64,000 nucleotides of DNA. Origin: Macrostomum lignano (taxonomy: Eukaryota). The DNA is taken from contig NIVC01001145.1 of assembly GCA_002269645.1 (NCBI GenBank), forward strand, positions 62,001 to 126,000, given 5' to 3'. Numbering within the stretch: the stretch's first letter is position 1; each line of letters opens with the position of its first letter. A model generated the notes under the pieces. The model searched no databases. It was not told the DNA's origin and saw only the letters and a program-made list of their open reading frames with translations. The position numbers and the translations under genes are program-made. Positions 1-64,000 of this stretch are shown here, one piece after another.

Positions 1-512
1 CACTGCCTTCACTGTGCTCATAGCCACTGCTCACGTCACGTCGCCATTACATCACTCGTCTGTCGCTTGAACACTCATCCGATTTATCTTGAAAGAAACC
101 ATTGTTGCAGCCGCCAGTGCCCAGGAAACCATAGTTTGTTATTTGCCAGTAACAACCAACTTACTATTTATATTGATAATAAAAACGACTACGGCAGTTT
201 CCTGCCCTTATTGCCAAGTGCTCCGCTACACCATCCACTGCGCCTGAGTTGACTCCAACTTATTTTTGGGACTAAAACGGCCCTTTTAAGGGTCACGGCC
301 AACATCAATTAACGTGACAATAGTTGAAACAGATTTACCTGTTGTTTCTGTTTAATTAAACAAACGCACAACAAATGCAGCAACTGCGAATGCAAAAAGT
401 TGATAAAATATGATGACGCAATTGTCGAGAGAGAAAATGCTTAGAATTTCAAACATTGGCACGCAAACTGCGCGCTAAGCTTTTATTATTGGTCGATGTT
501 TTTCAAACCATG

Positions 513-3500
513 TCAGTCTTCGATGGCTTTAACAAAAATTTCAGAGTAAGGCTGCTTCTGACGCAGATGAACTCGACGCTGTTTGGCCAACTCTGTGCGC
601 AAAACAATAAGTAAAACTGTTTGTGCCTTGATTTGCTACAAATGCTGACTTAAGTAGACATGCAAGGAAAAAGTTTACAAAACAGAGAGACTGGGTGAAA
701 GGGGAGACTCGGATAATTAAGGAGATTGGGAAGAATAAGAGAATGGGAAGATTAGGAGAATGGGAAGATTGGGAGAATGGGAAGATTGGGAGAATGGGAA
801 GATTGGGAGAATGGGAAGATTGGGAGAATGGGAAGAATAGGAGAATGGGAAGATTGGGAGAATGGGAAGAATAAGAGAATGGGAAGAATAGGAGAATGGG
901 AAGATTGGGAGAATGGGAAGATTGGGAGAATGGGAAGAATAGGAGAATGGGAAGAATAGGAGAATGGGAAGATTGGGAGAATGGGAAGAATAGGAGAATG
1001 GGAAGAATAGGAGAATGGGAAGAATAGGGAGAATGGAAAGAATAGGAGAATGGGAGGACTGGGAGAATGAGAAGATTGGAAGAATGGGAAGATTGGAAGA
1101 ATGGGAGGATTAGAAGAATTGGAAGAATAGGAGAATGGGAAGATTGGGAGAATTGAGGGATAGAGAGAATCGAGGAGATGGGGATAATGGGGAGTTTAGG
1201 AGAATTGAGAATTGGGAGATCTGGAAGTTTGAGACGGTGAGACTTTAAGAGGAAAAATGAATAAATCAGAAATGAATAAAACAAGTCTCACCAAGCAGGC
1301 CGGCAAAAGCTCTGGCAGCCTCTTTCTTTGTAGCGCCATTGGGCGGGCACAGCGACGCGAACGGCCGATAGTCGTCGCCAATCTCGCTGCCGCTGTCAGC
1401 CTGTTGCTGTTGAGACCGGCGAATTCCCTCCATCAACAGCTCCTGGTCTTGCGAAAGCGGTGGTCTGCAATCGAATTAAGTACATGCTGCACTTTGCCAA
1501 AGTTAAAGAATTAATTAATAAACTGCTTTGCTGTTTTAAATACTCAAATAGCCGCCCTCAGACCCGGGTGTTACAAAAAACAGTCCAGGCTTGTTAAAAA
1601 TTTCACCCCATCTGATCTCAAGCCAATCTTCGATTATTAATTAACCGTAGATTGACGAAATCATAACTAATTGGGACGCACTCCGATATCATCAGTGGGC
1701 GGATGTTATTAAAAAAACGCCATTTTTTACCGATAGGTCAATCCAATCTACAGATTAGTCAATCCAATCTACAGATTGGTCAAACCAGTCTACAGATTGG
1801 TCAATCCAATCTACAGATTAGTCAATCCAGTCTACCGATTGGTCAATCCAATCTACAGATTGGTCAAACCAGTCTACACATTGGTCAATCTAATCTACAG
1901 ATTTGTCAATCTAATCTACAGATCGGTCGATACAATCTAAATATTGGCCTAAAAATGACGAACCTTTCGGCTACAAACGAAGCGAAAACCTCTTCCGGCG
2001 GTGGTGGCGGCTGCAGAAAAAAATCTTCAAAAGCAGGCGGCGCCGGCTGCTGAGCGGGTGGCGTCATCATTGGAGGCTCTGGCTGCTGCTGCTGCTGAGG
2101 CTCCGGTTCCGGCGGCTGCTGCTGCGGCTGCTCAGCTTCCGGTGGCACGGCTTCCGACTGGATAACGGTGGGCACCTGGACGCGTTCCTCGCTAATTCGG
2201 GGCAGATTCTGACCGGACTGCATGGATATTGTGGACATGTTGAGGCCCGAGAGCCGGGCACTGGGTCGGCCGCCAGCGGACAGTCGGGGCAGCTCATAAT
2301 CAAGCAGTTCCTAGTATAGGGAATAGTTGAATGAAAGCTTGAGAATGTATAGGCTAATTATAACCTCGACCGAGATGTCAACGTAACTTTCAATTAGACT
2401 CAGAACTTGCTCATTAGATCCCAGATTCCAATATCCCACTCCCACAAACCCAAAATCTTTCACTCAATCCCCAATATCCCAACTCAAATATCCCTAACAT
2501 CCCAATTCACATATCCCTAACATCCCAATTCACATATCCCCAACATCCCAACTAAAAAATCACCAAGATAACAACTCAAATATCCCCAATATCCCAACTC
2601 ACAGATCCCCAATATCCCAACTAAAAAATCCCCAATATCCCAGCTCAAAGATCCCCAATATCCCAACTCAGATCTCCAATATCCCAACTTAAATATCCCC
2701 AATATCCCAACTTAAATATCCCCAATATCCCAACTTGATTATCCCCAATATCCCAACTCAAATATCCCCAATATCCCAACTCAAATATCCCCAATATCCC
2801 AACTCAAATATCCCCAATATCCCAACTCAAATATCCCTAACATCCCAATTCAAATATCCCTAACATCCCAACTCAAAAATCACCAAGATAACAACTCAAA
2901 TATCCCCAATATCCCAACTCAGATCTCCAATATCCCAACTCAAAGATCCCCAATATCCCAACTAAAAAATCCCCAATATCCTAACTCAAACTTGAATATC
3001 CCCAATATCCCAACTCAAATATCCCCAATATAACAACTTGAATATCCCCAATATCCCAACTCAAATATCCCCAATATCCCAACTTGAATATCCCCAATAT
3101 CCCAACTCAAATATCCCCAATATCCCAACTTGAATATCCCCAATATCCCAACTCAAATATCCCCAATATCCCAACTCAAATATCCCCAATATCCCAACTC
3201 AAATATCCCCAATATCCCAACTCAAAGATCCTCAATATCCTATGCCCAGATCCCAACAGCTGCGGCACTCACAGGCGGCACATAGTGAGCACTCTCCTCT
3301 CGTTTATGCTCCCAGACTCGAAGCAGTTTATCGCTCATTGGTTGCCGACTAGGCCGCAGCAGCAAGCCGGCCGCATCAACAGTAGACAAAGCCAGAGCTC
3401 TCGGACCTTTAGTTGGCGGCGGCAGAGTCAACGGTTTCATCAGCTCGTCGCCGTGATCCATATTCCAGCGCAGCCGGCGGCTATTGTACTCGGTTAGGCC

Positions 3501-6500
3501 GTCAACAATTAGTAGGCGAGGTTTGGCGTGACGAGGCTGATGAGGCTGCGGCTGCTGCTGCTGCTGTTGCTGTCTGCGAGGCTGCAGCGGCTGCATTTCA
3601 AATTGCAGCACCGGAAAAGCTGGCGGCGGTGGTGGTGGCGGCGGCGGCGAAGTGCGCGGCGGCTGCTGGTCAGCTGGAGGCTGCATCGGTGGCGGCGACT
3701 GGCGATCGGCGGCGCTGGAGTGAGAGGAGACAATTTTCTCATTCAGAGATTCAGTGAAATCTCACCCGGAAATTCAGTAGAATCTCACCCAGAGATTCAG
3801 TAGAAACGACACCCAGAGATTCAGTAGAATCTCACTCAGAGATTCAGTAGAATCTCATCCGGAAATTCAGTAGAATCTCACCCAGAGATTCAGTAGAATC
3901 TCACTCAGAGATTCAGTAGAATCTCATCCGGAAATTCAGTAGAATCTCACCCAGAGATTCAGTAGAATCTCACCCAGAGATTCAGTAGAATCTCACCCAG
4001 AGATTCAGTAGAATCTCACCCAGAGATTCAGTAGAATCTCACCCAGAGATTCAGTAGAATCTCACCCAGAGATTCAGTAGAATCTCACCCAGAGATTCAG
4101 TAGAATCTCACCCAGAGATTCAGTAGAATCTCACCCAGAGATTCAGTAGAATCTCACCCAGAGATTTAGTAGAATCTCACCCAGAGATTCAGTAGAATCT
4201 CACCCAGAGATTCAGTAGAATCTCACCCAGAGATTTAGTAGAATCTCACCCAGAGATTCAGTAGAATCTCACCCAGAGATTCAGTAGAATCTCACCCAGA
4301 GATTTAGTAGAATCTCACCCAGAGATTCAGTAGACACGACACACAACAGTTACAGACGAGACACTCACGACACAATAGACACTCCCCCGGGCAGTCCAGC
4401 GGCCTGTGGCAATTCCGCCGTAACATCTCTGGGCAATTCAACTTCCATAGCCGTGGAAGTTGCGGCAGTAGTAGCAGGTGGCGTAGCCGGCAGTTCAACC
4501 TGGGGCTGGTCACCAGCCGCTGGTTCCGGCTGCTGCTGCTGCTGCTCTTCCATTGCTGGCAGATCTTCTTCCGCTTTTCGTTTGCCCCGACGAGTAACTC
4601 GTTCGGGCAGCTGCTCCAGCTCCGGCTGCTGCTCCCGCTGTTGCAGCATCTCTTCTTCATCGCGTTGCTGCTGCTGCTGCTCTTGCTGCTCTTGCTGTTG
4701 CTGCTGTTCGCACAGCAATCGTTCGAAATCACCGGCCGGAAACAGCAGACGTTCGCCAGCCTTCAATCGATCGAACATGGCGCTCAGATCCAGCGGGGGA
4801 ATGTCCGCTTCCGGTAGCGAGGGCAGCTCCTCTTCCGGCGGCTGCTGCTGTAGGTTTATTGGGAAAGGCGATTTCTCTCTGGTAGGTTTATTGGGAAAGG
4901 CGATTTCTCTCTGGTAGGTTTATTGGGACAGGCGATTTCTCTCTGGTAGGTTTATTGGGAAAGGCGATTTCTCTCTGGTAGGTTTATTGGGACAGGCGAT
5001 TTCTCTCTGGTAGGTTTATTGGGAAAGGGGATTTCTCTCTAGTAGGTATATTGGGAAAGGCGATTTCTCTCTGGTAGGTTTATTGGGACAGGCGATTTCT
5101 CTCTGGTAGATGTATTGGGACAGGCGATTTCTCTCTGGTAGGTATATTGGGACAGGCGATTTCTCTCTGGTAGATTTATTGGGAAAGGCGATTTCTCTCT
5201 GGTAGGTTTATTGGGAAAGGCGATTTCTCTCTGGTAGGTTTATTGGGACAGGCGATTTCTCTCTGGTAGGTTTATTGGGACAGGAGATTTCTCTCTGGTA
5301 GATTTATTGGGACAGGCGATTTCTCTCTGGTAGGTTTATTGGGACAGGCGATTTCTCTCTGGTAGGTTTATTGGGACAGGCGATTTCTCTCTGGTAGGTT
5401 TATTGGGACAGGCGATTTCTCTCTGGTAGATGTATTGGGACAGGCGATTTCTCTCTGGTAGGTTTATTGAGAAAGGGGATTTCTCTCTAGTAGGTATATT
5501 GGGAAAGGCGATTTCTCTCTCGTAGGATTATTGGGAAAGGCGATTTCTCTCTGGTAGGTATATTGGGACAGGCGATTTCTCTCTGGTATGTTTATTGGGA
5601 AAGGCGATTTCTCTCTGGTGATTAAAAGTGAATTGATTAAAGCTTAAAAATTTGGCTAACTCTTGTAAAACCAAACTTTTTCTTTACCTCACCGCCTGCG
5701 CCATCGCGTCGCCTCTGACGTGACACCCGCGGCGTCAGAGTGGTGTGAATTTCGGCGCTGGTTCTGCCCCAAAGTCTTTGGAGGGAGAAATGCCAGAAAC
5801 GGCGCCACTGCCTGCGGCCGAGTCGGCGCCAATTAGAATTGACTGGCTGGCCGAGGGCTCCAGAGCGAAGCTCGTGTCCAAGATTGTGATGTCCTCCTGG
5901 CGGGCCGTGAACCTGGGGTGGTGACAGGTGGCGGCTACTGAGGATCTGTGAAGCGGGCTGAGAATCTGGGAGGCTGGCAGAGGTTCTGAGGATCAGGGAG
6001 GCTGGCCCAGAAACTGAGGATCTGGGAGGCTGGTCCAGCAACTGAGGATCTGGGAGGCTGGCCCAGCAACTGAGGATCTGGGAGGCTGGCCCAGCAACTG
6101 AGGATCCGGGAGGCTGGCCCAGCAACTGAGGATCTGGGAGGCTGGCCCAGCAACTGACACTCTGGGAGGCTGGCCCAGCAACTGAGGATCTGGGAGGCTG
6201 GCCCAGCAACTGAGGATCTGGGAGGCTGGCCCAGCAACTGAGGATCTGGGAGGCTGGCCCAGCAACTGAGGATCCGGGAGGCTGGCCCAGAAACTGAGGA
6301 TCTGGGAGGCTGGCCCAGCAACTGAGGATCTGGGAGGCTGGCCCAGCAACTGAGGATCTGGGAGGCTGGCCTAGCAACTGAAGATCTGGGAGGCTGGCCC
6401 AGCAACTGAGGATCTGGGAGGCTGGCCCAGCAACTGAAGATCTGGGAGGCTGGCCCAGCAACTGAGGATCTGGGAGGCTGGCCCAGCAACTGAAGATCTG

Positions 6501-9500
6501 GGAGGCTGGCCCAGCAACTGAGGATCTGGGAGGCTGGCCCAGCAACTGAAGATCTGGGAGGCTGGCCCAGCAACTGAGGATCTGGGAGGCTGGCCCAGCA
6601 ACTGAGGATCTGGGAGGCTGGCTCAGCAACTGAGGATCTGGGAGGCTGGCCCAGCAACTGAGGATCCGGGAGGCTGGTCCAGCAACTGAGGATCTGGGAG
6701 GCTGGCCCAGCAACTGAGGATCTGGGAGGCTGGTCCAGCAACTGAGGATCTGGGAGGCTGGCCCAGCAACTGAGGATCTGGGAGGCTGGCCCAGCAACTG
6801 AGGATCCGGGAGGCTGGCCCAGCAACTGAGGATCTGGGAGGCTGGTCCAGCAACTGAGGATCTGGGAGGCTGGTCCAGCAACTGAGGATCTGGGAGGCTG
6901 GCCCAGCAACTGAGGATCTGGGAGGCTGGCCCAGCAACTGAGGATCTGGGAGGCTGGCCCAGCAACTGAGGATCCGGGAGGCTGGCCCAGCAACTGAGGA
7001 TCCGGGAGGCTGGCCCAGCAACTGAGGATCCGGGAGGCTGGCCCAGCAACTGAGGATCCGGGAGGCTGGCCCAGCAGCTGAGGATCTGGGAGGCTGGCCC
7101 AGAAACTGAGGATCTGGGAGGCTGGCCCAGAAACTGAGGATCTGGGAGGCTGGTCCAGCAACTGAGGATCTGGGAGGCTGGCCCAGCAACTGAGGATCTG
7201 GGAGGCTGGCCCAGCAACTGAGGATCTGGGAGGCTGGCCCAGCAACTGAGGATCCGGGAGGCTGGCCCAGAAACTGAGGATCTGGGAGGCTGGCCCAGCA
7301 ACTGAGGATCTGGGAGGCTGGCCCAGCAACTGAGGATCCGGGAGGCTGGCCCAGCAACTGAGGATCTGGGAGGCTGGCCCAGCAACTGAGGATCCGGGAG
7401 GCTGGCCCAGCAACTGAGGATCTGGGAGGCTGGCCCAGCAACTGAGGATCCGGGAGGCACATCAAACGCATTTCCATGAAACAGCAGAAACCAGCTGACC
7501 TAGCAAAGGAGGAGGACTCAGCCCGGCCGGCACGGTTGCCCCCGCCGCCGCGGCGCAGCTCGGAGAACTCCAGATCTTCCGGCAGGCTGAGTCGCATCAG
7601 CTCCATTGGTGGCTGTTCGTCGGCGCCGGTGAAATCGGCGGCAGAAAACGACTGCAACTGTTGGAGTTGGCGAAGGTCGACCCCGGCAGCGTCGGCAACC
7701 AGGGAGATGTCCAATTCGTATTGCTGATTATGGGCGGCCGAGCTAGCCTTGCCAGTTGGTCTGCATTTTTTTAGATTTAAAATAATATCATCTTGTGGAA
7801 GGGCTGAGCACATGTACATTGGAGTAGGGGGAGGCACATGTACATTGAAGTAGGGGGAGGGCACATGTACATTGGGGTAGGAGGGCACATGTACATTGAA
7901 GTAGGGGGGCTCATGTACATTGAAGTAGGGGGGGCACATGTACATTGAAGTAGGGGGGGGCACATGTACATTGAAGTAGGGGGGCAAATGTACATTAAAG
8001 TAGGGGGGAGGGCACATGTACATTGGGGTAGGAGGGCACATGTACATTGGGGTAGGAGGGCACATGTACATTGGGGTAGGAGGGCACATGTACATTGGGG
8101 TAGGAGGGCACATGTACATTGGGGTAGGAGGGCACATGTACATTGGGGTAGGAGGGCACATGTACATTGGGGTAGGAGGGCACATGTACATTGGGGTAGG
8201 AGGGCACATGTACATTGGGGTAGGAGGGCACATGTACATTAAAGTAGAAGGTGAAAGAATCGTAGGACAGACCAATATGTACATTAGGGTAAGGAGCCGA
8301 TGGGCTAGACAAAAGTACGAAGGGCTAGGCAGGAGTGGAAGGGCTGGGCACATGTACATTGGGGTAAGGAGTGGAAGGGCTGGGCACATGTACATTGGGG
8401 TAAGGAGTTGAAGGGCTGGGCACATGTACATTGGGGTAGGAATGGAGTCTTCCCACATAACTTAAATGCTAATTTGCGTTATTTTCATGTTTATGATGAA
8501 CAAAATATTATTAAACCAATCACCAATAAATAAAAACAAATAAACCGAGCAAATACACTATCTTGTGTTTCGCGAACAAAGTTAGCAAAAGGTGCTATTA
8601 TTTATAACTAAAAAAACTTTACAATGTATACTCTTTACATTCGTTGAACTAAATTGCAAAATAACAAATAAAAATTTTGAACAGAACTTAAACATCTTAA
8701 CAGAGAAGCGAACAAGCAAACCTTTTAACGTCTGGTCGCCAAGAGCGACAGCAGCGTCTGTAGAACTCGGCTGTTTCCTCTATAGAGGATTATTTAATAG
8801 TATTAAAAAAGGAAATTAAAAATAGTCAATGGAGCGAAAAGCGAATTCTTGTTTAGGGTAATTTAATTTAGTACATTGCAGATATGTACTATTTGGAGCA
8901 TGTACATTTTTTTATACGAGCGCACTATTATGTCAGTTTAGATTGTAGGCATGTACCATTGGGTGAGTGTACATTGTAGGTATGTACCATTGGGTGAGTG
9001 TACATTGTAGGTATGTACCATTGGGTGAGTGTACATTGTAGGTATGTACTATTGGGTGAGTGTACATTGTAGGTATGTACTATTGGGTGAGTGTACATTG
9101 TAGGTACATGTATGTACCATTGGGTGAGTGTACATTGTAGGTATGTACTATTGGGTGAGTGTACATTGTAGGTATGTACCATTGGGTGAGTGTACATTGT
9201 AGGTATGTACTATTGGGTGAGTGTACATTGTAGGTATGTACTATTGGGTGAGTGTAAATTGTAGGTATGTACTATTGGGTGAGTGTACATTGTAGGTATG
9301 TACTATTGGGTGAGTGTACATTGTAGGTATGTACTATTGGGTGAGTGTACATTGTAGGTATGTACTATTGGGTGAGTGTACATTGTAGGTATGTACTATT
9401 GGGTGAGTGTACATTGTAGGTATGTACTATTGGGTGAGTGTACATTGTAGAGCATGCAATTTTAGGTGTGTAAATTTTAAATACGAGTTCTTGCATGACT

Positions 9501-9933
9501 AGAGTGAAATTCAGGTAAGGCCGATAAAAAGCAAACTGTTTAAAATCGATAGTAAGAAGTAATTACAACACAACAAAATAAAAAAGAACTTACTTTCAAG
9601 CCAGACGACCTTCAATTGAAACACAACACAGGCGCCGTTCATCAAAAGGGCGCTTAAATAGAGTGAGAATTTTTTACTGCGCTGCTCGCAAATCTCCGCC
9701 AACAGTTCCTGGCTGTGGATTTATTAAATAAGTGCCGATATGTAGTGTAAATAACATTGTGGCTTGAAATTTAAAGCTAAGAAATATAACTGTTGTATAA
9801 TTCGGACTCACCAAGTGACGCTAATATCGCAGCTGAGAACATCGCGCGGCTTAATTGATTGACGGGTCGCGCCCAGCCAGATTAGAGCAAATTTGCCCTT
9901 CTTAACCGATAACAATTCGTGATTGTAGAACAT
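513..9933 (-). CDS. REC8: Meiotic cohesin kleisin REC8 (Rad21/Rec8 family), 10 exons, about 740 aa
   Basis: Exons (minus): 9933-9812, 9712-9594, 8779-8722, 7760-7492, 5934-5801, 4847-4369, 3714-3273, 2310-1964, 1464-1292, 592-513. All are GT-AG, phases are consistent, total 2223 nt. N-terminus MFYNHELLSVKKGKFALIWLGATR...FSLYLSALLMNG matches the kleisin N-domain; FALIWLGATR resembles the REC8-type FATIWLAATR recalled from human. RQEDITILD motif. STAG-binding-like segment RLLIVDGLTEYNSRRLR...PPPTK. C-terminal winged helix FASLCPPNGATKKEAARAFAGLLELAKQRRVHLRQKQPYSEIFV. The exon 4 and 5 donors are weak and uncertain (see findings). Confidence 0.9.
721..1215. repeat. 17-bp purine-rich minisatellite (GAAGATTGGGAGAATGG), REC8 intron 9
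   Basis: Tandem units visible directly. Confidence 0.95.
1737..1935. repeat. 21-bp minisatellite (GTCAATCCAATCTACAGATTG), REC8 intron 8
   Basis: About 9 units, each with the hairpin CAATCT-AC-AGATTG. Confidence 0.92.
2430..3241. repeat. 23-bp minisatellite (TCAAATATCCCCAATATCCCAAC), REC8 intron 7
   Basis: Tandem units with an internal ATATCCC sub-repeat. Confidence 0.95.
3743..4333. repeat. 23-bp hairpin minisatellite (GAGATTCAGTAGAATCTCACCCA), REC8 intron 6
   Basis: About 25 highly homogeneous units with a perfect GAGATTC-AGTA-GAATCTC stem-loop. Confidence 0.97.
4851..5619. repeat. 32-bp minisatellite (GGTAGGTTTATTGGGAAAGGCGATTTCTCTCT), REC8 intron 5
   Basis: About 24 units; abuts the exon 6 acceptor at 4848. 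Confidence 0.97.
5938..7457. repeat. 28-bp minisatellite (GGGAGGCTGGCCCAGCAACTGAGGATCT), REC8 intron 4
   Basis: About 54 units. Produces the 28-aa-period spurious ORFs. Same family as 12885-13747. Confidence 0.97.
7801..8440. repeat. 24-bp minisatellite (GGGCACATGTACATTGGGGTAGGA), REC8 intron 3
   Basis: Tandem units with an ATGTACAT palindrome. Confidence 0.95.
8945..9450. repeat. 31-bp minisatellite (GAGTGTACATTGTAGGTATGTACTATTGGGT), REC8 intron 2
   Basis: About 16 units. Shares the TGTACATTG core with the 24-bp array in the neighbouring intron. Confidence 0.95.
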
Positions 9934-9962
9934 TTTCGATTTTTATGGCTGCAATTAAAAAT
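9934..9962 (-). promoter_or_regulatory. Unpaired 3' splice site 15 nt upstream of the REC8 ATG (candidate SL trans-splice acceptor)
   Basis: The minus strand reads TCATTTTTAATTGCAG|CCATAAAAATCGAAAATG. No obvious consensus donor in the 390 bp back to the ANKZF1 stop. Confidence 0.45.
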
Positions 9963-10322
9963 GAGCTTCTTGCTAATCATAACTACTTATACTCGTAGAT
10001 AGCAGTAAACGGTTTTTGTCATTATTATTTATTCTGAGAAAAAAAGCTGTTTTGCAAAAAAATAATTAAGTTGGGAGGCAACAATTATTGATTTTCTTGT
10101 TTATTCATTAAAGCAAACGATCTGCCCTACACCACAGTGACACACAAAACAGCAAAACAAATTACAAGAAAGTCGGAGAAGTCGGAAGCAATCCAAGTAT
10201 TAAAACACTTATTTAAATAATTATCACAATATACTCCATCAAACAACTTAAAATAATATTGTTAAGTACCCTGAATAATTGTCAAGGTTTTCTTTACGGT
10301 AAATACGAATACATATTATTAA

Positions 10323-13300
10323 TTATTTTTTCATCACTCTACTAGCAGTAGTCTCGGCGGCAGTTTTATCCCGATGTCTGCGCAGGCAATTAGTAGAACA
10401 GAATTCGTATCGATCGTAGTGAAACGGTACTTTGCCAGTGATATCGGCGGCGCATTGAAAGCAGCGCGACAGAATCAGCGGCTTCTGATTGGTGCCGCCC
10501 GCAGACTGTTGAGACGCCGCCGCTGCCGCTAGAAGACGCCGTTCGGCGGCCAGAGCCATCTTCTGGGTGTCGCTAAGAGTCTAAAAAATGTAAAAATTTG
10601 ACGCTTATAAAAAATCATAATGACACCTGTATGACACCAATCATGACACCTGTATGACACCAATCATAATGACGCCTGTATGACACCAATCATAATGACA
10701 CCTGTATGACATCATAATGACACCTGTATGACACCAATCATAATGAAACCTGTATGACACCAATCATAATGACGCCTGTATGACACCAATCATAATGACA
10801 CCTGTATGACACCAATCATAATGACACCTGTATGACACCAATCATGACACCTGTATGACACCAATCATGACATCTGTGACACCAATCATAATGACACCTG
10901 TATGGCACCAATCATGACATCTGTGACACCAATCATAATGAAACCTGTATGATACCAATCATGACACCTGTATGACACCAATCATAATGACACCTGTATG
11001 ACACCAATCATAATGACACCTGTATGACACCAATCATGACACACACCTGTATGATACCAATCATAATGACACCTGTATGACACCAATCATGACACCTGTA
11101 TGACACCAATCATGACACCTGTATGACACCAATCATGACATCTGTGACACCAATCATAATGACACCTGTATGGCACCAATCATGACATCTGTGACACCAA
11201 TCATAATGAAACCTGTATGATACCAATCATAATGACACCTGTATGACACCAATCATAATGACACCTGTATGACACCAATCATGACACCTGTATGACACCA
11301 ATCATAATGACGCCTGTATGACACCAATCATAATGACACCTGTATGACATCATAATGACACCTGTATGACACCAATCATAATGAAACCTGTATGACACCA
11401 ATCATAATGACGCCTGTATGACACCAATCATAATGACACCTGTATGACACCAATCATAATGACACCTGTATGACACCAATCATGACACCTGTATGACACC
11501 AATCATGACATCTGTGACACCAATCATAATGACACCTGTATGGCACCAATCATGACATCTGTGACACCAATCATAATGAAACCTGTATGATACCAATCAT
11601 GACACCTGTATGACACCAATCATAATGACACCTGTATGACACCAATCATAATGACACCTGTATGACACCAATCATGACACACACCTGTATGATACCAATC
11701 ATAATGACACCTGTATGACACCAATCATGACACCTGTATGACACCAATCATGACACCTGTATGACACCAATCATGACATCTGTGACACCAATCATAATGA
11801 CACCTGTATGGCACCAATCATGACATCTGTGACACCAATCATAATGAAACCTGTATGATACCAATCATAATGACACCTGTATGACACCAATCATAATGAC
11901 ACCTGTATGACAACAATCAAAATGACACCTGTATGACAACAATCATAATGACACCTGTATGACACCAATCATAATGACACCTGTATGACACCAATCATAA
12001 TGACACCTGTATGACACCAATCATAATGACACCTGTATGACACCAATCATAATGACACCTGTATGACATCATAATGACACCTGTATGACACCAATCATAA
12101 TGAAACCTGTATGACACCAATCATAATGACGCCTGTATGACACCAATCATAATGACACCTGTATGACACCAATCATAATGAAACCTGTATGACACCAATC
12201 ATAATGACACCTTTATGACACCAATCATAATGACACCTGTATGACACCAATCATAATGAAACCTGTATGCATCACATTGGCAACCCGTACCAATACTCTA
12301 TCAATCCCATTGTACCTGAAACCGCTCCCGTTCGTCGGCCTCAGCCTGGGCCGCCGCTTCGGCCGCCCGTTTCGCCCGATCCCTGTCCCGTTTAGCCGCT
12401 TTAGCCGCCCGCTTTTTATCCGCCTCTTTCAATCGGCGAGCCTCCAACTGTTCGGGAGTCAGCGGCGCGGGAATCCCGGCCGACGCGTAGTCGTGCCAAT
12501 CCGGCCGTTTGGCCATAAATTTTCGAAACGCCTCGCGGACAGATTTATTACCAGCCAGCTGATATGGCGTCCGGCCAGCCAAGTCGCGCTGGCAGGGGTC
12601 AGCTCCTGACTCCAGCAGGCTGAGCACTGTCCTTCCGCAGCTGTTTGACGCGGCCAGGTGCAGCAGTGTGGCGCATTTCTGACCCAACGGCTGGCGGAGA
12701 CGCTCGGCCACACTGTCCGGTTCGGAACTCGCCAACTCGGACAGCAACTGGTCCAGAGTTTCCAGATCGGCGCAGGCCACGGCAGTAAACAGCTGATTCT
12801 GGAGGGCCCAGTCGGCTGGCTGGGACGCTTCGGCGCCTGCGGGCTGAGAGCAGTTCAAGGCGACTGCATTGCGAATCCTGGGATGGCCCAGCAACTGGGG
12901 ATCTGGGAGGCTGGCCCAGCAACTGAGGATCTGGGAGGCTAGCTCAGCAACTGAGGATCTGGGAGGCTGGCCCAGCAACTGAGGATCTGGGAGGCTGGCC
13001 CAGCAACTGAGGATCTGGGAGGCTGGCCCAGCAACTGAGGATCTGGGAGGCTGGCTCAGCAACTGAGGATCTGGGAGGCTAGCTCAGCAACTGAGGATCT
13101 GGGAGGCTAGCTCAGCAACTGAGGATCTGGGAGGCTGGCCCAGCAACTGAGGATCTGGGAGGCTGGCCCAGCAACTGAGGATCTGGGAGGCTGGCCCAGC
13201 AACTGAGGATCTGGGAGGCTGGCTCAGCAACTGAGGATCTGGGAGGCTAGCTCAGCAACTGAGGATCTGGGAGGCTGGCCCAGCAACTGAGGATCTGGGA

Positions 13301-16300
13301 GGCTAGCTCAGCAACTGAGGATCTGGGAGGCTGGCTCAGCAACTGAGGATCTGGGAGACTGGCCCAGCAACTGAGGATCTGGGAGGCTGGCTCAGCAACG
13401 GAGAATCTGGGAGGCTGGCCCAGCAACTGAGGATCTGGGAGCTGGCCCAGCAACTGGGGATCTGAGAGGCTGGCCCAGCAAGTGAGGATCTGGGAGCTGG
13501 CCCAGCAAGTGAGGATCTGGGAGGCTGGCCCAGCAACTGAGGATCTGGGAGGCTGGCCCAGCAACTGAGGATCTGGGAGGCTGACCCAGCAACTGGGGAT
13601 CTGGGAGGCTGGCCCAGCAACTGAGGATCTGGGAGGCTGGCCCAGCAACTGAGAATCTGGAGGCTGGCCCAGCAACTGAGGATCTGGAAGGCTGGCCCAG
13701 CAACTGAGGATCTGGGAGGCTGGCCCAGCAAGTGAGGATCTGGAAGGCAGGCGGCAGCGGCCAAGCAACCGGATGGTTAGTGACAGTCAACAGTCGGATA
13801 TAAGCTAGCAATCCAGAACAATCAGAGATTACTTAACCAGTATTTGTACCTGATCATCATCTCCAGCTTCCAGGGGCTCCTCATCGCAGAGCTGCACTTG
13901 AAGGTTGCTATCACCGTTGTCGTCAGTCTTGACCGACTGCTCAGCAACCGCAGCAGCCGAAGTAGACGAAGACGAGGATTTCTTCTTCCGCCTAGCAACA
14001 CCGGAGGGCACCGGGGCCCGGCCGGAATGCCCCTCAGACATTGGAAACTGCTGCCGGCGTCTTGTCGGCGGCGATCGATTCTGGCTACTCAATTTCGAGT
14101 CATCCTTGATTGAATCTTCCGTTGCTGCTGACTGGTTGCTAGGCAACATAGAAGCTGAGTGCCGCTTCAAATACAAATTACCGTCTGGGGATTGGCTGAC
14201 AATACGAAGGCCACTCTCGATTCGATTGACCAGCTGTCGGGATTCCGCCTGGCCAATGGAGGCCGCATCAGCGTCCGAGTCGTAGACGTGCAGGCAGGCG
14301 AGCTCACGGTGCACCCGGACCAGCTCGCTGTGAGTTGGCCGCCTGGTGCTGATTGGGATGCGGCGAACTCGAGGATCGGATCTGATTAGTGCATGCGGTG
14401 GGTGATTTCAGGGACTAGGAATACAGGTTGTAGTTATATTGATCTGCGCGAAATTGCAGACTTTGGCTTAGATGAGGCGGAAAATTTTATACAAATCTGA
14501 GTGGAGAGAGACTGGCAGGGAAATCTCATGTATGATAAAGCTAGACAGGGGAAATCTCATGTAGGATAAAGTTGGGGAGGGGAAATCTCATGTAGGATAA
14601 AGCTAGGGAGGGGAAATCTCATGTGGAATAAAGCTAGGGAGGGGAAATCTCATGTAGGATAAAGCTAGCTGGGGAGGGGAAATATCATGTAGGATAAAGC
14701 TAGGGAGGGGAAATATCATGTAGGATAAAGCTAGCTGGGGAGGGGAAATATCATGTAGGATAAAGCAAGGGAGGGGAAATCTCATGTAGGATAAAGCTGG
14801 GGAGGGGAAATCTCATGTAGGATAAAGCTGGGGAGGGGAAATCTCATGTAGGATAAACCTGGGGAGGGGAAATCTCATGTAGGATAAAGCTAGCGAGGGG
14901 AAATCTCATGTAGGATAAAGCAAGGGAGGGGAAATCTCATGTAGGATAAACCTGGGGAGGGGAAATCTCATGTAGGATAAAGCTAGCGAGGGGAAATCTC
15001 ATGTAGGATAAAGCAAGGGAGGGGAAATCTCATGTAGGATAAAGCTGGGGAGGGGAAATCTCATGTAGGATAAACCTGGGGAGGGGAAATCTCATGTAGG
15101 ATAAAGCTAGGGAGGGGAAATCTCATGTGGAATAAAGCTAGGGAGGGGAAATCTCATGTAGGATAAAGCTAGCTGGGGAGGGGAAATCTCATGTGAGATA
15201 AAGCTGGGGAGGGGAAATCTCATGTAGGATAAAGCTAGCGAGGGGAAATCTCATGTAGGATAAAGCAAGGGAGGGGAAATCTCATGTAGGATAAAGCTAG
15301 CGAGGGGAAATCTCATGTAGGATAAAGCAAGGGAGGGGAAATCTCATGTAGGATAAAGCAAGGGAGGGGAAATCTCATGTAGGATAAAGCTGGGGAAAGG
15401 AAATCTCATGTGAGATAAAGCTGGGGAGGGGAAATCTCATGTAGGATAAAGCTAGGGAGGGGAAATCTCATGTAGGATAAGGCAAGGGAGGGGAAATCTC
15501 ATGTAGGATAAAGCAAGGGAGGGGAAATCTCATGTAGGATAAAGCTGGGGAGGGGAAATCTCATGTGAGATAAAGCTGGGGAGGGGAAATCTCATGTAGG
15601 ATAAAGCTAGGGAGGGGAAATCTCATGTAGGAAAAGGCTAGGGAGGGGAAATCTCATGTGGAATAAAGCTAGGGAGGGGAAATCTCATGTAGGATAAAGC
15701 TAGCTGGGGAGGGGAAATCTCATGTAGGATAAAGCTAGGGAGGGGAAATCTCATGTAGGATAAAGCAAGGGAGGGGAAATCTCATGTAGGATAAAGCAAG
15801 GGAGGGGAAATCTCATGTAGGATAAAGCTGGGGAGGGGAAATCTCATGTGAGATAAAGCTGGGGAGGGGAAATCTCATGTAGGATAAAGCTAGGGAGGGG
15901 AAATCTCATGTAGGAAAAGGCTAGGGAGGGGAAATCTCATGTGGAATAAAGCTAGGGAGGGGAAATCTCATGTAGGATAAAGCTAGGGAGGGGAAATCTC
16001 ATGTGGAATAAAGCTAGGGAGGGGAAATCTCATGTAGGATAAAGCTAGCTGGGGAGGGGAAATCTCATGTGAGATAAAGCTGGGGAGGGGAAATCTCATG
16101 TAGGATAAAGCTAGCGAGGGGAAATCTCATGTAGGATAAAGCAAGGGAGGGGAAATCTCATGTAGGATAAAGCTAGCGAGGGGAAATCTCATGTAGGATA
16201 AAGCTAGCGAGGGGAAATCTCATGTAGGATAAAGCTGGGGAGGGGAAATCTCATGTGAGATAAAGCTGGGGAGGGGAAATCTCATGTGAGATAAAGCTGG

Positions 16301-17704
16301 GGAGGGGAAATCTCATGTAGGATAAAGCTGGGGAGGGGAAATCTCATGTAGGATAAAGCTGGGGAGGGGAAATCTCATGTAGGATAAAGCTGGGGAGGGG
16401 AAATCTCACCGAGCATAAAGCTATGATACGGAAATCCCACGGAAAAATCAGATTAGAATAAGCAGCAAATGTCCACACAAAAAACTCACTTTGCAATCGG
16501 CGATGGAGGGCCTAGAAAGATGGCCTGCTGCTGCTTACTAATCCGAATCAATACGAAATGACAAGCGTTCAATTCGTCAGTCCACGAGGCCAGCAGGTTT
16601 TGAATCTTCTCGCGCAGATGCGCCTCGCAACGGCGCCGAAGATTGGCGCCGGCAGATTTCGGTCCGCTAGCGCCGCCAGATTGAGAATCGCGCGCGCTCT
16701 GCAGTCCGCCCTGGCGTTTCCGTACGGCGTATTGGTGAAACGTTTTGTGAGCCACGGCTCGGCCAGATTCGTCAAATATTGCGCCGGCGAAATGACCGCC
16801 GGCTAGCATTAGAATTGCCCAGCGAAGCATTCTCGGCAGGGCGGCGGCTCGGCTCAGCAGAGACTCTTCGCTTGGGGCGGGCAGGTCGAATAGGCATCGG
16901 GCTATGCTCACGTACTCGCGGTCTTTGTTTAGGAAGAACAGACGGCCCGACTGGCTGAGCAGCTGGTGACGGGAGAGCGACGCAAAGCTGCCGTCTGACT
17001 GGCCACCGGCCTGCGGGGTCGGGGCGAGGATTCAGGGGCTAGGGGTTGAGGGGGATTCTTATCTGCAGGGGTTGAGGGGGATTCTTATCTGCAGGGGTTG
17101 AGGGGCGATTCTTATCTGTAGGGGTTGAGGGTCGATTCTTATCTGTAGGGGTTGAGGGGCGATTCTTATCTGTAAGGACGTTAGGGGCGATTTTTTTCGC
17201 AGCGATATTTTAAGCAGCTAATTTTCAGCTTACCTTGGCATCATTATTTTTAGCATAACTATTATTATCGTTCTCGGAGCTCGACGAATCCGAATCGTCT
17301 TCATCTTCATCGCCCGAGAGGCTGGACAGATCGGACGAAGCAAGCGAGCCGTCAGGTCCCGCTGCTCCACCGCCGTTGATCAGCTGATCGAATTCGGCTT
17401 CGCTAATACAAGCCTGTTGCTTAGCAACCCGATGCCGATTGTACAGATGCCAATCGGAGCGGAAATGCTCGCGCTGCTCGGCGCAACTGGAGAACTGCTC
17501 GCCGCATGTGGCGCATTGGAAAGAATCTAACTGCTGCTGCTGCTTTTGCTGCTCCTGGGGGAATAGGTTGAATTTACCTTTTAGCTTATCAAGCTGTCAA
17601 TCTGCTTTTCCATGTGTCTGTTTGTATGGCTGTCTTTCCGTCAGTCTGTCTGCCTGCCTGCCTGTGCCTGTCTGTCTATCTGTCTGTCTGTTTATCTGTC
17701 GTCC

Positions 17705-17741
<37 letters not shown>

Positions 17742-17812
17742 GCCTGTCTGTTTATCTGTCTGTCTGTTTATCTGTCGTCCTGTCTGTCTGTTTGTCTGTT
17801 TATCTGTCGTCC

Positions 17813-17845
<33 letters not shown>

Positions 17846-18194
17846 GCCTGCCTGTCTGTCTATCTGTCTGTCTGTTTATCTGTCGTCCTGTCTGTCTGTC
17901 TATCTGTCTGTCTGTCTAGCAATCACTGCATCAAGCAAAACCCGCACACAGTACCTGTTGCTCTTCAGCCGCAGCCTGGGCAGCAGTCTCAGCACCGGAT
18001 GAGCTGGTGCTCAACCTGGCAACACCGTCGGCATCGTGATACAGGAGTCGCAGGCCGGTCAGCAGTTCGGTGCTCTGCTTGAAATTAAACAGCGGCACAG
18101 TGCCGCAGGTGCGCTGGCAATGACGGGGCACAAGGCCGTCCAGTCTAGCTCGCTGATTCTGCGGCTGCGACTGCTGCTTCTCTACAGTGGCCAT
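10323..18194 (-). CDS. ANKZF1: ANKZF1/Vms1 ribosome-quality-control tRNA endonuclease / peptidyl-tRNA release factor, 6 exons, about 799 aa
   Basis: Exons (minus): 18194-17955, 17554-17234, 17010-16490, 14381-13850, 12843-12316 (alternative acceptor near 12878), 10580-10323; phases consistent. C2H2 finger [30 protein letters not shown]1 domain GGHFAGAIF...[21 protein letters not shown]...SAGANLRR retains the catalytic Gln. [15 protein letters not shown] motif. Ankyrin repeats TLLHLAASN...[18 protein letters not shown], then a coiled coil and C-terminal treble clef CFQC...[10 protein letters not shown]. Confidence 0.93.
10615..12270. repeat. 26/23-bp minisatellite (ATGACACCAATCATAATGACACCTGT), ANKZF1 intron 5
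   Basis: Tandem units with a 638-bp higher-order duplication. Confidence 0.97.
12885..13747. repeat. 28-bp minisatellite (same family and orientation as 5938-7457), ANKZF1 intron 4
   Basis: Units GGGAGGCTGGCCCAGCAACTGAGGATCT, plus GCTAGCTCAGC variants. Confidence 0.97.
14512..16408. repeat. About 31-bp minisatellite (GGGAGGGGAAATCTCATGTAGGATAAAGCTA), ANKZF1 intron 3
   Basis: About 60 units of 30-35 bp. Confidence 0.97.
17035..17190. repeat. Short array of about 27-bp units (GGGGTTGAGGGGGATTCTTATCTGCA), ANKZF1 intron 2
   Basis: About 5 units adjacent to the exon 3 acceptor. Confidence 0.85.
17610..17917. repeat. (TCTG)n microsatellite, ANKZF1 intron 1
   Basis: Direct. Confidence 0.95.
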
Positions 18195-18239
18195 GCATCA
18201 GGTAGGTGAGGATTCAGGACTAGGATTACCTTTACAGCT

Positions 18240-18872
<633 letters not shown>

Positions 18873-19377
18873 TATCTTTGACTTTGTGATTTAAAAAATA
18901 AAATTTTGAAAAAAAACATTAGTAGAGATTATTTTTATTTCAGCTGAAATGGGTCAAACTGCAGTGTATTTATAATATTAATTCCTACTATCCGTTTATA
19001 ATGACAATAAAACTAACAAAAGCAACTAATAAACAGACGATAACATAATTATTTCACAAATTATAAACAAGTACAAAAGTGAACCAACGTGACAAGTTGA
19101 TTAATAATTCACAAAATCTATTTTTAGATTTTATAATCGTAAATAAAAATTAGGCAAAACGATAAAGATTACAATAATAAAACAAATATAACCAATGACA
19201 ATACGGTGAGATTGTAGAAATTTTTACTTAACTACACATATAATACTTACAAGCGCATAGAAAGGTGGGACAAAAGAGTAGACACAATAAAACAATACGG
19301 AACTTAGCAGCCCACACATATGTACAGAACTTAGTTTTAGGCACTTTATTTATTTTTTAAAAATGAAACTCAACCTT

Positions 19378-20055
19378 ACCTTGCAATTTGGGGATCTGAG
19401 TTGCAGTTTGGGGATTCGAGTTGCAGTTTGGGGATTTGAGTTGCAGTTTGTGGATTTGAGTTGCAGTTTGTGGATTTGAGTTGCAGTTTTTCTGGGATTC
19501 GAATTGCAATTTGGGGATTCGAGTTGCAGTTTGGGGATTTGAGGTGCAGTTTGTGGATTTGAGTTGCGGTTTTTCTGGGATTCGAATTGCAATTTGGGGA
19601 TCTGAGTTGCAGTTTGGGGATTCGAATTGCAGCTTGGGGATCTGAGTTGCAGTTTGGGGATCTAAGTTGCAGTTTGGGGATTCGAATTGCAGCTTGGGGA
19701 TCTGAGTTGCAGTTTGGGGATTCGAATTGCAGCTTGGGGATCTGAGTTGCAGTTTGGGGATTCGAATTGCAGTTTGGGGATCTGAGTTGCAGTTTGGGGA
19801 TTCGAATTGCAGCTTGGGGATCTGAGCTGCAGTTTGGGGATCTGAGCTGCAGTTTGGGGATTTTAGTTGCAGCTTGGGGATCTGAGCTGCAGTTTGGGGA
19901 TCTGAGCTGCAGTTTGGGGATCTGAGTTGCAGTTTGGGGATTTGAGTTGCAGTTTGGGGATCTGAGTTGCAGTTTGGGGATTTTAGTTGCAGCTTGGGGA
20001 TCTGAGTTGCAGTTTGGGGATCTGAGTTGCAATTTGGGGATTGGAGTTGCAGTTT
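19378..20055. repeat. 20-bp minisatellite (GAGTTGCAGTTTGGGGATCT) between PAXIP1 and ANKZF1
   Basis: Tandem units producing the 20-aa-period spurious ORF. Confidence 0.95.
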
Positions 20056-20347
20056 TTAGGGATAAACATGTAATAATTTAGAAGTGAGACAAAAACGATG
20101 CATGAAACAATTTCCTAACAAACTGAAAACTAAAAAAGCCATGCAAGAGAAAAGCACAGAGAGCAATTATAAAGACATTAAAACTGACAAAAAATTCGCA
20201 GAGATAACCTATACACGGATAGATATAGATAAGAAGTATGCAATTGAATAAGCAAACAGACAATAGTTGATGACCAATTGTTATGCTATCAAAAATTTAT
20301 TTCCAATAATTATTACAAATCAGTAATTAATTATGACTAAGTAATCA

Positions 20348-23300
20348 TTACTCAAATCCTTGTTTAACACTGCCAGATGACTCATCTTGCTGTTGACGCT
20401 GAACTGTAGGAGAACGATTAATCGTTGATGAAGTAGAAGATGCTGCAACAGTAGCAACAGTAGCCCCAGTAGTCCCGGATTTGGCAATATGAGATCCATC
20501 ATTTTGAGCACTATTGGACACAGGTCGAACAGCTGCGTTAGAAAGTTCCGTAGCTACTGCCGTATTACTATTAGTAGTATCAACAGTAGTAGCAGTAGTA
20601 TTAGTAGCAGTTACAGCTAAGCTAGGCTCCTGCTTTTCCACTTTAATAGTAATCTGACTGGCTGAGTTAGTAGCACCGTCAGTAGTAGATGCAGATGCGG
20701 TCGGTTTTGATGAAGCCTGAGCGTCAGATTCAGCGGAGACTGGAGGAGCAACGGCCGCAGGCGGTGGCGGCGGAGGCGGCGGTGGTGGCGACACAGGCGG
20801 TCGAATAGGGAATGGCGACTTTTTGAATTGCAACTGATGAGACAGAAGATCAACGCGCTGGTGAAGGGCGCAGTCCAATATAAATGACTCGCTTTGGACA
20901 GCTGAATGGGGGTTTAGACAGGGGGGTGGGGTTGGGGCTGGGGTTAAATCAGTTTATTTATGCATTCTGCTGACCAATAGGCGCACATACATTTTCATAG
21001 TATGTACACTGGCCACCCGTTGACAATGTACACCTCACTCCTCTGTGCCTTAGCGCTGTAACATGGGTTACTTAAAGACAGAATTATCCTATCTGTCTGT
21101 CTTACCTCTGTTTTACCTGTCTACTTGATTTAGTGTCTGTCTGTCAGTTTTACCTGTCTGTCTTTGTCTTGCCTGTCTATCTGTCTTACCTGTCTTAGTG
21201 TCGATCTGTCTTTTTGTCTAGCTGTCTGTCTGTCTGTGTGTTTTCTGTCTGTTTCTGCTTTGTCTATTTACTATTAAATCACTTTCAAAGTCTATATCTA
21301 GCTGTATCCGTATCTTTCCCAATCTTTTCTATTAAAATTTTGCTATTAGAAAAGTTTATTTCGATACATATCGTCAAAACTAATAAATGAGTAACAAAGC
21401 TCACCTAAGCGTCCGTGTTTACCACGCAGCAGATAGTGAACGCAGTGACAATCTTCCTCAGTGCCAACAAACAGATGCTTGGGCGCCAGCTCGCTATGGC
21501 ACTGATCAGCTGGCGGCAGGCGTTCAATAATATGCCCGCCGTTGATATTAATCAGCTTCCTAATTAGGTCATCTCGTACAGCTCCGCCGCAGCCGCCGCA
21601 GGTTGGGCCTAGACAGAAGGTATAACCGGAAAATAGCTTCTTCTGCCGGCTGGACTCTAGCACCGAGGCCAGACTGATGCCCAGCTGCCGCTCGCCATCT
21701 GTATCGGACAGTGCAAACGATTCGGGTTGCAGCCAAGCCTCTGCACTGGCCGATTCGTTCAACCAATCGGTATTAACAATTGGCACACCGCTAGATACTG
21801 CTAATAGTAGTTTAGGCGTGACAGCTAACGATGGCGTCACTAATATTTGACACTTCTCCGATTCTGTATCTTTCAACAGACGGCCGCCTAGCTTAGTGCA
21901 CAGTTGGGCGCATTGAGTTCGATCTTCTTTTGTTAGACCGGACACGGCTACTAGCAGGGGCTCGTCCGTTGGCCGCTGCCACACCGGTTGAGTGACAGCC
22001 GCGGCGGCGGAACTGTTGGCCGGGTCGCGGTTGACGGCGCCAGCGAGTTCGAGTCTAATAAAAACGTTTATGTGCCGATATGTATCGAAAGTACACATAA
22101 ACCCCCAAAAATTGTTTCCAGAAGGAATACTAAATCATGCAAGACACGTATAATAGTTTATGTACCTATATCATACCTGCATTAATACTAAGTAGACGTA
22201 ACCTAGCCGATATGTATAGAAAAACAAGTTTACTAATAGTTAATAAAATTTCTAAATCTGCTATTGCCTCACCGATATGTATCGAAAGAAACATTTACTA
22301 CATAAGGATACTATTAAAAGTACGTGAAAGGAAAAAAATAGCATTAGCTATAAATCCATCAATTTAAGACACAAAAATCCGATATGTATAGAAAAAGAGG
22401 TTGACCAATAGGTTTTTTATTCATTGTTATAATAACGACATGTATCGAAAGTACACTTTACTGTACTTACTTGATTCTCTTAACGGAACCAGTCGAATCA
22501 GCCTGCGCCTCCTCTAATTTGCGCTTCTTATCGCCACTGTTCATTAATTTACGATTCTCCACAGCAGCCTAAAGGGGTTCGAGAAGATATGAAGATTTAG
22601 ATACTACACACATGGATAGATAATAGATAGATACAAATAAATAAGCTAGTACTATACCTGCAGCATCTCAACAGTGACATGAACAGGTGTTGTCCAAGGT
22701 GCTAAAAAAGGTAGTTATAAAAATTACAAAACTTTGCAAATTAACATATGAAAAAATATTAACTGACAGAGAACCACGAGATAATGACTAACCCATCAGA
22801 GCTTCAGATTCGCCTTTAGCCAGCATTAATTCGTTATTTTTATTTGCGTCCCACCGGCTGTATTTATCGGACACTGGTTTTGCTAGGATAGCAAAACTGC
22901 CACGATACAGATCCATGACAAATTTGGCATTCACCACCTGTACACGAAAAAAGAAAAATTATGTAATTGCGTAATTTTTCATAGACTGCCTTAAAATTTA
23001 ATGACGGTATTTTTGACTGCCTACTTTTAACAAAATATACGAGTAGTATCATTAGCATTTTTGAATAAAAGAATTGATAAATTTTTTTAAAACAGCTTAC
23101 AGCAATGCCAAGACCACGAGCCTTATGAACAACATCTGTGTCGCCTTTTTTGCAGACAAGCACAGAAACGGTGGCGCACAATACAGGTGAATAACGAGCG
23201 CCTAAGCTTTTGATCATGTAGTACAGCTTGAGGCGATCGTCCACAGCGAAGCCGTGAATAGCGAATACCTGAATAAAGATAATTGGCAGGCGCACTAGCA

Positions 23301-26300
23301 TTAACATTAATAGGGACACATTTCACTGCCGCAAATAAATGCTATAGGAGACCAGCAGGCACACGGGGATTACGTAAACGGGAACATGTTCGCACAGGGT
23401 GTACTTTCTCGGTTAATGCGACCAAGCGCGAATTCGAACTCAGTCAACCTTGGGTCGAGAGTCAGACGCATGGGTCTAAGTCGAAAATTGACTGCCAGTA
23501 ATTTGACTGTCAAACCTGAACCTAATCTACATAAACATATTCCAGATTTATCCTAAACCCGGGTTCCTAAATCTGACCTGAAATCTAACCTTAACCGAAA
23601 TTTCACTCATTAAAACCGATCCTATTTGGGTTTAGGGACCCTAATTCCTCACCCAAACCTAAGCCCTAATTCCTAAACTTTAATTCCTGAACCTATCCTA
23701 AGCCCTAAAATCTACCTAAACCCTAATTGTAAACCTTGTTTAATTCCTACCTAAACTCAGATTCCTACCTAAACCCAGATTCCTACCTTAACCCTAATTC
23801 CTACGAAAACCCTAATTCCTACCTAAACTCTAATTCCTACGTAAACCCTAATTCCGAAATCTAATCCTAAACCCCAATTCCTAAACATATCCTAAACCTT
23901 AATTCCTTAACCCTAATTCCTACCTAACCCTAATTCCTAAACCTTGACTAAATCGCTGACAGTAAATTGCCTTGCCCCCCTGATGCGTTACACCATCGCT
24001 AGCAGCTTTCTAAAAGTGTAAATAAAAAACAATAAGAAAAAGAAGAACCAACCTGATCCCGGCAATAGGACGGCGAGCTTTGCCTATCAACAATGCAGGG
24101 CAGATGCTGCAGCTCAGTTGGCGGCTCCATTGTGCCTTTGGTAATGCAGGCGGCCAACCAATTCATGCTCACTATGCGCTTCTTGTCTTGCAGAGCCTGC
24201 GCAATATAGTTATGAGATATTGTTAATAAAATAAATAATCCGGTTTGCTTTATGATCTATGATAATCGTATTTTGTTTTATTGATGAGAACAGAAAAACT
24301 GAAGAGAGAAGAGGAAAGAGGAGATGAAGATAAAAGAAGAGAGGAAATGACAGAAAAGATGAGAGTAGATAAGATGGGAGAGATGAAAGGAGAGAAGAGA
24401 TGAGAGGAAATGGGAGAGTGGAGAGAGAGAGAAGAGATGAGAGAAGAGAGGAGAAAAGAGAGAAGAGGAAAGAGAGGAGAAAGAAGAGGAAAAAGGAGAT
24501 AGGAGAGAGAGGAGAGAGAAGGAAAAATGAGAGAGGGGAGAGAGGAGAGAGGAGATAGGGGAGAGGAAAGAGAAGAGGGGAAAAGAGGGAAAAGGAGAGA
24601 GAAGAGGGGAAAAGAGAGAGAAGAGGGGAGAGGAGAGAGAAGAGAAAAGAGAGGAGAGAGAAGAGGGAGAGGAGACAGGGGAGAGAGGAAAGAGAAGAGG
24701 GGAAAAGAGGGGATAGGAGAAGGAGAGGAGAGAGAGGGGAGAGGAGAGAGAATAGGGGAGAAGAGAGGAGATGACAGAGAAGAGAGAAGAGGGGAGAAGA
24801 GAGGAGAGGACAGAGAGAGAAGAGGGGAGAAGAGAGGAGAGGACAGAGAAGAGAGACGAGAGAAGAGGGGAGAGGAGAAAAGAGGGAGATGGAAGAGGAG
24901 AGAGAGGAGGGGACAGTGGAGGAAGAATAGGGGTGAGGGGAGGAGAGCTGAGAAGAGACATAAACCTTGAACAGGCCGGATTACTATTTGTAACAGGTCG
25001 TTTATCGGTAGTCTCTGAAAGGCCTCTCACGCCCACTACCTTACACGCCTGCTACCCCTCTGCCACGACAGGCAGAAACTTCGAAGAACTGAGACAAGTC
25101 CTTTTCTTAGGTTTGAGCTCAAACTTTACTCAACTCGGCAGTGGAGAGCCTCGGCTCTTTCAATTGCATTGTATTTATAATGCTCGACATTGTGCTCGGG
25201 GGCAGCGTTGGGTGGTGGCGTGATATTTTTCCGCCCCACCCATCTTATTTGCTTTTTTGTATAGTTAGGCAGTAAGATAAATTAACACGGAGAGGGCACG
25301 CATGGTCTGCGTGGCTGTTTTAGTGCAGGCAAATGGGTGGGTCTAACATTAAATATCTATGATAAGTTTGTAATAGCATATCAGCGATTTGAACGCTGAT
25401 ATCCCTCCACGTTTCACAGGCTGACGTCCCCGTCAGCACATTCTTCTTGTACACCCCCAGTTGTGCAGACTCGTAGTCTTGATCCGTCGCTCTGATGTCT
25501 TGGGGGCCTCACAGTTTGGTTGCGCAGCTCTTTAATTGAGTGATTGATGCGCAGGCCTTCACCCTATGCGAAGGTCGTGGGTTCCTGCGGACTTATCTGG
25601 TGGCGGCTGCAACCACGTCGTTCTCCGCTGAAGGAAGCACGGTTTTGTCCTGCCGGTTTTCGTGAAGTACAAGTCTTTTGAATTTGATTGCCGGTCTTTT
25701 TGCCGGCCGAGAAGAATCCAAGGTGATGAGGCGCGTTGAACACAGGCGACACATTAGCGGGTTTGATTTGATCTCCACAGTTGGTGCTTTCGAGTGCTTC
25801 TGTAGAGCGGCGGTTGCACAGTAGTGGCTATTGATGTCACTGTCGCGTCTTAATACCGTCAAGCATGCTACGTTGTCACCAGATCGCATGTCGCTTGAAG
25901 ATCGCTGTGTTGTCCCAGCACGCAGGCTTCCATGCCGCACTCGCTTTTGACTCTGCCCGTTCTTCGTCGATTCTGCTGCCATGACAGGAACTCAGATGAT
26001 GTCTAGCGGACTCACACGGTCAAAGGGAACCACGTGTAACAGGTCGTTTATCGGTAGTCTCTGAAAGGCCTCTCACGCCCACTACCTTACACGCCTGCTA
26101 CCCCTCTGCCACGACAGGCAGAAACTTCGAAGAACTGAGACAAGTCCTTTTCTTAGGTTTGAGCTCAAACTTTACTCAACTCGGCAGTGGAGAGCCTCGG
26201 CTCTTTCAATTGCATTGTATTTATAATGCTCGACATTGTGCTCGGGGGCAGCGTTGGGTGGTGGCGTGATATTTTTCCGCCCCACCCATCTTATTTGCTT

Positions 26301-29300
26301 TTTTGTATAGTTAGGCAGTAAGATAAATTAACACGGAGAGGGCACGCATGGTCTGCGTGGCTGTTTTAGTGCAGGCAAATGGGTGGGTCTAACATTAAAT
26401 ATCTATGATAAGTTTGTAATAGCATATCAGCGATTTGAACGCTGATACTATTCTTCTAAAGGACCCCGAGGGCCAGATACTCGTAGAGAGGCTTTGCTGG
26501 TCGAAGTTTGCCCACCCTGAATTAGCACAAATACGGTTAGATGTGCTGGTTTACTGGAAGATTCCTATAGCAAGCTTACTACTAGCACAAACTTACCACA
26601 AAGTACTCATCACAGGTGAGACACTCAAGCAGCACGTGAGTAACCCTATCCGGGCTGTACCGTTGAACAGTAACACCGCCCCTAGCTTCAATTCGATCCA
26701 ACCAGTGCTGCTTATATTTGGGACAATCGTTGAATGCTGGTACAAAAAATATGCAGCCTAATAGACACAGGTCCACTGGTAATTTCTCTGGACAGTCGTG
26801 ACCTACGTAGGTTGGCTTTGGCGGTGGCTGCTGTTGTTGTTGCGACGGCTGCTGCTGCTGCTGAGCATGCATTTGAGCATGAGCAATTGACGGAGCGGCA
26901 GGTCCCCCAATCATAGTCGGAGGCTTGAGCACAGCAGATGGACCAGGAGGCTGATGAATAAGAACACCTGGTTGATGATGCTGCTGTTGCTGCGGTTGCT
27001 GATGTTGATGATGCTGTGGCATTGGCAACTGAGGATGCTGTTGCAGCTGCTGGTGCTGTTTAGCTGCCATCATAGCCGCCTGTTGCTGCTGTCGCTGTTG
27101 TTGCTGAGCTACAGCTGCGGCCACAGCGGCAGCTGACGAACTGACAACAACTGAAGCACCGGAATGAACCGGATGCTGAGGCTGATGATGCTGCAATTGA
27201 TGATGCTGCAACTGATGCTGATGTTGAATAGCTACGGACACAGGCGACTGCATGTGAGGCGACGGAGCTTGCAACTGCTGGTGCTGTTGCTGCTGCTGAA
27301 TTGGATTCAAGTGAACAGTCTGCTGCTGCTGCTGCTGGTGATGATGCGGATGCTGATGAGGCATCGGCTGAGGCTGCTGCTGTTGTTGCTGATGATGCAC
27401 AGCGTGAGCTTGAGCCATCATCTGTTGCTGATGATGATGCTGAGCAGATAAAGTCATATTAGGTTGAGCAGGCAATAAGCGAGACTGCAGATGCATAGCC
27501 GGTGCGTACTGAGGCGACTGAGGCGGCAACGGTTGAGCATAGGAAGTGAATTGAGCAGCAGCAACTGGCGGCTGAGCATGAGAATAAACTAAGTGCTGTT
27601 GTTGCTGCTGCTGCTGCTGAGGTGGAGGAGGAGGAAAATTAGGATGCTGATGCATAGGATGATGATGATGCTGCTGCTCAAGCTGCTGGTGCGGCGCCGG
27701 GGCTAGAAATATACTCTGAGCAGGCGTGGCCTGCTGAGTAGCCGTAGTTAAACTAGACTGAGGCGGCTGCTGAGTAGCCAATGCTGAGTTAGCAGATGAA
27801 GAGACGGCTGTACCAGTGACATTGATGCTAACACAGCTAGGCGACTGCATGCCGCTAGGAGAAAATGCAAGGCCAGGTGTTGACGACATGGGCGAAGGCG
27901 ACACTTCCGGTTGTTGTTGCTGTTGTTGTTGCTGTGGCGGCTGCAGTAGCATCGGAGTAGCTATACTACTACTAGTAGTAGTAGTAGCATTGCTAACACT
28001 CAAACCAACTGATACAATCGACGATGCTACTACAGGATTATTATTATTGCTAGGAGAAGCGGCAATAGTGCCAGCAGTAGTAGGAGCAGCAGAAACAGTT
28101 GAGGACACAGTTGAAGCAGCTGTAGTAGTAGCACCAATTTTGCCAACTCTGCTTTTGGGACTCTTGGGCGAACGAGTTTTTGCTGGCGATTTCGGCGACC
28201 GAGGCTTTTTTGGCTAAGAAAAGTTTAAAGGAATCATATTTTTAGCAACATAAAATAATACTGATCCTACTAATAATTATATTTAAACAGATTAAAATGC
28301 GAGGCAAAGGGGACACTAAATCACTAATCAATAAATGACTTAATGATACGCATACTAATGCACTCAGTAAGAATACTAATGGACTCAGTAAGAATACTAA
28401 TGCACTCAGTAAGAATACTAATGCACTCAGTAAGAATACTAATGGACTCAGTAAGAATACTAATGCACTCAGTAAGAATACTAATGGACTCAGTAAGAAT
28501 ACTAATGGACTCAGTAAGAATACTAATGGACTCAGTAAGAATACTAATGCACTCAGTAAGAATACTAATGCACTCAGTAAGAATACTAATGCACTCAGTA
28601 AGAATACTAATGGACTCAGTAAGAATACTAATGCACTCAGTAAGAATACTAATGGACTCAGTAAGAATACTAATGGACTCAGTAAGAATACTAATGGACT
28701 CAGTGAGAATACTAATGGACTCAGTAAGAATACTAATGGACTCAGTAAGAACACTAATGGACTCAGTAAGAACACTAATGGACTCAGTGAGAATACTAAT
28801 GGACTCAGTAAGAACACAAATGGACTCAGTAAGAATACTAATGCACTCAGTAAGAATACTAATGCACTCAGTAAGAACACTAATAGACTCAGTAAAAACA
28901 CTAATGGACTCAGTGAGAATACTAATGGACTCAGTAAGAACACTAATGGACTCAGTAAGAACACTAATGGACTCAGTGAGAATACTAATGGACTCAGTAA
29001 GAACACTAATAGACTCAGTAAGAATACTAATGCACTCAGTAAGAATACTAATGCACTCAGTAAGAATACTAATGCACTCAGTAAGAATACTAATGCACTC
29101 AGTAAGAACACTAATGGACTCAGTGAGAATACTAATGGACTCAGTAAGAACACTAATGCACTCAGTAAGAACACTAATAGACTCAGTAAAAATACTAATG
29201 GACTCAGTGAGAATACTAATGGACTCAGTTAGAATACTAATGGACTCAGTGAGAATACTAATGGACTCAGTAAGAATACTAATAGACTCAGTAAAAATAC

Positions 29301-30083
29301 TAATGGACTCAGTGAGAATACTAATGGACTCAGTAAGAATACTAATAGACTCAGTAAAAATACTAATGGACTCAGTGAGAATACTAATGGACTCAGTTAG
29401 AATACTAATGGACTCAGTGAGAATACTAATGGACTCAGTGAGAATACTAATGGACTCAGTGAGAATACTAATGGACTCAGTGAGAATACTAATGGACTCA
29501 GTGAGAATACTAATGGACTCAGTGAGAATACAATTGGACTCAGTGAGAATACTAATGGACTCATTATTAGCAGACAGTACAAAATACTCTCCTCAGCAGC
29601 ATACCTGCGAGGGAGACGGCCTAGAAGGCGCGGATTCTTTAGTAAAAGCCAAATATTGCTGGCTAAGTATGTTCTTTACGTTTTGCTGCACAATAGCGTC
29701 TTTTTCTTCTTCGTTCAACGATTGCTCTTGATGATATTTATTGGTTTTTAATTTTTTCTGCTGTTGCTGCTGTTGCTGGGTCATAGTGAGAGCGGCGGTT
29801 GCAGCTGCAGATGCTGCAGCAATAGTTTGAGCAGCAGAAGAAGCAACAGTAGTAGCCAAGCTGCCACTTCCAGCCATAGACATTGTTGACACGGAGGCCG
29901 CTCCGGCGGAACTAGTTGGCGAAATCAATTGCTGCTGCTGCTGCTGCTGCTGAGAAGGCGGTGTTAATCCAATCACTGGCGGGTTGCCTAGCAACTGTTG
30001 CTGCTGCTGATGAGGCTTGGCTAAACTACCACCGCTGATAGCTATACCAGAAGCTACCGGAAGGCGTTGTTGAAATGCTTGCG

Positions 30084-30117
<34 letters not shown>

Positions 30118-33100
30118 TTGTTGTTGAGGCATTGGAGCAGCAATACGCATTTGAAACGGCTGCTGTTGCTGTTGCGAAGTATGAGGCTGCGATTGCTGCT
30201 GCTGGGCCGACGTGGCAAATCTAGGCTGGGCACTAATGTGCGATACAGGCACAGCGCCAGGCGCTACCGGCTGCTGAGACTGCTGCACGCGCATCATATT
30301 CGGATTGTGAGTTAATATAGTCACCTGTTGCTGTTGCTGCTGAGTAGGAGCCTGTTGCATCTGTAGTTAAAGTTAAACGAGTAACTTAGAGCATGAGAAG
30401 GTTTGAGGGGCTTGTTGTAAAGTTTAAGCCGGGGGTTGGCAAACCCTTTTTACCTCAAGGAAACTTGGCTCATGAGAGTCGAAAAGAGAGGCAATAGATT
30501 AGAGATGGGAGAATGTAGGAAAGGGATATAGAGAAGAGAAGACGATAGGGGGTGAGAAGAGCGGAAAGAGGAGAGGGAAGAGAAGAGGAAAGAGAGGAGA
30601 GAGGCAAGAGGGGAGATGGGAGAGAGGGAAGAGAGGGGAGAGGGGAGAGGAGGGAAGACAAGAGGAGAGAGGGGAGATGGAAGAGAGAGGAGAGAGGAGA
30701 GAGGGAAGGAGAGAGCTGAGAAGAGACACAAACCCTGATCGGGCCCGCATTGCTATTGTGAAATTTCAAAGGACCAGAGGGCAGGACAGAGCCGAAATGT
30801 GGCCCGCGAATCCGAGTTTGCCGACCCCTGCTTTAAGCCAACAAGGGCCAACCACTAGGACTAATCATTGAGCGTGACTCAATAGTCGCCTCTTAGTCGC
30901 ATTACAGTAGTTTGGAGTCGTTAAAAAGTCACAAGAGTCACCCTACAGGTCGGTGGAGTCACTAGTCAGTTGTTTGCAATGACCCTTTAGCGATTCTTAT
31001 CACCGTAACGTTTTTAACTGAGGTTGTACAGCGCCCCCCTCTGACTTTCTAATTGTCAAGCATGTGTACACTTTCTGTGCCTTGTGGTAAGCCAGAGTCA
31101 GGTGTTTTATCAGGATGAAAAGCATACATAGAAACAAATTTTATCGACAATTAACTACAACCGAAACATATAACTAACCTGCTGCTGCTGCTGTATGTTA
31201 ACGGACATAACTGGCACATTGTCAACGTGACTGCCAACGCGAACATCGACTGGCTGCGGCCCGCCAACCGCCGATGCGGCAGTGGGACCGAAGCTGAGCA
31301 TAGCCGGTCCAGAAGCCGCTGAGCCGGCACTGCTGCCAGTCAGAGCAAAATAGGCCGACACTCTGCTTAGCCTACTAGGATGATAGTCGCTCTCCCTTTG
31401 CATAGCATTATGCTGCACAGAATCTGTAACCCAATCCGGTAGTACAACGTGTACTCTAGCTTTTAATTGAGTCAATTGATCCATTAATCTGCCGCCGCCT
31501 TGAGTAGTGACAAAATGCGTCACAGTATTATCTAATCGACATTTCATTTCGGCGCCCCGGAAGCTCAACAAAGCGTACAGATTGAACCAGTCCTGTCGGC
31601 CAACTTTAGCTATGAAAGCTGTAACGCCGCGGAATAATTTCTTAATACTTGGATGAAACCAATCCATCTGTTGTTGATTCTGCAGCTTGCACGATAGCAG
31701 CACCCATTGCGGTGTAACGACTTTGACATTGTGCAAATCGGCCGCTTCGGCCACTTCGTCGGCGTCTGGATCGTCGCTAATTGCTACACTACAGCTAGAC
31801 GTCAATAGGCTGGTCTTACTGGCCCCATTGCGATCGAGGAGTTCCAGAGCCTGCGTGTTCACAGTGGAGAGCGGGGATTTGAGAATTGTAGAGATTTACG
31901 CACCCATTAAGTGCCACACAAAGCCAAGATTTAAGCACCTATTTAGTGCCACACAAACCCAAGATTTAAGCATTATTTAGTGCCACACAAAGCCAAGATT
32001 TAAGCACCCATTAAGTGCCACACAAAGCCAAGATTTAAGCATTATTTAGTGCCACACACAGCCCAGATTGCACAAATTTAATGCCATACATTAAAATGTA
32101 AAGAAAACAGCAAATATAGCACATTATAAATAAAAGAATTCTATTTTTTTGTACAAAAAAGAACTATAATTTTCTTGAAAACATTTTTTAACTCATTGCA
32201 TATAGTTAAACAATCTCAATAACTCAAGGAGATATTAATTATCCATGTTAATATAATATAGACAAGATAGTTTTGAAAATAGTAGGAAAATAAACGTCAA
32301 GAAAAAGATAAAAGATTTTCTTGGAGTTTACTCCACCAAGAGGTTTCTGCCCTGACTAAAATCTTCAGATCCAATGGTTACCCTCTCAGTTTTGCCAGCC
32401 GCATTATTAATGCATTTGTCACCAAGAAAGTTTCCAGCAATGTGAGCTCCAGACAAATGGAGATAGATTCTTGGGATACTCTATTGGTTCTCCCATCAAA
32501 GAGTTTTAGAGGTTGTAGGATTGTGGCTTATGAATGAGGAATGAAATTTAGGATGGGATAACACATGGCACATCTTTATGAAAGCTAGGAGTGCTTTAGT
32601 AATCATAAGTATATTGTGCTCAGATTGAGGCTTTAGGAAGCTTTGAGGCTTTATTGTAACCACTGCTTTCTATATTAGCAGACTGCAGCAATTTAACAGT
32701 GAATAGCAATTGGCAAATCAAGGCAATCCAACATAGTTTGTAAAAATGAAAGATTTATATAAAAAGCAATGCAATACAAGTGACACCATGGAAATTTCAA
32801 CATCAAGTTTTACCCAAAGATACTCTAAAATTTAAATGGCCTCTTAAGAAATGTGCATTGTCTTGGTTGTTAGACTGATGTAGACTACTACAATAGATCT
32901 GAAGATATGCAAGTTTTTCTCAGGGCTGCAAATTAGCTAGAAAGATTACATGATCAAAGCATAAGAACAATCATGAGAGTACTATGTTCTACACACTGGC
33001 TTTTGAAACAGTGATTGGCAGACTTTAACATCAAATGCCAGAAAAATCTTGCTTAGCTCTAGCTTCAGAGGAGAGGCGAGAGAAAGGATAAGAGAAAAGA

Positions 33101-35309
33101 TAGAAGATAAAAAAGAGAAACAAGGGATAAGGGGTGACGACAAAGAGAGTGAGGTGGGAAAACATGCTTGGGCGCAACCTTGGGATTCACTCGGCCGTTT
33201 CTATTGGCAACACACACATGTAAGTCACTATTGGACAGAATAGTAGTCACGTGACTGCTCTCAGCCAATAGCGACTTACATGTATGTGTTGCCAATAGAA
33301 ACGGCCAGGTGATTCCCAAAGTTGTGCATGTATGTGGGAAAAGGGGGAAAGAAAAATAAGAGAAAGGAGAGAATAAGGGGTAAGAGAAAAGAGGAGTGTG
33401 AGAAGTGAGAAAAGAGAATAGAGATAAGAAGAAGAGGAGAGGAGAGATAAGAAAAGAAGAAGTAGAGATTAGAAAATGGAGATAAGTAAGCAGAAAGAAG
33501 AAAGGAAAGATAAGATAGGACTAAGAGAGGAGTGATGAGATAGGAGATCAGAGAGGAAAGAGAAAAGAAGAGAAAGGGAAAATGAGAGAGAAAGAGAAGA
33601 GAGAAGAGATAAGGTTATATAGAAAAGAGATAAAACTAAATAAAAAAATTAAAGATAAGAGATAAAGGAGACAAGAGAGGAGAGTAGAGAGAGAAAAGAA
33701 AAGTGAATAGAGAAAGAGCTAAAGAGCTAAAAAAGAACAATAGAGAAGGAAGAGAAGAGAAAAGAAAAGAAAAAAGGAAAAAGAAGAGAACAAAGACAGG
33801 AGTAAATAGACAAGAAATGTAATAGTGATGCTTATTTAAAAAGTATTAGAAAAATAAAGGTTAATACCAACATATAAGTAAATTAATAGACAAGTAAAAA
33901 TAAAAACAAGAGATGCAAGAGTAAAAAGAACAGTGAAAAGAGATTATAAAGACAAAAGGAGAGAGGGTAGAAAAGAAATTTGTGAGAGCAGAGAAGAGAG
34001 ACAAAGAGAGAGAAAGGGGAAAGGGAGAAAGGAAGAGGAAAAAGGAGAATAGGGATGGGAGAAAGTAAAGAGAAGAGAAAGAGAAAAGAGAGAAAAGAGA
34101 GAGAAGAGAGAAGAAAGGAAAGAAAATAAAGAAGACTTGAGAGATTTAAGAGAAAATAATAAAGGAAAGGAAAAAGAAAAGATAAGATGCATACATGCGC
34201 AACTTTGGGAATCACCCAGCCATTTCTATTGGCAACACAGACATGTAAGTTGCTATTGGCTAAGAGCAGTCACGTGACTACTATTCTGTCCAATAGTGAC
34301 TTACATGTATATGTTGCCAATAGAAATGGCCAGGTGAATCCCAAGGTTGCACCCAAGCATTATAAGATGAGAGATAAGAGAACTGAGACCAGAGAGAAGA
34401 GAAGAAAGAAAGAGAAAGAAGAGGGACAAGAAGATAAGAGAGAAGAATAGATAAGATGAAAAAGATAAAAAAGGCAAAAAATGGAAGATAAGAAAGGAGA
34501 AAAAAGAGAAAAGATGAATTGGAATTTAGCAGGTTTAAAATTCATGGGTTTTAATAACTTATAAATATGATAAAGTTTTGATGCAAAATAATTATGATAT
34601 AAATATATGCTAAAAATTAGATAAGTAGATTAATTTTCTTAAATGCTAACACTAGGGCCTAACAGAATTATTTAATGTCTATTTAATTTTAAATCACATA
34701 AATTTTAATAAGTAATAATAAATATTTGTCAAGAAACAGGGTATATTTCATACAACAAGTAGACACAAAAAATTTTGACCAAGAAAGGTACACAGAAAAG
34801 TGCCAGTGGATTTTTTCTAAAAGTGCATATTGACTATTGTAGCTATTTAAAGATGTTTAACAATGGGATAATATTAGCACTAATATTTATTTACAAAGCT
34901 TCCTTAGGACCAAAAAATAAACTTTTATAGGCAAGAGCATTTAATTCTTTATTTTTCTCATACATAGAATGCATTATTTGTTTTGGGATAAATTTCACCC
35001 TGACATGGGACTAGGCTGGGTCAAGAAAAAGAAACTCATTTTTTATACTTTTTAATATAAGTTTCTTTAATTTTAAAATCTTTTTTGTCTAAAGCTATAT
35101 CAGGCCTAATAATTACTTAAACAGACAGCAACTTAAGCCAACAAAACAATTTGACGAATTTTGTACATGACCAAAAAAATTTAAAAGTCTAATAATCAAC
35201 AAAAAGACAACAGGAATGCAAAACTTACCAACTTATCTGAGTCTGAACATGAAATGACATAATATCTCATACCAGCAAATAGCTTATTAGCTGGAGTAGA
35301 ATTCATCAT
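20348..35309 (-). CDS. PAXIP1: PAXIP1/PTIP, six-BRCT polyglutamine protein, 11 exons, about 1642 aa
   Basis: Exons (minus): 35309-35229, 31850-31179, 30360-29605, 28213-26597, 24196-24053, 23268-23101, 22937-22793, 22701-22658, 22568-22471, 22054-21405, 20901-20348. All are GT-AG, total 4929 nt. BRCT1-2 (LFAGMRYYVI...VVTPQWVLLSC...LFRGVTAFI...THFV...VLPDWVTDSV), a long Q/H-rich linker, BRCT3-4 (LCLLGCIFFV...THVLLE...VSMNWLAAC; YMIKSLGARYS) and BRCT5-6 with phosphopeptide-pocket-like SG and TPK residues. This is the canonical PTIP architecture. Confidence 0.92.
23290..23475 (-). mobile_element. Possible 5'-truncated tRNA-derived SINE (different family)
   Basis: The minus strand reads GCGTCTGACTCTCGACCCAAGGTTGACTGAGTTCGAATTC, resembling a tRNA anticodon arm plus B-box. 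No A-box seen. Confidence 0.3.
23570..23945. repeat. Degenerate AAACCCTAATTCCTACCT-type repeat (telomere-like CCCTAA core), PAXIP1 intron 5
   Basis: Multiple CCCTAA/AAACCCTAA cores at roughly 18-bp spacing. Confidence 0.75.
24290..24960. repeat. GA-rich low-complexity tract, PAXIP1 intron 4
   Basis: Almost purely purine on the plus strand. Confidence 0.9.
24989..26447 (-). mobile_element. Non-autonomous LTR retroelement (TRIM/LARD-like), 1459 bp, in PAXIP1 intron 4
   Basis: Direct repeats 24989-25401 and 26035-26447 (413 bp each, no differences seen by eye). 5-bp TSD CTATT at 24984-24988 and 26448-26452. On minus: PBS TGGTTCCCTTTGACCG just inside the 5' LTR, resembling the complement of a tRNA-Glu 3' end; PPT GTGGAGGGA before the 3' LTR; TATAAATA and a GGGTGGGGCGG box in the LTR. 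The 633-bp interior has no recognisable pol. Confidence 0.92.
25593..25982 (-). other. 129-aa ORF inside the LTR element, at the position where gag would start; product unrecognised
   Basis: ATG lies 52 nt inside the 5' LTR end, in the element's sense orientation. No motif recognised. Confidence 0.35.
28355..29565. repeat. 21-bp minisatellite (ACTCAGTAAGAATACTAATGG), PAXIP1 intron 3
   Basis: About 57 units producing 7-aa-period spurious ORFs. Confidence 0.97.
30485..30725. repeat. GA-rich low-complexity tract, PAXIP1 intron 2
   Basis: Direct. Confidence 0.85.
31905..32060. repeat. Tandem repeat of about 34-bp units (AGTGCCACACAAAGCCAAGATTTAAGCACCCATT), PAXIP1 intron 1
   Basis: 4-5 units. 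Confidence 0.85.
32328..32705 (+). mobile_element. Degraded Penelope-like retroelement fragment in PAXIP1 intron 1
   Basis: The frame from 32328 reads LLHQEVSALTKIFRSNGYPLSFASRIINAF, matching the NGYP..FI motif after Penelope RT. A later segment AFYISRLQQFNSE* resembles a GIY-YIG C-terminus. Interrupted by stops. Confidence 0.5.
33164..33334. repeat. 171-bp imperfect palindrome centred on GTCACGTGAC with four CCAAT boxes (copy 1)
   Basis: Arms include the perfect complement pair GGCCGTTTCTATTGGCAACA / TGTTGCCAATAGAAACGGCC. Centre at 33246-33255. Confidence 0.9.
33335..34189. repeat. GA-rich low-complexity spacer between the two palindromes
   Basis: Direct; GA-rich sequence also flanks both palindromes externally. 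Confidence 0.85.
34190..34360. repeat. 171-bp imperfect palindrome (copy 2, inverted relative to copy 1)
   Basis: Reverse complement of 33164-33334 with a few substitutions. Centre GTCACGTGAC at 34269-34278. Confidence 0.9.
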
Positions 35310-36095
35310 GTTTAAATTAAGCCTAAGCTAAAGTAAAAAGACCTATTAAAAAAAAATTGCGTCAAGGTTGGCTTGGCTTAGGCTAAGCTAGGTCTAATCA
35401 AATTTCTTACTAAACTAGAGAAAAAGGGCTGAGGCAATGAAATTATTAGTCTTTAAATTTACTTAACATGAATTAGACCAATGCAAATGGATTTAATTAA
35501 ATTTCGAGTAGGGAGCCTAGTTACAAAGATTGACATATTTCAGCAGATCTGACGATTTTTTTACTAGGCCTAGGTCTAAGTTTTTTAAATATACACAGCG
35601 TTGATATAAGAGTCGTTGCACAAATTTGAGCTAACATATGGTGCAATGAAACAAAATGTAAAATGACCTTTTTATAATGATAAGAAACTTCTAAATTCAT
35701 ATTTTGATATTAAAACCTGAAAAAGGCCACAGTTTTTTAATGTTTAGCAATCTTTTGTTTGAATTTTTACTCTGTTTTTATAACAACAGAAACTAAATTC
35801 TTGTCTATATTTAAGTAAAGCATGGCAAAATAATCAACACATTTGTTAATAATATTTTGCCTAGCATAGAGTAATGTTATTTTTTTGTTATTTATTTTAA
35901 CCTTGTCAGTAAAAAGTGCAATAAACTATATCGTTTTTTAAACGCAAGCATTGCCCGTGAATTTTTTTCTATCCGGTTAATCAAGTGCGCATAGCTACAT
36001 TCTGGCACTGTCAGCTCTTGTAATTTTGCCAAAATAGTAGCATTCGATCCTGTATCTCATTGCGTTTACAATTATAAGTATCACAGTGACGTGAC
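35310..36095. promoter_or_regulatory. Putative bidirectional promoter between PAXIP1 (-) and RUVBL2 (+)
   Basis: Divergent ATGs at 35309 and 36096 are 786 bp apart. The gap is AT-rich and array-free. GTGACGTGAC lies immediately before the RUVBL2 ATG. Confidence 0.55.
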
Positions 36096-43230
<7,135 letters not shown>

Positions 43231-43769
43231 ATGGGCGCTAGTAAACTGCCATTTATTATTTAATTTACAATCACTTACACAATTCGTCAGCTCTCATAGC
43301 TTTATGTTTGTAATAGTAAAAAATGCAAATGAAAAATATAATGCCATTCCGACAGCAGAATTTCAACAGGCCCTTTTTCAGTGTGTTTTTTATGTCTAAA
43401 TTTTCTAATAAAATATGAAAACATTACTAGTGTGTAAGTTTTTAATGCATCATGCTCGCTATAGCAAATTGCTAAAATTGACTGTTTTTAAAACCCCTTT
43501 TTTCTTATCTTTTTCATGTTCGTGTTCTTCGTTCTTTTTCTCAACGCTTAAACCTACTTATGAGTAGTATGTCTTGTTTGCTGTGCATCTAACCATCTAG
43601 CGAGTAAATAAAAAAACGGTGCAGTTTTGAATTAAAACCGCCAACTCTGTGGCGTGCTGGCTCGAGCCAATGTGGTATTTTGATCAAAAACTTTTTCTGT
43701 TTTGTGTTATTTTCTTTTATCTTTTTTCCTAGCTAGGACTTAGCATGTTTTTGAACTGGGCACCCTTTT

Positions 43770-44660
43770 CCAGGGGTTTAGAATCTGGATTTCCAGGGAT
43801 TAATGTGGATTCCCAGGGGTTAATCTGGATTCCCAGTGGTTAATCTGAATCTCCAGGGGTTAATATGGATTCTCAGGGATTAATGTGGATTCCCAGGGGT
43901 TAATCTGGATTCCCAGGGGTTTACAAGGTGGATTCCCATGGGTTAATCTGAATCCCCAGGGTTTAATGTTGATTCCCATGGGTTAATCTGAATCCCCAGG
44001 GGTTAATGTGGATCCCCAGGGTTTAATGTTGATTCCCATGGGTTAATCTGAATCCCCAGGGGTTAATGTGGATTCCCATGGGTTAATCTGGATCCTCAGG
44101 GGGTTACAATGTGGATTCCCAGGGGTTTACAATGTGGATTCCCAGGGGTTTACAATGTGGATTCCCAGGGGTTTACAATGTTGATTCCCATGGGTTAATC
44201 TGGATTCCCATGGGTTTACAATGTGGATTCCCAGGGGTTTACAATGTGGATTCCCAGGGGTTTACAATGTGGATTCCCAGGGGTTTACAATGTTGATTCC
44301 CATGGGTTAATCTGGATTCCCATGGGTTTACAATGTGGATTCCCATGGGTTTACAATGTTGATTCCCATGGGTTAATCTGGATTCCCAGTGGTTTACAAT
44401 GTGGATTCCCAGGGGTTTACAATGTTGATTCCCATGGGTTAATCTGGATTCCCATGGGTTTACAATGTGGATTCCCAGGGGTTTACAATGTGGATTCCCA
44501 GGGGTTTACAATGTGGATTCCCAGGGGTTTACAATGTTGATTCCCATGGGTTAATCTGGATTCCCATGGGTTTACAATGTGGATTCCCAGGGGTTTACAA
44601 TGTTGATTCCCATGGGTTAATCTGGATTCCCAGTGGTTTAAAATCTGGATTTCTAGGGGT
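43770..44660. repeat. Mixed 20/23-bp minisatellite (GGATTCCCATGGGTTAATCT / GGATTCCCAGGGGTTTACAATGT)
   Basis: Two unit types interleaved, with an approximately 112-bp higher-order period around 44111-44600. Confidence 0.93.
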
Positions 44661-45040
44661 CATAATTCGCAAGAAATTGCAATATAATATAAGTATCATT
44701 GAGCATAATTCCTATTTAATCAACAATTTCCCTTGATAGTTTCACTTTAATTAGAAACGCTCCGCCTCTCTGCTGTATGGTCAAGGCAGGCCAATTCTCG
44801 CCACTAGTTCTGCTTTTTTCCTCCCTTTTTTTCTCCGCTGCCCGCCTGCATGCTTCACATTTAAGCCGGTCTGGTTGGAGTAGAGCTCACGGATAAGTGG
44901 CGATATAAGCTTGCTTGCAAGGGTTTCTTAGCCACCAGTAGGACAAGTTGGTATATACTCGTATGTATTTTATATAGCTGGTATTCCTATAGATTTAAGC
45001 TGATAAACCTTCTCCCTATATCTGCTTTTTTGGTTTCTCC

Positions 45041-45046
<6 letters not shown>

Positions 45047-45102
<56 letters not shown>
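45047..45102. repeat. (CT)n microsatellite
   Basis: Direct. Confidence 0.97.
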
Positions 45103-45105
<3 letters not shown>

Positions 45106-45198
45106 ATTCCTTATTTCTTTCTTGAGATTCTGTTCCATAAGAACGGTTAAGCTGACTCAAGGAGTTCTCATATCATAAACTTATCTGGAGGGAGGATC

Positions 45199-45425
45199 AG
45201 GGAGTTGTAAGCCTAGTGGCTAGACCCTCTAGAGCGTCAGACTCACGACTAAAAGGCCGGTGGTTCGATTCTTGACCCACTTGAAACAATTTGTATCCTT
45301 GAGCAAGACACTTAAATCTGCATTGCTTCAGTTCACCCAGCTGTAAAATGGGTGCCAGCATTAGCTGGGGCAATTGAGGGTGGGAGTGGCGACCCCCCCC
45401 CTTAGCCCTTGGACTGAAAAGCAAC
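45199..45425 (+). mobile_element. tRNA-derived SINE (copy 2 of the same family)
   Basis: AGCCTAGTGG...AGAGCGTCAGACTCACGACT...GGTTCGATT...TATCCTTGAGCAAGACACTTAA...ATTGCTTCAGTT...ATGGGTG..AGCATTAGCTGGGG, colinear with copy 1 but diverged. Confidence 0.75.
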
Positions 45426-46328
45426 TGTCTATGGCCAACAGTGGCAGAATCGGATATTAAAGCGTGGATTCAACTTTGGCAAATTTGTGGAATTTTTGGG
45501 ATTTTAACTTTTTAAGAAGACTTTTGCGATCTTTTTTGCCAGAGAGGCTCACAGAGGTAGGCTAAAGATGTTGGTATTTTTATTTTGAACTTTTTCATTG
45601 ATGCCAGTTTGCAACCTGAATTCGGATTCAGGATGCCAAACCCGTTGGATTTTGAGTTTTTAAAGTAGACATGAAAGGTGAAGAGTTTTGCACCTTCTGC
45701 CTCACTTTCGCCTCTCTTATGCCTATTTTGTGCCACTTGTGCACCTTTTGTTCACCCGAGTGGCTCTGCAGGGTCAGAAGGTGAATTTAAGGCACGAACT
45801 AGGCGGTAGGGGCACAGGTGTCGTAGGGGATTTAGGTGCATTAAAGGTGCACAGTGTGCATTGAGGCACAAAAGGTGAACAAAGTAGGAATTGGGGGCAT
45901 TGGTGGAGTGAAAGGTAAAAAAAGGTGCGCTGCGGTGGAGGTGCATAAAAAGTGTGTAGTGTGCACTGGAGGCACGAAAGGTGAATAAAAGGTGCACAGT
46001 GGGCACTTTAGGCGTTGAGGCAATGCAAGGGGCGTTAAAGTTTCAACTGGCGAAGTTCTTTGCTACCTTTTCTCACTATTCGAAATTTTTCCTCACTAAT
46101 GCAAAGCTTTTCATCACTTTTCGGAGCTTTTCCTGAGTTGAAATTTATTAAAACTTATCAGTATAGGGAATGTTTAGTTTCGTGGTTTGTCAGGAGTAGG
46201 AAGGGGATAGCAGCATTAGTATAGGTGTAAATAAAGCTTTTCTATGTTCAATCTGTGCATGCAATGTACGAGTATGTAACTCTCAGTTAATTTTTTGTTA
46301 CGAATTATTAATGCGTTAATAATTGCAT

Positions 46329-46766
46329 AGGCATGAAAGGTGAGCGAGGTGCACAGAAGAGGCACTTTAGGGGTCTATTTCGAGCGTGTTTTGGAAATGC
46401 ACCTGTATACATATTTACGCCGCACATGTACACCTTATGAACCTCTAATTCACCTTTCGTGCACTTTCTGCGCCCCTTCAGCACCTTTCCTACACCTGCT
46501 GTGCCTCACTTGTGAGCCTGCTGTTCACCTTTTGCGCACCTCCAGTGCCCCTTACGCACCTTTACTGCCCCTACCGCCGCAACCAATCAAAATTGAGAAT
46601 TCACCTACTGCCTGACCACTTCACCGATTGTACACCTTTCATGCCTCTTTTCAAAAATATTGGTGACATTTAGGCATAAAAGGTGCACTCATGTGCATTT
46701 CCAAAGCACACACGAAATAGGCCATTAAGGTGCCTCTTTTGTGCACCTCGCTCACCTTTTATGCCT
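46329..46766. mobile_element. MITE/foldback-like element with about 75-bp terminal inverted repeats
   Basis: The left end AGGCATGAAAGGTGAGCGAGGTGCACAGAAGAGGCAC...GGAAATGCAC is nearly the reverse complement of GTGCATTTCC...GTGCCTCTTTTGTGCACCTCGCTCACCTTTTATGCCT. No clear TSD. Related AAAGGTGCA-rich inverted segments at about 45720-46010. Confidence 0.6.
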
Positions 46767-46869
46767 CTCCAGGTGCATAAATTTTCCAACGGGAAATATA
46801 GAATTCATTTGGCAAGAGTTACGAGCGTATAGTCTATGGGTCCAGTTAGGATCGAATTTGGAACTTAAG

Positions 46870-47027
46870 TAAATAATAAACGCCGTTTAATTCACATTCT
46901 GTGGTTAGAATGTCCGAGGCTGCGTTTAATGGTCTCGAGGCGAGCGTAGCGAGCCGAGGACCATTGATTGTATCCGAGGATATTCTAACCATAGACTATG
47001 ATGAATCAAACGGCGTTATCATATATT
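46870..47027. mobile_element. About 160-bp hairpin (palindromic MITE-like) element
   Basis: AACGCCGTTTAATTCA...GGTTAGAATGTCCGAGG...AATGGTCTCG / CGAGGACCATT...CCGAGGATATTCTAACC...TGAATCAAACGGCGTT around a GCGAGCGTAGCGAGC centre. Confidence 0.6.
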
Positions 47028-48075
47028 AAATTCGATTGCTCCTGATTTCGAGGAGATTATATGATATAGTATCATAGTTTTTGTTAAAAATTACCACAGA
47101 CAACACATTCCCGGCTCAGAATAGTACAATTTTTTAACGATTAAATAAGCAATCGTATTTTATATGCACAGTCATAGATAAATAAAACGATTCATTTCTA
47201 TGTATATGATAGCCTCATTAGTGATACATCTATTCCAGGGGTCCGGCCGTCCCGCTGCTCAAGGTTTATGTCACTTCTCTCCTCTCTATAATCTTCTTTC
47301 AATTGACTCCTGTTCGACACTTCTTACCCCCTCATCTCTAGGACTCTAGGCTATGCTACGTACTAAAAGACAAACATCTGTCAACTTTATTTGTCAAACA
47401 CCATATTGTGTTTAAGCTCCTGGGTACAGGAGATTTAGCCCTTGAAACTAGGCAACAGATTAGGAAACAGATTAAGATTCTTGACAGCATCTTTCGCATT
47501 GGATTACTTTTAAATGTACATGTTGTTAAGTCGGTTGGGACCTCATTGGTTAATATTAGACTTGCATCTGTTTGGCTCATAGTTTTTAGAGATACAGAGG
47601 ATTGTGATGAGTTTCTCTTTAGTAGCTAATAGTGTCGGAGTTAGAAGGACTATACTTGACTGATCAAAACGACAGGAATGAGAGTAGGGCCAGGGAGGTC
47701 TCTGCGAAGGGAAGCGCGGTGCGGAGATGTGGTATATGGGGATAGAGCAGAAGGAACTGTATATCAGTTTCGCCATCCTCTCCTTCCTTGTTCCCCGTAC
47801 GAGTAGCTGTATGTGGAAAGAAAAACTACCCCTTCCTTGCTCCTTCCCGCTGTACGCCGGTGCGGTACGAGCTCAAGTCGCGGAAGTGGGACCTGGAATG
47901 AGGGGGGGGGGGGGGTTGGGCGTGAATGCTAGTGTGCGCGTGCGCATCTAACTCGACGTTATTAAATATCGACTCTGTCATTGGGAGAGCGCGTCCACTG
48001 CTGATAAATAATTCACAATTTCTATCATTAACTCCCGAGTCTAACAGTCTTGAAATCTGTTCATCAAAAAAACAC

Positions 48076-51000
48076 ATGGTAAGAATAATTTGAAAAATAT
48101 CTGGCCATGTCTCTGACCTTCTAAATGACTATAGAGAGTCTGGCTTTAAGAGTACTCCTGGCACTCCTCCAAGAGTATCCTCTGGCATCTGAAGAGTATA
48201 TTCTGGCAGCTGAAGAGTATCTTTATGGCATCTGAAGAGTATCTTTATGGCATCTGGCACTGGCACTGGCACTCACCCAAGAGTATCATCTGGCACTCAC
48301 CCAAGAGTATCATCTGGCACTCACCCAAGAGTATCATCTGGCACTCATCCAAGAGTATCATCTTGCACTCACCCAAGAGTATCATCTGGCACTCACCCAA
48401 GAGTATCATCTGGCACTCACCCAAGAGTATCATCTGGCACTCACCCAAGAGTATCATCTGGCAATCACCCTAGAGTATCATCTGGCACTCACCCAAGAGT
48501 ATCATCTTGCACTCACCCAAGAGTATCATCTGGCACTCACCCAAGAGTATCATCTGGCACTCACCCAAGAGTATCATCTGGCACTCACCCAAGAGTATCA
48601 TCTGGCACTCACCCAAGAGTATCATCTGGCACTCATCCAAGAGTATCATCTGGCACTCACCCAAGAGTATCATCTGGCACTCATCCAAGAGTATCATCTG
48701 GCACTCACCCAAGAGTATCATCTGGCACTCATCCAAGAGTATCATCTGGCACTCACCCAAGAGTATCATCTGGTACTCACCCAAGAGTATCATCTGGCAC
48801 TCATCCAAGAGTATCATCTGGCACTCACCCAAGAGTATCATCTGGCACTCATCCAAGAGTATCATCTGGCACTCACCCAAGAGTATCATCTGGCACTCAT
48901 CCAAGAGTATCATCTGGCACTCACCCAAGAGTATCGTCTGGCACTCACCCAAGAGTATCATCTGGCACTCACCCAAGAGTATCATCTGGCACTCACCCAA
49001 GAGTATCATCTTGCACTCACCCAAGAGTATCATCTTGCACTCACCCAAGATTATCATCTGGCACTCACCCAAGAGTATCATCTGGCACTCACCCAAGAGT
49101 ATCATCTGGCACTCACCCAAAGAGTATCATCTGGCACTCACCCAAGAGTATCATCTGGCACTCATCCAAGAGTATCATCTGGCACTCACCCAAGAGTATC
49201 ATCTTGCACTCACCCAAGATTATCATCTGGCACTCATCCAAGAGTATCATCTGGCACTCATCCAAGAGTATCATCTGGCACTCATCCAAGAGTATCATCT
49301 GGCACTCATCCAAGAGTATCATCTGGCACTCACCCAAGAGTATCATCTGGCACTCATCCAAGAGTATCATCTGGCACTCACCCAAGAGTATCATCTGGCA
49401 CTCATCCAAGAATATCATCTGGCACTCACCCAAGAGTACCATCTGGCACTCACCCAAGAGTATCATCTGGCACTCACCCAAAGAGTATCATCTGGCACTC
49501 ACCCAAGAGTATCATCTGGCACTCATCCAAGAGTATCATCTGGCACTCACCCAAGAATATCATCTGGCACTCACCCAAGAGTATCATCTGGCACTCACCC
49601 AAGAGTATCATCTGGCAATCACCCAAGAGTATCATCTGGCACTCACCCAAGAGTATCATCTGGCACTCACCCAAGAGTATCATCTGGCACTCATCCAAGA
49701 GTATCATCTGGCACTCATCCAAGAGTATCATCTGGCACTCACCCAAGAGTATCATCTGGCACTCATCCAAGAGTATCATCTGGCACTCACCCAAGAGTAC
49801 CATCTGGCACTCACCCAAGAGTATCATCTGGCACTCATCCAAGAGTACCATCTGGCACTCACCCAAGAGTATCATCTGGCACTCACCCAAGAGTATCATC
49901 TGGCACTCACCCAAGAGTATCATCTGGCACTCACCCAAGAGTATCATCTGGCACTCACCCAAGAGTATCATCTGGCACTCACCCAAGAGTACCATCTGGC
50001 ACTCACCCAAGAGTACCATCTGGCACTTACCCAAGAGTATCATCTGGCACTCATCCAAGAGTATCATCTGGCACTCACCCAAGAGTATCATCTGGCAATC
50101 ACCCAAGAGTATCATCTGGCACTCACCCAAGAGTATCATCTGGCAATCACCCAAGAGTACCATCTGGCACTCATCCTGTCTCAAGTGTATCTCTAACTCC
50201 TTTAAAGAGCACCCAAAACTAGCCTAGAGACAGCTTAGACACAGAATCAGTCCTGGAACTTTCAGACTCAAAATATTCAGCCATCTAGCAATGTTACTAA
50301 ACTTATATAAACCTGTCAATTACAGGGTGCCCAACAGAGCTACACTCTTGCCGACGTACGCCAGCGCGCCGAAGCTGGCGGAGCCGGCGACAACAACAAA
50401 TCGTCGAACGAAGCCGACGAAACACGCGACGCCGCTATTCAAGGCGTCCGGCTGGGCCTGCCGGCTGGCAACAGCAGCCGTCAAGTTGTTGAAGCCAACA
50501 TTGAGAGCATGTCCCGAGAGAAACTAATGGAACATCTCGCCCAGCTGGGTGTACCTCCGGCCGCTGAAGTGTCTGACGCTGATCTGGCCGCTATGCTGAA
50601 GTTGGCCGTTCGCAGCGACTTCTGGCGCGGTGTCTGGCAGCAGCATCCCAATAAGGGCCTGCTGCGCATGTGGATGTACTCTCACGATGGATTTAGAAAG
50701 CGGCTGACCGCCCTGCGCCAGACTGTGGCCGGCGATGGCGACTTGACTGCCGCTCAGGTGGGGCAAAGGCTCTTTCAATCTCTGCGTAGATTCATTAGAT
50801 TGCTTTGCCTTTTACAAGAGAGTCCTTATATCCCATTTGAGGATCGCCTCTAGTACCATTTTCAAGAACTCCCCCTGATACCATTTCCAAAAATCCCCTC
50901 TGATACCGTTTCTTCTAATAATTCCCTCTGATACCTTTTATAAGAATTCCCTCTGATACCGTTTCTTAGAATTCCCTCTGATACCGTTTCTAGGAATTCC

Positions 51001-52327
51001 CTCTGATGCCGTTTCTTAGAATTCCCTCTGATACCGTTTCTAGGAATTCCCTCTGATACCGTTTCTTCTAATAATTCCCTCTGATACCTTTTATAAGAAT
51101 TCCCTCTGATACCGTTTCTTAGAATTCCCTCTGATACCGTTTCTAGGAATTCCCTCTGATGCCGTTTCTTAGAATTCCCTCTGATACCGTTTCTAGGAAT
51201 TCCCTCTGATACCGTTTCTTTTAATAATTCCCTCTGATACCTTTTATAAGAATTCCCTCTGATACTGTTTCTAAGAATTCCCTCTGATGCCGTTTCTTAG
51301 AATTCCCTCTGATACCGTTTCTTAGAATTCCCTCTGATACCGTTTCTTAGAATTCCTTTGATACCGTTTCCAAGAATTTCCTCTGATGCCGTTTCCAAGA
51401 ATTCCCTCTGATACCGTTTCTAGGAATTCCCTCTGATACTGTTCCCAAGAATTCCCTCTGATACCGTTTCCAAGAATTCCCTCTGGCTCTGATACCGTTT
51501 CCAAGAATTCCCTCTGGCTCTGATACCGTTTCCAAGAATTCCCTCTGATACCGTTTCCAAGAATTCCCTCTGATGCTGTTTCCAAGAATTCCCTCTGATA
51601 CCGTTTCCAAGAATTCCCCCTGATGCCGTTTCCAAGAATTCCCCCTGATGCCGTTTCCAAGAATTCCCTCTGATACCGTTTCTTAGAATTCCCTCTGATA
51701 CCGTTTCTAGGAATTCCCTCTGATACCGTTTCTTAGAATTCTTTTGATACCGTTTCCAAGAATTCCCTCTGATGCTTTTTCCAATAGCCGCCCTAGTATC
51801 ATTTCTAAGATTCCTTCTCATTTTTATTACTCTTTTTGTTTAAAAAATCGCAAACTTATTGAAAAAAAAAAGTATTTTTGTCTACTAAAAGTAGGATTAT
51901 AAATTTTTTTCTCATTTAATTTCTTGTTCAACAGGTCGCCGACGTGGACAGTCATTTGCAGGGATTTCTAAAAAAGAACGCTCCCCATTCGGAGTTCGAA
52001 GACGCTCAACTGTTCCCCTACTTCAAAGAGGCCTATCCTCAGTTCGCTCAGTTCTGGCAAGAGATCGACAATCAGCATGGCAAGTTCAACGAAGTAGTGA
52101 AGAAAGCCACTGAGGCGATCGCTGCCGGCGCTTCCGGTGGCGCCAACGGCGACGCTAGAAAATCTCTGGCCGGCGCTGTTAACGGGCTGGCTGATTTCTA
52201 TGAAGATCACCTGCTGCTTGAGGAGCGACTCATGGTGCCGCTTTGGCTCAATGTCACGGATGCCCAGAAGGCCGAATTGCGTAGCCGTCTGCGCGGAATG
52301 TATTGGCTGTCGTCATATTCATTCTGA
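48076..52327 (+). CDS. Stand-alone hemerythrin-like (HHE cation-binding) protein with N-terminal myristoylation motif, 3 exons, about 275 aa
   Basis: Exons: 48076-48078 (ATG|gtaaga, inferred), 50326-50757, 51935-52327, all phase 0. Metal-ligand pattern H...HxxxE...H...HxxxE: MYSHDGFRKRL, PHSEFEDAQLFPYF, IDNQHGKF, FYEDHLLLEERLMVP. Spliced N-terminus is MGAQQS. AATAAA near 52396. Confidence 0.8.
48165..50175. repeat. 24-bp minisatellite (CTCACCCAAGAGTATCATCTGGCA), intron 1 of the hemerythrin-like gene
   Basis: About 83 units producing 8-aa-period spurious ORFs. Two +1 insertions at about 49121 and 49482. Confidence 0.97.
50865..51780. repeat. About 25-bp minisatellite (GAATTCCCTCTGATACCGTTTCTTA), intron 2 of the hemerythrin-like gene
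   Basis: Tandem units, each with an EcoRI site. Confidence 0.96.
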
Positions 52328-52439
52328 TTTCTTGGGGTAGAGCGATGAGATTAGTTTTATCGTTAGAAGTTTTAGCAGTTTTATTACACTTTTCATTTAG
52401 CTACTTGAAGTAGTCAATAAAGAAACGTTTGAATTTTAA

Positions 52440-55075
52440 TCCGATTGATTCTTCAACTTTTGATCGATTCTTAAACTTTGATCTGATCGATTTCTTAAAC
52501 TTTGATCTGATCGATTTCCTCAACTTTGATCTGATCGATTTCTTAAACTTTGATCTGATCGATTTCCTCAACTTTGATCTGATCGATTTCTTAACTTTGA
52601 TCTGATCGATTTCTTAAACTTTGATCTGATCGATTTCTTAAACTTTGATCTGATCGATTTCCTCAACTTTGATCTGATCGATTTTAAAACTTTGATCAGA
52701 TCGATTTTAAAACTTTGATCTGATCGATTTCCTCAACTTTGATCTGATCGATTTCTTAAACTTTGATCTGATCGATTTCTTAAACTTTGATCTGATCGAT
52801 TTCCTCAACTTTGATCTGATCGATTTCCTCAACTTTGATCTGATCGATTTCCTCAACTTTGATCTGATCGATTTCCTCAACTTCGATCTGATCGATTTCT
52901 TAAACTTTGATCTGATCGATTTTCTCAACTTTGATCTGATCGATTTCTTAAACTTTGATCTGATCGATTTCCTCAACTTTGATCTGATCGATTTCTTAAA
53001 CTTTGATCTGATCGATTTCCTCAACTTTGATCTGATCGATTTCTTAAACTTTGATCTGATCGATTTCCTCAACTTTGATCTGATCGATTTCTTAACTTTG
53101 ATCTGATCGATTTCTTAAACTTTGATCTGATCGATTTCTTAAACTTTGATCTGATCGATTTCTTAAACTTTGATCTGATCGATTTCCTCAACTTTGATCT
53201 GATCGATTCTTAAACTTTGATCTGATCAATTCTTAAACTTTGATCTGATCGATTTCTTAAACTTTGATCTGATCGATTTCTTAAACTTTGATCTGATCGA
53301 TTTCTTAAACTTTGATCTGATCGATTTTAAAACTTTGATCTGATCGATTTTAAAACTTTGATCTGATCGATTTTAAAACTTTGATCTGATCGATTTCTTA
53401 AACTTTGATCTGATCGATTTCTTAAACTTTGATCTGATCGATTTCCTCAACTTTGATCCGATCGATTCTTAAACTTTGATCTGATCGATTCTTAAACTTT
53501 GATCTGATCGATTTCTTAAACTTTGATCTGATCGATTTCCTAAACTTTGATCTGATCGATTCCTAAACTTTGATCTGATCGATTCTTAAACTTTGATCTG
53601 ATCGATTTTAAAACTTTGATCTGATCGATATTTAAACTTTGATCTGATCGATTCCTAAACTTTGATCTGATCGATTCTTAAACTTTGATCTGATCGATTT
53701 TAAAACTTTGATCTGATCGATTCTTACACTTTGATCTGGTCGATTTTTAACTTTGATCTGATCGATTCCTAAACTTTGATCTGATCGATTCCTAAACTTT
53801 GATCTGATCGATTCTTACACTTTGATCTGATCGATATTTAAACTTTGATCTGATCGATTCCTAAACTTTGATCTGATCGATTCCTAAACTTTGATCTGAT
53901 CGATTCCTAAACTTTGATCTGATCGATTCCTAAACTTTGATCTGATCGATTCCTAAACTTTGATCTGATCGATTCCTAAACTTTGATCTGATCGATTCTT
54001 AAACTTTGATCTGATCGATTTTAAAACTTTGATCTGATCGATATTTAAACTTTGATCTGATCGATTCCTAAACTTTGATCTGATCGATTCTTAAACTTTG
54101 ATCTGATCGATTTTAAAACTTTGATCTGATCGATTCTTACACTTTGATCTGATCGATTTTTAACTTTGATCTGATCGATTCCTAAACTTTGATCTGATCG
54201 ATTCCTAAACTTTGATCTGATCGATTCCTAAACTTTGATCTGATCGATTCTTAAACTTTGATCTGATCGATTTTAAAACTTTGATCTGATCGATATTTAA
54301 ACTTTGATCTGATCGATATTTAAACTTTGATCTGATCGATTCTTAAACTTTGATCTGATCGATTTTAAAACTTTGATCTGATCGATTCTTAAACTTTGAT
54401 CTGATCGATTTTAAAACTTTGATCTGATCGATTCTTAAACTTTGATCTGATCGATTCTTAAACTTTGATCTGATCGATTTTAAAACTTTGATCTGATCGA
54501 TATTTAAACTTTGATCTGATCGATTCCTAAACTTTGATCTGATCGATTCTTGCACTTTGATCTGATCGATTTTAAAACTTTGATCTGATCGATTCCTAAA
54601 CTTTGATCTGATCGATTCTTAAACTTGGATCTGATCGATTCTTAAACTTTGATCTGATCGATTTTAAAACTTTGATCTGATCGATATTTAAACTTTGATC
54701 TGATCGATTCCTAAACTTTGATCTGATCGATTCTTAAACTTTGATCTGATCGATTTTAAAACTTTAATCTGATCGATTCTTACACTTTGATCTGATCGAT
54801 TTTTAAACTTTGATCTGATCGATTCTTAAACTTTGATCTGATCGATATTTAAACTTTGATCTGATCGATTCCTAAACTTTGATCTGATCGATTTTAAAAC
54901 TTTGATCTGATCGATTTTAAAACTTTGATCTGATCGATTTTAAAACTTTGATCTGATCGATTCTCCAACTTTGATCTGATCGATTCCTAAACTTTGATCT
55001 GATCGATATTTAAACTTTGATCTGATCGATTCCTAAACTTTGATCTGATCGATTCTTGCACTTTGATCTGATCGA
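52440..55075. repeat. 24/23-bp GATC-rich minisatellite (AAACTTTGATCTGATCGATTTCTT)
   Basis: About 110 units; 24-bp units dominate the left part and 23-bp units the right. Confidence 0.97.
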
Positions 55076-55669
55076 AATAATTTTTGAGTTAAAAGTATTT
55101 GATTTAGTGTTCCGATGACTTTGAGTAATATGAAAATTAGAATTTGCTACTTCAAATAGCTTTTGTCAGAGAAAGGTATTTGATAGGAAAACAATTTTAT
55201 TTATTGTTAATCTGTCTAAATGTTAGCAATTCTAATACTCTATTCGTAATCGTTAATCTTTAGCATACGTTATTTGTTATCGAATTGTTTTGATTGTATC
55301 AACCGCATATTTATATAACTATGCTTTTTATGTCGTTCAATTAATGATTAATTATGAATTTAACAACCCATTATTTTTGGCCAGTCATTCTATTGTCGTA
55401 ATCTGCGAGTATTTATTATTTTTGTTATATTTGCATGTTTTCTCTGTTAAAATACATGTACTCCTGACATAAGCTTGACAGCTGTTTATAGATTTGGGGT
55501 TAATAGTAAACATTTTTATGGTATGTTCTTTTGTTTTGTGCTTTTGTTGTTTTATTACTTTTTGATTAAGATTAAAACAAAATTATCTTGTATTGTTTAG
55601 TTCATTAAAGTCCGTTCTAAATATCATCCTTAAAAAGTTGCTTTTTCAAGTTTTATATATTGTCTCAAA

Positions 55670-55845
55670 AAAAGTGTGTACTTTAAAAGTACATGTTATC
55701 AATTTGTACTTTAAAAGTACACGTGCTCTCGGTGTGCACTTTAAACATACATGTACTTATCAGTGTGGCACTTTTAAAGTACACGTACTTATCTGTGTGC
55801 ACTTTAAAAGTACATGCGCTAATCGATGTACACTTAAATAGTGCA
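55670..55845. repeat. Degenerate tandem repeat with palindromic core TGTACTTTAAAAGTACA
   Basis: About 5-6 units. Confidence 0.75.
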
Positions 55846-56341
55846 GTCACGATATTAGCAAACATTTCATCGACTATCTATTATGCTTATGTAAGTGTTT
55901 AAGTCAATTTGCATCATACCAATCATTCTGCCATTGCAATAAGATTTTTCCAGATTTTACTAATTTCGTAATGTTTCTATTATACTACTATAATTTTCGC
56001 TACTGTTATAATTGTTCTACTATAATTACAATTGCATTATATTTTTGTTTTTTTGTTCGGTGTCTTTAGATAGTAGCTAAAAAATCTAAAACTTTGAATT
56101 ATGCGCAACAAAATAAAAAGCGCAATTTAATTTTTTGCTTGTTTGTTTGTTTGTGTGTGTGTGCGTTTGTGTACGTTTGTTTGTGTTTGTTTGTGTTTGT
56201 TGTTCGTTGCATTATTTAAATACAAAATCTTACTGGCGTTTTATTTTTTTCTCGAGCTATACTTTTGTAGCAGGTTTTCTGTTGCTTTCAGGGAGAGAAA
56301 GAGAGTTGGCTGCAGCAGGCGCCTTTTGGGCAGTAGGTAGG

Positions 56342-59300
56342 GATGCAGGTCAGTAGAGATAGAGATGCAGGTCAGTAGAGAGAGAGATGCAGATCAGAAG
56401 AGACAGAGATGCAGGTCAGTAGAGATAGAAATGCAGGTCAGAAGAGACAGAGATGCAGGTCAGTAGAGATAGAAATGCAGGTCAGAAGAGACAGAGATGC
56501 AGGTCAGTAGAGATAGAAATGCAGGTCAGAAGAGACAGAGATGCAGGTCAGTAGAGATAGAAATGCAGGTCAGAAGAGACAGAGATGCAGGTCAGTAGAG
56601 ATAGAAATGCAGGTCAGAAGAGACAGAGATGCAGGTCAGTAGAGATAGAAATGCAGGTCAGAAGAGACAGAGATGCAGGTCAGTAGAGATAGAAATGCAG
56701 GTCAGAAGAGACAGAGATGCAGGTCAGTAGAGATAGAAATGCAGGTCAGAAGAGACAGAGATGCAGGTCAGTAGAGATAGAAATACAGGTTTTAAGAGAC
56801 AGAGATGCAGGTCAGTAGAGATAGAGATGCAGGTCAGTAGAGACAGAGATTCAGGTCATTAGAGATAGAGATGCAGGTCAGTAGAGATAGAGATGCAGGT
56901 CAGTAGAGATAGAGATGCAGGTCAGTAGAGATAGAGATGCAGGTCAGTAGAGATAGAGATGCAGGTCAGTAGAGATAGAGGCGCAGGTCAGTAGAGATAG
57001 AGATGCAGGTCATTAGAGATAGAGATGCAGGTCAGTAGAGATAGAGATGCAGGTCAGTAGAGATAGAGATGCAGGTCAGTAGAGAGAGAGGCGCAGGTCA
57101 GTAGAGATAGAGATGCAGGTCAGTAGAGATAGAGATGCAGGTCAGTAGAGATAGAGATGCAGGTCAGTAGAGATAGAGGCGCAGGTCAGTAGAGATAGAG
57201 ATGCAGGTCAGTAGAGATAGAGATGCAGGTCAGTAGAGACAGAGATTCAGGTCATTAGAGATAGAGATGCAGGTCAGTAGAGATAGAGATGCAGGTCAGT
57301 AGAGATAGAGATGCAGGTCAGTAGAGATAGAGATGCAGGTCAGTAGAGATAGAGGCGCAGGTCAGTAGAGATAGAGATGCAGGTCAGTAGAGATAGAGAT
57401 TCAGGTCATTAGAGATAGAGATGCAGGTCAGTAGAGATAGAGATGCAGGTCAGTAGAGATAGAGATGCAGGTCAGTAGAGATAGAGGCGCAGGTCAGTAG
57501 AGATAGAGATGCAGGTCAGTAGAGACAGAGATTCAGGTCATTAGAGATAGAGATGCAGGTCAGTAGAGATAGAGGCGCAGGTCAGTAGAGACAGAGATGC
57601 AGGTCAGTAGAGATAGAGATGCAGGTCAGTAGAGATAGAGATGCAGGTCAGTAGAGATAGAGATGCAGGTCAGTAGAGATAGAGATGCAGGTCAGTAGAG
57701 ATAGAGGCGCAGGTAAGTAGAGATAGAGATGCAGGTCAGTAGAGATAGAGATTCAGGTCATTAGAGATAGAGATGCAGGTCAGTAGAGATAGAGATGCAG
57801 GTCAGTAGAGATAGAGATGCAGGTCAGTAGAGATAGAGGCGCAGGTCAGTAGAGATAGAGATGCAGGTCAGTAGAGAGAGAGATGCAGATCAGAAGAGAC
57901 AGAGATGCAGGTCAGTAGAGATAGAAATGCAGGTCAGAAGAGACAGAGATGCAGGTCAGTAGAGATAGAAATGCAGGTCAGAAGAGACAGAGATGCAGGT
58001 CAGTAGAGATAGAGATGCAGGTCAGTAGAGATAGAGGCGCAGGTCAGTAGAGATAGAGATGCAGGTCAGTAGAGAGAGAGATGCAGATCAGAAGAGACAG
58101 AGATGCAGGTCAGTAGAGATAGAAATGCAGGTCAGAAGAGACAGATGCAGGTCAGTAGAGATAGAAATGCAGGTCAGAAGAGACAGAGATGCAGGTCAGT
58201 AGAGATAGAAATGCAGGTCAGAAGAGACAGAGATGCAGGTCAGTAGAGATAGAAATGCAGGTCAGAAGAGACAGAGATGCAGGTCAGTAGAGATAGAAAT
58301 GCAGGTCAGAAGAGACAGAGATGCAGGTCAGTAGAGATAGAAATGCAGGTCAGAAGAGACAGAGATGCAGGTCAGTAGAGATAGAAATGCAGGTCAGAAG
58401 AGACAGAGATGCAGGTCAGTAGAGATAGAAATGCAGGTCAGAAGAGACAGAGATGCAGGTCAGTAGAGATAGAAATGCAGGTCAGAAGAGACAGAGATGC
58501 AGGTCAGTAGAGATAGAAATGCAGGTCAGAAGAGACAGAGATGCAGGTCAGTAGAGATAGAAATGCAGGTCAGAAGAGACAGAGATGCAGGTCAGTAGAG
58601 ATAGAAATGCAGGTCAGAAGAGACAGAGATGCAGGTCAGTAGAGATAGAAATGCAGGTCAGAAGAGACAGAGATGCAGGTCAGTAGAGATAGAAATACAG
58701 GTTTTAAGAGACAGAGATGCAGGTCAGTAGAGATAGAAATACAGGTTTTAAGAGACAGAGATGCAGGTCAGTAGAGATAGAAATGCAGGTCAGAAGAGAC
58801 AGAGATGCAGGTCAGTAGAGATAGAAATGCAGGTCAGAAGAGACAGAGATGCAGGTCAGTAGAGACAGAGATGCAGGTCAGTAGAGATAGAAATGCAGGT
58901 CAGAAGAGACAGACATGCAGGTCAGTAGAGATAGAAATGCAGGTCAGAATAGATAAAGATGCAGGTCAGTAGAGATAGAAATGCAGGTCAGTAGAGATAG
59001 AGATGCAGGTCAGAAGAGACAGAGGCGCAGGTCAGAAGAGACAGAGGCGCAGGTCAGTAGAGACAGAGATGCAGGTCAGTAGAGATAGAGATGCAGGTCA
59101 GAAGAGACAGAGATGCAGGTCAGTAGAGAGAGGCGCAGGTCAGTAGAGATAGAGATGCAGGTCAGTAGAGACATAGATTCAGGTCATTAGAGATAGAGAT
59201 GCAGGTCAGTAGAGATAGAGATGCAGGTCAGTAGAGACAGAGATTCAGGTCATTAGAGATAGAGATGCAGGTCAGTAGAGATAGAGATGCAGGTCAGTAG

Positions 59301-60378
59301 AGATAGAGATGCAGGTCAGTAGAGATAGAGATGCAGGTCAGTAGAGATAGAGGCGCAGGTCAGTAGAGATAGAGATGCAGGTCAGTAGAGATAGAGATTC
59401 AGGTCATTAGAGATAGAGATGCAGGTCAGTAGAGATAGAGATGCAGGTCAGTAGAGATAGAGATGCAGGTCAGTAGAGATAGAGGCGCAGGTCATTAGAG
59501 ATAGAGATGCAGGTCAGTAGAGATAGAGATGCAGGTCAGTAGAGATAGAGATGCAGGTCAGTAGAGATAGAGGCGCAGGTCAGTAGAGATAGAGATGCAG
59601 GTCAGTAGAGATAGAGATGCAGGTCAGTAGAGACAGAGATTCAGGTCATTAGAGATAGAGATGCAGGTCAGTAGAGATAGAGATGCAGGTCAGTAGAGAT
59701 AGAGATGCAGGTCAGTAGAGATAGAGATGCAGGTCAGTAGAGATAGAGGCGCAGGTCAGTAGAGATAGAGATGCAGGTCAGTAGAGATAGAGATTCAGGT
59801 CATTAGAGATAGAGATGCAGGTCAGTAGAGATAGAGATGCAGGTCAGTAGAGATAGAGATGCAGGTCAGTAGAGATAGAGGCGCAGGTCAGTAGAGATAG
59901 AGATGCAGGTCAGTAGAGACAGAGATTCAGGTCATTAGAGATAGAGATGCAGGTCAGTAGAGATAGAGGCGCAGGTCAGTAGAGACAGAGATGCAGGTCA
60001 GTAGAGATAGAGATGCAGGTCAGTAGAGATAGAGGCGCAGGTCAGTAGAGATAGAGATGCAGGTCAGTAGAGATAGAGATTCAGGTCATTAGAGATAGAG
60101 ATGCAGGTCAGAAGAGATAGAGATTCAGGTCATTAGAGATAGAGATGCAGGTCAGTAGAGACAGAGGCGCAGGTCAGTAGAGATAGAAATGCAGGTCAGA
60201 AGAGACAGAGATGCAGGTCAGTAGAGATAGAGATGCAGGTCAGTAGAGACAGAGGCGCAGGTCAGTAGAGAGAGAGGCGCAGGTCAGTAGAGAGAGAGAA
60301 CCGCAGGTCAGTAGAGACAGAGATGCAGGTCAGTAGAGATAGAGATGCAGGTCAGAAGAGATAGAGATTCAGGTCGGT
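56342..60378. repeat. 22-bp minisatellite (GAGATGCAGGTCAGTAGAGATA), about 183 units
   Basis: Monomer domains alternate with 44-bp dimer domains (...GATAGAAATGCAGGTCAGAAGAGACA). Confidence 0.98.
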
Positions 60379-60813
60379 AGATATGGACTTAGAAGTAAGA
60401 AGTCTGGCAAAAAGATTAGCACGAACTATAGCTAGGTGCTGCGAGCTGCCTATGCTATCGTATGCAAAGGTCTCGATGCAGTCTGCATACGTTGTCTATA
60501 CGTTTTCTCTATGGCGCAGGGTAGATTGTGCTCGGTCCGATATATGCTGTATACACAATAGTTTTGTTTTTACAAGGTTTACGAGAGCACACAAAGCAGC
60601 TATCTCTGTCTTATTTAACTACTTGGCCTCATACTATATATGCTTCGTTTTTACATAGTAAAAGCACCTGAATATCTGTATCTAGTTACTATGTCAGATA
60701 GTAAAAAGGCATACGTTAATATGAATCACCTTTTGTTGATCAGTCTTGACAGTGCATTTTCGATCGGTCGTTTCATTTCAGCTACAATACGAAGCAAAAA
60801 AAAGCAGGCAACA

Positions 60814-62981
60814 ATGGCATCATCTGTGGTGCATTCCCGAGCTTACCTGCTCATTGAACAGGAATTGCTAAAATTTGAACGTAATCCTGTTAAGGTAAGT
60901 CTATTGAATCAGTACTTTGGAAATCTACCGGGAATCGCCATCTAACTTCATTAGGAATCGCCCTCTAACCTCATTAGGAATCGCCCTCTAACCTCATTAG
61001 GAATCGCCCTCTAACCTCATTAGGAATCGCCCTCTAACCTCATTAGGAATCGCCCTCGAACCTCATTAGGAATCGCCCTCTAACCTCATTAGGAATCGCC
61101 CTCTAACCTCATTAGGAATCGCCCTCTAACCTCATTAGGAATCGCCCTCGAACCTCATTAGGAATCGCCCTCTAACCTCATTAAGAATCGCCCTCTAACC
61201 TCATTAGGAATCGCCCTCGAACCTCATTAGGAATCGCCCTCTAACCTCATTAGGAATCGCCCTCTAACCTCATTCGGAATCGCCCTCTAACCTCATTAGT
61301 AATTGCCCTCTAACCTTATTAGGAATTGCCCTCTAACCTCATTGGTAATTGTAATTACCCTTTAACCGCATTAGGAATCGCCCTCTAACCTCATTAGGAA
61401 TCGCCCTCGAACCTCATTAGTAATTGCCCTCTAACCTCATTAGGAATCGCCCTCTAACCTCATTAGTAATTGCCCTCTAACCTTATTAGGAATTGCCCTC
61501 TAACCTCATTGGTAATTGTAATTACCCTTTAACCGCATTAGTAATTGCCCTCTAACCTCATTAGGAATCGCCCTCTAACCTCTTTAGTAATTGCCCTCTA
61601 ACCTTATTAGGAATTGCCCTCTAACCTCATTGGTAATTGTAATTACCCTTTAACCGCATTAGGAATCGCCCTCTAACCTCATTAGGAATCGCCCTCGAAC
61701 CTCATTAGTAATTGCCCTCTAACCTCATTAGGAATCGCCCTCTAACCTCATTAGTAATTGCCCTCTAACCTTATTAGGAATTGCCCTCTAACCTCATTGG
61801 TAATTGTAATTACCCTTTAACCGCATTAGTAATTGCCCTCTAACCTCATTAGGAATCGCCCTCTAACCTCATTAGTAATTGCCCTCTAACCTTATTAGGA
61901 ATTGCCCTCTAACCTCATTGGTAATTGTAATTACCCTTTAACCGCATTAGGAATCGCCCTCTAACCTCATTAGGAATCGCCCTCTAACCTCATTAGGAAT
62001 CGCCCCAATCCTTTAAAATTCAGGGCATCCGAGTCTATCCAACCAGGGCCGGCAATCTATTTTCACTGTCGGCAAAGATCAAAGGCCTACCAGACACTCT
62101 GTGGGACGGTGGCGTATTGAAGCTCAGACTAAGATTCTCCGAGAGCTACAATTATGTGCCACCTGAGGCTAATTTTGTGACTGTGCCATTTCATCCTAAT
62201 GGTAAGATATGTTTTTATTATTTATTACTATAGTGCTAAGACTACAAAGATTATTTTTAAACTTACTTAGTGATTAGGGTGTATTAGGGTAATGTCCCGA
62301 AGTTAGTTCAGTCAAAAATGTATTTTATTCCCAAAACAATACTCGTTTAGTTTGATTGCGAGCTATTATTGATCTTTGTGTAGTTTTTCAAGAGCTCTGT
62401 TAAAAAATACCCGCAACATGAATTTTATAGTACTAACAGTGGTCCTACGACTTGTGCGTTGATTATAAAAGTAATTTGTTTAAAAAGGATTCGGGACCCC
62501 AAATCCCGGGATTTCGGGATCCCGGGATCCCGGGATTGCAATCCCCAGTACCAATCTATATTTTCGCTTTGCCATTCGCAGTTGAACCGGACACTGGTCG
62601 TGTTGCATGTCCTTATCTGGACGATCCGCAGAAATGGAACGCGTCAGTTTCTTTAGCCGATTTATTGAGCAGCATTCAACAGCAGCTAACTGAGCCAAAT
62701 GCTCAGCTAATATTGAATCCCGAGGCTGCCGAAATGATGAGCACTGATTATGAGCAATATAAAAGCGTAGTTGCTCAGTGCGTACAAATGAGCCAAATTG
62801 TTGAAAGTGAGTTTGCGTCTTGTATTTTGCTTTTTTAGGTTAGTGTTAGTTAATTATTGTCATTTTTAACTACATTATCATGTTTTAATTTTAATAAATA
62901 ATAACATTTATTGTCTTTTTAGCTACAGAAGTCGCCATTTCTCCACCAAATCCGCCCGCAAAGCCTTTGCGAGCTGGCATC
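60814..62981 (+). CDS. UBE2U: Ubiquitin-conjugating enzyme E2, UBE2U-like (3' end incomplete; probably continues beyond the window)
   Basis: Exons 60814-60894, 62024-62201, 62582-62806 and 62923-about 62981 (last donor uncertain); phases consistent. UBC fold: HSRAYLLIEQEL...WDGGVLKLRLRFSESYNYVPPEANFVTVPFHPNVEPDTGRVACPYLDDPQKW...LNPEAA. RAYLL, YNYxPP and LDxPxKWN resemble human UBE2U as recalled. The window ends in an acceptor-like pyrimidine tract. Confidence 0.8.
60945..62005. repeat. 23-bp minisatellite (GAATCGCCCTCTAACCTCATTAG), UBE2U-like intron 1
   Basis: About 45 units, with a recurring composite variant (TGGTAATTGTAATTACCCTTTAACCGC). Confidence 0.96.
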
Positions 62982-63224
62982 GTAGTTTCTATGTGTAATT
63001 TTTTCAGTGAATTAGAAAATTATTTTTGTTTGTTTGTTGACTGTGCCAGTATTTTAGCCAATTTAACTATAAGCGGTGTTAAATACAAGCCAAATTATTC
63101 ATAGCACAATATATTTTGCTATTTAAAGTCCCGCATACATACATTGAGACCGAGATAAAATGAAAAGCTGGTTGGTAATATTAAGGTCGCGTTAACTTTG
63201 CTTGAACCCATTCGCACTTTCGCG

Positions 63225-63500
63225 ATAAGATAAATATAGTTAGGGTAGAGGAAGGATTGGTTGACGGCCCAACCAGATCGATAAAACAGTCACCCACCCC
63301 CATCTAGCCAGCAGCGATTAAGTGAAGTTGGCGGGGTAGGAAAGAGGTTTGAGGCCGATAATAAAATCGATAAAAAAACACCCACCCACCCCTGTGACTG
63401 TACATGACCAGCAGCGATAAATATAAGTTGACTGGAGGTTAGGAAAGTCGGGTTGGTGGACTACCAGCTAATCGATAATAAACTCACCCACCCCATTCCA
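63225..63500. repeat. Three imperfect tandem units of about 95-100 bp ending in ATCGATAA...CACCCACCCC
   Basis: Recurrent CCAGCAGCGAT, GTAGGAAAG/GTTAGGAAAG, ATCGATAA and CACCCACCCC blocks. Confidence 0.6.
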
Positions 63501-64000
63501 TCCGGGCCTATTGGACTATGGCGCTTAGGGGGCCAGAGTGTACATTAGTCTATAGGGCTTGGTAGGGGCAGGACAATAGTGTACATTGTCTATGGAAAAG
63601 GTCAATTTGACAAAACAGTTAATTAAGTGCAGATTTGACAAAACAGTTAATTAAGTACAGATGAAAATAGAAGCTTTTGAATTCGCGGAAGTGCGCCGAT
63701 TATCATTAATAGAAGCTTTTATTAATTACTGTGGAATCATGCCTACCTTTATTAGTAATACTATAAGAAATCTATTAATGTCAGAGTAAATTACTAACAT
63801 GACTTCTTAGATAAGTGATTTTTATTCGAAATCATGCTATTTACCACCACCACTATCGGATATTGTTTCTTAATATTATCTGAGGAAACCTGACTCAATT
63901 ATTAACGGAAAACATGCTTTACATGAATCCATGCTTAAATTAGTTACACCTTTGTTTAACAAGTATATTTCAGTTTTTTATTTTCAAATTAAATCTTCCA

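What the first reader, a model, noticed from the sequence alone, without database searches (positions are those of the whole stretch)
48076..52327. Spliced, N-myristoylation-ready, stand-alone hemerythrin-like di-iron protein in an animal genome
Seen: a three-exon gene whose first coding exon appears to be just ATG|gtaaga, giving MGAQQS (Gly2/Ser6 myristoylation consensus). This is followed by a short helix-loop-helix segment reminiscent of SAP/LEM/HeH motifs (MSREKLMEHLAQLGV...SDADLAAML) and a complete H/HxxxE/H/HxxxE ligand set. Established: this HHE-type fold is common in bacteria, fungi, protists and plants; the familiar animal examples are FBXL5 and the distinct respiratory hemerythrins. 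Inference: a membrane-anchored iron, O2 or NO sensor or detoxifier, possibly horizontally acquired and domesticated. The two satellite-filled introns argue against contamination.
Basis: partly seen in the sequence, partly recalled or inferred. Interest (0 to 1): 0.7.

Follow-up and report, generated by a model that had tools for sequence, protein, structure and literature searches.

The report
Flatworm lipid-anchored di-iron hemerythrin-like gene
The window holds a real, intact gene of the flatworm Macrostomum lignano for a hemerythrin-like di-iron protein with a probable fatty-acid anchor; its only named relatives are in algae and water moulds, and its start codon probably comes from the trans-spliced leader RNA, not from a one-codon exon.

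Summary
The window is M. lignano contig NIVC01001145.1. Exons 50326-50757 and 51935-52327, both with canonical splice sites, encode a 275-aa protein once an ATG is placed in front. It matches Pfam Hemerythrin HHE (E=4e-13). Ligands H121, H163xxxE167, H193 and H237xxxE241 align one-to-one with those of E. coli YtfE. The AlphaFold model is confident (pLDDT 87).

Gly2 is probably real. The protein belongs to an uncharacterised eukaryotic family found in green algae, brown algae, diatoms and an oomycete. Of 33 members that start with Met, 18 start with MG. The "HeH-like" segment is a conserved cap of this family, with no SAP match.

The ATG|gtaaga micro-exon is doubtful. The homeologous locus, whose protein is 98% identical, reads ATA there. 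The M. lignano spliced leader ends in ATG, and the acceptor TTACAG fits the published trans-splice motif. The neighbouring RuvBL2 gene in this window also starts its reading frame at an acceptor with no ATG. Both routes give MGAQQS.

No other animal homologue was found, but the protein branches outside all sampled algal clades. Horizontal transfer is therefore plausible, not shown. UniProt already calls the protein a hemerythrin-domain protein. Function is inferred only.

The parts
48076..48078 (+). Candidate one-codon first exon (ATG followed by gtaaga). Probably not the main source of Met1.
   Evidence: Sequence. The homeolog L002 reads ATA at this site. It is the only ATGGT with a good donor upstream of the acceptor.
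48079..50325 (+). Outron if the gene is trans-spliced, or intron 1 if cis-spliced. Mostly a 24-bp minisatellite (48266-50173, 79 copies).
   Evidence: TRF. It is 2247 nt here and 844 nt in L002.
50320..50325 (+). 3' splice acceptor TTACAG.
   Evidence: It fits the motif [T/C]TNCAG, the one most enriched at M. lignano SL trans-splice sites (PMC8629364). An in-frame stop at 50308-50310 closes the frame upstream.
50326..50757 (+). Coding exon for residues 2-145. It holds Gly2...Ser6, the N-terminal helices, the conserved helix-loop-helix cap (R65-A95 = 50515-50607), FW100-101, H108 (HPN) and H121.
   Evidence: Translation. 98.4% identical to L002. Family alignment.
50758..51934 (+). Phase-0 intron (GT...AG) between Q145 and V146. 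It contains a 25-bp minisatellite (50860-51773).
   Evidence: It is 527 nt in L002. The position is not shared with introns of the Choristocarpus or Seminavis homologues, and the Bryopsis gene is intronless.
51935..52327 (+). Coding exon for residues 146-275 plus the TGA stop. It holds H163xxxE167, H193 and H237xxxE241-E242.
   Evidence: Alignment to YtfE ligands.
52416..52421 (+). AATAAA polyadenylation signal, 89 nt after the stop codon.
38638..38787 (+). Start of the reading frame of the neighbouring RuvBL2 (TIP49) gene, directly after the acceptor cattag|. There is no ATG. This is an in-window precedent for a start codon given by the spliced leader.
   Evidence: ORF residue 9 aligns with human RUVBL2 residue 5, and the first in-frame Met (residue 50) aligns with human M46.

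Best explanation
This is a functional nuclear gene of Macrostomum lignano (GenBank PAA71700.1, annotated as a 5'-partial hypothetical protein).

Transcript (inferred): the pre-mRNA is most likely trans-spliced at the acceptor at 50325/50326 to the 35-nt spliced leader, which ends ...TTGCATG. The leader then gives the initiator AUG in frame and in a good Kozak context (G at -3, G at +4). One cis intron (50758-51934) is also removed.

Protein: 275 aa, starting MGAQQSY.
- After removal of Met1, Gly2 is a substrate for N-myristoyltransferase. This would tether the protein, probably reversibly, to a membrane (inferred).
- Residues 65-107 form a three-helix cap specific to the family.
- Residues 115-250 form a hemerythrin-like four-helix bundle. 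H121, H163, E167, H193, H237 and E241 are placed to bind a di-iron centre as in YtfE/RIC.

Function (inferred): a membrane-associated di-iron protein that reacts with O2, NO or peroxide, or that hands over iron. That would be a sensing or iron-centre-repair role like that of the RIC/YtfE group.

Shown here: gene structure, conservation of both homeologous copies, family membership, ligand set and predicted fold.
Inferred only: trans-splicing at this site, myristoylation, iron binding and the biological role.
For: Gene and locus:
- The window is identical to NIVC01001145.1.
- The homeolog L002 keeps the order RuvBL2, hemerythrin gene, UQ_con.
- The coding sequences differ at 11 of 825 nt with no frame disruption. 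Upstream DNA is 91% identical.

Spliced-leader AUG:
- The SL sequence CGGTCTCTTACTGCGAAGACTCAATTTATTGCATG is attached to 30-39% of M. lignano genes (PMC8629364; PMC5730564).
- The flatworm SL AUG is a known initiator (PMC9851317, citing Cheng 2006).
- L002 has ATA in place of the cis ATG.
- The acceptor TTACAG fits the trans-splice motif.
- The frame is closed by a stop just upstream of the acceptor, and the first ATG in the exon is M63.
- RuvBL2 next door also needs an added AUG at its acceptor.

Gly2 and myristoylation:
- MGAQQSY fits the PROSITE myristoylation pattern.
- 18 of 33 Met-starting homologues begin MG, and 16 fit the pattern.
- Further MG members are P0113-P0116.

Di-iron fold:
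- Pfam PF01814, E=4e-13.
- The family profile hits YtfE at E=1e-6 with all six ligands aligned.
- AlphaFold pLDDT 87.4, pTM 0.85, with four long helices carrying the ligands.
- Foldseek finds the hemerythrin-like NMB1532 (2p0n: probability 1.0, target TM-score 0.70).
Against: - No RNA evidence was reachable. SL use at this acceptor is therefore inferred, not seen.
- The window copy does carry a strong ATG|GTAAGA, about 70 nt after a TATA-like ATAAATA (48004). A chance site there has only about 2-7% probability. A usable donor in the outron would favour cis-splicing.
- The ATG to ATA change in L002 is a single substitution in a recent duplicate (synonymous divergence about 2%). It could be a fresh loss.
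- The 5'-partial label is common in this annotation and weighs little.
- Myristoylation motifs give false positives, and there is no second membrane signal (no nearby Cys, no polybasic patch).
- The flatworm protein departs from family consensus at well-conserved positions: RVKNWLW is LLRMWMY, and the C-terminal YLSWKY..MY is changed.
- The nearest characterised relatives are only distantly similar, so the function could differ.
Confidence: 0.6

Rival explanations
1. Transcription starts near 48040, the first coding exon is the ATG at 48076-48078 alone, and a 2247-nt cis intron joins it to 50326. The protein is the same (MGAQQS...). This route could also run alongside trans-splicing for this copy only.
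For: ATG|GTAAGA is a strong donor matching the M. lignano consensus GT[G/A]AG. It is the only such site upstream. A TATA-like ATAAATA lies at 48004. Chance expectation is low.
Against: The homeolog reads ATA at this site while its ORF stays intact. The site lies in DNA that diverges at the neutral-looking rate of the flank, 91% identity. GenBank models of both copies lack this exon. A leader that ends in ATG is available, and the neighbouring gene needs it.
Confidence: 0.27
2. Translation starts at M63 (50509). The first 183 nt of the exon are then 5' UTR, and the protein is a soluble 213-aa hemerythrin-like protein with no lipid anchor.
For: M63 is the first ATG in the exon in any frame. The L002 copy has no cis ATG.
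Against: Residues 2-62 stay open in frame in both copies, with only one amino-acid change. Gly2...Ser6 and the following T-L-x-D-V stretch align with the conserved MGxxxS...[ST][VL]xx[VL][LI] N-termini of homologues. AlphaFold places helices at 9-20, 30-43 and 53-61 with pLDDT about 70-90.
Confidence: 0.08
3. Origin, reading A: the gene entered the Macrostomum lineage by horizontal transfer from an alga or another protist. It then gained an intron, host minisatellites and the SL-given start codon.
For: All named homologues are from Tetraselmis, Bryopsis, Nemacystus, Choristocarpus, Ditylum, Seminavis and Saprolegnia. No other animal appears among 77 hits in 1.84 billion representative proteins. 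GC3 is 0.62-0.66, against 0.38-0.52 in neighbouring exons. The intron position is not shared with algal homologues.
Against: The flatworm protein is sister to all 51 core family members in 72 of 100 bootstrap trees and is nested in only 2, so no donor can be named. Identity is only 22-33%. The tree is neighbour-joining with a long branch. Genomes of other Macrostomum species and most flatworm transcriptomes were not searchable here.
Confidence: 0.4
4. Origin, reading B: an old eukaryotic gene inherited vertically and lost in nearly all other sampled animals.
For: It sits outside the algal and oomycete clade. The family spans distant eukaryotic groups, Chlorophyta and stramenopiles.
Against: It needs very many independent losses across animals, and no fungal, choanoflagellate or other animal member was seen among the named hits.
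Confidence: 0.35
5. Contaminating algal DNA, for example from the diatom food, or an assembly artefact.
For: The family is otherwise algal. From my own knowledge, M. lignano cultures are fed diatoms.
Against: The gene sits inside contigs of 325 kb and 877 kb, between RuvBL2 and a UQ_con gene, in both homeologs. Its intron and flanks carry the same kind of minisatellites that make up 43% of the window. Identity to diatom members is only about 24-28%.
Confidence: 0.01

Closest known systems
Uncharacterised eukaryotic family of MG-start hemerythrin-like proteins (e.g. Tetraselmis striata TSEL_006336, Bryopsis GMH45172.1, Choristocarpus CAM9322900.1, Nemacystus g10254, Ditylum A0A6S8Y349, Seminavis, Saprolegnia XP_012202972.1)
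   Same: Same length class (about 230-280 aa) and the same order of parts: MGxxxS/T start, helix-loop-helix cap with L72/G76, the FW..HPN..W..H..R motif, K..HSxFEDxxLF, QH, HLxxEE and WL. Invariant residues W117, H121, K159, H163, E167, L171, F172 and E242 are all present.
   Different: Only 22-33% identity. RVKNWLW is replaced by LLRMWMY, and the C-terminal YLSWKY..MY is altered. It branches outside all sampled members. It is the only animal member, and its start codon is not encoded next to Gly2 in the genome.
E. coli YtfE / RIC (repair of iron centres) di-iron proteins, PDB 5fnn and 7bha
   Same: Best solved relative by profile (E=1e-6). All six metal ligands align: H84/H129/E133/H160/H204/E208 with H121/H163/E167/H193/H237/E241.
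   Different: No ScdA_N N-terminal domain. NCBIfam RIC/YtfE models score far below their cut-offs or not at all. This protein has an N-terminal lipidation motif and a different cap.
FBXL5 hemerythrin-like domain (the animal iron/oxygen sensor), PDB 3u9j and 3v5x
   Same: Hemerythrin-like four-helix bundle in an animal protein.
   Different: Profile match is only E about 0.8. There is no F-box and no leucine-rich repeats, and this protein stands alone.
Flatworm mRNAs that take their initiator AUG from the spliced leader (Schistosoma mansoni; Cheng et al. 2006, as cited in PMC9851317)
   Same: The leader ends in AUG. The reading frame starts at the trans-splice acceptor with no genomic ATG. The adjacent RuvBL2 gene shows the same layout.
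   Different: Here the given Met would sit directly before a Gly and so create a myristoylation site. SL use at this site has not been observed directly.

Membership tests
Hemerythrin HHE cation-binding domain superfamily (Pfam PF01814) | Profile match above the curated cut-off | tested here: met
   50.4 bits against a cut-off of 25.3, E=4e-13, residues 114-248. All 38 aligned family members match.
Hemerythrin HHE cation-binding domain superfamily (Pfam PF01814) | Four-helix bundle carrying the ligands H / HxxxE / H / HxxxE | tested here: met
   AlphaFold helices 115-134, 143-178, 180-211 and 217-250 carry H121, H163/E167, H193 and H237/E241. Foldseek hit 2p0n has a target TM-score of 0.70.
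Hemerythrin HHE cation-binding domain superfamily (Pfam PF01814) | Binds two iron atoms | not testable with these tools
   Needs purified protein.
RIC / YtfE iron-sulfur cluster repair di-iron proteins | Match to the equivalog models TIGR03652 / NF008221 above cut-off | tested here: not met
   No hit for the flatworm protein. Family member P0006 scores 18.9 bits against a cut-off of 254.
RIC / YtfE iron-sulfur cluster repair di-iron proteins | N-terminal ScdA_N domain | tested here: not met
   Pfam finds only PF01814.
RIC / YtfE iron-sulfur cluster repair di-iron proteins | Six conserved di-iron ligands | tested here: met
   All six align in the profile-to-YtfE alignment.
FBXL5-type iron sensor | Hemerythrin-like domain fused to an F-box and leucine-rich repeats | tested here: not met
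   No F-box or LRR hit. The PDB profile match to FBXL5 is E about 0.8.
Respiratory hemerythrin / bacteriohemerythrin (TIGR02481, NF033749) | Match above the curated cut-off | tested here: not met
   20.9 bits against 51.75, and 17.7 bits against 84.
SAP / LEM / HeH helix-extension-helix DNA-binding motifs | Profile match to SAP or a related Pfam model | tested here: not met
   No such hit in any of 38 family members at E<=0.01. The segment is helix 65-74, loop, helix 85-95 with pLDDT above 90, continuous with the bundle.
N-myristoylated proteins | Gly at position 2 and the pattern G-{EDRKHPFYW}-x(2)-[STAGCN]-{P} | tested here: met
   GAQQSY fits. 16 of 33 Met-starting homologues also fit. This depends on an ATG being joined directly before GGT.
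N-myristoylated proteins | Covalent myristate on Gly2 | not testable with these tools
   Needs labelling or mass spectrometry.
SL trans-spliced mRNAs with a leader-given AUG (flatworms) | The organism's leader ends in AUG | tested here: met
   The M. lignano SL ends ...TTGCATG (PMC8629364).
SL trans-spliced mRNAs with a leader-given AUG (flatworms) | The frame opens at an acceptor of trans-splice type, with no genomic ATG available | tested here: met
   TTACAG|GGT, with a stop at 50308-50310 in frame upstream. The first exon ATG is codon 63. The homeolog lacks the cis ATG.
SL trans-spliced mRNAs with a leader-given AUG (flatworms) | Reads carrying the leader joined at this acceptor | not testable with these tools
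   No transcript data were reachable.

The most novel reading that the evidence does not exclude
An alga- or protist-derived gene for a myristoylated di-iron protein was taken up by the Macrostomum lineage. It works there because the flatworm's spliced leader supplies the AUG directly in front of Gly2. Trans-splicing would then serve as the adaptor that restores both translation and the lipid anchor of a foreign gene. This would be the only animal member of a so far undescribed eukaryotic family of membrane-tethered hemerythrin-like proteins.
Probability: 0.3. Interest if true: 0.65.

Novelty: new variant of a known kind. Interest (0 to 1): 0.5.

Why it matters
Apart from FBXL5 and the respiratory hemerythrins, animals are not known to carry stand-alone hemerythrin-like di-iron proteins. 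This one ties a flatworm gene to an unstudied family of algal and oomycete proteins that share a lipid-anchor motif, a cap domain and a YtfE-like iron site.

M. lignano can be made transgenic and treated by RNAi. It could therefore be a convenient animal in which to find out what the whole family does, whether oxygen, nitric oxide or iron handling at a membrane.

The locus is also a clean test case for two wider questions. One is how often the flatworm spliced leader supplies the start codon, here creating a myristoylation site. The other is whether such trans-splicing eases the domestication of foreign genes. It also shows that 5'-partial gene models in this genome can hide complete proteins.

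Tried and rejected
I did not try it by another route.
- The leader sequence itself is not in the window, and no Rfam family matches the window.
- Searching papers and the supplements of three M. lignano papers for the gene ids Mlig032384 and Mlig016643 gave nothing.
- The word-indexed search with the family alignment returned only two proteins, probably because low-complexity words swamped it. A consensus-sequence query worked better.
- I first took the 5'-partial GenBank label as evidence for trimming of the leader. Neighbouring genes show that annotated starts jitter by 0-9 nt around acceptors and that partial ORFs are routine, so I gave this little weight.
- Foldseek E-values are all above 0.1, as is usual for helical bundles. 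Only the hemerythrin-like hits 2p0n and 6q09 are meaningful. Talin, the FAK FAT domain and pore-forming toxin hits were dismissed as generic bundles.
- An operon with RuvBL2 was considered. The gap is about 7 kb, or about 4 kb after removing repeats, above the 1-kb threshold used in PMC8629364, so it is unlikely.
- The long ORFs listed inside the 24-bp minisatellite (up to 649 aa) are repeat artefacts.
- The literature search for hemerythrin together with myristoylation found no description of this family.
Full report
**What is in the sequence**

- An ATG at 48076-48078 is followed by gtaaga.
- An acceptor ttacag|GGT lies at 50325/50326.
- One exon runs 50326-50757 and ends CAG|gtgggg. A second runs 51935-52327 after caacag| and ends in TGA.
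- AATAAA lies at 52416.
- Joined, the pieces give a 275-aa protein, MGAQQSYTLADV...SSYSF.
- The frame of the first large exon is closed by a stop at 50308-50310, just upstream of the acceptor. The first ATG inside that exon, in any frame, is codon 63.

The two intervening stretches are mostly minisatellite: a 24-bp unit in 79 copies and a 25-bp unit in 36 copies.

**Where the window comes from**

The protein is 98% identical to UniProt A0A1I8HXK9, "Hemerythrin domain-containing protein" of the flatworm Macrostomum lignano. The window is identical to GenBank contig NIVC01001145.1 of assembly Mlig_3_7.

The GenBank proteins PAA71700.1 and PAA92452.1 are 5'-partial. They start at QQS and AQQS. 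The UniProt models start LQGAQQS, reading through the intron end. The gene is therefore already catalogued, but its N-terminus is unresolved.

Minisatellites with 17-36-bp units cover about 43% of the window. The neighbours are ordinary animal genes: a multi-BRCT gene, RuvBL2 (TIP49) and a ubiquitin-conjugating-enzyme gene.

A second contig (L002, NIVC01000051.1) carries a homeologous copy with the same gene order. This rules out contamination.

**Is the ATG micro-exon real?**

The two copies compare as follows.
- Their coding sequences differ at 11 of 825 nt: 4 synonymous and 6 non-synonymous codons, with no frame disruption.
- Both keep the splice sites.
- The upstream DNA is 91% identical.
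- At the proposed micro-exon, the homeolog reads AAACACATAgtaaga. The ATG is ATA there, and no other ATG|GT with a usable donor lies upstream in that copy.

The M. lignano spliced leader offers another source for the start codon.
- Its sequence is CGGTCTCTTACTGCGAAGACTCAATTTATTGCATG. It ends in ATG and is added to 30-39% of genes (PMC8629364; PMC5730564).
- The motif most enriched at its acceptors is [T/C]TNCAG. The acceptor here is TTACAG.
- The 3'-terminal AUG of flatworm leaders is a known initiator (PMC9851317, citing Cheng et al. 2006).
- Joining the leader to 50326 gives AUG-GGU-GCC, the same protein, with G at -3 and G at +4.

The window holds an independent precedent.
- The reading frame of the adjacent RuvBL2 gene begins exactly after the acceptor cattag| at 38638.
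- The codon before it is the TAG of the acceptor.
- ORF residue 9 aligns with residue 5 of human RUVBL2.
- The first in-frame Met is residue 50, equal to human M46, deep in the conserved domain.
- No good ATG|GT donor lies within 3 kb upstream.
That gene also needs an added AUG at its acceptor.

Against this reading:
- ATG|GTAAGA is a strong site, and I estimate only a 2-7% chance of one arising by accident in that stretch.
- It lies about 70 nt after a TATA-like element.
- One substitution in a young duplicate is thin evidence.

I put the leader-given AUG at roughly 70% and the cis micro-exon at roughly 27%. The two are not exclusive for this copy, and both give MGAQQS. I could reach no transcript data.

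**Is Gly2 real?**

An exhaustive HMMER search of 1.84 billion representative proteins found 77 hits. About 35 of them form a distinct family of 230-280-aa proteins. They cover the query from about residue 46 to the end at 22-34% identity.
- Of 33 members that begin with Met, 18 begin MG and 16 fit the PROSITE myristoylation pattern, for example MGNSESQ, MGSGQST, MGNSSSS and MGNGASL. More appeared in a further search.
- The stretch after the motif also aligns (T-L-A-D-V against S-V-A-D-V-L and similar).

The lipidation-ready N-terminus is therefore a family trait. This argues that translation starts directly before Gly2 and not at M63.

**The fold and the metal site**

- Pfam gives Hemerythrin HHE at E=4e-13.
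- A profile of the family hits E. coli YtfE (RIC) at E=1e-6. H121, H163, E167, H193, H237 and E241 align with the YtfE ligands H84, H129, E133, H160, H204 and E208. FBXL5 is only a marginal hit.
- AlphaFold2 with the family alignment gives pLDDT 87.4 and pTM 0.85. Four long helices (115-134, 143-178, 180-211, 217-250) carry those residues.
- Foldseek's only meaningful matches are hemerythrin-like proteins: 2p0n with a target TM-score of 0.70, and 6q09.
- The curated RIC/YtfE, hemerythrin-domain and bacteriohemerythrin models of NCBIfam are not met.

The "HeH-like" segment forms helices 65-74 and 85-95, followed by 98-107. It has pLDDT above 90 and L72 and G76 are nearly invariant. No SAP-type profile matches any of the 38 members. 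I read it as a family-specific cap on the bundle, not a DNA-binding module.

**Who else has it, and where did it come from?**

Every homologue that carries a name is from an alga or an oomycete: Tetraselmis, Bryopsis, Nemacystus, Choristocarpus, Ditylum, Seminavis and Saprolegnia. The rest are unnamed metagenome or read-archive contigs. No other animal was seen.

In neighbour-joining trees rooted on the nearest bacterial hemerythrin-like proteins, the flatworm protein is sister to all 51 core family members in 72 of 100 bootstraps. It is nested among them in only 2. No donor lineage can be named, and a long-branch artefact is possible.

Two weak hints fit a foreign origin:
- GC3 is 0.62-0.66, against 0.38-0.52 for neighbouring exons.
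- The intron position (Q145|V146) is not shared with the Choristocarpus or Seminavis genes, and the Bryopsis gene has no intron.

I rate horizontal transfer and vertical descent with massive loss as about equally likely. Recent transfer from the diatom food, or contamination, is excluded.

**How it most likely works**

Shown: an intact, duplicated gene kept in both copies, encoding a protein with a complete YtfE-like ligand set in a confidently predicted four-helix bundle, and a member of a conserved eukaryotic family.

Inferred:
- The leader gives Met1.
- Met1 is removed and Gly2 is myristoylated. This gives weak, probably switchable, membrane binding, because there is no nearby Cys or basic patch.
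- The bundle binds two irons.
- The protein reacts with O2, NO or peroxide, or donates iron, as RIC proteins are thought to do.

The specific role is unknown, and I hold it with low confidence.

**Verdict**

- The gene is real, animal-resident and of unusual ancestry.
- The myristoylation motif is well supported by comparison with homologues.
- The one-codon exon is probably a coincidence that stands in for the spliced leader.
- The SAP/HeH idea is not supported.
- Horizontal transfer is open.

The protein is already in the databases as an unnamed hemerythrin-domain protein. What is new is the completed N-terminus, the family it belongs to and its isolation among animals. Interest is moderate (0.5).

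Noticed in passing
window 38638-42078 (+): The RuvBL2 (TIP49) gene starts its reading frame directly at an acceptor (cattag|GCAGCC) with no genomic ATG. The first in-frame Met equals human M46. It appears to rely on the AUG of the spliced leader, and its GenBank model is 5'-incomplete for that reason.
   Followed up: yes
window 60811-62838 (+); L002 14154-14171: The annotated start of the ubiquitin-conjugating-enzyme gene lies 3-9 nt after an acceptor (gcag|GCAACAATGGCA). Its own ATG is 6 nt downstream and in frame with a leader AUG, so two initiation sites are possible. Annotated 5' ends in this assembly jitter by 0-9 nt around acceptors.
   Followed up: partly
whole window, e.g. 5958-7458, 10613-12269, 14518-16423, 52461-55075, 56331-60381: About 43% of the 64 kb is tandem minisatellite with 17-36-bp units of many unrelated sequences. 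The arrays differ greatly in length between homeologs: 2247 against 844 nt upstream of the acceptor, and 1177 against 527 nt in the intron. They also produce long spurious ORFs.
   Followed up: partly
window 20348-31862 (-): Several exons on the minus strand encode BRCT domains, pointing to a multi-BRCT gene of the TopBP1 type.
   Followed up: no
window 47903-47916: A G14 run lies in the conserved GC-rich stretch upstream of the gene. Its length differs between the homeologs (14 against 11 G).
   Followed up: no
UniProt A0A1I8F7Y1 (P0005), corresponding to window 50320-50470: One older gene model reads the first 47 residues of the exon in the wrong frame (YRVPNRATLL...). This is most likely an indel error in the earlier assembly.
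   Followed up: no
proteins P0028, P0034, P0045, P0047, P0055 and others: The nearest bacterial-looking relatives are about 190 aa. They share a W..HPN...FWL.RH..FR motif ahead of the first ligand His with the eukaryotic family, which hints at the bacterial subgroup from which the family arose.
   Followed up: no
L003-L005 and family proteins P0016, P0019, P0098-P0108, P0111: A diatom-type subfamily ends in YLSWKYCFMY. It lacks the MG start and begins with ...LP.SLTVPYL... instead. The lipid anchor is therefore not universal in the family.
   Followed up: partly
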